Shown here: piece by piece, positions 1 to 48,014 of the stretch
Numbering within the stretch: position 1 is the first letter of the stretch
How the letters are laid out: each line of letters opens with the position of its first letter
Source: Acidimicrobiales bacterium
GTDB lineage: Bacteria > Actinomycetota > Acidimicrobiia > Acidimicrobiales > AC-14
Assembly (NCBI GenBank): GCA_036259055.1
Contig: DATACM010000356.1
Coordinates: forward strand, 1-48,014
Direction of reading: 5' to 3'
Length of the DNA stretch: 48,014 bases
Made by a program: the position numbers and the translations under genes
Notes under the pieces: generated by a model
Seen by the model: only the letters and a program-made list of their open reading frames with translations
Database searches by the model: none
Told to the model about the DNA's origin: nothing

Positions 1-1
1 C

Positions 2-286
2 GTGGACAGGAGACTGGTGTGGAAGGTCGTCGGCGGAGTGAGCGGCGTGGCCGCCGGGGCGGTGACCCGCCTCGCCCTGCGGAAGGGGTGGCGGAGGGTC
101 AAGGGCTCCGACCCTCCCGCCAACCCGGCCGCTCCGGGCACTGGCTGGTCCGAAGCGCTGGGGTGGGCGGCGGCCTCGGGGGTGGCCATGGCGGTCGCCC
201 GGCTGGTGGCGCAGCGAGGGGCCGCCGGCGCCTGGAAGGCACGCACCGGCAGCTACCCCGAGGGCCTCGAGACAGTGACGCCCTAG
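2..286 (+). CDS. DUF4235-like small protein (may be 5'-truncated by window edge)
   Basis: 94-codon ORF opening with GTG at 2. It has a Gly/Ala-rich amphipathic N-part, a 'KGSDPPANP' linker and a C-terminal 'GVAMAVARLVAQRGAAGAWKARTGSYP', which fit my recollection of the actinobacterial DUF4235 family. Strong GC3 bias. Confidence 0.6.
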   Translation: MDRRLVWKVVGGVSGVAAGAVTRLALRKGWRRVKGSDPPANPAAPGTGWSEALGWAAASGVAMAVARLVAQRGAAGAWKARTGSYPEGLETVTP

Positions 287-468
287 TTGAGGGAACGGCG
301 GCGCCGGGCGGCCTGGTCGGGCGTCGCGGTCGGGCGGTGGCGTAGCGCCGAGGCGGCGAGGTACAGGTGGTCCAGGGCCGTCTCCAGGGGCTCGTCGTGG
401 GTCGACCCGCCGGGCCCACCGACCAGGGCGTCGAGGACGTCGACCGCGCTCTCGACGTGCTCGAGCAC
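283..468 (-). CDS. hypothetical small acidic protein (start uncertain: GTG 468 or in-frame CTG 543)
   Basis: 61-codon ORF with clean GC3 codon bias. It is convergent with the DUF4235-like gene and overlaps its stop. No recognisable domain. Confidence 0.35.
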   Translation of the reverse strand: MLEHVESAVDVLDALVGGPGGSTHDEPLETALDHLYLAASALRHRPTATPDQAARRRRSLN

Positions 469-882
469 GTACGCCGTCAGCGCCGCCGGGTCGTCGGTGA
501 CCTCGTCGGGGTCGCTCTCGGTGGGGTGCTGGGAAGCGAGCAGGGGAACCTCTCAACTGCAGCGTTGAAGGCGGGCGGTCGCCTGGTTTCAGCTTCCTGC
601 CCTTCTTCGGCACGATCGTAGCTGAGGATGAGTAAGTACCGGCTCCCGCCGGAGGTGGATGGGAATAGCCCGCCGGACGTCGTAGGGTGTGCGCGAGGAG
701 CAGCCGGGGCGTCGGGGATCCCCCAGCCTCCCACGCCCCGCTGCTCCTCTCCGACCACCCTCACCCGCAATCCCCTCCCGGCGCCGCTGCGTACAGACAG
801 TCGGGTGTCCGTCGGGCCGGTGGCGGCTGGGGGACGAGCCCGGCGGACGCCCGAGTACGGCGGCCGCATTCACGACCACCTC

Positions 883-908
883 GGCGAACTGTTCGGCCCG
901 GTGGTCGC
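883..908. repeat. 26-nt intergenic repeat, copy 1 (copy 2 at 21580-21606)
   Basis: GGCGAACTGTTCGGCCCGGTGGTCGC here versus GGCGAACTGTTCGGCCAGGTGGCTCGC at 21580-21606. The first 16 nt are identical, followed by one substitution and one 1-nt indel. Confidence 0.7.
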
Positions 909-935
909 TATGGAGCCACCTGGACGAACAGTTCG
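885..935. promoter_or_regulatory. 51-nt palindromic module, copy 1 (paired operator or structured RNA/REP-like element)
   Basis: CGAACTGTTCG (885-895) and CGAACAGTTCG (925-935) are each odd palindromes and are reverse complements of each other, with centres 40 bp apart. An inner GTGG (901-904) / CCAC (916-919) pair is present. Geometry is identical to 13422-13472. The module lies 14 nt 3' of the minus-strand ORF ending at 949 and about 340 nt upstream of lon. Confidence 0.5.
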
Positions 936-948
936 GTCGAGGGCACCC

Positions 949-1164
949 TCAGTGCCGCCGTCTCGGCGGCGCCGGAGCGAGGTGGCGGCCGTCGAGCAGG
1001 TTGAGCTCGACGCCGTTGTCGAAGGCGACCCGGTAGCGGGTCCACGACAGCCCGGTGACCATCACCACCGTGCCGGGCGTGCCCTTGGGGACCCCGGGGA
1101 GGTCGTCGGCGGCCTCGACCCGGTCGTCCTCCCCGTAGGTGCGCCCCGCCGCCTCCTCGGCCAT
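949..1164 (-). CDS. hypothetical small protein (alternative GTG start at 1224)
   Basis: The ORF frame has strong GC3 bias. The 'VPKGTPGTVVMVTGLSWTRYRVAFDNGVELNLLDGRHL' segment looks like a real beta-rich domain. The ATG at 1164 gives 71 aa. No family recognised. Confidence 0.45.
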   Translation of the reverse strand: MAEEAAGRTYGEDDRVEAADDLPGVPKGTPGTVVMVTGLSWTRYRVAFDNGVELNLLDGRHLAPAPPRRRH

Positions 1165-1221
1165 CGAGGCGAGAGTCTGCCAACCGGCGGCGGCCCGGCG
1201 CCACGGCCGGCCCGCGGGGAA

Positions 1222-1247
1222 CACCGGGCCGGGCCGCAGTGTTTTTT
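1222..1247 (+). terminator. imperfect GC hairpin followed by T6 in the lon leader (attenuator or terminator-like)
   Basis: CACCGGGCCGGGCCGCAGTG (CAC/GTG and GG/CC pairs with bulges) is followed directly by TTTTTT (1242-1247). A T6 run is conspicuous in this GC-rich DNA. It lies 29 nt before the lon ATG. Confidence 0.3.
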
Positions 1248-1275
1248 CAATGCCGACGTTTCGTTAGGAGCCCGA

Positions 1276-3636
1276 ATGACCGATCTGGACACTTCGATCC
1301 TGCCCTGCCTGCCCCTGTCCACGGGCGTGGTCACGCCCGGGATGGTCGTCACCATGGCCCTCGAGACCGACGAGGCCAGGGTGGCCATCGAGGCGGCAGA
1401 GGCCGCCAACGGCCGGCTGCTGCTCGTCCCCCGCATCGAGGACCGCTACGCCCGCGTCGGCACGATCGGCAAGATCGAGGACAGTGGCGAGCTGCCGGGC
1501 GGCACCCGGGCGGTCGTCATCCGCGGCCTGGCCCGTGCCGTCATCGGCGCCGGCGTGCCCGGCACCGGTGCCGCCCTGTGGGTGCAGGTGGACCCGGTGG
1601 AGGAGCCGCCCGCCACCCCGCGCGCCCACGAGCTGGCCCGCGAGTACCGGGCGGTGGTCGAGAACATCCTCGAGCAGCGCGGCGCCCGCCCCATCGCCGA
1701 GGCCCTGCGGGGGATCAACGACCCGAGCGCGGTGGCCGACACCGCCGGCTACTCCCCCGACCTGAGCCTCGAGCAGAAGATCGAGCTGCTGGAGACCATC
1801 GACGTCGAGCAGCGCCTCGAGCGGGTGCTGGGCTGGGCGCGCGACGTGCTGGCCGACCTCACCCTGAAGGAGCGGATCCGCCAGGACGTGTCCGAGGGGA
1901 TGGAGAAGACCCAGCGCGAGTTCCTGCTGCGCCAGCAGCTCGCCGCCATCCGCAAGGAGCTGGGCGAGGGTGCGGACGGCGAGAGCGTGGTCGAGGAGTA
2001 CCGCCGCAAGCTCGACGAGGCCGGTCTGCCCGAGGCGGCCCGGGCGGCCGTCGAGCGCGAGATCGACCGTCTCGAGCGTACGAACGAGCAGAGCCCCGAG
2101 CACGGCTGGATCCGCACCTGGCTCGACACGGTGTTCGAGGTGCCGTGGGCCAAGAGGTCCGAAGACCACCTCGACGTGGCCGACGCCCGGGCCATCCTCG
2201 ACGCCGACCACAACGGGCTCGACGACGTCAAGGACCGCATCATCGAGTACCTGGCGGTGCGCAAGCTGCGGGCCGACCGAGGCCTGGCTCCCACCGGCGG
2301 CCGGGGCTCGGGCGCCATCATCGCCCTGGTGGGGCCTCCGGGCGTGGGCAAGACGTCGCTGGGCGAGTCGGTGGCCCGCGCCCTCGGGCGGTCGTTCGCC
2401 CGGGTGTCACTCGGCGGCGTGCGCGACGAGGCGGAGATCCGCGGCCACCGTCGCACCTACGTCGGCGCCCAGCCCGGGCGCATCGTCCGGGCCCTGCGGG
2501 AGGCGGGCACCATGAACCCCGTCTTCATGCTCGACGAGGTCGACAAGCTGGGCAGCGACTGGCGCGGCGACCCCTCGTCGGCCCTCCTGGAGGTGCTCGA
2601 CCCGGCGCAGAACCACACCTTCCGCGACCACTACCTCGAGGTCGACCTAGACCTGTCCGACGTGCTCTTCATCGCCACCGCCAACGTGGCCGACACCATC
2701 CCCGCGCCGCTGCTCGACCGCATGGAGGTCATCCCCCTCGACGGGTACACGGAGGACGAGAAGGTGGCGATCGCCACCGACCACCTCCTCGCCCGCCAGC
2801 TGGAGCGCAACGGTCTGAGCGCCGACGAGGCGACCGTCACCGAGGCGGCCCTGCGGAGGATCGTCGCCGACTACACCCGCGAGGCGGGCGTACGGAACCT
2901 GGAGCGGGAGCTGGGCAAGGTGCTGCGCAAGGTGGCGACCCGTCTGGCCGCCGGGGAGGTGACCGCACCGGTGACCGTCGACGCCGACGACGTGCGCACC
3001 TACCTGGGCCGGCCCCGGTTCTTCTTCGAGGCGGCCGACCGCACGGCCGTCCCCGGCGTGGCGACCGGCCTGGCCGTCACCGGGGTGGGCGGCGACGTCC
3101 TGTTCATCGAGGCCACCGCCCTGCCCGGGCCGACGGGCGACGGCACCCAGGGCTCGCTGACCCTCACCGGGCAGCTGGGCGACGTCATGAAGGAGTCGGC
3201 CGAGATCGCCCTGTCCTACGTCCGCTCGCACGCCGCCGACCTGGGCCTGGCCGAGGACGCCGTCCGCGGCTCGCGGTTCCACGTCCACGTCCCCGCCGGA
3301 GCGGTCCCCAAGGACGGCCCGTCGGCGGGCGTGACGATGGTCTCCGCCCTGGCCAGCCTGCTGTCGGGGCGTCCGGTGCGGTCGACGGTCGGGATGACCG
3401 GTGAGGTCACCCTGCAGGGACGTGTGCTCCCCATCGGAGGCGTGAAGCAGAAGGTGCTGGCCGCCCACCGGGCCGGTCTGCGGGAGGTCATCCTGCCCGC
3501 CCGCAACGGAGCCGACCTCGACGACGTGCCCGAGGCGGTGCGGGAGACGGTCGCCTTCCACCTGGTGGAGGACGTCCGCCAGGTGCTCGACCTGGCCCTC
3601 GAGCCGGCGGCCGCGGAGGTTCCGGCCGCCGCCTGA
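1276..3636 (+). CDS. lon: ATP-dependent Lon protease
   Basis: ATG 1276 is preceded by AGGAG (1266-1270). The protein has a Lon N-domain, AAA+ Walker A 'GPPGVGKTS', Walker B 'VFMLDEVDK' and the protease motif 'PKDGPSAGV'. Track ORF 628..3636 is the same frame with an unsupported 216-codon extension. Confidence 0.95.
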   Translation: MTDLDTSILPCLPLSTGVVTPGMVVTMALETDEARVAIEAAEAANGRLLLVPRIEDRYARVGTIGKIEDSGELPGGTRAVVIRGLARAVIGAGVPGTGAALWVQVDPVEEPPATPRAHELAREYRAVVENILEQRGARPIAEALRGINDPSAVADTAGYSPDLSLEQKIELLETIDVEQRLERVLGWARDVLADLTLKERIRQDVSEGMEKTQREFLLRQQLAAIRKELGEGADGESVVEEYRRKLDEAGLPEAARAAVEREIDRLERTNEQSPEHGWIRTWLDTVFEVPWAKRSEDHLDVADARAILDADHNGLDDVKDRIIEYLAVRKLRADRGLAPTGGRGSGAIIALVGPPGVGKTSLGESVARALGRSFARVSLGGVRDEAEIRGHRRTYVGAQPGRIVRALREAGTMNPVFMLDEVDKLGSDWRGDPSSALLEVLDPAQNHTFRDHYLEVDLDLSDVLFIATANVADTIPAPLLDRMEVIPLDGYTEDEKVAIATDHLLARQLERNGLSADEATVTEAALRRIVADYTREAGVRNLERELGKVLRKVATRLAAGEVTAPVTVDADDVRTYLGRPRFFFEAADRTAVPGVATGLAVTGVGGDVLFIEATALPGPTGDGTQGSLTLTGQLGDVMKESAEIALSYVRSHAADLGLAEDAVRGSRFHVHVPAGAVPKDGPSAGVTMVSALASLLSGRPVRSTVGMTGEVTLQGRVLPIGGVKQKVLAAHRAGLREVILPARNGADLDDVPEAVRETVAFHLVEDVRQVLDLALEPAAAEVPAAA

Positions 3637-3655
3637 CCGGCCAACCGCGGCCGGT
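3636..3655. terminator. candidate bidirectional terminator hairpin between convergent lon and tetR-family gene
   Basis: ACCGGCC-aaccgc-GGCCGGT gives a 7-bp stem and 6-nt loop, starting at the last base of the lon stop codon. There is no U-tract. Confidence 0.35.
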
Positions 3656-3662
3656 GGGTCGT

Positions 3663-4241
3663 TCAATGCTGGCGCGCCGCCAGCAGGAGGGACGCGAACT
3701 GGCCGGCCATGGCCTCGAGGGCGGGCCCGTCGGGGTCGACGGTGACCTGGAGGGCGAGCCCGTTGGCGACGGCGACGAGCAGCGCCGACATCGCGTCCGG
3801 GTCGACCCACGGGCCGAGCTCCCCCCGGCCCTGCAGCTCGCCCATCTGGGCGGCCAGCAGACCCCGCAGCTCGGCGAAGAGGCCGGCGACGCCGGCGTGG
3901 AGCGGTGGCATGCGGGGCGCCTCCACCAGGGCCTGGAGGAACGCCGGGGCCTGCTCCCGGTGAGCCTCGAAGGTCTCCACGAGGAGCTGGACGGCGGCCA
4001 GGGCGCGCGCTGACGGATCGCCGCCGCCCTGGAGCACGGCGAGGGTGGGAGCCAGCCAGCTGCGAAGCGCCTCGAGCAGCGCCTCCCCCACCAGCCGTTC
4101 CTTCGAGCCGAAGTGGTAGGTGATGGCGGCGAGGTTGGCGCCCGCCTCGGCGGTGATGTCCCGGGACGTGGTGGCGGCGAGGCCCTTGGTGGCGATGCAC
4201 GTCCGGGTTGCGTCCACGAGCCGAGCCCTGGTATCAGTCAT
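3663..4241 (-). CDS. TetR family transcriptional regulator
   Basis: ATG at 4241. 'MTDTRARLVDATRTCIATKGLAATTSRDITAEAGANLAAITYHFGSKE' is a typical TetR N-terminal HTH. The upstream part of track ORF 3663..4577 is P/R/A-rich and unsupported. Confidence 0.9.
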   Translation of the reverse strand: MTDTRARLVDATRTCIATKGLAATTSRDITAEAGANLAAITYHFGSKERLVGEALLEALRSWLAPTLAVLQGGGDPSARALAAVQLLVETFEAHREQAPAFLQALVEAPRMPPLHAGVAGLFAELRGLLAAQMGELQGRGELGPWVDPDAMSALLVAVANGLALQVTVDPDGPALEAMAGQFASLLLAARQH

Positions 4242-4248
4242 ACGTATG
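4239..4248. promoter_or_regulatory. 10-nt palindrome CATACGTATG containing both divergent start codons
   Basis: CAT (the tetR start on the minus strand, 4239-4241) and ATG (the membrane gene start, 4246-4248) sit in one perfect palindrome, inside a locally AT-rich patch (tcagtcatacgtatgtatgatagg). Confidence 0.4.
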
Positions 4249-4842
4249 TATGATAGGCCGTCCGAGAGGGTGGACGGGGCCCGCCTCGGGCTCGCCGGCT
4301 CGCGGCGGTTCGTCGCGATCGTCGGGGCGCTGGTGGTGGCCGGCGGCGGAGCCCTGGGGTGGCTGCGCTTCGCCGGCTCCGACCCACCGCTGCGGGGCCT
4401 GGAGGCGGCGGCGGGTGCGCTGGCGCTGGGAGCGGTCATGGCGGTGCCCGGTGTGCTCGCCCTCCTCAGCCTGGCCGACCGCCCCGCCCTCCTGCTGCCG
4501 GCGGGCGTCCTTCTTGTCCCGCTCAGCTTCGTCTCGTTCGCCGGCGTCACCCTGCCCCTGCTCGTCCCGGCGGTCATGTTGCTCGTCGCCTACGGGCGGC
4601 GGTCGGTCGGGTGCCGCCGCGCCTATGCGGGCCAGGCGGGGGTCTGCACGGTGGTCGTGCTCGTCCTGGTCGTCGTGGCCTTCGTCGCCCTCTTCGCCCA
4701 CGACGACCCCCGGTCGTGGTCGACCGCCACCGGAGGCGGTTCCACGAGCGACGTCATCACGGTTGCCGAGTCGGCGGTCTCGCTCGCGCTCTCCGCCGCC
4801 GCGGTGGGCTCCGGGTGGTTCCTCGCCCGTCCCTACAGGTAG
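4246..4842 (+). CDS. integral membrane protein, unknown function (start uncertain)
   Basis: There are 4-5 hydrophobic helices (for example 'FVAIVGALVVAGGGALGWL' and 'VCTVVVLVLVVVAFVALFA'). It is divergent from the TetR gene. ATG 4246 is the first plausible start in the frame of track ORF 4120..4842. Confidence 0.6.
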   Translation: MYDRPSERVDGARLGLAGSRRFVAIVGALVVAGGGALGWLRFAGSDPPLRGLEAAAGALALGAVMAVPGVLALLSLADRPALLLPAGVLLVPLSFVSFAGVTLPLLVPAVMLLVAYGRRSVGCRRAYAGQAGVCTVVVLVLVVVAFVALFAHDDPRSWSTATGGGSTSDVITVAESAVSLALSAAAVGSGWFLARPYR

Positions 4843-5285
4843 GTGACGTCGTCGCCCTGGTCGTCGTCGACGACCAGAGCGCAGGTCGGGCACCACCACC
4901 TGGCTTCCAGCGGCGTGCCGCACGAGGTGTGGCCGAGGGCCTCGGCGCCGCCGCCCCGGCCCGCCCCCCACTGGGCCAGAAGGCGCAGGACACCGGCCAG
5001 CTCACGGCCGGAGGCAGTGAGCTCGTAGACGAACCGCGGTGGGCGCCGGGAGTAGGGCGTGGCCACGACCAGCCCCTCTCGCTCGAGGTGGCGCAGGCGC
5101 TGGCTCAGTATGTTGGGTGCCAACCCGGGCAGGCCGCTCAGGAGGTCGTTGAACCGCCCGGGACCGGCGAGGAGGGCGTTGACGACCAGCAACGTCCACC
5201 GGTCGCCCACCCGTGCGACCGCCTCCCCCAGCGGGGTGGCGTGCAGGCGCTCGGGCGCCCGGCCGGGATCGTCCATACCGAGCAT
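4833..5285 (-). CDS. HxlR family transcriptional regulator with Cys-rich C-terminal tail
   Basis: 'GDRWTLLVVNALLAGPGRFNDLLSGLPGLAPNILSQRLRHLEREGLVVATPYSRRPPRFVYELTASG' is a canonical HxlR winged helix. The tail is 'CGTPLEARWWCPTC'. The start is ATG 5285 (or 5276). Confidence 0.8.
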   Translation of the reverse strand: MLGMDDPGRAPERLHATPLGEAVARVGDRWTLLVVNALLAGPGRFNDLLSGLPGLAPNILSQRLRHLEREGLVVATPYSRRPPRFVYELTASGRELAGVLRLLAQWGAGRGGGAEALGHTSCGTPLEARWWCPTCALVVDDDQGDDVTYL

Positions 5286-5313
5286 TGGTGTTGCCCATCT
5301 CCGAGGTCGGTAG

Positions 5314-5334
5314 TAACTTGCAAGTGACAAGTTA
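5314..5334. promoter_or_regulatory. inverted repeat TAACTTG-N7-CAAGTTA (candidate HxlR operator)
   Basis: It lies in the AT-richer divergent region between the HxlR gene and the first HtrA-like gene. It overlaps a perfect 10-nt palindrome ACTTGCAAGT (5316-5325). Confidence 0.35.
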
Positions 5335-5362
5335 GTCCTCGTAGCGAAGGAGCGCACGGTCG

Positions 5363-6274
5363 ATGACACTGCTGGACGAGGTGCAGGCGGCGGTGGCGGC
5401 GGTGGCGGAACGAGTGGGACCGGCGGTCGTCGGAGTCGGACAGGGCTGGGGACTGGGGTCGGGGATCGTGGTCGGCGACGGCCTGGTCCTGACCAACGCC
5501 CACAACCTCCGGGGCGGTGAGGTCGCCGTCTCCTTCGGCGACGACCGGACCGAAAGGGGTCACGTGGCCGGGGTGGACGTCGACGGCGACCTGGCCGTCG
5601 TCTCGGTCGACACCACCGGCGTGACGCCGCTCGAGTGGGCCGACGGCGACCTGCCCGGCGTCGGCGGGGTGGTGTTCGCCGCCGCCAACCCCGGCGGGCG
5701 GGGGCTGCGGGTCACGGTCGGGCTGGTCTCGGCCGTCGGCCGGGCGTTCCGCGGACCGCGGGGGCGGCGGGTCACCGGCTCGCTCGAGCACACCGCGCCG
5801 CTGGTGCGGGGCTCGTCGGGCGGGCCCATCGTCGACCGGGAGGGCCGCCTCCTCGGCATCAACACCAACCGGTTGGGCGAGGGCTTCTACGCCGCCATCC
5901 CCGCCGACGCTCAGCTGCGCGCCCGGTTCGAGGCGCTGGCCCGGGGTGAGTCGGCTTCCCGCCGCCACCTCGGCGTCGGCCTGGTGCCCGGCCGGGCCGC
6001 CCGCCACCTCCGCCGGTCGGTGGGCCTGCCCGATCGCGACGGCGTGCTGGTGCGGGAGGTGCAGGAGGACTCTCCCGCCGCCCGAGCCGGCATCCGCCGG
6101 GGCGACCTGATCGTGGAAGCCGCGGGGCGGGCGGTCACGGGGATCGACGATCTGTACACCGCCCTCGACGGGCTCGACGACGGCCAGTCCCTGGCCCTGG
6201 GCATCGTCCGGGGCGCCGAGGAGCTGTCGCTGAGCGTGACCTTCGGCGACACCCGAGAGGAAGGATCGGTCTGA
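5363..6274 (+). CDS. trypsin-like (HtrA/S1C-type) serine protease with PDZ domain, no signal peptide
   Basis: Catalytic triad context 'TNAHNL', 'DGDLAVV' and 'GSSGGPIV'. The C-terminal PDZ-like segment is 'LGVGLVP...GIRRGDLIVEAAG'. RBS GAAGGAG lies upstream. Confidence 0.85.
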   Translation: MTLLDEVQAAVAAVAERVGPAVVGVGQGWGLGSGIVVGDGLVLTNAHNLRGGEVAVSFGDDRTERGHVAGVDVDGDLAVVSVDTTGVTPLEWADGDLPGVGGVVFAAANPGGRGLRVTVGLVSAVGRAFRGPRGRRVTGSLEHTAPLVRGSSGGPIVDREGRLLGINTNRLGEGFYAAIPADAQLRARFEALARGESASRRHLGVGLVPGRAARHLRRSVGLPDRDGVLVREVQEDSPAARAGIRRGDLIVEAAGRAVTGIDDLYTALDGLDDGQSLALGIVRGAEELSLSVTFGDTREEGSV

Positions 6275-6276
6275 CC

Positions 6277-7281
6277 ATGACCGGCGCCACCGTCGACGGC
6301 CGGCTGCCGCCGCCCCCGGCGCCCGACCAGCCGGAGCAGCCGCTCGACGCCTACTCCCGCGTCGTGACCAGCGTGGCCAAGGCGCTCCTGCCCTCGGTGG
6401 CCAGCCTCCGGGTGATGACACCCGTGCCGGGCGGGCGCCGGCCCCGCGGCGCAGGGTCGGGGGTGGTGGTCACGCCCGACGGGTTCCTGCTCACCTCGGC
6501 CCACGTCGTCGACCGCTCGACCGGGGGGGTGGCCACCTTCGCCGACGGGCGGGAGGTCGACTTCGAGGTGGTGGGCAGCGACCCCCTGTCCGACCTGGCG
6601 GTCATCCGAGCGGCCGGCGCCGATGCCCCGGCGGCGACGCTCGGCGACGCCGACGGGCTCCAGGTCGGGCAGCTGGTGGTCGCCATCGGCAACCCCCTGG
6701 GGTTCGCCGGCTCGGTGAGCGCCGGCGTGGTGAGCGCCCTGGGCCGGTCCTTCGCGGCGGGCGCCGGCCGCAGCGGCCGCCTGGTGGAGAACGTCATCCA
6801 GACCGACGCCGCCCTCCACCCCGGCAACTCGGGCGGTGCCCTGGCCGACGGCACCGGGCGAGTGGTGGGCGTCAACACCGCCGTGGTCGGCCCCGGCATC
6901 GGCCAGGGCCTCGGGCTGGCGGTGCCCGTCAACGCCACCACCCGGGGGATCGTCGCCGCCCTCATGCAGGAGGGCCGCGTGCGGCGGGCCTACCTGGGCA
7001 TCGCCGGCGGCTCCCGCCCGCTGCCTCCCAGGGCGGCGCGGGCCACCGGGCGGGAGCGGGGGATCGAGGTCCTGACGGTCGTCGCCGGCAGCCCGGCCGC
7101 CGCCGCCGGCCTGCGCCCCGAGGACCTCATCCTCGAGGTCGACGGAATCGGCGTCGCCGACGTGGGCGACCTCCAGCGCCTGATGACCAGCGACCGCATC
7201 GGCCGCCCGGTCACCGTCACCGTCTTCCGGCGGGGTCGGGTGGAGAACGTGGAAGCGCGGCCCACCGAGCTGGCCTCCTGA
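6277..7281 (+). CDS. trypsin-like (HtrA/S1C-type) serine protease with PDZ domain, paralogue 2
   Basis: 'TSAHVV', 'SDLAVI' and 'GNSGGALAD', with PDZ 'YLGIAG...GLRPEDLILEVDG'. It starts 2 nt after the stop of the preceding gene. Confidence 0.85.
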   Translation: MTGATVDGRLPPPPAPDQPEQPLDAYSRVVTSVAKALLPSVASLRVMTPVPGGRRPRGAGSGVVVTPDGFLLTSAHVVDRSTGGVATFADGREVDFEVVGSDPLSDLAVIRAAGADAPAATLGDADGLQVGQLVVAIGNPLGFAGSVSAGVVSALGRSFAAGAGRSGRLVENVIQTDAALHPGNSGGALADGTGRVVGVNTAVVGPGIGQGLGLAVPVNATTRGIVAALMQEGRVRRAYLGIAGGSRPLPPRAARATGRERGIEVLTVVAGSPAAAAGLRPEDLILEVDGIGVADVGDLQRLMTSDRIGRPVTVTVFRRGRVENVEARPTELAS

Positions 7282-7396
7282 GCAAACCGCGAACTGGCGG
7301 TGGTTGTGCAGCGATTCCGCTACATATCCACCGCCGGTCCGAGGGGTTCGCGTCGCCGGGGACCCCGACGTCGTGCCAGCCGGCGGAGCCGCCCGC

Positions 7397-8305
7397 CTAA
7401 CCCAGGGCGACGGCGGTCACCCGGGGCAGCCCCTCGGCCAAGGTCTCCCACGTGCGCCCGGCGTCGGAGGACGCGTACAGCGTGCCCCCAGGGGCGGCGA
7501 AGACCACGCGGCCGCCCGCCGCAGCAAGCGTGCCGGTGTCGATGTTGCCGCTCAGCCACTCGGGCAGCCCCGCCTGGCAGCGCTCGAACGGGCCCTGCCC
7601 ACCCGCCCGGCGGTAGACCGCCGACCGCTCGCCACCCGGTCCCGTCGACGCCGACACCAGCACGTCGTCACCGGCGACGGCGACGGCCCGGAGGTACGTG
7701 GCGTGCAGCCCGTCGGTGACCATGTCCCAGCTGTCGCCCCCGTCGGCGCTGGTGGCCAGGCCGTAGGCGCTGGGAGCCAGCACCGACCCGTTCACGGCCA
7801 GCACCTGGTGGACGTCGGTGTCGATGTCGATGGTCGGCTCCCACGTCTCCCCGGCGTCGGACGAGCGCACGATGCCGCCGACGTGGACGTTGGCGTAGAT
7901 CGTGCCGTCGGCGCCCACCGACAGCGAGCGGGTGTCGGGCGGGCCGCCCCACGGCGTGTACCAGCCGTCCCTGCCTTCGGTCTTCTCGAAGCCCGGCACC
8001 GGCTCGGCCCGACCGTCGCGCACCCGCAGCAGGTGCGCCTCGGCCGTGCCGACCAGGACGTCGTCGCCGGCGGCGACCAGGCACCGGGCAGGGGGCCCCT
8101 CGTCGAACGAGGCCACCTGGTCCCAGGGCCCGTCGGCCTCTCCGGCCCACAGGAACCTGTCGCCCAGCAACGCCAACCAGCCCCGGCGGTCCGGCGCCGG
8201 GGCGAGGGCGGTCACCCTGCCGCCGGCGAGCTCGACGGGGCGGTGCTCGCCCAGGCGCATCAGGCCCTCGGTGGTGCCGACGAGGACCGTAGGACGAGCG
8301 CTCAT
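7397..8305 (-). CDS. BNR/Asp-box repeat beta-propeller protein
   Basis: Three SxDxGxTW-type Asp boxes ('SSDAGETWE', 'SADGGDSWD', 'SSDAGRTWE'). Its ATG overlaps the upstream pirin stop (ATGA at 8302-8305). Confidence 0.8.
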   Translation of the reverse strand: MSARPTVLVGTTEGLMRLGEHRPVELAGGRVTALAPAPDRRGWLALLGDRFLWAGEADGPWDQVASFDEGPPARCLVAAGDDVLVGTAEAHLLRVRDGRAEPVPGFEKTEGRDGWYTPWGGPPDTRSLSVGADGTIYANVHVGGIVRSSDAGETWEPTIDIDTDVHQVLAVNGSVLAPSAYGLATSADGGDSWDMVTDGLHATYLRAVAVAGDDVLVSASTGPGGERSAVYRRAGGQGPFERCQAGLPEWLSGNIDTGTLAAAGGRVVFAAPGGTLYASSDAGRTWETLAEGLPRVTAVALG

Positions 8306-9027
8306 CGCCGGGTCTCCCAGATGAGGACCTCGGCGCCTCGCTTCGCGTCAGCAACCAGCCGGGCGCTGCCGGCAGCGGTGAGGCGGGCGGCGTCGCCTTC
8401 GTACAGACGCCCGGCGCCCGCCAGCTCGGCCGCGCCGCGTGCCACGAACAGATGGACCCACCGGGCGTCGGGGACGCTCACCTGCTCACCCGGCCGCAGC
8501 CGCCCGCCCCAGAGGACGGCGTCGCGCTGGCGGATGGCGATGGCCGTGTCGTGGCCGCGGCCGGACGCGACCGGCACCAGGCCGCCTCTGTCGATCTCGG
8601 CGTTGATGTCGAGCTGCTCGTAGCTGGGGTCGACCCGCTCGGTGTCGGGCAGCACCCACATCTGCACGAAGTGGACGTCGGCGTCTCCCCGGGGGTTCAT
8701 CTCCGAGTGCCAGATCCCGGTCCCGGCGCTCATGCGCTGGGCCAGGCCGGGGTAGATCACGCCCTTGTTGCCGACCGAGTCCTTGTGCTCCAGCTCGCCG
8801 TCGAGCACCCAGGTGACGATCTCCATGTCGCGGTGGGGATGGGTGTCGAAACCCGTCCCCGCCCGCACGACGTCGTCGTTGTTCACGAGGAGCAGCCCGT
8901 GATGGGTGTTGGCCGCGTCGCGATGATGGCCGAAGCTGAAGCTGTGCCGGGAGTCGAGCCAGGGAAGGCGCGTGTGGAAGCGGGTGTCCGCTCGGCGGAC
9001 GTCGATGGTGGCCGTCGCAGTAGTCAT
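8302..9027 (-). CDS. pirin family protein (start 9027 or 9048)
   Basis: 'FHTRLPWLDSRHSFSFGHH...GFDTHPHRDMEIVTWVLDGELEHKDSVGN...QRMSAGTGIWHSE' is the bicupin pirin signature. The upstream part of track ORF 8302..9279 is P/R-rich. Confidence 0.85.
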   Translation of the reverse strand: MTTATATIDVRRADTRFHTRLPWLDSRHSFSFGHHRDAANTHHGLLLVNNDDVVRAGTGFDTHPHRDMEIVTWVLDGELEHKDSVGNKGVIYPGLAQRMSAGTGIWHSEMNPRGDADVHFVQMWVLPDTERVDPSYEQLDINAEIDRGGLVPVASGRGHDTAIAIRQRDAVLWGGRLRPGEQVSVPDARWVHLFVARGAAELAGAGRLYEGDAARLTAAGSARLVADAKRGAEVLIWETRR

Positions 9028-9083
9028 CTCGTCGCGCACAACGCCCATGTCTCGCTGGCATTCCCGGCGGGCGCCGGCCGGCC

Positions 9084-9785
9084 GTGAACGGCGTCTACCG
9101 CTGGCTGCGCTCGTCGGTGGGAAAGGTCGGCCGGCTGACGCTCCCCGGGGTGCGCCAGGTGCACGCCCAGGTGGCGGTGTACGCCAAGGCGTGGGAGGAG
9201 GCCAACGCCCTCGCTCTCTCGGGTCAGGGGCCGCTCTGGGTGGTGCTCGGCGACTCGACCGCTCAGGGGATCGGCGCACCCTCCTACGACCAGGGCTACG
9301 TCGGGCAGCTGCGGAGGATGCTCGACGAGCACTCGTCCCGTCCCTGGCGGGTGCTCAACTTCTCCCGCTCGGGGGCCCGTGCCGCCGACGTCGTGAACGT
9401 TCAGCTGCCGCGGCTCGAGGAGCTGGACACGACACCCGACCTGGTGACCTGCGCCATCGGCGCCAACGACATGGTGCCCACGCCGCTGCCCCAGGTCCTC
9501 GACTCGATAAGGGAGATCATCCGCCGGCTCCCCCGCGGCTCGATCATCGCCACGATCCCTCAGGGCCTCCGGTCCAGCCGGGCGACGGTCGTCAACGAGA
9601 TGATCCGCGACGAGGCACCCGCCGCCGGGCTGGTGGTGGCCGACGTGTGGGCGCACACCGGGCCACCGTGGCACGGGAAGCTGGCCGAGGACGGCTTCCA
9701 CCCCGGGTTGGCCGGCTACGCCGAGTGGGCCAAGGCGTTCGCCGAGGCCCTCACCCAGGTGCCGCCCCGGCGGGACAGCGGCTGA
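9084..9785 (+). CDS. SGNH/GDSL hydrolase family protein
   Basis: Block I 'VVLGDSTAQG', block III 'CAIGANDMV', block V 'EDGFHPGLAGY'. GTG start. Confidence 0.8.
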   Translation: MNGVYRWLRSSVGKVGRLTLPGVRQVHAQVAVYAKAWEEANALALSGQGPLWVVLGDSTAQGIGAPSYDQGYVGQLRRMLDEHSSRPWRVLNFSRSGARAADVVNVQLPRLEELDTTPDLVTCAIGANDMVPTPLPQVLDSIREIIRRLPRGSIIATIPQGLRSSRATVVNEMIRDEAPAAGLVVADVWAHTGPPWHGKLAEDGFHPGLAGYAEWAKAFAEALTQVPPRRDSG

Positions 9786-9797
9786 CGCCCGTCCCGG

Positions 9798-10343
9798 TCA
9801 GACGCGGGCGACGTTGCCCTGGATGTCGACCACCCGGACGGTGGCGGAGTGGAAGCCGTCCTTGTCGTTGACGCTGCACTCGATGGTGGTGCCCACCTCG
9901 GCCAGCCGGACCTTGCCCGGCCCGCACTCGACCCGGGCGCTCTGGTCGCCCCACGTGCGCTTCACCACGTCGAGCACCTTGGCCAGGGAGACGACCGCCT
10001 TGGTGAGCTCGAACTCGTACTCGGCCGTCTTGGCGTCGCGGTCGACGTCGGTGATGGTGACGGTGTAGGGCGCCGGGAGCCCCTCCACCAGGACGCTGCA
10101 CCCGAACGTCGCGCCCTTGCGCAGCTCGGCGCGGGTCGCGCACCTGGCCTCCCCCACGTTCAGGTCGGGCGTGGCCTGCTTCTGGCGGGCGACCAGCTGC
10201 TGCTCGGCCTGGGTCGTGTCGAGCGCCCCCTCGGTCGTGCGCGTCTCGTCCGAGCTCTCGGTGCCGTCGACCGTGTCGTTGCCACACGCCGCCGCAAGGG
10301 TCACCAACAGCCCGAGGACGACCGCGGCCGCACGTCTGGTCAC
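9798..10343 (-). CDS. DUF4333-like lipoprotein
   Basis: GTG 10343 is preceded by GAAAGGGGGGG. The lipobox is 'LLVTLAAC'. Two repeats of a Cys-containing module ('ARCATRAELRKGATFGCSV', 'RVECGPGKVRLAEVGTTIECSV') are typical of DUF4333. Track ORF 9798..11837 runs on upstream as a shadow frame of the aldehyde dehydrogenase gene. Confidence 0.7.
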   Translation of the reverse strand: MTRRAAAVVLGLLVTLAAACGNDTVDGTESSDETRTTEGALDTTQAEQQLVARQKQATPDLNVGEARCATRAELRKGATFGCSVLVEGLPAPYTVTITDVDRDAKTAEYEFELTKAVVSLAKVLDVVKRTWGDQSARVECGPGKVRLAEVGTTIECSVNDKDGFHSATVRVVDIQGNVARV

Positions 10344-10414
10344 AAGCCCCCCCTTTCGCACTTGGGTGACGAAAACCGCGCTCTTTGGCGCTCTCAGCGT
10401 GCCAGAACGCCGCC

Positions 10415-11830
10415 TCAGAGCTGGACCGACTTGGTCTCGAGGTACTCCTCCAGACCGTGACGGCCGAGCTCCCGCCCGAGCCCCGACTGCTTGTAGCCTC
10501 CGAAGGGGGCGAGGTGGTTGTACCCGCCGCCGTTGACGTCGACCTGGCCGGTGCGCAGCCGCCGGGCCACCGCCAACGCCCGCTCCCGGCTCCCGGAGAA
10601 CACCGCCCCGTGCAGCCCGTAGATCGTGCCGTTGGCGATCCTCACCGCCTCGTCCTCGTCGTCGTAGGGGATCACGGACAGCACCGGTCCGAAGATCTCC
10701 TCCTGGGCGATGGTCATGTCCGGCTTCACGTCGGCGAAGACGGTCGGCTGCACGTAGTAGCCGCGATCGAGCCCGGCGGGCGGCTCCGGTCCACCGGCGA
10801 CGAGGGTGGCGCCCTCCTCGATCCCCTTGCGGATGTAGGCCCGCACCCGCTCCTGCTGGACCTTGCTCGCCACCGGCCCGAGCCGGGCGTCGGCCAGTGG
10901 ATCGCCAGGGACGAACTCCTCCGCCACCTTGGCGGCGATGGCGACGGCCTCGTCGTGGCGGCTCCGGGGCACGAGCAGCCGGGTCCACGAGAGGCACGTC
11001 TGGCCGGCGTTGAGGTAGCACTGGCTCACCGTGGCCCGCACCGCCTCTTCGAGGTCGGCGTCGTCGAGCACCAGGGAGGGCGACTTGCCTCCCAGCTCGA
11101 GGGTGACCCGCTTGACCGTGGCCGCCGCCGCCGCGGCCACGGATCGCCCGGCCGGCGTGGAGCCGGTGAACGACACCATGTCGACCGCCGGATGGGAGAT
11201 CAGCATGGTGCCCACCTCCGACCCGTAGCCGCTCACCACGTTGAGCACGCCGGCCGGAAGCCCGATCTCGGACGCCACGTCGGCCAGCACGAAGGCGGAC
11301 AGGGGCGCGATCTCCGAGGGCTTGGCCACGACCGTGCACCCGGCGGCGAGCGCCGGCCCGACCTTGCAGGCCAGTTGGTACAGGGGGTAGTTGCACGGCG
11401 TGATGGCGGCCACCACCCCCACCGGCTCGCGGACGACCAGCGACCCGCCGACCTTCTCCTCGAACGGGTGGTCGAGGACGAGATCGGCGAAGGAGCTCAC
11501 CACCAACGCCGGGGCGATCGCCTGGATCAGCTTCGCCATGGAGACGGGCATGCCCACCTCCCGGGCGACGAGCGTCCCGATCTCGTCCGACCGGGCGACC
11601 AGCCCCTCGTGGAGGCGCCGCAGCCACCCGGCACGGTCCCCGACGGGTGTGGCCGCCCACCCCTCGAAAGCGGCGCGGGCGGCGGCCACCGCCCGGTCGG
11701 CGTCGGCCGGGGTCCCCCTCGGCACCCGGCCCAGGATCTCCTCGGTGGCCGGCTCGACCACGTCGATCGCCTCGCCACCGGCCGGCGGCACCCACTCGCC
11801 GCCGATGTAGAGCCTCTCGCGGACGTGCAC
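10415..11830 (-). CDS. NAD(P)-dependent aldehyde dehydrogenase
   Basis: 471 aa, with 'ELGGKSP' (catalytic Glu region) and 'NAGQTC' (catalytic Cys). The ALDH layout is seen along the whole length. Confidence 0.9.
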
Positions 11831-11847
11831 GCCTCAAGCCTGCTCTG

Positions 11848-11881
11848 CTCGGGACCGGCGTGCCAGCGGGCCGGACCCGAG
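11848..11881 (-). terminator. candidate terminator hairpin after the frameshifted secreted-protein gene
   Basis: CTCGGGACCGGC-gtgccagcgg-GCCGGACCCGAG has 12-nt arms with 11 base pairs and one central A.A mismatch, and a 10-nt loop. It lies between the gene end (11893) and the ALDH start (11830). Confidence 0.35.
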
Positions 11882-11892
11882 CGGAGGCGTCG

Positions 11893-12404
11893 CTACGTCG
11901 TGGCGTCGTGCACGTGGAAGTTCCCCTGGTCGATCGGGAACTGGTGGCTGGCCAAGTTCGGGCAGACCTGCGGAGGGGCCGGCCGGAAGGTGAAGTTGTA
12001 GCTGTCGGGCGCGCCGTTGTCGTCGTTGTCGCGGACGTCGATCAGCACACCGGTCCCGGGAGCGGGATTGGGGAGCACGCCTCCGGGCTCGACGGGCTGG
12101 TTCTTCGTGACCTCACCGCCACGATCGCCTTGTTGCCGCTGACGAAGAGACACGTCACCTTGCCCGAGAAGTCGAGCGGGAGCCGGAAGAACGTCTGGCG
12201 CACGAAGAAGCTGCCGTTGGCGGTCCCATCGGGATCGCCCTGCGCGTTCACGTGCACGAACGTTCCGAACTGCTCGATCTTCCCCGACCCTGCCACCGAG
12301 TCGTGCTTCGGACCCTGCCCCTGGCTGTGGGCGGCGCCGGCGCCCGACGGCACCGCCACCACGGCCAGTGCCGCGACCATGACACTAAAGAGAAACCGCC
12401 TCAT
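11893..12404 (-). pseudogene. secreted protein gene interrupted by a 1-nt frameshift
   Basis: Signal peptide 'MRRFLFSVMVAALAVVAVPSGAGAA' follows RBS GGGAGGGG. The coding signal continues from track ORF 12042..12446 ('...VTCLFVSGNKAIV') into ORF 11893..12153 ('GGEVTKNQPVEP...') after a -1 shift at about 12115-12122. Confidence 0.55.
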
Positions 12405-12577
12405 CGCCCCTCCCGTCGATCGTCGTGGACCGCCGGTCGCGAGCACCTAGGGATGCCCGCCGCGCGACCGAGGAGGCTTTGTAACACCGCTAGTGATGCG
12501 AAGGCAATAGGTGCGATCGGAACTCATCGCGCGGACGAACGGGTGGACGCGGTGCGGGCGGGTCCGCCCCCTGACCC

Positions 12578-13366
12578 TCAGGTCTGGTGGCGCGGGCACG
12601 ACCAGGTCGTGCGCCCGCCGACGGTGCGCCGCACGAGCGGCGTGCCGTCCTTCGGGCAGACGCCGCCTGCCCGCCGCTCGGCCATGAGCTCGCCCATGTG
12701 CGAGCCGCCACGGGCGAGCAGGTCGGCGAGGGTGGCGCGCAGGTGCCGGTGGAGGCGCCGCCTTTCGGCCGGGGTGAGGGAGCCGGCGGGACGGGCGGGG
12801 TCGAGTCCCGCCCGCCACAGGATCTCGTCGGCCGCCAAGTTGCCCACGCCGGCCAGGTGCGACTGGTCCATCAGGCGGGCCTTGAGCGGCGCGTGGCTGG
12901 TCGCGAGGACGCGGGCCAGGGCGCGGGGCGGCAGGGTCAGGGCGTCGGGTCCGAGACGAGCCTCGTCGGGCTCGAGCTCCACCCCTCCGAGCCGGCGGGG
13001 ATCGCGCATGCGCAGGTCCCCGCCGCCCACGAAGGTCAGGGCGAAGCGGTCCCACACCTCCAGCTCACGGTTGCTGGCGTAGACGAGCTCGTCGAGGGCG
13101 GCGGCGCCGTCGACGAGGAGGCGCCCGCTCATGCCGAAACGCAGGCCGAGCACCGGCCCGGCCCCGTCGTCGGTGTCGAGGAGGAGGAGCTTGCCGGTGC
13201 GGCGCACGCCGGTGACCCGGCGTCCCTCGAGGGCGGCTCGGGCGGCCGCCGCCGTCAGCCCCCGCTTGAGGTACCAGGCGTCGGGCGCCACCACCTCGGC
13301 CACCCGCCGTCCCACGACCCGCTCGGCCAGCCGCCGGTAGACCTCCACCTCGGCCAGCTCGGGCAG
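12578..13366 (-). CDS. Fpg/Nei family DNA glycosylase/AP lyase (CTG start)
   Basis: The N-terminal 'PELAEVEVYRR' is encoded upstream of the track's GTG 13348. The only possible initiator between the in-frame TGA (13370-13372) and the catalytic Pro codon is CTG 13364-13366, 6 nt after GAGAAGGAG. The H2TH region is 'LMDQSHLAGVGNLAADEILW'. The C-terminal finger is 'CPKDG...CPRHQ'. Confidence 0.85.
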   Translation of the reverse strand: MPELAEVEVYRRLAERVVGRRVAEVVAPDAWYLKRGLTAAAARAALEGRRVTGVRRTGKLLLLDTDDGAGPVLGLRFGMSGRLLVDGAAALDELVYASNRELEVWDRFALTFVGGGDLRMRDPRRLGGVELEPDEARLGPDALTLPPRALARVLATSHAPLKARLMDQSHLAGVGNLAADEILWRAGLDPARPAGSLTPAERRRLHRHLRATLADLLARGGSHMGELMAERRAGGVCPKDGTPLVRRTVGGRTTWSCPRHQT

Positions 13367-13421
13367 GGTTCACTCCTTCTCTGGGCGGGGCACTCCTCAG
13401 CCGAATGTAGGGCCACCGGGA

Positions 13422-13472
13422 CGATCTGATCGGCGAAGTGGCTCTCCAGCGACCACTTGGACGATCAGTTCG
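13422..13472. promoter_or_regulatory. 51-nt palindromic module, copy 2
   Basis: CGATCTGATCG (13422-13432) and CGATCAGTTCG (13462-13472) have centres 40 bp apart, with inner GTGG (13438-13441) / CCAC (13453-13456). All spacings are identical to 885-935. It lies in the divergent region between the Fpg gene and the FrhB-like gene. Confidence 0.5.
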
Positions 13473-13544
13473 GTTGAGCGGCTACGGCACTGCCGTCGGC
13501 TCGAGCGACGGGAGACGACCAGGGGCCGCTTACAGTGGGCCCCG

Positions 13545-14696
13545 ATGGCACGGGAGGTCCTCCACTGGGCGCACCTGTTCGACGAGGTGGTGACGTCCGG
13601 CCTGTGCACCGGCTGCGCCGGCTGCGTCGTGGCGTGCCCCCACGACGTGCTGAGCTACGACGACACCGGAGGCGTGTACAAGCCCTTCCACATCGAGGAG
13701 GAGGGCGGCCCCGGGGGGTGCATCCACGGCGACAAGGGATGCACGTCCTGCACCCGCGCCTGCCCCCGCTTCCGCTCGTGGGAGCCGGAGATCGACACCC
13801 ACCTGTTCGGGCGGCCCCGCCGGCCCGACGAGGTGGACGGCATCTCCAAGGACATCATCCTCGCCCGGGCCGCCGACCCCGAGATCCTGGAGCGTGGCCA
13901 GGACGGCGGGCTGGTCTCCGCCATCCTCCTGTGGGCCCTCGAGCACGGCTACATCGACGCCGCCCTCGTGTCCTACCTCGAGGGCGACGGCAGCACCTGG
14001 AAGGCGATCCCGGGCGTCGCCCGCACCCGCGACGAGATCCTGGCCGCCGCCGGCAGCCGCTACACCTACTCGGCCAACACCATGGCCTACGCCGAGGCGG
14101 TGGAGAAGGGGGCGGAGAAGCTGGCCCTGGTGGGCATGAGCTGCCAGTCGTCGGTGCCCCCCGTGATGACGTTGCGCAAGGCGGGCAAGCCGGCCCGGCG
14201 CTTCGTCCTCAACATCGGGCTCCTGTGCTCGAAGACGTTCGACGACGCCATCTTCAGCGAGCTGCTCGAGGCCAAGTACGGCCTGCGCAAGCAGGACATG
14301 GTGAAGATGAACGTCAAGGGCGTGCTCCAGATCTGGATGCGCGACGGCAGCTACCACGAGGTGCCGCTCAAGGAGTGCCACGCCTGGACCCGCGAGGGCT
14401 GCAAGATGTGCCCCGACTTCGCCGCCGAGCACGCCGACATCTCCACGGGTGGGATCGGCGCCTTCGGCGACTGGACGCTGACGATCGTCCGCACCGACCT
14501 CGGCCGGGAGATCGTCATCAAGATGCTCGAGGACGGGACGATCGAGGGCCGCCCCGGCGACGACGACCCGGGCGCCATCGCCCTGCTGCGCAAGCTCTCG
14601 ACCCGCCAGCGGAAGCGCTGGCCGGAGACGGCGGTCGACGCCCCCCGCCTCGCACCCCCGCCGCCGCCCAAGGCACCCGAGCCGGCGGCCACCTGA
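13545..14696 (+). CDS. coenzyme F420 hydrogenase/dehydrogenase beta-subunit (FrhB/FdhB) family protein with 2x[4Fe-4S] N-domain
   Basis: 'CTGCAGCVVACP' and 'CTSCTRACP' are ferredoxin motifs. 'GQDGGLVSAILLWALEHGYIDAALV', 'GSRYTYS' and 'LALVGMSCQ' are FrhB-family landmarks. The tail is Pro/Ala-rich. Confidence 0.8.
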   Translation: MAREVLHWAHLFDEVVTSGLCTGCAGCVVACPHDVLSYDDTGGVYKPFHIEEEGGPGGCIHGDKGCTSCTRACPRFRSWEPEIDTHLFGRPRRPDEVDGISKDIILARAADPEILERGQDGGLVSAILLWALEHGYIDAALVSYLEGDGSTWKAIPGVARTRDEILAAAGSRYTYSANTMAYAEAVEKGAEKLALVGMSCQSSVPPVMTLRKAGKPARRFVLNIGLLCSKTFDDAIFSELLEAKYGLRKQDMVKMNVKGVLQIWMRDGSYHEVPLKECHAWTREGCKMCPDFAAEHADISTGGIGAFGDWTLTIVRTDLGREIVIKMLEDGTIEGRPGDDDPGAIALLRKLSTRQRKRWPETAVDAPRLAPPPPPKAPEPAAT

Positions 14697-14733
14697 CCTG
14701 CCCGACGGGCTCGTCCGAGACGCCCTGACCCTC

Positions 14734-15498
14734 GTGGTCGGCCTGGCCACGGGCATGCTGTCCGGCGCCTTCGGCGTGGGCGGGGCGGTCATCTCCACGC
14801 CCGGCATCCGCATCCTGGGCGCCTCCGCCTTCGAGGCGGTCGGAACCACCCTGCCCGCCATCATCCCGAGCGCGGCGGTGGGCACCGCCCGCTACGCCCG
14901 TGAGGGACTCGTGGACTGGCCGATCGTCGGGGCGACCGCGCCCGTGGGCGCGGTCACCGCAGTGGCGGCGTCGTACGCGTCTCACGCCGTCCCCGGTGAG
15001 GGCCACCTGCTGATGGTGCTGACCGCGGCCATCCTCGGCTACACCGCCTGGCGCATGGCCCGCAACGACGAGGCGTCGGCCGAGGACCACGAGGACGGGG
15101 AACGGGCGACGTCCGGCGACCGTCGCTCGCTGCCCGGGGCGGCGGGGGTGGGCGCCGTGGCCGGTGCTCTGTCGGGGCTGTTGGGCGTGGGCGGAGGGGT
15201 CGTGCTCGTCCCCGGGTTCAGCGAGCTGCTACGCCTCCCCCTCAAGACCGCCATCGCCACCTCGCTCGCCTGCGTCGGCATCCTGGCCGTGCCCAGCACC
15301 GTCGCCCACACCCTCCTCGGCGACATCGACTGGCGGATGGCCCTCCTCCTCGCCGTCGCCGTCGTCCCCGGGTCCCGCCTCGGCGCCGTCCTCTCCATCC
15401 GGGCCACCGACCGCCGCCTGCGCCTGGCGGTCGCCGGGTTCCTGGGCGCCATCGCCGTCGCCTACGGGATCGGCGAGATCAGCGCCGCCCTGCGATGA
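14734..15498 (+). CDS. TauE/SafE (DUF81) family sulfite/anion exporter (start uncertain; in-frame CTG 14698 possible)
   Basis: Two repeats of the 'G(M/L)LSGxxGVGGGxxxxP' motif ('GMLSGAFGVGGAVISTP', 'GALSGLLGVGGGVVLVP'), with multiple TM helices. Confidence 0.8.
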   Translation: MVGLATGMLSGAFGVGGAVISTPGIRILGASAFEAVGTTLPAIIPSAAVGTARYAREGLVDWPIVGATAPVGAVTAVAASYASHAVPGEGHLLMVLTAAILGYTAWRMARNDEASAEDHEDGERATSGDRRSLPGAAGVGAVAGALSGLLGVGGGVVLVPGFSELLRLPLKTAIATSLACVGILAVPSTVAHTLLGDIDWRMALLLAVAVVPGSRLGAVLSIRATDRRLRLAVAGFLGAIAVAYGIGEISAALR

Positions 15499-16183
15499 GC
15501 TCGCGGGCCCGGGAGAACACGGCGTCGAAGGCGGGCTCGGTGAGCGTGCCGGTGAACGTGTTCTGCTGGCTGGGATGGTAGGAGTCGAGCAGCACCCGGC
15601 CGTCGGGCAGCGAGTGCTCGGCCAGGTGGCCGAACCGGGGACGGGGACGCAGCCCGTACAGCCCGCCGGCCACCGCGTCGTGGGCGAACTGGCCGAGGAC
15701 GACGATCACCCTCGTCCGGTCGAGGAGAGCCAGCTCCCGGGCGAGATAGGGAAGGCACCGGTCGCGCTCCTCGGGCGTCGGCCGGTTCGCGGGCGGGGCG
15801 CAGCGGACGGCGGCGGCCACCCACGCGCCGGTGAGGCGCAGACCGTCGGCGGCGTGCTCGCTCGTCGGCTGGTTGGCGAACCCGGCCCGCCACAGCGCCC
15901 GGAACACCCAGTCGCCGGAACGGTCGCCGGTGAACACCCGGCCCGTACGGTTGCCGCCGTGGGCGGCGGGCGCCAGCCCTACGACCACCAGGCGCGCGCC
16001 GGGGTCCCCGAAGGCGGGCACCGGCCGACCCCAGTACGACTCCGACCGGAAGGCGGCCCGCTTCTCGGCCGCGACCTGCTCGCGCCACACCACCAGGCGC
16101 GGGCAGGCCCGGCACGCCACCACCTCCGCCCTCACCTTCTCGAGCGAATCCGTGCGCCGTACCCCCGACTCGGCATCTCGCAC
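15479..16183 (-). CDS. uracil-DNA glycosylase, family 5-like (UdgB type)
   Basis: Motif A 'GLAPAAHGGNRTGRVFTGD', motif B 'HPSQQN', Fe-S Cys 'CRACPRL'. GTG 16183 is the only start upstream of these motifs. The rest of track ORF 15479..16726 is a shadow frame. Confidence 0.8.
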   Translation of the reverse strand: MRDAESGVRRTDSLEKVRAEVVACRACPRLVVWREQVAAEKRAAFRSESYWGRPVPAFGDPGARLVVVGLAPAAHGGNRTGRVFTGDRSGDWVFRALWRAGFANQPTSEHAADGLRLTGAWVAAAVRCAPPANRPTPEERDRCLPYLARELALLDRTRVIVVLGQFAHDAVAGGLYGLRPRPRFGHLAEHSLPDGRVLLDSYHPSQQNTFTGTLTEPAFDAVFSRARELIAGRR

Positions 16184-16207
16184 CTGAGGGTAGGTTGGCG
16201 CCCAGCG

Positions 16208-16852
16208 ATGCCCCGCACCAGAGCGCGCCCGCGCCCGACCCTCGTCCTCTTCGTGCGTCACGGCCACACCCCCACCACGGGCAAGCTCCTCCCCGGTCGA
16301 GCAGCCGGGCTCCACCTGTCCGACGACGGGCTGGCCCAGGCGCGGGCGGTGGCCGAGCGCATCGCCGCCCTGCCGGCGGTCGACGCGATCTACTCGTCGC
16401 CCCTGGAGCGCACGCGCGAGACGGCGGCGGCCATCGCCGCCGCCCGCGGCCTCAAGGTCAAGGCCGAGCGGGGCCTGCTCGAGGCGGACATCGGGGAGTG
16501 GACCGGGCGGGAGCTCAAAGCCGTGCGGCGTGTCCCCGAGTGGAAGGCGGTGCAGCGCCACCCCAGCGGCTTTCGGTTCCCGGGTGGTGAGAGCTTCCTC
16601 GAGATGCAGAGCCGCATGGTGGACACCGTCGACCGCCTGCGCGCCGCCCACCCCGGCGCCACCATCGTCGCCGTCTCCCACGCCGACCCCATCAAGGCGG
16701 CCATGGCCCACGCCCTGGGCACCCACCTCGACCTCTTCCAGCGGTTCGCCATCTCCCCCTGCTCGGTGAGCGCGGTGGCCTACGGGAACGGTGGGCCGAT
16801 GGTGCTGACGGTCAACTCGGTGGGCGACCTGCGGGCCCTCAAGCCGTCATGA
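16208..16852 (+). CDS. histidine phosphatase (MSMEG_4193-type putative phosphomutase)
   Basis: 'LVLFVRHGHT', 'SSPLERTRETA' and 'VAVSHADPIKA'. It is followed by DUF3090 and SCO1664-family genes, as in the conserved actinobacterial trio. Confidence 0.85.
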   Translation: MPRTRARPRPTLVLFVRHGHTPTTGKLLPGRAAGLHLSDDGLAQARAVAERIAALPAVDAIYSSPLERTRETAAAIAAARGLKVKAERGLLEADIGEWTGRELKAVRRVPEWKAVQRHPSGFRFPGGESFLEMQSRMVDTVDRLRAAHPGATIVAVSHADPIKAAMAHALGTHLDLFQRFAISPCSVSAVAYGNGGPMVLTVNSVGDLRALKPS

Positions 16853-16871
16853 GCGGAGACCGGCGGCGGCG

Positions 16872-17372
16872 GTGGCGGTGAGCTCCTCGTTCGAGATGCC
16901 TGACCTCGACGTCCTCACGACGGGCACCGAGGGCCCCCCGGGTCGGCGCATCTTCTACCTCCAGGCCCGCCGGGGCGACCAGGTCGTGACCCTCCGGCTG
17001 GAGAAGACCCAGGTGGCGGCGCTCGTCACCTATCTCTCCGCCCTCCTGGCCGACCTCCCGCCGCCCGGGGACCTGCCCACCGACCTCGACCTCGTCCAGC
17101 CCTTGGTCGCCGAGTGGGTGGTCGGGTCGCTGGGCGTCTCCTACGACGAGGAAGGCGACCGCATCGTGCTGGTGGCGGAGGAGCTGGTCGACGAGGGCGA
17201 GGAGGCGGCCCACGCCCGCTTCACCGCCACCCGGGAGCAGATCGCCGCCCTGTCCCGCCACGGCGCCGCGGTGGTCGAGGCGGGGCGGCCGCCGTGCCCG
17301 CTGTGTGGACAGCCCCTCGATCCCGAAGGACACATGTGCGTTCGGCTGAACGGACATCGCCAGATCCGCTGA
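16872..17372 (+). CDS. DUF3090 family protein
   Basis: 'GPPGRRIFYLQARRGDQVVTLRLEKTQV', and C-terminal 'GRPPCPLCGQPLDPEGHMCVRLNGH'. Confidence 0.8.
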   Translation: MAVSSSFEMPDLDVLTTGTEGPPGRRIFYLQARRGDQVVTLRLEKTQVAALVTYLSALLADLPPPGDLPTDLDLVQPLVAEWVVGSLGVSYDEEGDRIVLVAEELVDEGEEAAHARFTATREQIAALSRHGAAVVEAGRPPCPLCGQPLDPEGHMCVRLNGHRQIR

Positions 17373-18052
17373 CGCTCCTCGGCGCCGGCCGGATCGACGT
17401 GAAGGGCCGGCTGCCGTGGAGCTCGAACGGCACGTTCCTGGTCGAGCTGTGCCTCGACGGCACCTCGGGCCTGGCCGTCTACAAGCCCCTGCGGGGCGAG
17501 CGGCCGCTGTGGGACTACCCCCGTGGGCTGTACCGGCGGGAGGTGGCGGCGTACGTGGTGTCCGAGGCCCTCGGGTGGGGCCTGGTGCCGGAGACGGTGA
17601 CCCGCGAGGACGGGCCCCTCGGCCCGGGATCGCTCCAGCGGTTCGTCGACGCCGACTTCTCCGAGCACTACTTCACGCTGCTCGAGCGTCCCGAGCACCA
17701 CGACGCCCTGAAGGCCATCTGCACGTTCGACCTCCTCATCAACAACGGCGACCGCAAGAGCGGGCACTGCCTCCTGGCCCACGACCGCCGGGTCTGGGGC
17801 ATCGACCACGGCCTGTCGTTGCATGCCGACCCCAAGCTGCGAACGGTGATCTGGGACTTCGCCGGCCAGCCCGTCCCCGCCGCCCGAGTCGACGCGCTTG
17901 CCCGCCTCGCCTCCGCCCCGCCCGCCGAGCTCACCGGCCTGGTCGACGACGACGAGATCGAGGCGCTGGCCGCCCGGGCGGCGGCCATCGTCCGCCACCC
18001 GTTCTTCCCCCACGTCCGCTCGGCCCGCGCCTACCCGTGGCCGCTCGTGTGA
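17336..18052 (+). CDS. SCO1664 family protein (PI3/4-kinase-like fold; start uncertain)
   Basis: 'GRLPWSSNGTFLVEL...AVYKPLRGERPLWDYP...LINNGDRKSGHCL...WGIDHGLS'. GTG 17336 is the first start in frame and overlaps the DUF3090 gene end. Confidence 0.75.
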   Translation: MRSAERTSPDPLTLLGAGRIDVKGRLPWSSNGTFLVELCLDGTSGLAVYKPLRGERPLWDYPRGLYRREVAAYVVSEALGWGLVPETVTREDGPLGPGSLQRFVDADFSEHYFTLLERPEHHDALKAICTFDLLINNGDRKSGHCLLAHDRRVWGIDHGLSLHADPKLRTVIWDFAGQPVPAARVDALARLASAPPAELTGLVDDDEIEALAARAAAIVRHPFFPHVRSARAYPWPLV

Positions 18053-19068
18053 GACCCGACCGCATCGGCGAGCTGATCGAGGGCGGCGACCTCGACGAGC
18101 TCGTGCGCCACGTCGACCACCTCTGCTTCGCCGAGGACTGGGACGGGCTGGTGGAGCTGCGCGACCGCTCGCGCAAGGCGTTCGAGCGGGGGCGGCAGCT
18201 GTGGCCGGTGGCCAGCCTGGCCGAGTACCGCCTGGCTCTGGAGGCGCCGGCGCCGTGGGCCGCCGCCGTCGTGGTGCCCGGGGCGGGGCGCTTCGCCCTC
18301 GGGCCGCTGCCCGAGGTGGCGGCACAGGACCACCGCTGGGCCGACCTGGCGCCTCATCTCCCCCGCACGCCCGAGGCCACCTTCGTGGCCCACGAGCGGG
18401 TGGTCCGGGGGGAGGACCTCAGCGGCGACGAACGCGTCGATCGAACGGCCCTCGAGCTGCCGCTGCGCGTCGAACCGTGGGAGCCGGAGTACCCGGTCGC
18501 CGTCTACCGCCCCGACGAGGCGCAGTTCCCCGAACGGCCCTCGGCAACTGCGGTGGCGGCGGCCGCTGCCACCGTCGAGCTGCCGGCCCCCGCCCAGGAG
18601 GTGGACGACCCCGAGGCGTGCACCGCCCTGGTGGAGCTGGCCGGCGCCTGGGTGACGGAGTCCAACGGCCACGCTCGGGCGATCGCCGTTGCCGGCGACG
18701 CCGTGGCCGCGCTGGCGACGCTCGGGGCCAGCGGTGCCGGTCCCCCCGCCCACCTGGGGCTGGCGCCCGTTCCTGTCGAGGACGCCCTCGCCGCCATGGC
18801 CTGGACGGCGGCCAGCGGCGGCGCCCACGGCCGCCGGCGAGGGATGGCCGCCGGGCGCTTCGGCGCGTGGTGGGCGGCGACGGCCCTCAGCATCGGGCTC
18901 GACCGCTGGCCGCCCGCTCCCGACGCGCTGGGCGAGGCGCTCACCGCCCTGCGCTGGTTCCGCTGGCAGCCGGCGAGTGGAGCGTCGGCCGGCTGGTCCC
19001 TCCGCCTGGCGGTCGAGGACGCCGGGGCCGGCCGGGCGTGGGTGGTGGAGGCGGTCGACACCGTCTGA
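18049..19068 (+). CDS. hypothetical protein, translationally coupled to SCO1664-family gene
   Basis: GTG 18049 overlaps the upstream stop (GTGTGA). It encodes 339 aa with good GC3 bias ('VRPDRIGELIEGGDLDELVRHVDHLCFAEDWDGLVELRDRS...'). No family recognised. Confidence 0.55.
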   Translation: MRPDRIGELIEGGDLDELVRHVDHLCFAEDWDGLVELRDRSRKAFERGRQLWPVASLAEYRLALEAPAPWAAAVVVPGAGRFALGPLPEVAAQDHRWADLAPHLPRTPEATFVAHERVVRGEDLSGDERVDRTALELPLRVEPWEPEYPVAVYRPDEAQFPERPSATAVAAAAATVELPAPAQEVDDPEACTALVELAGAWVTESNGHARAIAVAGDAVAALATLGASGAGPPAHLGLAPVPVEDALAAMAWTAASGGAHGRRRGMAAGRFGAWWAATALSIGLDRWPPAPDALGEALTALRWFRWQPASGASAGWSLRLAVEDAGAGRAWVVEAVDTV

Positions 19069-19092
19069 CGCCGTTCCGGCTTCGGGTTGCCT

Positions 19093-19248
19093 CTACCGGC
19101 GCCCCCGGCCGAGCTTGTAGCCGAAGCCGAGGAGGGCGATGACGGCCAGGAGGATGCCGACGAAGAGGAGCCAGAGGACGGTTTTGACGAGCGCGCCGAC
19201 GAGCCCGAGGACCAGGGCGATCACGAGCAGGGCGACGAGGGCGGGCAT
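19093..19248 (-). CDS. small hydrophobic membrane protein (51 aa)
   Basis: 'MPALVALLVIALVLGLVGALVKTVLWLLFVGILLAVIALLGFGYKLGRGRR' has two TM helices and a basic tail. Confidence 0.5.
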   Translation of the reverse strand: MPALVALLVIALVLGLVGALVKTVLWLLFVGILLAVIALLGFGYKLGRGRR

Positions 19249-19355
19249 CGTCGCAGACCTACCCAGCCCCTTGCGGACGCACGCCCGAGGTTGCCCCCGG
19301 GGGCTCGGCGCCACCCAGTACGGTCGGGGCTGACCGCCGAGGAGGACGCCAGAGG

Positions 19356-19733
19356 GTGACGGAGGGAGAGGTCCGGCTGGAAGTGCCGGCATCGCCGGAG
19401 TTCCTCCGCGTGGCGCGGATGATGGCCGCCGGCGTGGCGAGCCGCCTGGGGTTCACCCTGGAGGAGGTCGACGACCTCCGCATCGCCATCGACGAGCTCT
19501 GCTTCTCCCTCGTCGGCCGCAACGGCCGTCCGGGAACGGTCTCGCTCCGCTACGTCATGAGCGCCGACGGCCTGGCCGTCGAAGGCACCGGACGGTTCGC
19601 CGACCGGGGGGGCGACGAGCCGCGTCTGTCGCCGATGTCCATGCAGATCCTGCAGGCGGTCACCGACGACTGCAACGTCGAAGTCGGTGCCGACGGGCCC
19701 ACCTTTCGGCTGTTCAAGCGCCGGCGGGTGTGA
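19356..19733 (+). CDS. RsbW/UsfX-like anti-sigma factor with degenerate ATPase motifs
   Basis: 125 aa, immediately upstream of the SigB/F-type sigma gene and overlapping it by 4 nt. 'EFLRVARMMAAGVASRLGF..EEVDDLRIAIDELCFSLV' resembles the anti-sigma HATPase-like N-part. No clear N/G1/G2 boxes. Confidence 0.6.
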   Translation: MTEGEVRLEVPASPEFLRVARMMAAGVASRLGFTLEEVDDLRIAIDELCFSLVGRNGRPGTVSLRYVMSADGLAVEGTGRFADRGGDEPRLSPMSMQILQAVTDDCNVEVGADGPTFRLFKRRRV

Positions 19734-20488
19734 CGTCCATGGCCTTCGACGCTCAGGAGCGCGACGACCTGCGTCGCAAGTTCCGCGAGTACGCGGAGAC
19801 CCACGACCCCGAGCTCCGCGAGGAGCTGGTGACCGCCCACATCGGCCTGGCCGAATACCTGGCCCGACGGTTCACCAACCGCGGCGAGCCGCTCGACGAC
19901 CTGGTGCAGGTCGCCTCACTCGGCCTGCTCAAGGCGGTCGACCGATTCGACCCCGAGCGGGGCCTGGAGTTCTCCACGTACGCGACGCCGACGATCGTCG
20001 GCGAGCTCAAACGTCACTTCCGCGACAAGGGATGGGCCGTCCGGGTCCCCCGACGGGTGCAGGAGCTCCACCTGCGCCTCGGGACGGTCGTGAGCACGCT
20101 CTCTCAGGAGCTCGGGCGCTCGCCCACCATCGGCGAGATCGCCCAGGCCGCCAGCGTCTCCGAGGAGGACGTTCTCGAGGCCATCGAGGCGGGCCACGCC
20201 TACCGGTTCACGTCGCTCGACGCTCCCAGCGGCGCCGACGAGGAGGGCACGCTCGCCTCTCAGCTCGGGGGCGACGACCAGGCGCTGCTCGACAGCGAGC
20301 ACCGCGTCGCCCTCTCCCCGCTCATCGCCCGCTTCCCGCCGCGCGAGCGCACGATCCTGCACCTGCGCTTCTTCGAGGGTCTCACCCAGTCCGAGATCGC
20401 CAGCCGTCTGGGGATCAGCCAGATGCACGTCTCCCGGCTGCTGGCGCGCAGCCTGGCCCAGCTCAGGGCGTCGGCCGACGACACGTAG
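19730..20488 (+). CDS. SigB/SigF/SigG family RNA polymerase sigma factor
   Basis: Region 2 'DLVQVASLGLLKAVDRFDPERGLEFSTYATPTIVGELKRHFRD', region 3 'PTIGEIA', region 4 'LTQSEIASRLGISQMHVSRLL'. The start is GTG 19730 or ATG 19739. Confidence 0.9.
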   Translation: MTSMAFDAQERDDLRRKFREYAETHDPELREELVTAHIGLAEYLARRFTNRGEPLDDLVQVASLGLLKAVDRFDPERGLEFSTYATPTIVGELKRHFRDKGWAVRVPRRVQELHLRLGTVVSTLSQELGRSPTIGEIAQAASVSEEDVLEAIEAGHAYRFTSLDAPSGADEEGTLASQLGGDDQALLDSEHRVALSPLIARFPPRERTILHLRFFEGLTQSEIASRLGISQMHVSRLLARSLAQLRASADDT

Positions 20489-20549
20489 CCCGCGCCTGCG
20501 CTAGTCGGTCCGGCGGGATGCCGAGCGGGCGATGTGAGAGGCTCAGCTG

Positions 20550-21515
20550 GTGAGCAACAGCACCAGCTCGGGGGAGTCCCGGGGCGCGGAGCGCCGACGG
20601 CGTGTGCGGCTCATCGTCAACCCGGCCGCTTCTGCGGTCAGCGACAAGTCGCGGCGGGCCGTCCGGCACGCCCTGGCGATCCACGACGTCGAAGAGGTGG
20701 AGACCGAGAAGCGCGACGACGCGACCGGCCTGGCCCGGGAAGCGGCCCAGGCCGGCGTCGACGCAGTGGTCGTCCTCGGCGGCGACGGCACCGCCAACGA
20801 GGCGGCCAACGGCCTCCTCGGCACGGACACCGCGTTGGCCGCCCTGCCCGGCGGCTCGACCAACGTGTTCGTGCGCACCCTCGGGCTGGCCCACAAGCCC
20901 GCTCCGGCGGCCGCCCAGGTGTCCGAGGCCCTGGCCCGCTCGTCGCTGCGGCGCATGCCCGTCGGGATGGCCGGCGACCGGGCCTTCCTCTTCCACGTCG
21001 GGCTGGGCTTCGACGCCGCCGTCGTCGCCCAGGTCGAGCGCCGGAGCAGCCTCAAGCGCACGATCGGCCAAGCCGTCTTCGTGTACGCCGCCTTCGCCAC
21101 CTGGTTCCGCCACTACGACACCCGCGAGCCGGCGTTCGCCCTGGAGTTCGAAGACGGCACCGTCGTCGAGGACGGCTACTTCTCCATAGTCCTCAATACC
21201 AACCCCTACACCTACTTGGGTCCCCGGCCGTTGAACGTGGCTCCCGGCGCCACAGGCGAGAACGGGCTCACCGTCGTCACCCTGCGCACCTTGAAGGTCG
21301 GAGTGCTCCTCGGCGTCACCGGCCGAGCCCTGGGACGGGGAGACCGCGTGGGCCAACACCCCCAGGTCGACCACCGGCGGGACCTGGGCCGCATCACCGT
21401 CGAGGGCCGCCGTCCGGTGCCCTGGCAGGCGGACGGCGACTACCTCGGCGAGACCGAGCACCTCGTCCTCGCCCAGTCGCCCCACCGTCTCCCGGTGGTC
21501 GTCCCCGGCGGCTGA
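20550..21515 (+). CDS. diacylglycerol/lipid kinase family protein
   Basis: 'RVRLIVNPAA', 'DAVVVLGGDGTANEAANGL' and 'LAALPGGSTNVFVRTLG' are DAGK catalytic-domain motifs. Confidence 0.85.
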   Translation: MSNSTSSGESRGAERRRRVRLIVNPAASAVSDKSRRAVRHALAIHDVEEVETEKRDDATGLAREAAQAGVDAVVVLGGDGTANEAANGLLGTDTALAALPGGSTNVFVRTLGLAHKPAPAAAQVSEALARSSLRRMPVGMAGDRAFLFHVGLGFDAAVVAQVERRSSLKRTIGQAVFVYAAFATWFRHYDTREPAFALEFEDGTVVEDGYFSIVLNTNPYTYLGPRPLNVAPGATGENGLTVVTLRTLKVGVLLGVTGRALGRGDRVGQHPQVDHRRDLGRITVEGRRPVPWQADGDYLGETEHLVLAQSPHRLPVVVPGG

Positions 21516-21540
21516 GTCCCCGCACCGCCCAAGCCCCCAC

Positions 21541-21606
21541 CAGTTCGCCACCAAGCCGGCGCTCGCGGCCAGCCTCCGTGGCGAACTGTTCGGCCAGGTG
21601 GCTCGC
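21541..21606. repeat. 11-bp inverted repeat plus copy 2 of the 26-nt repeat
   Basis: CAGTTCGCCAC (21541-21551) pairs with GTGGCGAACTG (21578-21588) around a 26-nt loop. The right arm runs into GGCGAACTGTTCGGCCAGGTGGCTCGC (21580-21606), which corresponds to 883-908. It starts 26 nt after the DAG-kinase stop. Confidence 0.6.
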
Positions 21607-21741
21607 TCGGGAAAGCTCGTCGGACCCCCGCCCGGGCCTTGCGAATTTCCGCACAAGGTTCTTGTGGGCGCCTGTCGGCCGGTTTACAATTTTTTCGAAC
21701 CCCGCCGTCGTTTCAGCCGCGCCACTACGGGTATGCTCGTT

Positions 21742-21757
21742 TGTGAAAGAGATCACA
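21742..21757. promoter_or_regulatory. perfect CRP/FNR-family consensus site TGTGA-N6-TCACA
   Basis: TGTGAAAGAGATCACA ends 19 nt before the whiB GTG and immediately precedes its GGAGGA RBS. Confidence 0.55.
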
Positions 21758-21775
21758 TGCAGTCGGAGGAACTCA

Positions 21776-22066
21776 GTGGCCCTCACATGGAGCCGGACGC
21801 ATGAGTGGGACGCCGACGACTGGCGGCGACGGGCCGCCTGCCGGGACACCGACCCGGACCTGTTCTTTCCGGTAGGCACGACCGGGCTGGCCCTCGACCA
21901 GATCGCCGCCGCCAAGGCCGTGTGCCGGTCCTGCGAGGCCCAGGCCGAGTGCCTGGAGTTCGCCTTGGCCACCAACCAGGAGTCGGGAGTCTGGGGAGGG
22001 ACCTCGGAGGAGGAACGCCGCAAGCTCCGCAAGGCGTGGCTGGCCCGCCGCCGCCGCGCCTGCTGA
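21776..22066 (+). CDS. whiB: WhiB family redox-sensing regulator (WhiB1-like)
   Basis: GTG 21776 lies 5 nt after GGAGGA. 'AACRDTDPDLFFPVGTTGLALDQIAAAKAVCRSCEAQAECLEFALATNQESGVWGGTSEEERRKL' has the four Cys and the G[VI]WGG turn. It is convergent with a PdtaS-like kinase gene, as for M. tuberculosis whiB1. Confidence 0.85.
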   Translation: MALTWSRTHEWDADDWRRRAACRDTDPDLFFPVGTTGLALDQIAAAKAVCRSCEAQAECLEFALATNQESGVWGGTSEEERRKLRKAWLARRRRAC

Positions 22067-22078
22067 CCTTCCCCCGCG

Positions 22079-23548
22079 CTACTCCAGCGCCCGCCCGGCG
22101 GCGACGGGGACCCTCACCTCGACCACCGTCCCTCCGTCCGACGACAGGGTGAGGCTCCCGCCCAGCTCGGTCGTGATGAGGGAGCGGACGATCGTGAGCC
22201 CGAGGCTGGGATGATCGCCGTCGAAGGTCGGCGGAAGGCCGGCGCCGTTGTCCCGCACCCGCACGACCAGCTCCGAGCCGTCGTTGGCCAGCGACACGAC
22301 CACGCGCCCGGGCCGGACGCTCGACCACCCCGCCGGGAAGCCGTGCTCTACCGCGTTCTGGAGCAACTCGGTGAGGGCCACCGCCAGCGGGGTGGCCACC
22401 TCGGCCCGAAGCGGCCCCGGGTCGCCCTCGACGGCGAACTCCATCCGGCGGTCCGGCGACACCAGCCCTTCCTCGACCCAGCGCACCAGCGACCGCACGA
22501 TGTCGCCGAAGTCCACCTCGGCGCTGGCCCCGGTCGACAGCCGCTCGTGGACGAGCGCGATGGCCCGGATGCGCTGCACCGACTCCTCGATCGCCTCCTT
22601 GGCCTCGGGCGAGGCCAGCCGCCGCCCCTGCAGGCGCAGGATCGACGCGATGGTCTGGAGGTTGTTCTTGACCCGGTGGTGCATCTCCCGGATGAGGACA
22701 TCCTTCGACACCAGCAGCCGGTCCCGGCGACGCAGCTCGGACACGTCCCGGACGATCACGAGCGCCCCCGTCACCGCCCCGCGCTCGAGCAGGGGGATGC
22801 AGCGCACGAGGAAGGTCACGTCCTTGCGCTCCAGCTCCTCGGTGATCGGCAGTCCGATGGCGAAGGCGGCCCGCACGGACGCCTCGTCGAACCCGATCTC
22901 GCCGAGCCGCGCCCCGATCACGTTGGCGTGGATCCCCATGCGGTGCAGGGCGGAGACGAAGTTCGGGGAGGCGAAGTCCACCCGGGCGGCGGCGTCCAGG
23001 CGGGCCACGCCGTCACCCACCCGGGGGGCGTCCTTGGGCTCGGTGCTCTCCGCCCCGAAGGGGAACTCGCCGGCGGAGATCATGCGGGCGAAGCGGTCGA
23101 AGATGTCGAGGTAGACCCGCTCGAGCTCACCCGGCCGGCGGCCCACCGACGGCGCCGACTCCCGCGTGAGTATCCCGAGGAGGCCCTCCTTGAACCGCAC
23201 GGGGATGCACTGGACGTTGGCCGCCTCGCCCCGAGGGCTGCCGTCGACCTCGCCGTCGATGATCTGGCCCAGCTCCCACGCCCGGGCGACGAGGGGGCAG
23301 TCGTCGGCGCCGACCACCTCCCCCACCCGGTCCTCGCGGTAGAGCGTCTGGCTGGTCGTGGGCCGCATCTGGTCGAGGACGACGAACCGGGGCGGGTCGT
23401 CGGGCTCGCCCACCACGGGCACGTAGAGCAACAGATCGGCGAAGCAGAGGTCGGCGAGGAACCCCCAGGACGCGACCAGCCGCTGGATGTGGCCCAGCGC
23501 CGCCGCGTCGAGGTCGGTCATCCGGGCGATCTCGGTCAGGGAGGCCAT
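22079..23548 (-). CDS. pdtaS: PdtaS-like cytoplasmic sensor histidine kinase (GAF-PAS-HisKA_2-HATPase)
   Basis: The H-box 'EMHHRVKNNLQTIASILRLQ' is typical of the HisKA_2/HWE-type kinases. There is a C-terminal ATPase ('LTELLQNAVEHGF', 'VRDNGAGLP', 'LGLTIV') and no TM segment. Confidence 0.85.
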   Translation of the reverse strand: MASLTEIARMTDLDAAALGHIQRLVASWGFLADLCFADLLLYVPVVGEPDDPPRFVVLDQMRPTTSQTLYREDRVGEVVGADDCPLVARAWELGQIIDGEVDGSPRGEAANVQCIPVRFKEGLLGILTRESAPSVGRRPGELERVYLDIFDRFARMISAGEFPFGAESTEPKDAPRVGDGVARLDAAARVDFASPNFVSALHRMGIHANVIGARLGEIGFDEASVRAAFAIGLPITEELERKDVTFLVRCIPLLERGAVTGALVIVRDVSELRRRDRLLVSKDVLIREMHHRVKNNLQTIASILRLQGRRLASPEAKEAIEESVQRIRAIALVHERLSTGASAEVDFGDIVRSLVRWVEEGLVSPDRRMEFAVEGDPGPLRAEVATPLAVALTELLQNAVEHGFPAGWSSVRPGRVVVSLANDGSELVVRVRDNGAGLPPTFDGDHPSLGLTIVRSLITTELGGSLTLSSDGGTVVEVRVPVAAGRALE

Positions 23549-23560
23549 GTCTCTCTCCCC

Positions 23561-23582
23561 GGGCGGGGCCCCAACCCCGCCC
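23561..23582 (-). terminator. candidate terminator hairpin after the ArsA-like pair
   Basis: GGGCGGGG-ccccaa-CCCCGCCC gives an 8-bp GC stem. It lies between the ArsA-like gene end (23646) and the pdtaS-like start (23548). Confidence 0.4.
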
Positions 23583-23645
23583 TCCTCGCCAGATGGGGCC
23601 CCTGCCCCGTCGGCGCAGTCATGTCATCTCCAGTGTAGGGAAGCG

Positions 23646-24818
23646 TCACCCGCTCCAGACGGCCCTCCCCACCTGGACGAGCCCGGAGACGTCGTAGATG
23701 TCGGTGTCGAAGGACGGGATGCTCACCACCACCTCGGCGGACGCGGCCAGCTCGGCCCGCAGCTCGGCCTCCCGCTTGGCCACCACCTGGAAGTTGAGGA
23801 AGCTCTCCGCCACCTCCCGCAGCACCCGGCTGACCGCCTGGGGCGGGCCCGCCTCGGGAAGGGCGTCGGCCAGCGCCGGGGCCTCGGCCGCCAGGCGCTC
23901 GGCGACCTCGGCGGCGGAGGGGTCCAGCAGGTAGGGCGGGAGCACCTTGTTGAGCACCAGCGCCCCGGCGTGGAAGCCCTGGGCGGCGAGGGCGGAGAGG
24001 AAGAACTCGGCCTCCCGCACGGGCGCCGCCTCCAGCGTCGTGACGACGAGGAACGTCGTGCGCCGATCGTGGAGGAGGTGCTTCACGGCGCGGGCCCGCT
24101 CGGCGAACCCCGGGTACATGGTCTGGAAGAGCAGGAAGAACTCGGCGATGTCCTCGAGGAACTGCGAGCCCAGGATCCGGTCGGCGACCTGGTAGAAGGG
24201 CCGGGTGGCCAGGTTCAGCATGCGTGATCGGGCCGGGCCGGTCAGCCAGCGCAGGAGCCGGCTGGAGAAGAAGTCGGCCATCCGGTCGGGAGCGGCCAGG
24301 AAGTCGATGGCGTGGCGGGTGGGTGGGGTGTCGACGACGATCAGGTCATAGCGGCCGGAGCGGTGGAGGTCGTAGAGCCGCTCCATGGCGATGTACTCGT
24401 GGCTCTGCACGAAGCGGGCCGAGATGTTCTGGTAGAGCGGGTTCTCGAGGATCCGACGGGCGGTGCGGGCGTCGGGCGCATGGCGGCGCACGAGGTCGTC
24501 CCATTCCTGCTTCGTGTCGAGCATGGCCGCCCACAGGTCGCCTCTCGGCTCGACCCCCGCCTTCTTCAAGGCCTCCGACGAGACGCGGGTCTCGACGTTG
24601 CCCAGCGCCTCCAGGCCGAGGGCGTCAGCCAGGCGGCGCGCCGGGTCGACGGTGAGGACCAACACCGTGCCTCCCAGGGAGAGGCTGGCCATGGTGGCGG
24701 CGGCGGCAGCCACCGTGGTCTTGCCCACCCCCCCGGCGCCGCAGCAGATGGCGATCTCCTTGGCGGCGAGGAGCTGCTCGAGGGAGCCGGAGGAACGCCG
24801 GGCGGGAGCGCGTGCCAC
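23646..24818 (-). CDS. ArsA/Get3-like ATPase, paralogue 2
   Basis: GTG 24818 lies 5 nt after the upstream stop. P-loop 'CCGAGGVGKTTVAAA', plus 'LVLTVDPARRL' and 'YDLIVVDTPPTRH'. Confidence 0.8.
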   Translation of the reverse strand: MARAPARRSSGSLEQLLAAKEIAICCGAGGVGKTTVAAAAATMASLSLGGTVLVLTVDPARRLADALGLEALGNVETRVSSEALKKAGVEPRGDLWAAMLDTKQEWDDLVRRHAPDARTARRILENPLYQNISARFVQSHEYIAMERLYDLHRSGRYDLIVVDTPPTRHAIDFLAAPDRMADFFSSRLLRWLTGPARSRMLNLATRPFYQVADRILGSQFLEDIAEFFLLFQTMYPGFAERARAVKHLLHDRRTTFLVVTTLEAAPVREAEFFLSALAAQGFHAGALVLNKVLPPYLLDPSAAEVAERLAAEAPALADALPEAGPPQAVSRVLREVAESFLNFQVVAKREAELRAELAASAEVVVSIPSFDTDIYDVSGLVQVGRAVWSG

Positions 24819-24823
24819 CGGCG

Positions 24824-25771
24824 TCAGTAGCCGAGCTCGGCGGAGAGGGCGTCCGCCGTCTGTGCGGTGGTGCGCAGCCCGTGGCCGCGGGCGAAGAGGT
24901 AGGGGACGAACAGGAGGGGGATGTCGCCCACCGCGTCCATGAGACGTTCGAGGTGCCCGGCACGGGTGCGGCGGAGCGTGACGGCCAGGCGGGCCGCCTC
25001 GAAGACGTCGTCGACGGGACCGCCGGCCTTCTCCGAGACCACGCCGGCCAGCGCCGGCTGGCGCAGGCGCTCGAACAGCTCCTCGTCGCTGTGGCTGAAC
25101 AGCTCGGGGAGGACCCGGTTGACCACGATGGCGGCGACGTCGACCTCGGTCTCCCGTCGCAAGCGCCCGATCAGGTCGATGGTCTCGTTGACCGGCATCT
25201 CCTCGGGCGTGGTGACGATGACGACCCCAGTGACCGCCGGGTCGCCGAGGATCTCGAGCATCCAACCCGTCTGCTGGTGCACCGGCCCCACCCGGACGAG
25301 GTCGTCGATGGCCTGGGGGGCCGCCAGCTGACCGACGACGTGGCCGCTGGCGGCGGCGTCGGTGACGACGAGGTCGTAGTGGCGCTCGCGGACCTCGTAG
25401 GCCAGCTTGCCCACGGTGAGGATCTCGCGCACGCCCGGCGCGGCGGTGGCCACGAAGTCGAAGGCGCGCGCCAGCGGCCCGACGCGGGCCACGGCGGGGA
25501 GCCGGAGCTGGATGCGCAGGTACTCCTGCAGCGACTCCTCGGTGTTCATCGACATGGCGAAGAGCCGCGGCTGCACCTCCCGGGGCCGGAACCCGACGGG
25601 CGCCGACTCGAAGAACTCGGCAAGGTCGCCCTTGGCGTCGACATCGCACGCCAGCACCCTCGCTCCCCGCTGAGCGGCGAGGAGCGAGAGGGCGGCGGCG
25701 ATCGACGTCTTTCCCGTCCCTCCCTTTCCGGTGACGAACAGCAGTCGCCGGCTGAGCAGGTCGACGGCCAT
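24824..25771 (-). CDS. ArsA/Get3-like ATPase, paralogue 1
   Basis: P-loop 'VTGKGGTGKTSIAAA', plus 'YDLVVTDAAASGH'. The pairing with a second ArsA-like gene matches the M. tuberculosis Rv3679/Rv3680 arrangement (from memory). Confidence 0.85.
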   Translation of the reverse strand: MAVDLLSRRLLFVTGKGGTGKTSIAAALSLLAAQRGARVLACDVDAKGDLAEFFESAPVGFRPREVQPRLFAMSMNTEESLQEYLRIQLRLPAVARVGPLARAFDFVATAAPGVREILTVGKLAYEVRERHYDLVVTDAAASGHVVGQLAAPQAIDDLVRVGPVHQQTGWMLEILGDPAVTGVVIVTTPEEMPVNETIDLIGRLRRETEVDVAAIVVNRVLPELFSHSDEELFERLRQPALAGVVSEKAGGPVDDVFEAARLAVTLRRTRAGHLERLMDAVGDIPLLFVPYLFARGHGLRTTAQTADALSAELGY

Positions 25772-25797
25772 CGGTGACTTCGGCGGGACGGCTCGGC

Positions 25798-26034
25798 TCA
25801 GAGGGCGCTGAAGCCCACCCGGCGGTCCCCGGCGTCGCTGCCTATCTCGACGTAGGAGACCTTGTCGGTGGCCACACCGACTCGCCGGCCCTTCCGGTCG
25901 ACGAGCCAGAGCACCGAGTCATTGCCGCCCAGGACCTTGCTGATCTCGTCGGCCAGGCTCTGGCCGTCGTCTTCGGCCTCGACGTCGACCTCGATCTCCT
26001 TGGTCGAGTGCGTCACTCCGATCCGAACCTGCAC
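25798..26034 (-). CDS. DUF3107 family protein
   Basis: GTG 26034 lies 6 nt after GAGGAG. 'VQVRIGVTHSTKEIEVDVE...VLWLVDRKGRRVGVATDKVSYVEIG' matches the short DUF3107 family, which typically sits beside the ArsA-like pair. Confidence 0.7.
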   Translation of the reverse strand: MQVRIGVTHSTKEIEVDVEAEDDGQSLADEISKVLGGNDSVLWLVDRKGRRVGVATDKVSYVEIGSDAGDRRVGFSAL

Positions 26035-26177
26035 GGGCGTCTCCTCGTGGGTGTCCGCCCAAGCGTAGATGCTGGCGTCGCGGGCGCCGGCGGGACCCCG
26101 TCCCGGCGGGGCCGCGGGAGACTGGGCCCATCGCCTCCCGTCTGCTGCCGCGGGCCTGCGCCGTCGCCGTCGCCGCC

Positions 26178-27266
26178 GTGCTCGTCGCCGACGGGATCGT
26201 CGTCGCCCTCCGCCTCGGAGAGGACGAGCGGCGGGTCCCCCCCGCCCTCGAGCAAGTCGTGCTCGAGCTCGAGGCCTTCGTCGAACGGGAGCGGGGCCAG
26301 CGCTTCGTGCGCCCGGTCGACGTGCGCCTGGTGTCGGACGAGCGGTTCGAGGCGGCGGTGCGCCGGCTGCGGCGGGACCAGAGCGGCGACGAGGGTGACG
26401 AGCGGGTGTTCGTCGGCCTGTTCCGGGCGCTGGGCCTGGTGGAGGGGGATTTCGACCCGACGGCGATCGAGGAGGGCTCCGACGACCGCATCCTCGGCTT
26501 CTACGACCCCGAGGGCGACGTCCTTCTGGTCCGCGGCTCCCGGCCCACACCCGCGGTACGGCGCGTGCTCGTCCACGAGCTCACCCACGCCCTCGACGAC
26601 CAGCTCTTCGGGCTCGAGCGCCCGGAGCTGGACGAGCGCGACGACGAGGCGTCCATCGCCTTCCAGGCGCTGGTCGAAGGCGACGCCGTGCGGGTCGAGT
26701 CCCGGTACTTCGCCTCGCTCTCCCCCGAGGACCGGCGCCAGGCCGAGATCGACGGCAACCCCCCAGGGACCGCCGAACCAGCGGCGCCCCGGGTGTTCGA
26801 GGCGCTGCTGGCCTTCCCGTACGAGGCGGGCGAGGCCCTGGTGGACGCCCTCCTGCGGGCGGGCGGGGCGCCGCGCCTGGACGCCGCCCTGGTCGACCCC
26901 CCGGTGTCCACCGAGGCGGTGTTGCATCCCGAGCGCTACCTCGCCGGGGAGCAGCCGAAGGCCGTGGCCGACCCCGAGCCGGCGGGCGACCCGGTGGACG
27001 GCGGCGTGCTGGGCGAGCTGATCCTGCGCCTCCTCCTCCAGACGAGCACGGATCGGGCGACGGCGGCAAGGGCCGCCGAGGGCTGGGGCGGCGACCGCTA
27101 CGTCGCCTGGTTCGACGGCGACCGGCTCTGCGTGAAGGCCGCCGTCGTGATGGACACGCCGGCCGACCGGGCCGAGCTGGTGACCGGGCTGCGTCGCTGG
27201 GCCGAGGGCCATCCCGGCGCCGCCGTCCTCGACGGCGACCCCCTCACCCTCCTCCGCTGCGAGTAA
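26178..27266 (+). CDS. HExxH metalloprotease-like protein (N-terminus unresolved)
   Basis: 'VLVHELTHALDDQ' is a zincin motif, and 'FQALVEGDAVRVE' is a possible third-ligand region. The in-frame sequence upstream of GTG 26178 has no stop and encodes a hydrophobic segment. Confidence 0.65.
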   Translation: MLVADGIVVALRLGEDERRVPPALEQVVLELEAFVERERGQRFVRPVDVRLVSDERFEAAVRRLRRDQSGDEGDERVFVGLFRALGLVEGDFDPTAIEEGSDDRILGFYDPEGDVLLVRGSRPTPAVRRVLVHELTHALDDQLFGLERPELDERDDEASIAFQALVEGDAVRVESRYFASLSPEDRRQAEIDGNPPGTAEPAAPRVFEALLAFPYEAGEALVDALLRAGGAPRLDAALVDPPVSTEAVLHPERYLAGEQPKAVADPEPAGDPVDGGVLGELILRLLLQTSTDRATAARAAEGWGGDRYVAWFDGDRLCVKAAVVMDTPADRAELVTGLRRWAEGHPGAAVLDGDPLTLLRCE

Positions 27267-27391
27267 GGGCGGGCTCGAGCCGCCCGTGTATCAAGCGGCG
27301 GGCGAGACGCTCTCTCTTGGCGAGCGGGCCAGCGAGACCGCGGGACGACCAGTGCAGGACTGGCCGGGAGGTGCACACCCAAGGAGTTCCC

Positions 27392-27565
27392 ATGCCAGAG
27401 ATGTTCACCTGTGCGGAGCCGGGCTGTAACCAGCCGGTCTCCTACGAGCGCCAGGACACGTTGTTCTTCAGTGGCCGCCGGCAACGGCCCAACATCTTCA
27501 GTCGGGTGAAGACCGTCTACCTCATGTGCCCGAACGGTCACCAGCGGCCGTACAAGGTGCGCTAG
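27392..27565 (+). CDS. zinc-ribbon-like microprotein (57 aa)
   Basis: ATG 27392 lies 5 nt after AAGGAG. 'CAEPGC ... CPNGH' is a C-x4-C / C-x3-H pair. Codons with A/T at the third position (cca, tgt, ttg, agt, caa, ggt) are unusual for this window. Confidence 0.55.
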   Translation: MPEMFTCAEPGCNQPVSYERQDTLFFSGRRQRPNIFSRVKTVYLMCPNGHQRPYKVR

Positions 27566-28285
27566 ATGGCCGCTCCCACGCTCGAAGAGGTGATGATCAA
27601 CGACCTCTACTGGTTCGCGCGCGCCAGGGCTCTGGTGGACAACGCCATCCTCAGCCGCGAGGAGGCGGCCGCCAAGCTCCTCTCGGCCGTTGGCTGGTTC
27701 TGGACGGTGTACTCGACCGTCGCCATCGTCGGCACCGCGATCGCCGACACCTCGTTCTCCTGGTGGGTCGCCGTGGCCCTGGCGCTGCCCGCCGTTTCGC
27801 TCCTGTTCGCCTACCTGCTCGGCCTGCGCGTCCTGATGCCGCACGACGGTTGCTTCGACCGTCAGTCCCCCACCGAGATCGAGGAGGCGTGCAACGCGAT
27901 CCTCGGGCTGAAGAAGCGTCGGCTGAAGGTCGCAGTAGGGGCGACGATCGTCGCGGCCGCGACGGTCGTGGGCGCGGTCCTGGCCGCCGCCGTGACGTCG
28001 CCGGCGACCGATCAGACCCTCTCGGCGCGGTTCCGGCCGGCCGGTGACGAAGGACGCCTCGTGGTGGCGGCCCGCGTCCAGGCCGAGACCGACGTCGTCG
28101 TCTCGGTGCGCCCGGAGGGGACCACGCCAGAGGCGCGGCCCGTGGAGGTCATCGAGCGCAGCTCCAAGCGCGGCGATGTCCGCAGCGACGTCGCCGTACC
28201 GCTTGCCGGGTCGTACGAGGTCGAGCTCGAGTGGGTCGACGACGACCTGACCAGATCCGTGTCCAAGAACGTTCCCGGAGCATGA
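27566..28285 (+). CDS. three-TM membrane protein, unknown function
   Basis: Its ATG directly abuts the upstream TAG (TAGATG). It has an N-terminal helix 'LYWFARARALVDNAILSREEAAAKLL' followed by a TM hairpin, then a third TM and a beta-rich C-terminal domain of about 100 aa. Confidence 0.6.
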   Translation: MAAPTLEEVMINDLYWFARARALVDNAILSREEAAAKLLSAVGWFWTVYSTVAIVGTAIADTSFSWWVAVALALPAVSLLFAYLLGLRVLMPHDGCFDRQSPTEIEEACNAILGLKKRRLKVAVGATIVAAATVVGAVLAAAVTSPATDQTLSARFRPAGDEGRLVVAARVQAETDVVVSVRPEGTTPEARPVEVIERSSKRGDVRSDVAVPLAGSYEVELEWVDDDLTRSVSKNVPGA

Positions 28286-28313
28286 GCTCCCCGTCGCCAA
28301 CCTGGGAGGACCG

Positions 28314-29396
28314 ATGCCTGCCGCCGACGAAGTGATCCCACTCGAGTCCCCGACGCTCGCCAGCCCGCTGGAGCGAGCCGCACATGCCTTCGCCGCCGCC
28401 AGGGGACGCCCCGCCGTCTTCTACTTCCTGGCCCATCACGAGCCGATAGGGACGAAGAACGTGCGAGAGCTCGGCGAGCGGATGCCGGACGAGAAGCTCC
28501 CCGAGCTCGATCTGGTCATCCATTCGTCCGGCGGCGACATCCATGCCGCCTATCAGCTGATCTCTTTCCTGCGGCGCCGCACCGACAAGCTCATGGCGTG
28601 CGTTCCGCGCTACGCCAGGAGTGCGGCGACGTTGCTGTGCATCGGCGCCGACCTGATCATCATCGACGAGCTGGCGGGGCTCGGCCCCCTCGACGCCCAG
28701 ATCTACGACGGGACGAACGACGCCGGGCAGGCGAACTACAAGTCCGCTCTCAACCAGCTCAAGGGGCTCGAGCGCCTGCGGGACTTCTCCCAAGAGACCC
28801 TGTTCGAGACGGCTGCTTCACTGTGGGACAAGGGGGTCAACGCCACGACCGAGGACACCCTGAGGAACGCGAGGGAGTTCGTGAGGGTCGTCACCGCCCC
28901 GCTCTTCGACAAGATCGAGTCCCACCGGCTCGGGGACTACAGCCAGGCGCTGGCGATCGGCGAGGAGTACGGCAAGCGCCTCCTCCGCCGGCTGCCGGGC
29001 GTCCCTCAGCCGGACCAGGAGCGAATCGTGCGCAAGCTCGTCCACGAGTACCCCTCACACGAGTACGTGATCGACTACCAGGAGCTGGTCGACCTCCATC
29101 TCCCGGTGAGGTTGTTCGAGGGCGAGGAGAAGGCGGCCGCCCGCGTCCTGGCCAACCACGTCGACGAGAGGCTCGTGGCGTTCTTCGACCCGCTCGGGAC
29201 CCGCTTCGACGGGCACAAGGCTCAGCAGGAGGAAGGGCCCGCCGAAGAGGCCGGTGCCGAAGGCACCCGGCCGGCGCCGCCGGGCCGCGGGAACGAGCTC
29301 GACGTCGCCGCCCGGTCGGGCGGGCGGGCCCAGTCCGCGGCCACCACGTTCTCCCAAGGCCAGAGCGGCGTCCCGACGGAGAACCCCTGGCGCTGA
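28314..29396 (+). CDS. SDH-family (serine dehydrogenase proteinase) ClpP/crotonase-fold serine protease
   Basis: RBS GGGAGGA. 'LDLVIHSSGGDIHAAYQLISFLRR' and 'VPRYARSAATLLCIGADLIIIDELAGLGPLDAQI' match the family core as I recall it (oxyanion GG, Ser nucleophile). The C-terminal tail is low-complexity. Confidence 0.75.
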   Translation: MPAADEVIPLESPTLASPLERAAHAFAAARGRPAVFYFLAHHEPIGTKNVRELGERMPDEKLPELDLVIHSSGGDIHAAYQLISFLRRRTDKLMACVPRYARSAATLLCIGADLIIIDELAGLGPLDAQIYDGTNDAGQANYKSALNQLKGLERLRDFSQETLFETAASLWDKGVNATTEDTLRNAREFVRVVTAPLFDKIESHRLGDYSQALAIGEEYGKRLLRRLPGVPQPDQERIVRKLVHEYPSHEYVIDYQELVDLHLPVRLFEGEEKAAARVLANHVDERLVAFFDPLGTRFDGHKAQQEEGPAEEAGAEGTRPAPPGRGNELDVAARSGGRAQSAATTFSQGQSGVPTENPWR

Positions 29397-29403
29397 GAGA
29401 CGA

Positions 29404-30090
29404 TCACGTCTCCGGGCCGGGCTGGTCGCCCGCCGCCGGACGTCCGGTCATCTCCTCGTACCATCGGGGGCGCCGCACGCGGGCCCACGACGCCGGCACC
29501 CGGCCGCTCACCATGCCCCGGAAGGCGTCGGAGTCGGAGAGCGCCATCCAGACGTGACCGAGCACGACGAGGGTGAGGGCCAGCGCCGTCCAGTCGTGCA
29601 CGAAGGTGGCGCCCGTCCGCCAGCTGACCGGGAACGGGGAGAACCAGTGCATGATCGAGCCGGTCCCCAGCATCACCACGCCGGCTCCGGCGACGAAGGC
29701 GGCGTTGAGCTTCTGGCCGGCGTTGAACTTGCCCACTCGCACCGCTGGGTCGCGGCCCCGAGACCGCAGCCAGCGCCGGTCGTGCCCGTCCCAGCGGTTG
29801 AACGCCCGGATGTCGGCGACGAGGCCGCGGCGCCAGCGCCCGGCCAGGCCGAGCACCACCGGGACGGGGAGAAGCAGGCCGGCCACGACGTGCACGCGCC
29901 GCACCACCTGGCGGCGCCCGACCACGACCGACAGCTCGCCGATGTAGAGCACGGCGGCGGTCACCATGAGCACGAGGACCAGGGCGGCGGTGCACCAGTG
30001 CACCGCCCGCTCGCAGCGGTCGAACCGCAGCAGCCACCGGGGCGGCGACGACCGGCTGTCCGACGCGACCTCAGACGGGAGGGTCGTCAC
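29404..30090 (-). CDS. cytochrome b (Ni-hydrogenase/FdnI-type) membrane subunit
   Basis: GTG 30090. It has four TM helices with conserved His ('RAVHWCTAALV', 'VRRVHVVAG', 'TFVHDWTALALTLVVLGHVW'). It overlaps the upstream Moco oxidoreductase gene by 20 nt. Confidence 0.7.
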   Translation of the reverse strand: MTTLPSEVASDSRSSPPRWLLRFDRCERAVHWCTAALVLVLMVTAAVLYIGELSVVVGRRQVVRRVHVVAGLLLPVPVVLGLAGRWRRGLVADIRAFNRWDGHDRRWLRSRGRDPAVRVGKFNAGQKLNAAFVAGAGVVMLGTGSIMHWFSPFPVSWRTGATFVHDWTALALTLVVLGHVWMALSDSDAFRGMVSGRVPASWARVRRPRWYEEMTGRPAAGDQPGPET

Positions 30091-30784
30091 GGCCGTTCGA
30101 CCTCCCGATCCAGGCGTCGACGTCGTACCCCCGCTCCTCCCAGAACCCCGGCGCCGGGGGGCCCTCGGTGACCTCCACCCTCTCCAGCCACTTGCACGAC
30201 TTGTAGCCGTACATGGGCGCCACGTAGAGCCGCACCGGCCCGCCGTGGGCGGTGGTGATGGGGCGGCCCAGCATCTCCCACGCCACGATCACGTCCTCGC
30301 GCCGGGCCTGGTCGAGGGTGAGGCTCTCGGTGTAGCGGCCGTCGAAGGAGTAGAAGCGCACGCCGCCGGCGCCCACCCTGACCCCCGCCCGGTCGAGGAG
30401 CTCGGCGAGGCGCACGCCCTTCCACTTGACGTCGCGGACCCGCCACCCGGTGACGCACTGGAAGTCGCGCGTCAGGCGGGTGACGGGCAGCGACTTGAGG
30501 TCGGCGGCGGTGAGCTCGAGCTGGCGGTCGACGTGGCCGCCCACCCACAGCCGGTACTCGGCCTCGCTGCGCTGGGGAAGGCTGCCGGTGACGGTGTAGA
30601 TGCGGAAACGCCCACTGGGCGCCAGCGACTCCAAACCGAGCCGCCCGGCGACTCCCTGGACGACCCGCTCGAGCCGGTCCTGGATCCTGGCCCCGAAGAG
30701 GACGCCGACGCCGCCCAGTCCGACCATGCCCAGGAAGACGCGCCGCCCGATGGGCGCCTCGCGTGTCGCGTCCGGCCCTGCCAC
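30071..30784 (-). CDS. molybdopterin-dependent oxidoreductase (sulfite oxidase/MsrP-like), Tat signal
   Basis: Twin-arginine 'GRRVFLGMVGLGG'. 'DFQCVTGWRVRDVKWKGVRL', 'GGPVRLYVP'-like 'HGGPVRLYVAPMYGYKSCKWL'. Confidence 0.8.
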   Translation of the reverse strand: MAGPDATREAPIGRRVFLGMVGLGGVGVLFGARIQDRLERVVQGVAGRLGLESLAPSGRFRIYTVTGSLPQRSEAEYRLWVGGHVDRQLELTAADLKSLPVTRLTRDFQCVTGWRVRDVKWKGVRLAELLDRAGVRVGAGGVRFYSFDGRYTESLTLDQARREDVIVAWEMLGRPITTAHGGPVRLYVAPMYGYKSCKWLERVEVTEGPPAPGFWEERGYDVDAWIGRSNGRDDPPV

Positions 30785-30860
30785 TGCTGCCAGGGTACGG
30801 CCGGGTCGCCGCCAATGCCGGGCGCGGCGGCGAGGTCGGGCGTTCCGGTCTCGACCCCCT

Positions 30861-31946
30861 CTAGATCTGCTGGCCTCCGGTGGTGACGCAGGGCTGGTTG
30901 AACGTGCGGTAGCGGTTGCCGAACCACACGTTGGCGTCGCAGTTCGGGTTCGCGTCCTTGAGATCGAAGCTCTCGCCGAACACAGGGCTGGGGATGAACG
31001 GGAGCTGACTGTTGTTCACGGCGACGTTGAACCGGATCCGATTGTTGGTCGCGCCGGGAAAGTTCTGCAGTGGGGGCCGGATGTCGATGCCGCTGTCGGC
31101 GTTCTCGCTCGCCCGGTTGTACTCGACCACGTTCCGCGTCGACCGGGTGAACACGATGATCCCGCTCCCCCGGCGGGCGGTGGTGCGGAAGAAGCCGTTC
31201 CTCGTCACGACGTTGTTGCGCACGACGTTGTCGGAGGTGTCGGCGAACAGCGAGATGCCGTCGAGCCCGTTGCCGTGGACCTGGTTGTTGGTGAAGGTGT
31301 TGAACGCGGCGTCGTTCTCCACCCGGATGCCGTCGTTGTCGGTGTTGACCGGCGACACCTGGTTCCGGCTGATGACGTTGTTGGTGACCGAGTTCCCGTC
31401 GATGAGGTTGTCGCGAGACACGCCCGCCGTCTGGCGAGGATGGTCCTGGTCGACGCGGGAGTAGAGCCCGATCCCCGAGAACGGGCCGTTGTTGTGGGTG
31501 CGGTTGTTGAGGACGCGGTTGCCGCGGGACGACAGGATGGCGATGCCGTCGCCGCCAGTGCCTCCGACCCCGCCGATGTTGTCCCGCGCGACCATTCCGG
31601 TGACGGTGTTGCCCGACCCTCCCTCGACGGCCACGCCGATGTCGAAGCCGCTCACGGTGCCGTTCCTGACGGTGACACCCCTGCGGTTACGCAGGTAGAC
31701 GCCGGCGCGGTCGCCCGAGCCGGGGCGCCCGAAGATCCGGTGGCCGTTGAGGTCGAAGGTGATGTTGTCCGCCCCGATGACGATCCCGTTGTTGGTGCAG
31801 GGCCCGACGTCGTTCTCGAGGACGGTGCTCTGGGTGATCGTCTGCCCGCAGCTCAGGACGGCGGCATGGGCCGGCGCAACCAGCCCCAGGCCGCTTGCCA
31901 GCAGCAGAGCTCCGACCGTGGCGATCCGGCCCGCGTTGCGTCTCAT
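30861..31946 (-). CDS. secreted right-handed parallel beta-helix (PbH1/NosD-like) repeat protein
   Basis: ATG 31946 follows GGAGGAGGA. Signal peptide 'RIATVGALLLASGLGLVAPAHA'. There are many Asn-rich repeats of about 22 aa ('GNTVTGMVARDN', 'GNRVLNNRTHNN', 'NNVVRNNVVTRN'). G+C is visibly lower. Confidence 0.75.
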   Translation of the reverse strand: MRRNAGRIATVGALLLASGLGLVAPAHAAVLSCGQTITQSTVLENDVGPCTNNGIVIGADNITFDLNGHRIFGRPGSGDRAGVYLRNRRGVTVRNGTVSGFDIGVAVEGGSGNTVTGMVARDNIGGVGGTGGDGIAILSSRGNRVLNNRTHNNGPFSGIGLYSRVDQDHPRQTAGVSRDNLIDGNSVTNNVISRNQVSPVNTDNDGIRVENDAAFNTFTNNQVHGNGLDGISLFADTSDNVVRNNVVTRNGFFRTTARRGSGIIVFTRSTRNVVEYNRASENADSGIDIRPPLQNFPGATNNRIRFNVAVNNSQLPFIPSPVFGESFDLKDANPNCDANVWFGNRYRTFNQPCVTTGGQQI

Positions 31947-32019
31947 GCTCCGTCCTCCTCCTACTCCAGCCAACCGAGCCGCCCCCGCGGGAGCGTACCC
32001 GCTGTAGTCCCACATCGTC

Positions 32020-32178
32020 GCTATTGAGCGCACGATCCGCCGACAGGCAGGACGAGGTGCACGTCACTACCGTCTTCGTCACCCACGACCAAGGGAGGCT
32101 GTGGACGTGGCCAGCGAGATCGTGGTGATCATCCGCCAAGGGGCCCCCGATCCCGACCCCACGCCGGCCGGCGGCTGA
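32020..32178 (+). pseudogene. relic of a CysA-like ABC transporter ATPase (H-loop region only, frameshifted)
   Basis: Frame 1 reads '...RQDEVHVTTVFVTHDQG'. After a 1-nt shift at about 32095, frame 2 reads 'EAVDVASEIVVIIRQG...' to the TGA at 32176-32178. Together these give the ABC H-loop block 'TxxFVTHDQxEAxxxAdxIvVm..G'. Walker A, Q-loop and signature motifs are absent. Confidence 0.5.
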
Positions 32179-32180
32179 CC

Positions 32181-32639
32181 GTGCGGATCTCGGCCAAGGT
32201 CGACTACGCCGTCCGGGCCCTCACCGAGCTGGCGGCCGCCGGCGACGGACCGGTCAAGGGCCAGGACATCGCCGCCCGCCAGGGGGTCTCGGTGAACTTC
32301 CTCGAGAACATCCTGAGCGACCTTCGCCGGGCCGGGCTGGTGGGCAGCCAGCGGGGCTCGGTCGGCGGGTACTGGCTCGCCGTCCCGGCCGACACCATCA
32401 CCATCGCCGACGTCATCCGCACGGTCGAGGGTCCCCTCGCCGACGTGCGGGGCGAGGCCCTCGAGGACCTCGACTACGCGGGGCCGGCGGAGGCCCTGCG
32501 TGACGTGTGGGTCGCGACGCGCGCCAGCCTGCGGGCGGTGCTCGAGGCCGTCACCATCGCCGACGTCGCCAACCACGAGCTGCCCTCGGTGGTGCGGCGC
32601 CTCACCCGCTCAGCCGACGCCTGGGTCAGGAGGTCGTGA
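32181..32639 (+). CDS. Rrf2 family transcriptional regulator (cysteine-free)
   Basis: 'MRISAKVDYAVRALTELA...GQDIAARQGVSVNFLENILSDLRRAGLVGSQRGSVGGYWL'. There is no Cys anywhere in the 152 aa. Confidence 0.85.
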   Translation: MRISAKVDYAVRALTELAAAGDGPVKGQDIAARQGVSVNFLENILSDLRRAGLVGSQRGSVGGYWLAVPADTITIADVIRTVEGPLADVRGEALEDLDYAGPAEALRDVWVATRASLRAVLEAVTIADVANHELPSVVRRLTRSADAWVRRS

Positions 32640-32661
32640 GGGTCGAACCGGCGGTGTCTAC

Positions 32662-33795
32662 TCAGGAGATCCGCAGCTCCGGGCGGGAGATCCGGCCGGG
32701 GCCCATCTCGACCACCCGGCGGGCGAGGGCGTCGAAGGCCTGGGACGCCTCGCTCGTGGGGTCGGCGACGGTGACCGGCTCGCCCACGTCGCCTCCCTCC
32801 CGCAGGGCCGTCACCAACGGGATCTGGGCGAGCAGGGGGACGCCGAGGCTGTCGGCGAGCAGCTGGCCCCCGCCCGAGCCGAAGATCGGGTAGCGCTTGC
32901 CGTCGTCACCCGTGAACCAGCTCATGTTCTCGACCACGCCACGCACCGCCAAGTTGACCTTGCGGGCCATGAGGGCGGAGCGCTGGGCCACCCGCTGGGC
33001 CGCCGGCTGCGGCGTCGTGACCACCAACATCTCCGACCGGGGCAGGAACTGGGCCATCGACAGGGCGACGTCGCCGGTGCCGGGGGGCATGTCGACGAGG
33101 AGGAACGCCGGGTCGCCCCAGAGGACGTCGGTGAGGAACTGCTCGAGGGCCTTGTGCAGCATGGGCCCCCGCCAGATGACGGGCTGGTCGTCGCCCACGA
33201 AGAACCCGGTGGAGATCACCTTCACGCCGTGGGCCACCGGGGGGACGATCATCCCGTCGATCACGACCGGCTCGTGGCCGATGCCGAGCATCTTGGGGAC
33301 CGAGAACCCGTAGACGTCGGCGTCGAGGACGGCCACCTCGCGGCCCAGCCGGGCCAGGGCGACGGCCAGGTTGACGGTGACCGACGACTTGCCCACGCCG
33401 CCCTTCCCCGACGACAGGCCGAGCACCCGCGTGCGCGAGGCGGGGTCGGAGAAGGGGTTCGGCGGCGCCGTCCCCGGCCCGTGCTGGTGGCCGGCGGCGG
33501 GACCACCGGGACCCCCGTGGAGGCGCTGGCGGAGGGCGGCCCGCTCCTCGTCCGACATCACGGTGAGGTCGACCTCGACCTCGCGCACGCCTTCCAGAGG
33601 CTGGACCGCCCGGGTGACCCGATCGGTGATCTCGGTCCGCAGCGGGCACCCGGCAACGGTGAGGGCGACGGTGACGCCGACCCGGCCGTCGTCGACCCGG
33701 ACCTGGCGCACCATGTCGAGATCGACGATGCTGCGCTGCAGCTCCGGGTCCTGTACCGGCCGGAGGGCATCGAGCACCTGGGCTTCGGTGGGCAT
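32662..33795 (-). CDS. mrp: Mrp/ApbC-type Fe-S cluster carrier ATPase with N-terminal DUF59/MIP18 domain
   Basis: 'DPELQRSIVDLDMVR', deviant P-loop 'SGKGGVGKSSVTVNLA', 'DADVYGFS', 'VDMPPGTGD'. Confidence 0.9.
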   Translation of the reverse strand: MPTEAQVLDALRPVQDPELQRSIVDLDMVRQVRVDDGRVGVTVALTVAGCPLRTEITDRVTRAVQPLEGVREVEVDLTVMSDEERAALRQRLHGGPGGPAAGHQHGPGTAPPNPFSDPASRTRVLGLSSGKGGVGKSSVTVNLAVALARLGREVAVLDADVYGFSVPKMLGIGHEPVVIDGMIVPPVAHGVKVISTGFFVGDDQPVIWRGPMLHKALEQFLTDVLWGDPAFLLVDMPPGTGDVALSMAQFLPRSEMLVVTTPQPAAQRVAQRSALMARKVNLAVRGVVENMSWFTGDDGKRYPIFGSGGGQLLADSLGVPLLAQIPLVTALREGGDVGEPVTVADPTSEASQAFDALARRVVEMGPGRISRPELRIS

Positions 33796-33844
33796 GGCGG
33801 CAGCGGCCTCCGATTTCTCCTATCCGAATAGTTACAATACCGAC

Positions 33845-34570
33845 GTGGAGCACGCTCCCCTGACGCCGCCCCTCACGGCGGACGAGTTCGCCGCCGCCGT
33901 CACGGCGGTGACCTCGGCCTTCGGAGACCCCACTCGGCGGGAGATCTACGTGTTCGCCCACGGCGCCCAGCGGGGAGTGACCGCCGCCGAGGTGGCCGAG
34001 CGGTTCGACCTCCACCCGAACGTGGCCCGCCACCACCTCGACAAGCTGGCCGCCGGCGGCTACCTCGAGGTGGCCGTGGAGCGGCACTCGCCCGCGGCCG
34101 GCGCCGGGCGGCCCTCCAAGCGCTACCGGGCCAGCGACAAGGAGATGGGGCTCGAGTTCCCCGCCCGCCGCGACGACCTCCTCGTGAAGCTGCTCGGGCG
34201 TGCTCTCGCCCTGGTGCCCCGGGAGGCGGCCGAGGCCATGGCCGAGGAGGTGGGCATCGAGTACGGGCGCTCGCTGGCGGCGTCGATGTCCCCGTCGCAG
34301 GGCCACCGGTCGCTCCAGGTGGCGCTGCACGCGGTGGCCGACGCCCTCACCGCCCACGGGTTCGCCGCCCACACCGACGCCCGGGGTGGGTCGCTCGCGA
34401 TCATCGCCGAGCAGTGCCCGTTCGGCACCGCCGCCGAGCAACACCCGGTCATCTGCGCGGTCGACCGGGGCATCGTGAAGGGCATGCTCTCGTCGCTCTA
34501 CGGCGACACCGTGCCCGAGACCTCGGCCTCCCGCCCCCAGGGCGACGAGGTCTGCGTCACGCTCGTCTGA
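33845..34570 (+). CDS. ArsR/SufR-like winged-helix regulator with C-terminal Cys motif (start uncertain)
   Basis: 'FGDPTRREIYVFAHG...VTAAEVAERFDLHPNVARHHLDKLAAGGYLE' is the HTH. The C-terminal part has 'CPFGTAAEQHPVIC' (C-x12-C) plus 'EVCVTLV'. I prefer GTG 33845 to ATG 33794, which would overlap the mrp start. Confidence 0.65.
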   Translation: MEHAPLTPPLTADEFAAAVTAVTSAFGDPTRREIYVFAHGAQRGVTAAEVAERFDLHPNVARHHLDKLAAGGYLEVAVERHSPAAGAGRPSKRYRASDKEMGLEFPARRDDLLVKLLGRALALVPREAAEAMAEEVGIEYGRSLAASMSPSQGHRSLQVALHAVADALTAHGFAAHTDARGGSLAIIAEQCPFGTAAEQHPVICAVDRGIVKGMLSSLYGDTVPETSASRPQGDEVCVTLV

Positions 34571-34587
34571 TCCGCGACGCGGCCGCC

Positions 34588-35709
34588 GTGGCCCGCCACT
34601 ACCTCGACCACGCCTCCACCTCGCCGGCGCGTCCCGAGGTGGTGGAGGCCATGCTCCCGTGGCTGGCGTCCGCCGCCGACCCGGGGCGGGTGCACACCGA
34701 GGGCCGCCTGGCCCGCATGGCGGTGGAGGAGGCCCGCGAGCAGGTCGCCGGCCTCCTCGGCGCCCGGCCCCGGGAGGTGGTGTTCACGAGCGGCGCCACC
34801 GAGGCGGTGGCCGCCGCCGTCCACGGCGCCACCGAGCGCCGGAGCCACGTGGTGTGCCCGGCGGTCGAGCACTCCGCCGTGCGCGAGGCCTCGTCCCGCC
34901 ACGAGGTGACGCTGGTGGGCGTCGACGGCCAGGGCCGGGTCGATCCCGACGAGCTGCTGGGGGCGGTGCGTCCGGCGGAGACCGCCCTGGTGCACCTCCA
35001 GTGGGCGAACCACGAGGTGGCGACCCTGCAGCCGGTCGCCGAGGCGGTGGCGGGCTGCCGCGAGCGCGGCGTGCTCGTCCACGTCGACGCCGCCGCCGCC
35101 GCCGGCCACGTCCCCGTCGACTTCGCCGTCCTCGGCGCCGACCTGCTGTCGGTGAGCGCCCACAAGCTCGGCGGTCCCCCGGGCGTCGGCGCCCTGCTCG
35201 TGCGCCGGGGCCTGCGCCTGCGCCCCCTGCTGGTGGGCGGCGACCAGGAGCGGGCCCGCCGGGCCGGCACGGAGAACGTCGCCGGCATCGTCGGCTTCGG
35301 CGCCGCCACCAACCTGCTGGCGACGGGCAACCACCTCGACGCCGAGGCGGGCGCCTGCCGGGCCCTCACCGAGCGGGCCCTGGCCGCTGCCACCGCGGTG
35401 GAAGGGGTCGTCGCCTACGGCGACCCCGCCGCCCGGGTGCCCCACATCGTCTGCGTGGGCGTCGTCGGCGTCGAGGCCGAGGCGGTGCTGTTGGGCCTCG
35501 ACCAGGCGGGCATCGCCGCCCACTCGGGCAGCGCCTGCGCCTCGGAGTCGCTGGCGCCTTCGCCGGTGCTGGAGGCCATGGGCGTCGACGCCCAGCGGTC
35601 GCTGCGGGTCTCGGTCGGCTGGTCGACCACCGACGCCGACGTGGACGTCTTCGCCGAGGCCTTCCCCGTGGTCGTGGCCCGGCTGCACGCCCTCGCCGCT
35701 CGCGTCTGA
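34588..35709 (+). CDS. cysteine desulfurase (class V aminotransferase, NifS/IscS-like)
   Basis: 'YLDHASTSP', PLP Lys 'SAHKLGGPPGVGAL', active-site loop 'HSGSACAS'. The start is GTG 34588 (alternative CTG 34567). Confidence 0.85.
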   Translation: MARHYLDHASTSPARPEVVEAMLPWLASAADPGRVHTEGRLARMAVEEAREQVAGLLGARPREVVFTSGATEAVAAAVHGATERRSHVVCPAVEHSAVREASSRHEVTLVGVDGQGRVDPDELLGAVRPAETALVHLQWANHEVATLQPVAEAVAGCRERGVLVHVDAAAAAGHVPVDFAVLGADLLSVSAHKLGGPPGVGALLVRRGLRLRPLLVGGDQERARRAGTENVAGIVGFGAATNLLATGNHLDAEAGACRALTERALAAATAVEGVVAYGDPAARVPHIVCVGVVGVEAEAVLLGLDQAGIAAHSGSACASESLAPSPVLEAMGVDAQRSLRVSVGWSTTDADVDVFAEAFPVVVARLHALAARV

Positions 35710-35846
35710 CCCCGCCTCAAGGTGTGAGGACCAGGGGTCGAGGGAAAAGGGAGAAAAGCTGATCGACTTAGTCAGATTTGGTGGTAGCTTGTCGACCGTG
35801 GACCCCCGCGCCCCGAGCTCGTGACGTCGCCCAGGAGGTCGTGCCC

Positions 35847-37619
35847 ATGGCCATGACCCGCGAGATCAGCGCCGCCGCCCGGAAGGACATCGAGAAGTTC
35901 GAGGAGCAGCTCGCCCGGTACCTGGCCGGCGAGCTCGAGGAGGACGTCTTCCGGGTCTTCCGGCTCAACAACGGCATCTACGGCCAGCGCCAGGGCGGCC
36001 ACAACCAGATGGTGCGGGTGAAGGTCCCCTACGGGTCGCTCGACCCCGACCAGCTCGAGATGCTGGGCCACGTCGCCGACACGTACAGCCGAGGGTGGGG
36101 GCACATCACCACCCGCCAGAACATCCAGTTCCACTTCGTGCAGCTCGAGCGCGTCCCGGAGGTGCTCCGCGACCTGGCCAGCGTCGGGCTCACCACCCGG
36201 GAGGCGTGCGGCGACACGGTCCGCAACGTCACCGGCTGCTTCCTCGCCGGCGCCTGCCCCTTCGAGGTGCTCGACATCAGCCCCTGGGCCGAGGCGACGT
36301 TCCGCCACTTCCTCCACAACCCGATCGCCCAGCGCCTGCCGCGGAAGTTCAAGATCAACTTCTCGGGGTGCGCCACCGACTGCGGTCAGGCCATGTTCAA
36401 CGACATCGGCGTGATCGCCGTCAGCCGCCCCCGGGAGGACGGCACTCTGGAACCGGGGTTCCGGGTGTTCTTCGCCGGTGGGCTGGGGGCCAACCCCCAC
36501 CCCGCCCAGGCCCTCGAGGAGTTCACGCCCCGCGAGGAGCTGATGCCCACCGTCGAGGCGATCCTGCGGGTCTTCGACCATCACGGCAACCGCGACAACA
36601 AGCTCCGGGCCCGCATGAAGTGGCTGGTCGACACCATGGGCGTCGACGAGGTGCGCGAACGCATCCTCAAGGAGCGCCGGTTCCTCTTGGCCAGCTCCTC
36701 GTGGCCGGGCGGGCTGCCGGAGACGGTGAAGGAGGCGGGCGACGCTCCCGCCGGCGTCAGCACCGCGGTGGACGCCACTCCCGTCGGCACTCCTGTCACC
36801 CTGCGCCTCCAGAGGCACGATCCCTACTCCGACTGGGAGCGGGTCAACGTCGTGCGGGGCGCCGCCAAGGGAACCGTGTCGGCGCTCGCCTACGCCCGCC
36901 TGGGTGACGTCACCTCCGCCCAGTTCCGGGCGGTGGCGGCCATCCAGCGCGAGCTCAGGGTGGAGGTGCGCGTCACCAACCGCCAGAACCTCGTCTTCCG
37001 CGACCTCACCGAGGACCAGCTCCCCGAGCTGCACCGGCGGCTGGCCGCCATCGGCATGGCCGAGCCGGGCGCCGAGCTGGCCCGCGACGTGGTCGCCTGC
37101 CCCGGCGCCGACACCTGCAACCTGGCCGTCACCCAGAGCCGGGGCCTGGCCGACGACATCGGCCGCGCCCTCGAGGAGGCGGGGCTGGCCGAGGTCGGAG
37201 GGGTGCGCATCAACATCTCCGGCTGCACGAACTCCTGCGGCCAGCACCACATCTCCGACATCGGGTTCTTCGGGGTCGAGCGCCGGGCCCACGGGCAGGC
37301 CGCCCCCGGCTACCAGATGCTCCTGGGGGGGCACGTCGGCCAGACCCAGGTCGAGTTCGGCGACAAGGCCCTCCGACTGCCCGCCAAGAACGTCAGCCAG
37401 GCGGTCGTCAAGGTCGTCGGCCGCTTCGCCGGCGAGCGGGCGGCGGGCGAGACCTTCATCGACTGGCTCGAACGGTCCGGGGGGGCGCGCGCCATCGGCG
37501 CCGACCTGGCCGACCTCGACGCCTTCCCGACCCCCGAGGAGGGCCCCGAGTACTACGTCGACTACGACGAGACCGGCCCCTACGCCAAGAGCATCGGAGC
37601 TTCGGAGTGCGCCACATGA
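35847..37619 (+). CDS. sirA: ferredoxin-dependent sulfite reductase (siroheme/[4Fe-4S], NirA/SirA type)
   Basis: ATG 35847 follows AGGAGG. 'GHITTRQNIQFHFV', 'TTREACGDTVRNVTGC' and 'SGCTNSCGQHHISDIGF'. It is directly coupled to cysH, as in M. tuberculosis sirA-cysH. Confidence 0.9.
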   Translation: MAMTREISAAARKDIEKFEEQLARYLAGELEEDVFRVFRLNNGIYGQRQGGHNQMVRVKVPYGSLDPDQLEMLGHVADTYSRGWGHITTRQNIQFHFVQLERVPEVLRDLASVGLTTREACGDTVRNVTGCFLAGACPFEVLDISPWAEATFRHFLHNPIAQRLPRKFKINFSGCATDCGQAMFNDIGVIAVSRPREDGTLEPGFRVFFAGGLGANPHPAQALEEFTPREELMPTVEAILRVFDHHGNRDNKLRARMKWLVDTMGVDEVRERILKERRFLLASSSWPGGLPETVKEAGDAPAGVSTAVDATPVGTPVTLRLQRHDPYSDWERVNVVRGAAKGTVSALAYARLGDVTSAQFRAVAAIQRELRVEVRVTNRQNLVFRDLTEDQLPELHRRLAAIGMAEPGAELARDVVACPGADTCNLAVTQSRGLADDIGRALEEAGLAEVGGVRINISGCTNSCGQHHISDIGFFGVERRAHGQAAPGYQMLLGGHVGQTQVEFGDKALRLPAKNVSQAVVKVVGRFAGERAAGETFIDWLERSGGARAIGADLADLDAFPTPEEGPEYYVDYDETGPYAKSIGASECAT

Positions 37620-38320
37620 GCAGCTTCACCGACACCGACGTGGCCGCCGAGGCCGCCGACCTCCCTGATCCCGCCGAGCTGGCCGCCGTCTCGGCTCGCT
37701 TCGAGGAGGCCCATCCCAGCACGATCATCGCCTGGGCGGCGGAGCAGTTCGGCGACGGCCTCATCGTGGCCTCCTCCTTCGAGGACGCCGTGCTCGTGCA
37801 CCTGGCCTCGTCGGTGAAGCCCGACATCGAGGTGCTGTTCCTCGACACCCAGTACCACTTCGCCGAGACCCTGTGGTTCGTCGAGGAGGTCCGCTCCCGG
37901 TACCGGCTGAACCTGACGGTCGTGAAGCCCCTCGTCGAGCCCGACAACCTCTGGCAGCGCGACCTCGAGGGGTGCTGCCAACTGCGCAAGGTGGAGCCGC
38001 TCGCCCGCGGGCTGGCAGGCAAGTCGGCGTGGATCACCGGCCTCAAGCGGGTCGACGCGCCCACCCGGGCCAACACCCCCATCGTGGCCTGGGACGCACC
38101 CCGCTCGATGGTGAAGGTCAACCCCCTGGCCACCTGGACCAACGAGGACATCGCCGCCTACGCCGCCGACAACGAGCTGCCGGTCAACCCCCTCGCCGAG
38201 CGTGGCTACCCGTCGGTGGGCTGCTGGCCGTGCACCCGCCCGGTGGCGCCCGGCGAGGACCCCCGCTCAGGCCGCTGGGCGGGCACCTCCAAGACGGAGT
38301 GCGGCCTGCACCGCTCCTGA
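37616..38320 (+). CDS. cysH: adenylyl-sulfate (APS)/PAPS reductase, Fe-S type
   Basis: Its ATG overlaps the sirA stop (ATGA). 'FLDTQYHFAET', 'CCQLRKVEPL', 'GCWPCT', 'KTECGLH'. Confidence 0.9.
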   Translation: MSSFTDTDVAAEAADLPDPAELAAVSARFEEAHPSTIIAWAAEQFGDGLIVASSFEDAVLVHLASSVKPDIEVLFLDTQYHFAETLWFVEEVRSRYRLNLTVVKPLVEPDNLWQRDLEGCCQLRKVEPLARGLAGKSAWITGLKRVDAPTRANTPIVAWDAPRSMVKVNPLATWTNEDIAAYAADNELPVNPLAERGYPSVGCWPCTRPVAPGEDPRSGRWAGTSKTECGLHRS

Positions 38321-38357
38321 GGGCCCGACGGCGCCGGCGAGGGGGGCCGGCCGCTGC

Positions 38358-38693
38358 TTACCCCGACGCCGGAGCCCGGTTGGTGAAGTCGGGCGGGGGG
38401 ACGAACGAGATCGACCGCACGAGGGGGCGGACTTCGTCGGGCAGGGCGTCGACGGGGAGCTCGCGGCCGCCGTCGTCGACGGTGACCGAGGCGATCAGTC
38501 CCTCCTCGACCACCAGCTTGCGGCCGAAGAACTCCTCGAACAGCGACTTGGCCGCGCCGATGGAGAAGCTGGTCTGGAAGGGGGCGTGCACCTCGAACCC
38601 GGCCTTGGTGAGGAAGGACTTGGTCTGGGCGGTCGCCTGGTTGTCGTGCAGGCCGGGCGCACCGGCCGCCTCCCGCTCGCCGGCGTCGGCCAT
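38358..38693 (-). CDS. hypothetical protein (111 aa)
   Basis: ATG 38693. 'TKSFLTKAGFEVHAPFQTSFSIGAAKSLFEEFFGRKLVVEEGLIASVTVDDGGRELPVD' is a compact alpha/beta-looking domain with good GC3. The RBS is weak. No family recognised. Confidence 0.45.
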   Translation of the reverse strand: MADAGEREAAGAPGLHDNQATAQTKSFLTKAGFEVHAPFQTSFSIGAAKSLFEEFFGRKLVVEEGLIASVTVDDGGRELPVDALPDEVRPLVRSISFVPPPDFTNRAPASG

Positions 38694-38755
38694 CTGCACC
38701 ACTGCCGAAACAGTGGGGTCGGCCCGGTCGTCGGTTGCCACGAAGGTCCAGCCTA

Positions 38756-38783
38756 CTAGGGCCGGATCTTGATCCGGCCCTAG
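38756..38783 (-). terminator. perfect 13-bp-arm palindrome overlapping the DyP stop codon
   Basis: CTAGGGCCGGATC-tt-GATCCGGCCCTAG. The minus-strand TAG stop (38780-38782) lies inside one arm. It is the strongest hairpin seen in the window. Confidence 0.55.
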
Positions 38784-40186
38784 CGGTCGGTAGGCGCCTC
38801 TCCGGCCAGGTGGTGCAGGGCGCGGATGCCCGGAAGGAAGAAATAGGCCCCGCCCCGCACGGTGACGAAGTTGGCGATCCCGTGGTAGCGCCGGCGCACG
38901 GGCATCCCCTGCACGGTGAACACGCCGCCGTCGTCGGGCTGGGTACCCGAGACGGGGTCGGCCTCGTCGTAGAGGCCGCCGAACTTGGTGTTGTTGCACC
39001 AGTGGTGCTGGACGAACTCGAACTGCCGCTCGATGTTGGCGTTCAGGCAGATGAAGAACAGGCCCCGGTCGGCGCCGTCGTCGCCCGCCAAGGGGTCCTC
39101 GAGCCCCGGGCCGTACACCCGGCCCCGCCGCACGATGCGGTGGAGGTTCGAGAGCTCCAGGTTGCGGGCGGGCTTGGCGTCGCCGAAGTCCCGAGGGTTC
39201 GAGCGGCGGATGTGCGACCCGATGGGGCAGCGGAAGCCGTGAGGGTCCCACTCGGCGTAGCCGAAGCTGTTGTCGGCCCCGAGGTCGGGGTCGTCGCGGT
39301 GGGGTGCCCGCACCAGCGGCGCCCCGCTCGGCCACCGCCCCACGCACTTGGCGGCCAGCTTCACCCGGGCCTCCTCGTCACCGCCGGTCGTGCGGTCGAG
39401 GTACTGCCAGAAGCCGGCCACGTCCTGGTGGAGGTGGCGGAAGACGAGGTAGGTGCCGTTGCGGCCGAACTCCCACGGCCGGGGCGTCCCGAGACCTGCC
39501 TTCGGGACCGGGGTGACCTTGCCGTACCCGTTGGCATAGCCCAGAACGAACTCGCCGGTGGCGATGACCGTGCGGCGGGCGTCGTCGCCGCTGAGCTTGC
39601 CCTCCTGGCCGCTCCCCTCGATGACCGGCTGGGACATCCCGTCGGCGAACCCGAAGTGCTCGACGCCGAACTTCCCGACGTTCACCTTGCCCGGCAGGCG
39701 CTCGGGGTCGAGCCGGCGGATCAGCCGCAACCCCTCCAGACGCTCGGGCCCCAGCTCCTCCCCCACCAAGGCATCGAACTCCTCGGGACCGCGGGCGTAG
39801 AGCAGGAGGAGCACGTGGAGGTCCTCGTCGGGCCGGGCGCCCCACTCCCAGTAGGACGGGTCGCTCTGCCCTGAGTCCCCGAGGACGCGGGACCGGTGGG
39901 GGACGGCCATCCCCTCCTGGAAGGGCACGGAGAACGTGCGCAGGTCGTCCTCGGCCATCCCGAGCGCCCGCAGCCCGGCGCAGGTGAAGGCGACGTTGAT
40001 GCAATGGCGGTCGGCTGAGCGGACCGCGTTGGTGACCCGCGCCGCCAGGCCGCCCAGCCAGCGCCGCGCCCCCTCCGGATCGGTCACCGCGAGCAAGGCG
40101 AAGGTGGCGTGGCCCATCTTGCCGTAGCCGCTCACCACGAAGCCCTGGACGTCGTCGCGCTCGAGCTCGCCGTCGGCGGCCGCCAT
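38780..40186 (-). CDS. DyP-type (dye-decolorizing) haem peroxidase
   Basis: ATG 40186 follows GAAGGGGGAAGG. 'DDVQGFVVSGY', 'HFGFADGMSQP' (GxxDG motif), proximal His 'CPIGSHIRRSNPRD', 'RRGRVYG', 'GLFFICLNANIERQFEFVQ'. Confidence 0.85.
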   Translation of the reverse strand: MAAADGELERDDVQGFVVSGYGKMGHATFALLAVTDPEGARRWLGGLAARVTNAVRSADRHCINVAFTCAGLRALGMAEDDLRTFSVPFQEGMAVPHRSRVLGDSGQSDPSYWEWGARPDEDLHVLLLLYARGPEEFDALVGEELGPERLEGLRLIRRLDPERLPGKVNVGKFGVEHFGFADGMSQPVIEGSGQEGKLSGDDARRTVIATGEFVLGYANGYGKVTPVPKAGLGTPRPWEFGRNGTYLVFRHLHQDVAGFWQYLDRTTGGDEEARVKLAAKCVGRWPSGAPLVRAPHRDDPDLGADNSFGYAEWDPHGFRCPIGSHIRRSNPRDFGDAKPARNLELSNLHRIVRRGRVYGPGLEDPLAGDDGADRGLFFICLNANIERQFEFVQHHWCNNTKFGGLYDEADPVSGTQPDDGGVFTVQGMPVRRRYHGIANFVTVRGGAYFFLPGIRALHHLAGEAPTDR

Positions 40187-40200
40187 CGCCTTCCCCCTTC

Positions 40201-41583
40201 CTAGAGGCGCCGGAGCCATGTCTCGGTGTCCTGGTCGTCGAGGTCGGCGAACAGCTTCTCCCGGATCTCGATGTTGTTGCCGATGTTCGCCACCGTCAGG
40301 TCGGGGTAGGCGCTGTACCAGACTCGGCTGCGCACCTGGCTGTAGCGGGCGAAGGCCTTGAGGCGGTCGCCGTCCCTGGCTCCGTCGAGGATGAGGAACT
40401 TGGCCGGCGGGTAGCCGATTTGGTTGTCGGTGTTGGCCCACACCGCGTTGAGGCCGAAGGCGGCCAGGTCGATGAAGTCGTTGAGGTAGCTCTCCCAGCT
40501 CCCGTCGAAGTTGGAGAGGAAGACGACGCTCGTGTCGTTGCTGGTGAGGACCCACCGGGCGAAGTGGACGGAGGTGATCCCGCCCAGCTTCCCCCGGTTG
40601 GCCACCAGCCTGACCGCGACGATCACGACGGCGAACACCACCTTCAGCAGGGTGAGGCGGAAGCGGCTCGGCTTGACGAACGTGACGCTGGCCAGGTGGT
40701 TCTGGAGCTGGAAATCCTCCCGCTCGACGACGTGGCCGAGGGCCTGGCTCCACTGGGCGTAGGCGGTCTGCCAGTCGGGCTTGCGCCGGGCGTCCTTCTT
40801 GTCGTCCTGGATCTCGTGGTAGCGCAGCACGGCGGCGAACGCCCCGAAGGCCGAGCCGAGCGCCCAAAGCGCCAGCTTGGCCAGGAGCCGCGACGTGCGG
40901 CTGGACTTCCGGGAGACGGCGGTGCGGACCAGCTTGTAGAGCCCGAAGAGGATCGGATAGCTGCCGAAGACGGCCAGCTCGGCCCCGTACCTCACGAGGA
41001 AGGGCCGGGGGAGCTCGTGCTGGGCCCATTCGAGGGACGGCTCGCGTCGGACGAACTCCTGGATGCGCCGGCGCACCTCCTGCGGGGGCTGGGAACCCAG
41101 GTCGGTGGTCGCCATGGCCTCGTCGAGGAACTCGCCGATGCGGACCCGCAGCTGCTCCTCCTGGCGGATGGTCGTCACCGTGCGCCCGGGCCAGGCGACG
41201 AACATGGCGCCGGGACCGATGTCGTGGGACACGAGGTACTCGACGAGGGCGGCGTGGTCGTCGGTGCCCGAGGCCGGGTAGCCGGCGCAGTGCTGGTAGA
41301 TCCGGCCGAGCCCGGGCGCCGCCCGAGCGACCAGGTCGCCGAGGAAGCCCCGGACCTCGCCGTCGATGCTCCCCTCGAACAGGAGGTAGGGGTCGGCCGT
41401 GCCGTCCTCGACCACGATCATGCTCGAGTAGTGCAGGCGGTCGAGGTCGACGAAGGGGATGTGCGGGTTGCGCCTGATGTCGCCCCCGATGGCGTCGAGC
41501 AGGTCCTCCAGGTCGGCGGTGTGGCCCGGCACGATCCTGGTGACGATCGTGAAGCCTCGCTGGGGCGGGACGCGGTCCTTCAC
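40201..41583 (-). CDS. membrane-anchored protein of unknown function that looks internally duplicated
   Basis: GTG 41583 overlaps the upstream P450 stop (GTGA), and the gene ends 14 nt before the DyP ATG. The N-half is 'FTIVTRIVPG...LHYSSMIVVEDG...YLLFEGSIDG'. There are two central TM helices. The C-half is 'ITSVHFARWVLTSND..VVFLSNFDGSWESYLNDFID'. Confidence 0.7.
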   Translation of the reverse strand: MKDRVPPQRGFTIVTRIVPGHTADLEDLLDAIGGDIRRNPHIPFVDLDRLHYSSMIVVEDGTADPYLLFEGSIDGEVRGFLGDLVARAAPGLGRIYQHCAGYPASGTDDHAALVEYLVSHDIGPGAMFVAWPGRTVTTIRQEEQLRVRIGEFLDEAMATTDLGSQPPQEVRRRIQEFVRREPSLEWAQHELPRPFLVRYGAELAVFGSYPILFGLYKLVRTAVSRKSSRTSRLLAKLALWALGSAFGAFAAVLRYHEIQDDKKDARRKPDWQTAYAQWSQALGHVVEREDFQLQNHLASVTFVKPSRFRLTLLKVVFAVVIVAVRLVANRGKLGGITSVHFARWVLTSNDTSVVFLSNFDGSWESYLNDFIDLAAFGLNAVWANTDNQIGYPPAKFLILDGARDGDRLKAFARYSQVRSRVWYSAYPDLTVANIGNNIEIREKLFADLDDQDTETWLRRL

Positions 41584-42854
41584 CTCAGCTCCTCGCGGGG
41601 GGCGAAGTCGACGAGGAGGCGGTCGGGGAACGGTCCGTCGTAGACGATCCTGCCGTCGGCACCGGGGGCGAGGCGCAGGTCGTCCAGCTGCACGAGGGCG
41701 GCGGCGACCTCGGGCATCTGCACGAGGTTGACGTGCTCGCCGAAGCACGTGTGCATCCCGTGGCCGAAGTGCAGGTAGGCCTCCTGGGGCCGGTCGGTGC
41801 GGAACCGGTCCGGCTCGGGGAACGCATCGGCGTCGAACATCGCCGCACCGATGGCCAGGTAGACGAGGCAGCCGGCGGGGACCCGCTGCTCGCGGCGCGT
41901 CCCTTGGGCGATGGCGGTCTCCCGCGCCGCCTTGCGGGCGAGGGCGGGGTTGAGGGGGTTGAAGCGGAGGGCCTCGAGGACGAAAGGGGTGAGCGCCTCC
42001 CCACCGCCCGCCCGCGCCGCCTGGCGGGCCCCCGCCACGATCTCCGGCCGGCGCAGGAGCTCGAAGACGGCGTGGGTCGTGGCCTTCGACGTCGTGTCGA
42101 GGGCGCCGACGACGACGCCTCCGATGTTGCGGATGATCCCCTCGTCGCTGAGGTGGGTCTCGGGCTCGCCGGCCAGGCGCACGAGGCGGGTGAAGAAGTC
42201 GTCGGGCGCGGCGCCGTCCCCGTCGGCGATCTGCGCCCGGCGCTCGGCGATCAGCTGGTGGACGTAGGCGTGGAACTCGGCGCCCGACGCCTCCCCGGCC
42301 TTCTGCACACCGGGGTCGCGGGTGACGTTCATGAACGTCTCGTAGAAGATGCTGCGCATCCACCGCATCAACGTGGCCTCGTCGGGCCCGGGGATGCCGA
42401 AGTAGGAGCTGATCACCCGGGCGGCGGTGACCCGGGCCAGGCCGTTGACGACGTCGATCCGCCCGTGGGCACGGGCGGCGTCGATCAGCTCGCCAGCGGT
42501 GGTGCGGACGAGCTCCCGGATGCGGTCGAGGTCGCCCGGGTGCACGCAGCGCTCGAGGATCCCGTTCTCCCGGTCGTACTGCGGCCCCCGGTCCATGCCC
42601 AGGACGAAGGGCCCGTTGACCCGGTCCATCACCGGGGCGTTGAGCTCGGAGATGGTGAAGTCCTCGTCGCGGCGGAAGACGTCGACGCAGTCGGCGTGGC
42701 GGCTGACGACGGCGGTCCTCCCGACGACGAGCACCGGAGCGAACTGGCGCAGCGCCCGGAAGGCCACCCTGATGGGCCCGTAGTTGTTGAGCTGCGCCAC
42801 CAGGCGCAGCTTGACGAGCTGGGCCAACCGCCGCCCACGACCGGACCGTGCCAT
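41580..42854 (-). CDS. cytochrome P450 (second of two)
   Basis: I-helix 'GALDTTS', 'EALRFNP' (ExxR), haem loop 'FGHGMHTCFG'. Confidence 0.9.
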   Translation of the reverse strand: MARSGRGRRLAQLVKLRLVAQLNNYGPIRVAFRALRQFAPVLVVGRTAVVSRHADCVDVFRRDEDFTISELNAPVMDRVNGPFVLGMDRGPQYDRENGILERCVHPGDLDRIRELVRTTAGELIDAARAHGRIDVVNGLARVTAARVISSYFGIPGPDEATLMRWMRSIFYETFMNVTRDPGVQKAGEASGAEFHAYVHQLIAERRAQIADGDGAAPDDFFTRLVRLAGEPETHLSDEGIIRNIGGVVVGALDTTSKATTHAVFELLRRPEIVAGARQAARAGGGEALTPFVLEALRFNPLNPALARKAARETAIAQGTRREQRVPAGCLVYLAIGAAMFDADAFPEPDRFRTDRPQEAYLHFGHGMHTCFGEHVNLVQMPEVAAALVQLDDLRLAPGADGRIVYDGPFPDRLLVDFAPREELR

Positions 42855-42875
42855 CCCGCGGCAGCCTATGCCGGA

Positions 42876-44186
42876 TCAGTGGCTCGCCACGCGTAGCGGT
42901 AGGCCGCCCTTGGGGCGGAGGGCGAACTGGGGGACGGGCTGGACGGGCTTCTCGGCGGCGGGGTGGAACGACCACCGCTGGCTCAGGGTGGCGACCAGCA
43001 GCGGCAGGGCCATCGACGCGAAGTGCTCGCCAAGGCAGGTCCGGAAGCCCAACGAGAAGGGGAAGTAGGGCGCGGCGGCGAGGTCCTGGCGCGTCCAGCG
43101 GTCCGGGGAGAAGGTGGTCGGGTCGGGGTACCACCGTCCGTCCCGCTGGGTCACGAAGGGGCTCACGAGCACGTACGACTTGGCCGGGATGGTGTAACCG
43201 CCCAGCTCCTGATTGCCCGCCGCCTGGCGGAGCATCCCCCAACCGATGGCGTACAGCCGCAGCGACTCCTTCACCACGGTGCCGAGGTACGGCATCCGCT
43301 CGACGCTCTCCGCGGTGGGCCGCTCTCCGCCCAGGACGCCGTCGACCTCGGCATGCAGGCGGTCTTGCTCGGCCGGGTTGCGAGCCAGCTCGTAGAACGT
43401 CCACGTGAGGGCATCGGCGACGGTCTCCCACGCGGCCAGGAACATGAAGACGGCCTCGTCCCGCGCCTCGGCATCGGTCAGCGGCGCGCCGCCTTCGCCG
43501 TCGTGGGCGAGCATCATCGCCAAGAGGCTCGAGGTCGGGTCACCCGAGTCGCGTGCCCTGCGGGTCATCTGGTCGATGTAGCTGTCGACCCGCTCCCTGC
43601 CCCGCCGCATCCGGGTCGTGCTGGGCAGCGGCAGCCGGTCGAGGAGGGGGCCGATGGGAAGGTTGTAGCGCTGGGCCCGGGCGAGGACGGCGTCGAGTGC
43701 CTCCTGCACATCGGGCGCCTCCGTCTCGACGGGCGAGGCGAACAGGGCCCGGCCCGAGATGCGGAACATGAGCTCGAGCATCTGGCCGTGCAGGTCGATG
43801 ACGCCGTCCCGCCATTCGTCCCGGAGCCGCGCCCCCTGGTCCGCCACCTCGCCGGCGTACCGGGCGACCGACGGCGGCGCCATCGCCGGCTCGGCGATCA
43901 GCCGGTGGCGGCGGTGCTCCGCTCCCTCCAGTGTCTGCAGGTTGTCGCCCACCGCCGGTCGGACGTCACCTAGCCCCTTCGGCTTCCGGAACTGGTCCCG
44001 ACGAGTGTCGAGGACCTCCCGGATGAGATCGGGCCGGTTGACGAAGAACACCCTGACGCCTGGGAGCAGCGCCAGCTCAGTGACGTCGTGGCCCTCAGCG
44101 GCGACCCGCTGGAAGAGCCCAAGGATGTCCCCGAGCAGCCCGAGGAAGTTGGGGACCGGCGATCCGAACCTCGGGGGGGCGCTCAT
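42876..44186 (-). CDS. cytochrome P450 (first of two; start 44186, 44195 or 44222)
   Basis: I-helix 'LAAWETVA', 'ESLRLYA' (ExxR), haem loop 'FPFSLGFRTCLG'. Confidence 0.9.
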   Translation of the reverse strand: MSAPPRFGSPVPNFLGLLGDILGLFQRVAAEGHDVTELALLPGVRVFFVNRPDLIREVLDTRRDQFRKPKGLGDVRPAVGDNLQTLEGAEHRRHRLIAEPAMAPPSVARYAGEVADQGARLRDEWRDGVIDLHGQMLELMFRISGRALFASPVETEAPDVQEALDAVLARAQRYNLPIGPLLDRLPLPSTTRMRRGRERVDSYIDQMTRRARDSGDPTSSLLAMMLAHDGEGGAPLTDAEARDEAVFMFLAAWETVADALTWTFYELARNPAEQDRLHAEVDGVLGGERPTAESVERMPYLGTVVKESLRLYAIGWGMLRQAAGNQELGGYTIPAKSYVLVSPFVTQRDGRWYPDPTTFSPDRWTRQDLAAAPYFPFSLGFRTCLGEHFASMALPLLVATLSQRWSFHPAAEKPVQPVPQFALRPKGGLPLRVASH

Positions 44187-44233
44187 CGCCGCCATTGAAG
44201 CAAACGCCTCGCGAGCGGGCATACTCGTCGCCC

Positions 44234-44551
44234 GTGGCCACCCCCAAAGAGACAAGCGCCTTCCGCGTCGTCGCCATCATCGAGGCCGTCACCTACCTGG
44301 TGTTGCTGGCCGCCGTGGTCCTGTACCGGGTGTTCGACGGCCCGGACTACATCGGCTTCCTCGGGCCCGTGCACGGCATCGCCTTCCTCGTCTACCTCGT
44401 GCTCGTCCTGCGGATCCGCGAAGGCCAGGGATGGGGATTCTGGCGGACGATCGTCGTCATCCTCGCCGCCGCCGTCCCCTTCGGGGGGTTTTGGGCGGGC
44501 CGCCACCTGGTCGAGGAAGAGGTCGGCCCTTCAGCTACCCCGCGGCCCTGA
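44234..44551 (+). CDS. DUF3817 family integral membrane protein (start uncertain; track gives TTG 44195)
   Basis: 'AFRVVAIIEAVTYLVLLAAVVLYRVF...GPVHGIAFLVYLVLVL...RTIVVILAAAVPFGGFW'. Confidence 0.7.
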   Translation: MATPKETSAFRVVAIIEAVTYLVLLAAVVLYRVFDGPDYIGFLGPVHGIAFLVYLVLVLRIREGQGWGFWRTIVVILAAAVPFGGFWAGRHLVEEEVGPSATPRP

Positions 44552-45707
44552 GGGCGGCGGCCGCCTCGAGCCGTACGCGGAAGTCGGGATCGTCGGCGTG
44601 GGCGGCGATCGCTTCGCGACTGGGCTCGGGGCCGAGCTCGGCCAGCCCGCGCAGGGCCTTCCACCGCACCCACGCGTCGGCGTCGTCCAGCGCCTCCTCG
44701 AGCAGCGGCCGCAGGTCCGCACGGCCGACGTCGACAACCGCGTCCACGGCCGCCCGCCGCACCGACCGGACGGGGTCGGCGGCGAGTCGGGCCCACTCGG
44801 CGGCGGCCACGCCGGCGTCGCCCTCGCGTAGCAGGCTGGCCGCGACCTGACGCCGCGCCGCGTCGTCGCTCCGTGCCGCCGCCCGGACCTTCTCCAGGTC
44901 GGCGGGGTCGCCGGGACGGAGGGACCGCAGCTCCCGCCAGGCCTGCTCCAGGCGGCTGCGGCGCCGCCCGGCGGTGTCGCCGCTCTGCGCCGATCCCACT
45001 GCGCCGGCTCCGGCGGGACCTCCCATGACGCGCGGGGGACCGGCGTCGGGATCGCCTCCGGGCGACGAGAACTCCTCGGCGACGACGTTCAAGACGGGCA
45101 TGAGCAGGCGTTCCCACTGGGTCGGCCGGTGCAGCCCGACGGCGACGAAGTCGGGGCCGACCAGCACGTTGTCCACGTCGGGGAACTCATCGAACAGCCG
45201 GGCGGCGGCGGGGTCGTCCCGTGCCCGTTCGGCTGACTCGTACCACCGGCTCGGACCGTCGTGGATGGGGCCGACCTGGAAGCGGATCGTGCGGGGGTTC
45301 GGCGTGGCCTCGGGCACGACGGGGCCGTCGAAGCTGGCGGCCAGCAGGTCGTCGGCCGCCCGGCTCGCACCGGCGGGCTCGATGGCGGCACCGCCCGTCG
45401 ACGCGACCCGTACCGTGAAGCGCCCCGCCTCCCAGCCGTACTCGAGGGTGAGCTCGGCGTCCAGGGCCCGGCGCCAGGTCCCGTCTCCGGGGCCGACGGC
45501 GTCGGCGAGGGCGTCGTCCTCGGCCCGTCCCCAGGGCTCGGCCGAGAAGAAGCGCATGAGCAGCTTCTTGGTGGGCCCGAGGGACTCGAACGGCAGACCC
45601 TTCAAGGCGCCGGTCAGGTGGTCGAACGCCGCCCGGACCAGGCCCCGCTCGACCACCAGACGCCGGGCCGCGTCGAGAGTGGGGCCGGTGGTCGACACGG
45701 GCCGCAC
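44535..45707 (-). CDS. Nfu/NifU-N-domain protein with C-terminal HEAT (PBS-lyase type) repeats
   Basis: 'TPNPRTIRFQVGP ... NVLVGPDFVAVGLHRPTQWERLLMPVLNVVAEEF' is the Nfu_N-like part. The HEAT-like repeats are 'DPVRSVRRAAVDAVV', 'DADAWVRWKALRGLAELG' and 'DPDFRVRLEAAAAL'. Confidence 0.7.
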   Translation of the reverse strand: MRPVSTTGPTLDAARRLVVERGLVRAAFDHLTGALKGLPFESLGPTKKLLMRFFSAEPWGRAEDDALADAVGPGDGTWRRALDAELTLEYGWEAGRFTVRVASTGGAAIEPAGASRAADDLLAASFDGPVVPEATPNPRTIRFQVGPIHDGPSRWYESAERARDDPAAARLFDEFPDVDNVLVGPDFVAVGLHRPTQWERLLMPVLNVVAEEFSSPGGDPDAGPPRVMGGPAGAGAVGSAQSGDTAGRRRSRLEQAWRELRSLRPGDPADLEKVRAAARSDDAARRQVAASLLREGDAGVAAAEWARLAADPVRSVRRAAVDAVVDVGRADLRPLLEEALDDADAWVRWKALRGLAELGPEPSREAIAAHADDPDFRVRLEAAAALRAAG

Positions 45708-45823
45708 GATACCCGGAGCGCCCGGGCGTCGATTGGGACATTCGCGACATTCGGATCAAGCGCGACATTGCGCTATCCTGCGGAGATCACCTGACGACAC
45801 GGGCGGCGACAACGGGGGCGCCC

Positions 45824-46720
45824 GTGGACACATGGATCGTTCAGCTCGAGGCCACGAGCACCGAGCACACCGGGCCGATCGACAGGGGGAGCGTCGCGCA
45901 CCTGCTCGGAGCGCTCGGCGCCCATCCGGTCGGGCTGCACACGCCTGGGCGCTGCCTCGTCCAGCTGAGGATCGCAAGCGACAGCCCGGCGGAGGCCCTC
46001 GGCGCTGCCCTCGCCCGCTGGGAGGAGGCCTTCCAGGCGCTCGGGCGCCCGCCCTGGCGGATCGTGAGAACAGACGTGCTCGCGCCCGACGAGCTGGAAC
46101 GGGAGTTCGAGGACGAGGACCTCCAGGCCACCTTCGGCACCGTCCGGGTGCCCGACGAGGGCGACGGCGTCGCCGACGAGCTTCTCCGGCGCGCGTTCTC
46201 CGACGCCCTGACGAACCTGGCCAACGAGGAGGCGTTCCGAGCGCATGTCCACGCCGCGCTGGCTCGGTCGCGCCGGCTCGGCACGACCGCGGCCGTCGTG
46301 TGCATCGACCTCGGCACCGTTCCCACGGTCGACGACCGCTCGGGCGCGGCGCCGAACGACGATCTCCTCGTCACGGTGGCCCGGAACCTCAGGACGAACC
46401 TGCGGGCGTCCGACACGCTGGCTCGTGTCGGCCACGACCGGTTCGCCGTCGTGACCCAGAGCAGCTCGTCGGACAGCGCCGTCGTGCTGGCCGAGCGACT
46501 CCTGGACGCCGTCAACGTCCGGGCCGTCATCGACGGCGAGGTCGTCGTCCCGAGGGCGCAGGCCGGTGTCGCCCTGAGCGAGCCGACGGACACTGCGGAG
46601 CGCCTCTACGAGAAGGCGCGTGGCGCTTTGACCTTGGCCACGAGAACTCCAGAGGCCCGCTGCAAGGTCTGGGGCGCGCCCACGTCGCCACCGGGTGCCG
46701 TGCGCCTCCCACCTTGCTGA
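45824..46720 (+). CDS. degenerate GGDEF-domain protein (GHDRF) with unknown N-domain
   Basis: 'DALTNLANEEAF ... AVVCIDLG ... RASDTLARVGHDRFAVV'. GGDEF is replaced by GHDRF, but an RxxD sits five residues upstream. Confidence 0.7.
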   Translation: MDTWIVQLEATSTEHTGPIDRGSVAHLLGALGAHPVGLHTPGRCLVQLRIASDSPAEALGAALARWEEAFQALGRPPWRIVRTDVLAPDELEREFEDEDLQATFGTVRVPDEGDGVADELLRRAFSDALTNLANEEAFRAHVHAALARSRRLGTTAAVVCIDLGTVPTVDDRSGAAPNDDLLVTVARNLRTNLRASDTLARVGHDRFAVVTQSSSSDSAVVLAERLLDAVNVRAVIDGEVVVPRAQAGVALSEPTDTAERLYEKARGALTLATRTPEARCKVWGAPTSPPGAVRLPPC

Positions 46721-46821
46721 GACGCCATGTAGCCGTCGTGCCACCACACGTCGCAGGACGGCCACCACTGCGTAGTCTGGTTGCCCATGCTTCGTCGACC
46801 ATCGCCGAGAGGCAGCGCCAC

Positions 46822-47526
46822 GTGAGACCGTCGACACCGCCTCCCCCAGTGGTCGCCTCAGGGCCCGGCACTGCCGGCGACGCGCCCGAGCTCCGCCAAC
46901 GCGAGGAGGAGGCCGCCGACTTCTGCCTGAGGGCGCTCAGGGCCGCCACGGTGGCACCGCTGCTCGACGACGCGGTGGCCACTGCCGCCCGGGTCCTCGG
47001 GTGCCAGCTGGTTCGCGTCGTCGAGCTCCGCGACGATGGCGAGGAGGTCGTTGTCGCGGTAAGCGGTGTCGGGGAGCGGGCACAGGTCTTCGTCGAGGGC
47101 GCCGGGACGGGCGTGGAGGTGCCGGTTCCTGGCCGGACGCGCCCCTTCGGCGTACTCGGCGCCTACAGCAAGACGGCGCGCGGGTTCCCGCCGGCCGACG
47201 TCGGCTTCCTCCAGATCCTCGCCATCAGCACGGGGCACGCCGTCGAGCGCCTGAGGCGCGACCGAACACCCACGGCCGACGTGGGCGCCGACGCCGGCAT
47301 CGCCGTCCACGACCTCAGCAATCTCCTGACGGTCATCGCCGGGAACGTGGAGCTGGTCCTCGACGGGTACGAGGCCGACAGCCCACGGCCCCCCGAGCTG
47401 GACGCCATCGCGCACGCTGCTCGCCGAGCCGAGGAGGTCCTTCAGCGGCTCCTGGCCTCGGCGGAGCCGTCGGCGACCAGGGGCGGGAGTGCCCCGACCG
47501 GGACGCGACAGGCCATCGATCGTTAG
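46822..47526 (+). CDS. GAF + HisKA (DHp) protein lacking a catalytic ATPase domain (start 46822 or 46849)
   Basis: GAF-like 'LLDDAVATAARVLGCQLVRVVELRDDGEEVV...RPFGVLGAYS'. H-box 'AVHDLSNLLTVIAGNVELV'. The stop comes about 55 aa after the His, 2 nt before the response regulator gene. Confidence 0.6.
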   Translation: MRPSTPPPPVVASGPGTAGDAPELRQREEEAADFCLRALRAATVAPLLDDAVATAARVLGCQLVRVVELRDDGEEVVVAVSGVGERAQVFVEGAGTGVEVPVPGRTRPFGVLGAYSKTARGFPPADVGFLQILAISTGHAVERLRRDRTPTADVGADAGIAVHDLSNLLTVIAGNVELVLDGYEADSPRPPELDAIAHAARRAEEVLQRLLASAEPSATRGGSAPTGTRQAIDR

Positions 47527-47528
47527 CG

Positions 47529-48014
47529 GTGCGCCTCCTGATCGTCGAAGACGACCGCGAGGTGATCGGCCTCCTCCGGCGAGCGCTCAACCGGGACGGG
47601 CACGTGCTCGATGTCACGGAGAACGGAGCCGAGGCCTTGTGGCTGGCGGCGGAGTGCTCCTACGACGTCATCGTCCTCGACGTCAACGTGCCGCCGCCCG
47701 ACGGCTTCGAGATCTGTCGTCGCCTGCGCGAGTCAGGCGACTGGACCCCCGTCATCTTCCTCACCGGGCGCCAGGACGTCGCCGATCGCGTCGCCGGGCT
47801 CGACTCGGGGGCCGACGACTACCTGGCCAAGCCGTTCTCGCTCGAGGAGCTCAACGCCCGACTGCGAGCCGTTGCCCGGCGCCGGGCGCAGGAGCGGCCC
47901 ACCGTGCTGCACGTCGGTGACCTCGAGATCGATCCGGCGACCCGCAGGGTGAGGCGCGGTCAGCAGGACATCGAGCTGACGTCGAAGGAGTTCGCCCTCC
48001 TCGAGCTGCTGGCC
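47529..48014 (+). CDS. OmpR/PhoB family response regulator (3' end outside window)
   Basis: This is my own translation from GTG 47529 in a frame that stays open to the window end, so it is absent from the ORF track. 'VRLLIVEDDREV...YDVIVLDVNVPPPDGFEICRRLR...PVIFLTGR...GADDYLAKPFSLEEL' is followed by the start of the winged helix 'LHVGDLEIDPATRRV..IELTSKEFALLELLA'. Confidence 0.85.
   Translation, partial: MRLLIVEDDREVIGLLRRALNRDGHVLDVTENGAEALWLAAECSYDVIVLDVNVPPPDGFEICRRLRESGDWTPVIFLTGRQDVADRVAGLDSGADDYLAKPFSLEELNARLRAVARRRAQERPTVLHVGDLEIDPATRRVRRGQQDIELTSKEFALLELLA

Follow-up and report, generated by a model that had tools for sequence, protein, structure and literature searches.

What might a compact three-gene cassette contribute to the cell when it sits among housekeeping genes of an actinobacterial genome? 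We examined this question for a locus of an Acidimicrobiales bacterium (contig DATACM010000356.1, assembly GCA_036259055.1), within a stretch of 48,014 nucleotides that we refer to as the window. The locus encodes a small zinc-ribbon-like protein (g1), a membrane protein (g2) and a serine protease (g3), and the original prediction had proposed it as a candidate conflict or defence module without a named counterpart. The cassette and its upstream flank comprise the following features.

26178..27266, + strand: HExxH (VHELTH) putative metallopeptidase, upstream flank, weak DUF6782 match
27381..27386, + strand: g1 ribosome-binding site AAGGAG, 5 nt before the g1 start codon, read from the sequence
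27392..27565, + strand: g1, 57-aa cytoplasmic zinc-ribbon-like microprotein, from open reading frame and motif
27566..28285, + strand: g2, 239-aa membrane protein, from open reading frame and AF2 model
28303..28309, + strand: g3 ribosome-binding site GGGAGGA, inside the 28-nt g2-g3 spacer, read from the sequence
28314..29396, + strand: g3, 360-aa cytoplasmic SDH-type (PF01972) serine protease, predicted ClpP/SppA fold, C-terminal helical domain
28620..28622, + strand: Ser103 codon AGT, predicted nucleophile in YARSAATLLC, nearly invariant among 47 homologues
29058..29060, + strand: His249 codon CAC, predicted general base in YPSHEYVID, invariant in the 47-sequence alignment
29208..29393, + strand: g3 C-terminal tail, disordered linker (residues 299-349), then NPWR (29382-29393)

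The open reading frames, gene junctions, ribosome-binding sites and motifs of the original prediction were all recovered on re-reading the sequence, including the TAG of g1 (27563-27565), which immediately adjoins the ATG of g2. Its description of the flanks likewise agrees with profile matches: the convergent gene on the far side encodes a cytochrome b561 (PF01292), and the upstream HExxH protein has a sub-threshold match to DUF6782 (E = 1.4e-4). Near the cassette, no integrase, transposase or other defence gene was found within the window, whose surroundings are housekeeping in character, and a scan of positions 26900-29700 for promoters and terminators found none, such a scan being uninformative in a genome of 72% GC. 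A search with PADLOC models, suggested at the outset, was run on g1, g2 and g3 and returned zero matches. GC3, which had been described as lower in the cassette, is 0.879 in g1, 0.904 in g2 and 0.909 in g3, giving 0.904 for the cassette compared to 0.934 +/- 0.022 for the 22 flanking genes used as reference (z = -1.4). Since the immediate neighbours reach 0.950-0.954 and 3 of the 22 flanking genes are lower still, the dip is local and consistent but lies within the normal range of the window. A foreign-DNA signature based on GC3 or codon usage was set aside, as a z of about -1.4 is not decisive.

The assignment of g3 to the SDH family of ClpP-fold proteases is borne out by its sequence, which contains the blocks IHSSGGD, YARSAATLLC and GLGPLDAQI and matches PF01972 (SDH_protease) above the Pfam threshold over residues 63-132 (48.7 bits against a cutoff of 31.3, E = 7e-13). 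Besides the predicted catalytic residues listed above, D254 and D127 are invariant in the same 47-sequence alignment. In the AF2 model, core residues 18-295 have a pLDDT above 90, and Foldseek placed B. subtilis SppA (4kwb and 3rst; E = 3e-5, probability 1.0) at the top of the matches, together with many ClpP structures (probability 0.99-1.0). Structurally, the g3 core is closest to SppA and ClpP, with a TM-score of about 0.45-0.5 on the target and a sequence identity of 12-14%; g3 differs from SppA in carrying an extra helical domain (residues 145-245), in having no membrane anchor and, most likely, in catalysis, with a predicted Ser/His arrangement (YPSH) in place of the Ser/Lys dyad of SppA. 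No signal peptide is present either. We found 174 homologues of g3, and of the 120 listed a single one lacks PF01972; the NCBIfam profile NF047768 ('SDH family Clp fold serine proteinase') scores g3 at 64.8 bits, below its equivalog cut-off of 250. On this evidence, g3 is an SDH-type protease of the ClpP/SppA fold, with proteolytic activity predicted from sequence.

The C-terminus of g3 carries a candidate regulatory element. While the linker that precedes it has a pLDDT below 50, the last 10 residues of g3 reach 79, and NPW(R) occurs in 63 of the 120 listed homologues, in essentially every long form. At loci with a short form of the protease, a separate downstream ORF of about 77 aa bears the same '...GLY...RNPW' module. 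From the modelled pLDDT value, we infer that the NPWR tail may dock onto the protease body and keep g3 latent, for which SppA provides a precedent, since in 4kwb the C-termini are bound in the protein's own active sites.

The two genes upstream of g3 are without such clear relatives. As proposed, g1 has the C-x4-C...C-x3-H arrangement of a zinc-ribbon-like protein (C7-x4-C12, a variable loop, then C46-x3-H50), and its family follows the motif F.C.E..C...V.Y ... VYLTC...H..Y.V.; sequence searches of Pfam, NCBIfam, PADLOC, PHROG and PDB gave no match for g1. Searches of PDB sequences with all three proteins yielded nothing useful, neither g1 nor g2 matched a housekeeping family among the Pfam and NCBIfam profiles, and in Pfam g2 reached only DUF3658, at chance level. 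The AF2 model of g2 (pLDDT 88.2) agrees with the architecture originally read from its sequence: a cytoplasmic helix (residues 13-38) leads into a hairpin of TM1 (about 39-59, with a WFWTVY belt) and TM2 (about 66-90), followed by a conserved cytoplasmic loop and helix (91-121; P..G.FD.(R/Q)SP ... KKRRLK), TM3 (about 122-143) and an extracytoplasmic seven-strand Ig-like beta-sandwich (152-237). Residues W16, W44, W46, Y49, Y83 and P92 are invariant in the family, and the 150-residue core defines an uncurated family with 437 representative clusters at E<=1e-3 among 1.84 billion. Foldseek searches of g2 against PDB and BFVD returned architecture-level matches only (Kir channels, Ig-like domains; TM-score <=0.3).

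Related proteins inform the likely orientation of g2. A C-terminal OmpA domain, present in 5 of 21 long relatives, speaks for a C-terminus outside the cell, and the fusion of g1 to the N-terminus of g2 in other genomes (see below) for an N-terminus inside, which together with the model supports a predicted N-in topology with an extracytoplasmic C-terminus. In three triad loci (L001, L002, L091), g2 is a form of 149-150 aa that lacks the ectodomain. A pure pore effector would not usually carry an ectodomain, whether Ig-like or OmpA, and this feature suits a sensor role just as well.

The suggestion that the N-terminal part of g2 is SLATT-like did not hold up. Although g2, like SLATT proteins, has a cytoplasmic helix that leads into a TM hairpin and occurs near immune-type genes, it differs in its third TM helix and ectodomain; no SLATT profile (PF18181, PF18183, PF18184, PF18186, PF18160) matched it at E<=1, and a single one of 42 family members reached SLATT_4, at E = 0.019. 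A further Pfam family, PF24838 ('8xMP', octameric membrane protein), gave sub-threshold matches over the N-terminal helix, TM1 and TM2 in 7 of the 42 members (best E = 2.6e-5; best score in an individually scanned member 23.4 bits against a gathering score of 30 bits). The g2 of the window did not match 8xMP at all, and we found no literature on that family.

The three genes proved to be conserved as neighbours. On six independent contigs from unrelated bacteria, the genes for zinc ribbon, 3-TM protein and SDH protease follow one another closely in this order, diverging down to 43% identity in g2 and to 56-62% in g3, but the deeper unit comprises the first two genes. An HMM built from 7 copies of g1 was used to scan upstream of g2 homologues, and among those with enough upstream sequence a g1-like gene immediately precedes g2 in about 19 of 19 distinct loci, which span 25-72% GC. 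Gaps between the two are at most 20 nt wherever the genes were called, and there are three clean fusions, each with g1 N-terminal (P0155, P0198 and P0208). As judged from gene order and fusions, g1-g2 is an obligate pair, and this pair, not the triad, is the apparent conserved unit, with the protease as one of several partners that can replace each other.

These partners include, apart from the SDH protease, HExxH/astacin peptidases, a 1314-aa CHAT + STAND + TPR protein and TIR, and the relatives of the pair include an astacin fusion (P0169). HExxH proteins are conserved beside the pair across L098/L099 and across L103/L104, and are enriched there (8/76 compared to 15/876, Fisher p = 2e-4, with two of the 8 attributable to chance). 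The HExxH protein of the window, of which the other triad loci contain no homologue, is a possible but uncertain fourth component. Defence-type neighbourhoods were observed around some pairs, with SIR2-HerA (HerA E = 3e-178) or a CBASS cyclase (6e-74) accompanied by a WYL regulator and type I RM; recognised defence systems adjoin just 2 of the roughly 19 loci. Transposases flank some pairs, and patatin occurs among the neighbours. Downstream of the L001 triad, a 'HEYEH' protein considered as a metallopeptidase proved to be a patatin-like lipase (GGGVKG...GTSAG).

SDH proteases, for their part, occur elsewhere beside different membrane or STAND-type proteins: a 4-TM protein of 338-340 aa, proteins of about 530 aa with an N-terminal anchor, and proteins that combine a P-loop with TPR. 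Their distribution is patchy, with 314 pattern-confirmed relatives of g3 in 185,579 species genomes from many phyla. Full-length but distant relatives were encountered in phages and in 44 IMG/VR contigs; no viral contig yielded a relative of g2. The rexAB position of E. coli lambdoid prophages, between a cI-like repressor and N, holds such a distant SDH relative in 49 of 5426 genomes, and other prophage relatives also occupy accessory sites, for example next to the integrase. Our search for literature linking SDH/PF01972 proteases to defence found nothing relevant.

The claim that no named system has this composition stands as far as PADLOC is concerned, but SDH-type proteases do figure in one named system, with a different partner. 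A small hypothetical protein and an SDH_sah protease reportedly form an anti-phage system of phage-inducible chromosomal islands, from work by Fillol-Salom et al. in Cell in 2022. The prophage genes annotated under NF047768 are related to this system, known here by its model name, FS_HP_SDH_sah, and the E. coli prophage SDH cassette is its putative counterpart. A DefenseFinder model of that name is mentioned in PMC13532340. The E. coli prophage protein and g3 are homologous along their full length (24% identity over 313 aa, E = 3e-18) and share the motifs GGD, xxSAxTL, GPLDxQ and YPSHxxVID as well as a disordered C-terminal tail, and both cassettes have a small upstream gene and occur at accessory or mobile positions. 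However, the small prophage partner (71 aa) has no zinc ribbon and is dissimilar to g1, the prophage cassettes lack a membrane protein, and their tails lack NPWR.

A further parallel comes from systems in which proteolysis licenses membrane pores, a principle of defence that is well established (PMC12642450). With bacterial gasdermin, Pepco (Trypco) and EACC1, the genes of small or membrane-active proteins are coupled to interchangeable proteases (serine, caspase-like/CHAT-STAND), and these protease-effector modules are shuffled between sensors and are common in Actinobacteria (PMC12642450). The g1-g2 pair is combined with its partners in the same manner. It differs in that neither g1 nor g2 has a sequence or Pfam relationship to those proteins or a PADLOC match, in that g2 is predicted to be constitutively integral to the membrane, with three TM helices and an ectodomain, and is not a soluble pro-toxin, and in its obligate zinc-ribbon partner. 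The ClpP fold of g3 is also a class not among the proteases in that article, where 'ClpP' occurs 0 times.

Taken together, we tentatively favour, at somewhat under an even chance, the reading of the cassette as a conflict or defence-type module of two mobile blocks that couple a protease to a membrane protein. The patchy distribution, partner swapping and immune-type neighbours elsewhere speak for such a module, as originally proposed, while the housekeeping surroundings in the window and a codon usage within the range of the flanks do not. The following is our inference as to which way the signal runs, what the protease cuts and whether toxicity results. The first block would be g1-g2, with the 3-TM protein in the inner membrane, its conserved parts facing the cytoplasm, and g1 bound to, or sitting on, its cytoplasmic N-terminal helix; the second would be g3, a soluble ClpP/SppA-fold serine protease that its C-terminal NPWR tail would keep latent. 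Phage infection, envelope damage or a similar trigger would free the protease to cut g1 or a cytoplasmic segment of g2, and through this cleavage g2 would pass from an inert state to one that damages the membrane and causes abortive infection. Proteolytically licensed pore formers such as bacterial gasdermin, Pepco and EACC1 follow the same logic. A bolder version, which we regard as rather doubtful, is that g1-g2 is an unrecognised, widely dispersed 'constant' membrane module of prokaryotic immunity with at least four mechanistically distinct partner types (ClpP-fold SDH protease, HExxH/astacin metallopeptidases, CHAT-STAND-TPR and TIR), and that the triad would be the first case in which a ClpP-fold protease, inhibited by its own conserved NPWR tail, gates a membrane effector.

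The same parts could instead serve transmembrane signalling or envelope surveillance, in which the g2 ectodomain senses the envelope, g1 is a tethered regulator and proteolysis by g3 frees or destroys g1, as in anti-sigma cascades, so that the output is gene expression or stress physiology and not cell death. The varied extracytoplasmic domains of the relatives, including the peptidoglycan-binding OmpA, would suit this, as would the clustering of conserved g2 residues at the cytoplasmic face, the side on which a partner would bind, the association of the pair with several peptidase classes, and the housekeeping surroundings and unremarkable codon usage in the window. Yet the ectodomain is dispensable, as the 149-150-aa forms attest, no conserved sigma factor or DNA-binding partner lies nearby, the partners include the death-effector or immune-type domains TIR, CHAT-STAND and patatin, and the distribution is patchy and often transposon-flanked; we consider this alternative unlikely.

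Two further explanations start from the protease. That g3 serves housekeeping processing or quality control of membrane proteins, trimming or degrading g2 or other fragments in the manner of NfeD-stomatin pairs or SppA, is improbable: its ClpP/SppA fold, its weak similarity to NfeD1b_N and the repeated occurrence of SDH proteases next to membrane proteins point that way, but the NfeD1b_N score of 20.3 bits falls short of the cutoff of 40, and g2, which the original prediction had thought might prove a stomatin/NfeD-type substrate, has no Band_7/stomatin domain, so that an NfeD-stomatin pair was rejected. The missing anchor and signal peptide of g3 also argue against such a role, as do the rarity and patchiness of the genes (the 314 g3 relatives and 437 g2 clusters given above) and the exchange of partners by both components, which is atypical of housekeeping pairs. 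Least probable by far is a remnant of prophage morphogenesis with g3 as a ClpP-related prohead or scaffold protease. Weak head-maturation matches (NCBIfam, 29 bits; PHROG head protease, E = 2e-3) and the distant relatives in viral contigs are what it draws on, but 29 bits is far under the cut-off of 120, the best PHROGs are of 'unknown function' (E = 3e-27), capsid, portal and terminase genes were not found in the window, and prophage relatives occupy accessory positions (the rexAB slot, beside the integrase), not head modules. With housekeeping flanks, a phage head-maturation protease was rejected as an identity for g3.

The triad is a credible candidate for a new anti-phage or conflict module. 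If this protease-coupled reading is true, g1-g2 would add a new effector or sensor family to protease-coupled bacterial immunity, with 437 clusters and neither a Pfam nor a PADLOC model, and the NPWR tail, whether encoded in cis or by a small gene of its own, offers a concrete, testable regulatory element. ClpP-fold (SDH/S49-like) proteases would then join the proteases of proteolytic licensing, so far trypsin-like, caspase-like and Lon-type, and the cassette would provide an entry point to the SDH-family proteinase genes, so far unexplained, in the rexAB slot of E. coli prophages.

Re-reading of the sequence showed directly the anatomy and gene linkage of the cassette at 27392–29396, with the three ORFs, the abutting junction and the spacer of the original prediction:

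27392–27565, forward strand: g1, zinc-ribbon-like microprotein (57 aa), AAGGAG in front of the start
27566–28285, forward strand: g2, 3-TM membrane protein (239 aa), ATG abutting the g1 TAG
28314–29396, forward strand: g3, SDH-type ClpP-fold protease (360 aa), 28-nt spacer with GGGAGGA upstream

The zinc-ribbon-like residues ascribed to g1 were present as C7-x4-C12 and C46-x3-H50. The flanks were also as described, with an HExxH protein gene (weak DUF6782 match) on one side and a convergent cytochrome b561 gene on the other, in the following setting:

23646–25771 and 22079–23623, reverse strand: a side-by-side pair of genes for ArsA/ParA-type ATPases, plus one for a PdtaS-type GAF histidine kinase, lying upstream of the HExxH gene
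29404–30090, reverse strand: cytochrome b561 gene (PF01292), convergent with g3, stop codons 7 nt apart
30071–30784, reverse strand: molybdopterin-binding oxidoreductase gene (PF00174), overlapping the cytochrome b561 gene by 20 nt
32181–32639: Rrf2 regulator gene, downstream of the cassette
32662–33795: Mrp/ApbC Fe-S ATPase gene, downstream of the cassette

With its ATPase, kinase, Rrf2 and Mrp/ApbC neighbours, the cassette thus sits within ordinary housekeeping DNA, and no mobile-element marks were found around it within the window. The cytochrome b561 and molybdopterin oxidoreductase genes form a YedY/YedZ (MsrPQ)-like pair. The proposed lowering of GC3 held only weakly: a dip is present (g1 0.879, g2 0.904, g3 0.909, versus 0.934±0.022 for 22 flanking genes), but the cassette z is only -1.4 and three of the 22 flanking genes lie lower still. 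Values for a CAI-like index of the cassette genes fell between z = -1.4 and -2.0.

Assignment of g3 to the SDH family was borne out by a PF01972 score of 48.7 bits (threshold 31.3), with its score against the NCBIfam equivalog, 64.8 bits, far below the cut-off of 250. In the AF2 model (pLDDT 86.7), the confident core spans residues 18–295, comprising a ClpP-fold domain and a helical domain, and its nearest Foldseek neighbour was B. subtilis SppA (3rst, 4kwb), followed by ClpP. Across a 47-homologue alignment, S103 (YARSAATLLC) is near-invariant and H249 (YPSH), D254 and D127 are invariant, for which reason the enzyme looks catalytically competent. Beyond the core, a disordered linker (299–349) leads to ten final residues of pLDDT 79 that end in NPWR; in SppA 4kwb, the active sites are occupied by the enzyme's own C-termini. 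The NPW(R) motif occurs in 63 of the 120 homologues listed, including essentially all long forms. Loci with short-form proteases (~291 aa) instead carry a separate, translationally coupled downstream ORF of ~77 aa bearing a '…GLY…RNPW' module, at about 8700–9170 in L009, L010, L011, L015–L018, L022, L024 and L049. Its end, of the '...RIFVDxLYxEF...RSRNPW' type, is the module fused as a tail in long forms such as g3, and in L011 a single stop codon separates the ORF from the protease, whose reading frame it shares. This arrangement suggests that the tail is a functional module that can work in cis or in trans.

For g2, the AF2 model (pLDDT 88.2) matched the predicted cytoplasmic helix, TM hairpin, third TM and beta-rich ectodomain:

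residues 13–59: helix, cytoplasmic amphipathic part running into TM1
residues 66–90: helix, TM2
residues 102–143: helix, K/R-rich cytoplasmic part running into TM3
residues 152–237: seven-strand Ig-like beta-sandwich

An N-in, C-out topology is supported by N-terminal zinc-ribbon fusions and C-terminal OmpA peptidoglycan-binding domains in relatives. The suggested SLATT resemblance found no support in profile scans of g2 and its relatives, and g2 had no meaningful match in Pfam, NCBIfam, PADLOC, PHROG or PDB. An exhaustive profile search with its 150-residue 3-TM core recovered 437 representative clusters of one family at E<=1e-3 (282 at E<=1e-10). Within a broad alignment of 42 g2-family proteins, sub-threshold matches to PF24838 '8xMP', an octameric membrane protein family, occurred in seven (P0162 and others; best E 2.6e-5) and to DUF2721 in five, which may hint at an oligomeric membrane assembly; no literature on 8xMP was found.

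The triad of g1, g2 and SDH protease recurs as neighbours in six independent instances including the window, with g2 identity down to 43%. Gene order is the same in L001, L002/L003, L157 and L091, the last of these truncated on its upstream side; the g2 homologue P0124 and the g3 homologue P0016 share a 2269-nt contig, a linkage known from the proteins. A g1-like gene, with the motif F.C.E..C…V.Y … VYLTC…H..Y.V, lies immediately upstream of the g2 homologue in every family locus with enough upstream sequence (~19 distinct loci, GC 25% to 72%; gaps of 0–20 nt where genes were called), and three proteins (P0155, P0198, P0208) are clean g1–g2 fusions. Thus, the conserved unit is the g1–g2 pair, not the triad, and the SDH protease adjoins the pair only in the window's clade.

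Elsewhere, the pair keeps other company. It occurs with a 1314-aa CHAT, STAND (NACHT/AAA_16) and TPR protein in L092–L096, whose four longer copies are identical over that gene, and with TIR and FHIPEP-like proteins in L102. The latter, upstream of the pair, are two paralogues (7–1350 and 840–2894) resembling the cytoplasmic part of FlhA (the C-terminal domain of FHIPEP); the second, the only one scanned, also has an N-terminal TIR domain, an unusual fusion. HExxH proteins beside the pair are shared by L098 with L099 and by L103 with L104, with others in L097, L087 and the window, and P0169 is an astacin–g2 fusion; HExxH proteins are enriched among pair neighbours (8/76 versus 15/876, Fisher p 2e-4), although chance accounts for two of these eight. 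In L001, a patatin-like phospholipase gene (9297–9908, GGGVKG...GTSAG) directly 3' of the triad runs off the contig end. Beyond the pair lie SIR2-HerA and a PDC-M62A-like ATPase (L105), or a WYL regulator, a CBASS cyclase with E2 and type I RM (L090), and transposases flank L002 and L106. Downstream of the pair in L089, a 292-aa protein without a Pfam match (6319–7197) carries an 'NNCYNYA ... HWY' pattern, perhaps the signature of a papain-like Cys/His peptidase; upstream, the opposite strand encodes a C39-ABC bacteriocin exporter.

The protease likewise has alternative partners: a 338–340-aa 4-TM protein (L004, L006) or N-terminally anchored proteins of ~530 aa (L007, L008). L156 (2237–6218) encodes P0004, a g3 homologue of 56% identity, without the pair; a 168-aa protein, two P-loop NTPase-like proteins and a large TPR protein follow in a STAND-like arrangement. 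Phage and prophage relatives include:

L155 (E. coli NZ_CP019259.1), 5992–6993
L153, 3182–4379
L154, 3315–4385

In lambda, rexAB lies between the repressor and N. At this position, between a cI-like repressor and N, E. coli lambdoid prophages encode an 'SDH family Clp fold serine proteinase' (49/5426 complete E. coli genomes; 24% identity to g3, E 3e-18). A Klebsiella prophage pairs a 71-aa hypothetical protein with an SDH-like protease as a two-gene opposite-strand moron, and in a P2-like Burkholderia phage a relative adjoins the integrase. A DefenseFinder model named FS_HP_SDH_sah exists (PMC13532340). The SDH-protease clade is patchy over phyla (314 relatives in 185,579 species genomes), and distant full-length relatives occur on 44 IMG/VR contigs. 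We take the FS_HP_SDH_sah model to be derived from Fillol-Salom et al. 2022.

The pair and the SDH protease are two independently mobile blocks, each with alternative partners. Partner swapping, immune-type partners, patchy distribution, and prophage and transposon contexts point to a module of the conflict or defence type, and away from a metabolic or housekeeping operon; the comparative context favours this part of the original prediction, while the housekeeping setting in the window and the lack of a PADLOC match for the cassette proteins weigh against it. The main rival holds that g2 is an envelope sensor, which would fit the variable ectodomains of g2 relatives, and that a zinc-ribbon regulator tethered there is subject to regulated proteolysis by the protease; however, the ectodomain is dispensable, being absent from the 149-aa forms in the triad. 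Housekeeping processing of an NfeD/SppA-like kind and a role as prophage head protease are both poorly supported.

The g1–g2 pair lies outside Pfam, NCBIfam and PADLOC and has no solved relative, and we found no literature description of a triad so composed, of the NPWR tail module or of a ClpP-fold protease in such a role. For the conflict or defence-type module, the most likely mechanism would comprise latch, cleavage and membrane damage: g1 would sit on the cytoplasmic N-helix of g2, and the cytoplasmic protease g3 would be held latent through its own NPWR tail. Once activated, by a signal whose direction, like the substrate and the toxicity, we infer, g3 would cut g1 or a cytoplasmic g2 segment and so license membrane damage. 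Such a mechanism would parallel bacterial gasdermin, Pepco and EACC1 (PMC12642450); the SDH protease family, with its named defence association, is already known, and protease-coupled membrane effectors are a known kind of system.

Follow-up and report, generated by a model that had tools for sequence, protein, structure and literature searches.

A candidate membrane-tethered multi-haem enzyme module, conserved across bacterial phyla and extended in an Acidimicrobiales genome

Two cytochromes P450, a DyP-type peroxidase and an unannotated protein, here called X, are encoded side by side in an Acidimicrobiales genome, and their arrangement raises the question of whether they form one enzymatic unit and, if so, which of the genes belong to it. 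The window, a stretch of 48,014 nucleotides, contains the four genes on the minus strand in the order P450-A, P450-B, X, DyP (Table 1). Coordinates and junctions are as first described: P450-A and P450-B are 21 nt apart, the P450-B stop and the X start overlap by 4 nt (GTGA, 41580-41583), and the 14-nt gap between X and DyP contains GGGGGAAGG. The original prediction took the whole operon to be translationally coupled; among the junctions, only the GTGA overlap carries a real signature of coupling. It also overlooked g5, a fifth gene in the same direction. The operon itself contains no gene for a ferredoxin, reductase, PKS/NRPS, terpene synthase or transporter, and the divergent neighbor is the DUF3817 gene, both as previously noted. 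Since the redox partners of bacterial P450s are often encoded at other loci, the lack of ferredoxin and ferredoxin reductase genes in the operon is weak evidence.

Table 1. Features of the locus and their positions in the window
Feature	Position	Strand	Length or residues	Basis or remark
P450-A	42876..44186	-	436 aa	Pfam p450, 205 bits
P450-B, the module's cytochrome P450	41580..42854	-	424 aa	Pfam p450, 72 bits
X, unannotated family, central module component	40201..41583	-	460 aa	AlphaFold2 and homologue survey
X, N-terminal alpha+beta (ferredoxin-like) repeat	41014..41583	-	aa 1-190	Model and conservation
X, hydrophobic helical hairpin	40789..41001	-	aa 195-265	Model helices 195-223 and 229-265
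X, C-terminal alpha+beta repeat	40204..40731	-	aa 285-460	Model and conservation
DyP-type peroxidase, class C/V-like	38780..40186	-	468 aa	TIGR01413
Perfect palindrome overlapping the DyP stop codon	38756..38783		13 bp	Stem search
g5, fifth operon gene	38358..38741	-	127 aa	3' of the hairpin, same direction as DyP
cysH	37607..38320			Convergent with g5

The linkage of X and DyP extends far beyond this genome. In 79 of 79 loci from GTDB species representatives, the gene immediately 3' of X, on its strand, encodes a DyP of the same clade. The loci belong to the Actinomycetota, Acidobacteriota, Planctomycetota, Gemmatimonadota, Pseudomonadota, Bacteroidota and Chloroflexota, and approached from the DyP side, X was found upstream in both loci looked at (L092 and L093). 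When neighboring ORFs were clustered all against all with coverage and E-value cut-offs, the only recurrent families were X, DyP and P450. Of 78 loci, 44 have an orthologue of P450-B, 40 to 65% identical, as the gene immediately before X, and another 5 have it downstream of DyP; in the gene calls of other loci, too, P450 and X repeatedly meet at junctions of -4 to +2 nt. The P450 is not obligatory to the module, because 29 of the 78 loci have X-DyP without any P450 inside about 8 kb.

The same proteins also occur as natural fusions. P450-X-DyP polypeptides were found in Sulfitobacter (1620 aa), on Novosphingobium pNL2 (1443 aa) and in Pararhizobium (1423 aa), an X-DyP polypeptide in Rhizobium (976 aa), and more X-DyP, P450-X and P450-X-DyP fusions among the cluster representatives. 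Domain order in the fusions equals gene order in the operon, with X between P450 and DyP in both. Pfam returned no flavin or Fe-S domain in the four alphaproteobacterial fusions scanned (P450-X-DyP and X-DyP), and none is recurrent across 80 neighborhoods. An AlphaFold2 model of a natural X-DyP fusion (pTM 0.61) has a disordered linker and no confident X-DyP interface. The hairpin and the junctions of the window by themselves are no proof of an operon, but the idea that the adjacency is fortuitous and that the genes act independently is effectively refuted by the linkage in 79 of 79 loci from at least seven phyla, by the reciprocal result that starts from DyP and by several independent fusions that keep the order. 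Because P450, X and DyP are linked across many phyla and fused in some species, they very probably function as a single oxidative enzyme, so far uncharacterized. Judged from gene neighborhoods, the conserved unit is P450-B, X and DyP, and X appears to be an obligatory partner of this DyP clade. The co-localization expected by the original prediction thus holds for these three genes, with P450-A falling outside. Full-text literature searches and DyP reviews yielded no description of a P450-X-DyP module, in keeping with the earlier view that no described pathway could be assigned.

What, then, are P450-A and g5? By sequence, P450-A is a lineage-specific accessory cytochrome P450 near CYP170 and other E-class P450s (Cys loop FSLGFRTCLG, ExxR as ESLR; nearest solved structures 7wzl and CYP170A1, 3dbg). 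An alternative start, the ATG at 44195, is the one used in the orthologue at L001, which is the nearest relative covering that position and the only one of 87 related loci with an orthologue. The second gene, g5, has no family match in Pfam or NCBIfam, yet its pattern of substitution marks it as a real coding sequence: it is 85 to 94% conserved in L001 and L008, with 39 of 60 substitutions at third codon positions, 52 codon changes of which 34 are synonymous and 18 non-synonymous, and a GC3 of 0.93.

Between DyP and g5 lies the hairpin, which reads CTAGGGCCGGATC-AA-GATCCGGCCCTAG on the minus strand. It occurs once, is the longest perfect stem of the window and folds with a centroid energy of -27 kcal/mol, better than 200 of 200 shuffles (z = -3.3). 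It is a window-specific insertion of 27 nt with TAG on either side and is missing from L001 and L008, the two closest relatives; no U-tract or T-run accompanies it, and no terminator was called. Given its absence from these relatives and the lack of a U-tract, the hairpin does not form a conserved end of the operon. It had been described as the strongest hairpin, closing the operon; its length and its position over the DyP stop stand, but it marks no conserved boundary, and g5 follows.

The extras invite the reading that the four or five genes of the window are a lineage-specific tailoring operon for a secondary metabolite, in which both P450s act on one scaffold made elsewhere in the genome. 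The tight spacing of the first four genes and the co-directional g5 after DyP would suit such an operon, as would the similarity of P450-A to the terpenoid-oxidizing CYP170 and to pentalenene oxygenase and the retention of the extras with the module in the nearest relatives covering them (P450-A in L001, g5 in L001 and L008). We regard it as very unlikely: P450-A and g5 are missing from every more distant locus, whereas P450-B, X and DyP are retained from phylum to phylum and in the fusion proteins; none of the neighborhoods has a conserved scaffold-forming enzyme, and the neighbors of the operon in the window are genes for sulfur assimilation and Fe-S genes. The module in this Acidimicrobiales genome has gained two lineage-specific extras.

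The central component, X, matches no Pfam, NCBIfam or PADLOC family, including Pfam ABM, and no solved structure by sequence. Its family comprises 555 relatives in species genomes and, at 50% identity, 1829 clusters. The AlphaFold2 model (pLDDT 92.9, pTM 0.88) consists of two ferredoxin-like repeats and a helical hairpin, and the internal duplication is also apparent when the two halves are compared by hhalign (probability 99.3%, E 8.5e-21). In the less conserved N-terminal repeat, H51 and D74 are near-invariant. The highly conserved C-terminal repeat holds a polar and aromatic cluster (E289, N295, R309, H340, W344, N358, W363, Y366, K409, R413 and W422) whose residues are at least 95% conserved in 247 diverse members, fusions included; motifs of the family are QNH, IHFARW and SNFDGSWExYLxDF. 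The hydrophobic stretch is retained in 86 of 86 homologues, again including fusions, which bears out the predicted membrane anchoring of X. Modeled as a hairpin with conserved juxtamembrane residues E257 and D260, it may be a two-pass or re-entrant anchor, and short versions of 28 to 32 aa with central prolines possibly pass the membrane once. We infer that X lies on the cytoplasmic face of the membrane.

The top Foldseek match of X is WhiE-ORFI (9lmn_A, E 1.2e-4, probability 1.0), a tandem ABM/SchA-like protein of aromatic polyketide clusters that shares the two ferredoxin-like repeats in a pseudo-dimeric barrel. In ABM proteins, reactive aromatic or quinol substrates are bound in the space between the sheet and the helices; some of these proteins are cofactor-free oxygenases of such substrates, and some are fidelity or chaperone factors (PMC6689052). 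X differs from WhiE-ORFI and the ABM monooxygenases in its lack of sequence similarity, low TM-scores (0.36 to 0.45), own motif set and membrane hairpin, and none of the loci examined places it in a PKS cluster. X is a new family, modeled as a tandem duplication of an ABM-like alpha+beta-barrel domain, with a hydrophobic helical hairpin set between the two copies.

Such a barrel could serve in another way. X might bind a cofactor and handle haem or electrons instead of presenting a substrate, as a fourth haem- or porphyrin-binding barrel (like IsdG, Cld, HemQ and DyP) that relays electrons or delivers haem between the P450 and DyP, or as a link from these two to the membrane quinone pool. The alpha+beta barrel is a recurrent haem-binding fold (PMC4835899), X always stands between two haem enzymes, and H340, R309, K409, R413, Y366, W344, W363 and W422 cluster in its C-terminal repeat, with H51 pseudo-symmetric in the N-terminal one. 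We nevertheless consider this role unlikely, as neither sequence nor profile comparison relates X to any haem-binding barrel, DyP included, the best fold matches of X are cofactor-less ABM proteins, and its membrane hairpin is without conserved His or Cys.

The two haem enzymes retain their catalytic residues. In P450-B alignments, Cys370 and R297 are each invariant in 54 of 54 sequences; the Cys haem loop and ExxR are present in P450-A as well, as originally reported. The I-helix acid-alcohol pair (D/E-T) is retained in 51 of 54. This pair is typical of P450s that activate O2 and need a separate redox partner rather than of those that rearrange hydroperoxides, and it counts against a peroxide-dependent role for P450-B. 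The DyP exceeds the TIGR01413 cut-off (110.6 against 100.5 bits) and has no signal peptide, which places it in the cytoplasm. The GxxDG motif and the proximal His noted earlier are present; D182 of that motif, proximal H325 and distal R387 are each invariant in 80 of 80 sequences.

Composition of the module varies in other lineages. At L094, the place of the P450 in a fusion with X is taken by a catalase-related haem domain, with DyP next at a 4-nt overlap, and in the P450-less loci L061 and L050 the same kind of gene adjoins DyP. The domain (about 340 aa) has an RDAHxK distal and an RxxxY proximal motif and scores 28 to 30 bits, only just above the Pfam Catalase cut-off of 25; the replacement was seen in these three loci. 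The suggestion of a possible peroxide link in the original prediction gains some support from this replacement and loses from the acid-alcohol pair of P450-B.

A GST-like domain joins the module in about 40% of loci (32 of the de-duplicated set, from 37 tblastn matches before duplicate removal), either fused to the P450 or as a separate gene after DyP or upstream of X. This fourth component is seen in other lineages only and is not visible from the present window, where the module lacks it. P450, DyP and GST-fold enzymes are the three families classically invoked for bacterial lignin-aromatic turnover, and the module could accordingly serve detoxification or catabolism of lipophilic aromatics (lignin-derived dimers, plant phenolics, quinones), in the manner of phase I/II metabolism or of the lignin toolkit of bacteria, the P450 hydroxylating or demethylating, the DyP oxidizing the phenol and the GST conjugating or cleaving. 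Many hosts are soil bacteria, Novosphingobium aromaticivorans is among them, and the GST-fold domain is fused to P450 in many lineages. We find both this function and these roles improbable, for the module is also present in the methanotroph Methylomonas, in marine Sulfitobacter and in Salinibacter, where lignin is unexpected, no component has a signal peptide, and genes for aromatic ring cleavage or transport are not recurrent nearby. Moreover, P450-B orthologues that remain 40 to 65% identical across phyla argue for one conserved, probably endogenous substrate and not for varied xenobiotics.

On balance, P450-B, X and DyP are probably the three parts of a single membrane-tethered multi-haem enzyme machine, conserved and self-contained, and its chemistry is probably peroxide-linked and directed at a lipophilic substrate. 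We infer a physical complex, in which the hydrophobic hairpin would tie X to the cytoplasmic membrane face and the strongly conserved C-terminal pocket of X would bind a lipophilic, membrane-resident substrate or cofactor and present it to both haem enzymes. The DyP would carry out a peroxide-driven oxidation and the P450 an oxygenation or peroxide-dependent rearrangement. In some lineages the catalase-related haem domain may stand in for the P450, and where present, the GST-fold domain may add a further, possibly thiol-dependent step.

Several known systems resemble the module in part. Fungal Ppo/linoleate diol synthases fuse a haem peroxidase-like fatty-acid dioxygenase domain to a P450 hydroperoxide isomerase, which acts on the peroxide made next door; they are eukaryotic, and their peroxidase is of the animal-haem-peroxidase/cyclooxygenase family. 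Like Ppo, the module pairs a P450 with a haem domain of peroxidase type, within a single polypeptide or unit, and has no reductase partner. Unlike Ppo, it is bacterial, uses a DyP fold, keeps the acid-alcohol pair and has no demonstrated fatty-acid link, and Ppo has no X-like middle component, membrane hairpin or GST domain. Catalase-related domains are known from allene oxide synthase-lipoxygenase fusions of coral and cyanobacteria and from small peroxidases, such as a 33-kDa Mycobacterium avium protein, and in oxylipin pathways they and CYP74 P450s are interchangeable hydroperoxide-converting enzymes. Some X-DyP loci likewise have such a domain in the P450's place, but its partners are X and DyP; no lipoxygenase gene is recurrent among the neighboring gene families, and the gene upstream of the L094 fusion encodes a kinase/AAA ATPase. 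Self-sufficient P450 fusions (P450 BM3, CYP116B) and class I P450 operons with ferredoxin and ferredoxin reductase also couple a P450 tightly to the proteins that it needs, but the fused partners in the module are not reductases.

Among characterized DyPs, the nearest solved structure is that of Deinococcus radiodurans DrDyP (8re2/8re3, E 6.5e-70), a class C/V enzyme that, like the DyP of the window, is cytoplasmic with the same catalytic Asp, His and Arg. DrDyP is reported to be a poor peroxidase with a six-coordinate low-spin haem at neutral pH and a physiological substrate that is not known (PMC10820274); this would fit an enzyme that needs a partner. Known partner systems, the EfeUOB/FepABC iron uptake systems and encapsulin-packaged DyPs (PMC8197335), likewise couple a DyP genetically to a dedicated non-enzymatic partner that fixes its place of action. 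Those DyPs are of class A (Tat-exported) or class B (with an encapsulin targeting peptide), whereas the DyP of the window is class C/V-like and without signal, and its partner belongs to a new family of monotopic or hairpin membrane proteins and is accompanied by a P450. DrDyP has GxxDM in place of GxxDG and scores 239 bits against the window's DyP, where X-linked DyPs of other phyla reach 311 to 400 bits (by tblastn, a different scoring method).

The comparative data show a self-contained gene pair, X and DyP, that spans phyla. A dedicated cytochrome P450 usually accompanies the pair, and a GST-fold domain often does. X is the unannotated 460-aa protein of the window, predicted to hold two alpha+beta repeats around a hydrophobic hairpin, and DyP is the peroxidase encoded after it. 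When the best 80 species-representative loci were searched with the window proteins, X was followed directly, on its own strand, by a DyP of the window clade in 79/79 loci with enough sequence. An orthologue of P450-B, the second P450 of the window (40 to 65% identity), was directly upstream of X in 44 of 78 loci and just past DyP in 5 more, and 29 of the 78 had no P450 within ~8 kb. The reciprocal search, starting from DyP homologues, found X upstream in both loci checked. All-against-all clustering of neighboring ORFs returned, at its cut-offs, no recurrent family except X, DyP, and the P450, and the genes upstream in P450-less loci are unrelated (among them an outer-membrane protein, a GH3 hydrolase, and Kup). 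The hosts belong to Actinomycetota, Acidobacteriota, Planctomycetota, Gemmatimonadota, and Chloroflexota, to Pseudomonadota (Methylomonas, Janthinobacterium), and to Bacteroidota and relatives (Mucilaginibacter, Salinibacter). That the genes adjoin one another by chance is effectively excluded by these comparative data. The original prediction looked to X homologues for co-occurrence with P450 and DyP genes, and the counts bear this out. Its four-gene unit stands only in part: P450-B, X, and DyP, with or without the GST-fold domain, are linked across genomes, but P450-A, the first gene of the operon, was found among the loci searched only in L001, the nearest relative covering that position.

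Together with this universal linkage, natural gene fusions provide the strongest available evidence and suggest that P450-B, X, and DyP act as one unit. A search of plasmid proteins returned X-like sequence within genes annotated as "cytochrome P450" or "Dyp-type peroxidase domain-containing protein", and their architectures were read with Pfam and with HMMs built from the loci. P450-B, X, and DyP form a single chain in Sulfitobacter pontiacus (1620 aa), Novosphingobium aromaticivorans (WP_011907039, plasmid pNL2; 1443 aa), and Pararhizobium qamdonense (1423 aa), and X and DyP form one of 976 aa in Rhizobium leguminosarum (WP_065284198). Cluster representatives add further X-DyP, P450-X, and P450-X-DyP fusions. 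The domain order is that of the operon in every case.

The GST-like domain was found by targeted search, not by the neighbor clustering. Methylomonas, Pyrinomonadaceae, and Planctomycetia have it fused to the P450 N terminus, giving proteins of 670 to 730 aa, and Actinoplanes and Geodermatophilus have it as a gene of its own past DyP. No GST-like gene occurs in the window. Assignment to the Cys-type GSTs was rejected, as the candidate Cys position varies among C, S, G, and A. A targeted search placed a peroxiredoxin near the module in one lineage only.

In the window itself (G+C content, 72%), whose closest relatives are Acidimicrobiales metagenome-assembled genomes, the four minus-strand genes lie where they had been predicted, with junctions of 21 nt between P450-A and P450-B and 14 nt between X and DyP, and with P450-B joined to X by a GTGA stop/start overlap. 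Just before the DyP ATG is a purine-rich GGGGGAAGG. The operon is longer than the four genes of the original prediction, which missed a fifth, g5. This is a coding gene, judging from its conservation (85 to 94% in two relatives, L001 and L008), the position of its differences from them (39/60 at third codon positions), and its GC3 of 0.93. Among the loci searched, g5 occurs only in these two, the closest Acidimicrobiales. Because g5 is coding, co-directional, and placed after the hairpin at the DyP stop, the end of the operon abuts the convergent PAPS reductase gene. We considered that all five genes might be a lineage-specific tailoring operon; P450-A and g5 have the narrow distributions described here, and X and DyP have the phylum-spanning one. 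PADLOC models of anti-phage defence gave zero matches to the five operon proteins.

Features of the operon and its downstream end in the window
Feature	Coordinates	Strand	Assignment or remark
P450-A	42876-44186	-	Pfam p450
P450-B	41580-42854	-	Pfam p450
X	40201-41583	-	No Pfam, NCBIfam, or PADLOC family
DyP	38780-40186	-	NCBIfam TIGR01413
g5	38358-38741	-	127 aa; no family match; coding by substitution pattern
Palindrome	38756-38783		Overlaps DyP stop
PAPS reductase gene	37607-38320		Convergent to g5

The hairpin had been taken as the end of the operon. It does overlap the DyP stop, and its 13-bp stem is the longest perfect stem anywhere in the window, with a folding that beats 200/200 shuffles, but it does not end the operon. 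The palindrome is a 27-nt insertion with TAG on either flank; L001 and L008 are without it, and there the DyP stop leads directly into the conserved g5 leader. No U-tract or T-run follows the stem, and a terminator scan did not call the site. Thus, it is not a conserved operon boundary. A conserved Rho-independent terminator was rejected on these grounds and because the g5 coding sequence begins 14 nt past the palindrome, and a repeated element was rejected because the window holds this single copy. The palindrome has the look of a short palindromic insertion, not of a terminator present in the ancestor, and is a local curiosity.

In the candidates scored (90%-identity clusters), 540 proteins matched the X query at an E value of ≤0.001, all of them unnamed or "hypothetical" bar one spurious UniRef label. 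Scanning a single genome for each GTDB species gave 555 relatives, and when the C-terminal repeat was searched exhaustively by itself, it gave 1829 clusters at 50% identity. An exact match to X was looked for in a contig collection and was not present. X matched nothing in Pfam, NCBIfam, or PADLOC, 56 homologues gave only spurious sub-threshold matches, and sequence and profile searches against PDB structures found no match. The AlphaFold2 model (pLDDT, 92.9; pTM, 0.88) has ferredoxin-like repeats at residues 1 to 190 and 285 to 460, with paired long helices (195 to 265) between them, and the repeats are homologous to each other (hhalign probability, 99.3%). The top Foldseek matches are ABM folds (probability, 1.0), the best being a tandem ABM/SchA-like protein, WhiE-ORFI, with low TM-scores of 0.36 to 0.45 on the tandem match and ~0.5 to 0.6 on single ABM domains; by sequence profile, X belongs neither to the ABM family PF03992 nor to any other curated family. 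A diverged DyP paralogue was rejected (hhalign probability against DyP, <1%), as was a relative of PD40/WD40 proteins or oligogalacturonate lyase, the one UniRef name resting on a spurious SNFDGSW-motif match. That name, "WD40-like Beta Propeller Repeat" on the Actinoplanes regularis X (P0079, locus L005), is a mis-annotation from a sub-threshold PD40 match.

All homologues, fusions among them, have a hydrophobic segment between the repeats, and in many it is just 28 to 32 residues long with central prolines. This is compatible with an anchor of the re-entrant or hairpin type, which would place the two repeats on one and the same membrane side. We expect this to be the cytoplasmic side, because the P450 and DyP are without signal peptides and flank X in the fusions. 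Three homologues (P0323, P0348, and P0361) carry insertions of ~100 to 380 residues at the hairpin position that have no Pfam match. Across 247 diverse members, 11 residues are at least 95% conserved (E289, N295, R309, H340, W344, N358, W363, Y366, K409, R413, and W422). Conservation is mostly in the C-terminal repeat, on the sheet and helices alike. ABM proteins bind ligands at sheet and helices, and we read the conserved residues of the modeled C-terminal repeat as a putative binding or catalytic pocket for a substrate or cofactor. Another role considered for X was haem binding, as a relay or a chaperone.

Both P450s keep the Cys haem loop and ExxR, as predicted. P450-A (Pfam PF00067, 205.3 bits against a gathering cut-off of 22.8) reads FSLGFRTCLG and ESLR in translation; P450-B scores 71.9 bits against the same cut-off, and C370, R297, and E/D294 are each kept in 54/54 of its orthologues. 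The acid-alcohol pair of the I helix serves O2 activation, and its loss marks hydroperoxide-rearranging P450s and CYP152. In P450-B the pair is D253-T254, and 51/54 orthologues have D/E-T; only the three alphaproteobacterial fusions have P-T. With the pair retained, P450-B does not show this mark of a rearranging P450 of the CYP74, CYP8A, or CYP5A type or of a CYP152 peroxygenase, and it had no match to NCBIfam CypC (CYP152). There is no ferredoxin or ferredoxin reductase gene inside the operon, again as predicted. Among the 80 related neighborhoods neither family is recurrent, and a scan of four fusion proteins detected neither domain. The operon thus does not match a class I system with adjoining ferredoxin and/or ferredoxin reductase genes.

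The peroxidase (468 aa) scores 110.6 bits on TIGR01413 (cut-off, 100.5), and neither Pfam half-domain model quite reaches its cut-off (22.9 against 27.5 for DyP_N and 19.9 against 20 for Dyp_perox_C). It retains the GxxDG motif and the proximal-His block that had been read from the window, as FGFADG (D182) and GSHIRRSNPR (proximal H325), along with IERQFEF (distal R387); D182, H325, and R387 are invariant in 80/80 X-linked DyPs. The N terminus is MAAADGELERDDVQG, and the alignment to cytoplasmic DrDyP starts at residue 7. A class A/I (EfeB-like, Tat-exported) enzyme was rejected, as there is no twin-arginine signal, the Tat-substrate equivalog TIGR01412 gives 35 bits against a cut-off of 428, and no efeU or efeO genes lie beside it. 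An encapsulin-cargo DyP, which would have the shell gene adjacent, was likewise rejected, as no additional family recurs beside X-DyP at the clustering cut-offs used. The closest solved relatives are, in order, DrDyP (class C/V), an ancestral D-type enzyme, fungal DyPs, DyP2, and AnaPX. By these relatives and by size (class C/V being taken as ~450 to 500 aa with extra regions over class B), its sequence places the window DyP in class C/V. DrDyP from Deinococcus radiodurans is reported to be nearly inactive at neutral pH, to have a six-coordinate low-spin haem, and to have no known physiological substrate (PMC10820274).

At one locus, L094, X shares its chain with a catalase-related haem domain (~335 aa) that occupies the usual place of the P450 (Pfam Catalase, 28 to 30 bits against a cut-off of 25; RDAHAKG and RxxxY motifs), and DyP follows with a 4-nt overlap. 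Similar stand-alone genes adjoin DyP in two P450-less loci, L061 and L050. Organic hydroperoxides can be converted interchangeably by catalase-related haem proteins and by certain P450s. The substitution therefore gives a hint, but no more, that the P450 may have a peroxide-linked role in the module. In a Planctomycetia MAG (L022, 68-3040), a 990-aa ORF ~5 kb upstream of X starts with the same domain and continues into a big uncharacterised C-terminal region.

As judged indirectly from the fusions and linkage, P450-B, X, and DyP would form a complex. In the mechanism we favor, this complex would be tethered to the cytoplasmic face of the membrane, X may bind a lipophilic membrane-resident molecule or a cofactor, and the chemistry would be peroxide-linked. 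However, P450-B retains the residues for O2 activation, a third of the loci are without a P450, and a single-chain AlphaFold2 model of a natural X-DyP fusion (pTM, 0.61) has no confident interface. We also considered the module as an aromatic or xenobiotic detoxification line. The original prediction is supported in part: its core, a dedicated, membrane-linked, possibly peroxide-linked system outside any described pathway, holds up, but for a unit of P450-B, X, and DyP, with or without the GST-fold domain, instead of four genes. A bolder reading, which we regard as rather unlikely, is that X founds a new enzyme or cofactor-binding family and is no passive scaffold. As a membrane-dipping ABM-like barrel, X would form or trap the organic hydroperoxide of some compound resident in the membrane, such as a lipid, a quinol, or a carotenoid, and pass it straight to two peroxide-using haem enzymes, DyP and either the P450 or the catalase-like domain. 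If X does act as such a barrel, the module would be a self-contained membrane oxidation or repair machine, free of redox partners and present in many bacterial phyla, and would for the first time set class C/V bacterial DyPs in a defined physiological context.

The enzyme families taken singly are already well known, and peroxidase-P450 and catalase-lipoxygenase are known multi-haem fusions or operons of the same kind. Their partnership with X, the triple fusion found in nature, and the family of X itself appear undescribed: searches of open-access full texts, DyP reviews of 2021 and 2026, and the DrDyP paper yielded no P450-DyP operon or fusion and no X family. The two reviews and the DrDyP paper either state that the roles and substrates of bacterial DyPs, especially class C/V, are open or omit them. 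X could realistically define something more novel. This formerly unannotated membrane protein family is the constant partner of one large DyP clade (79/79 loci), and the X domain deserves a family entry of its own. The fusions are a new kind of P450 partnership, with a peroxidase and a barrel protein, not a reductase. They occur in culturable, tractable bacteria, including N. aromaticivorans DSM 12444, S. pontiacus, and R. leguminosarum, and are ready material for biochemistry and genetics.

Several features around the module were also recorded. The window carries genes for a Mrp/ApbC Fe-S carrier ATPase (32662-33819) and sulfite reductase (35778-37619) on the PAPS reductase side, and for an Nfu_N and HEAT-repeat protein (44535-45707) and a GGDEF protein (45824-46720) on the other; the Nfu/HEAT and DUF3817 neighbors are common to the window and L001 and missing from distant loci. 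A 55-aa hydrophobic ORF, missing from the window and with no Pfam match on record, lies near the module in eight loci (L007, 6570-6737; L092, 2139-2306; L011, L015, L017, L020, L021, and L037), most of them Actinomycetota by title and two of them metagenome contigs without a taxon; in L007, L092, and L020 it is directly upstream of the P450. The X gene of L092 (3609-5000) leaves the family profile two-thirds of the way along (position 280/427), with a 240-nt gap before DyP, which is probably a frameshift or assembly error in this long-read metagenome contig. Very large genes with Ser/Thr-kinase and AAA_16 (STAND-like) domains are upstream at two unrelated loci (L001, 1-2656; L094, 1-3303), and the L001 protein also has GAF and histidine-kinase domains. 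In one genome only, Geodermatophilus pulveris (L002; flanking regions 1-7988 and 14148-17470), genes of a contractile injection system (sheath, gp19 tube, baseplate, Pvc16_N, and AAA ATPase) are directly upstream of P450-X-DyP-GST, and tyrosinase and SCO1/SenC genes are downstream.
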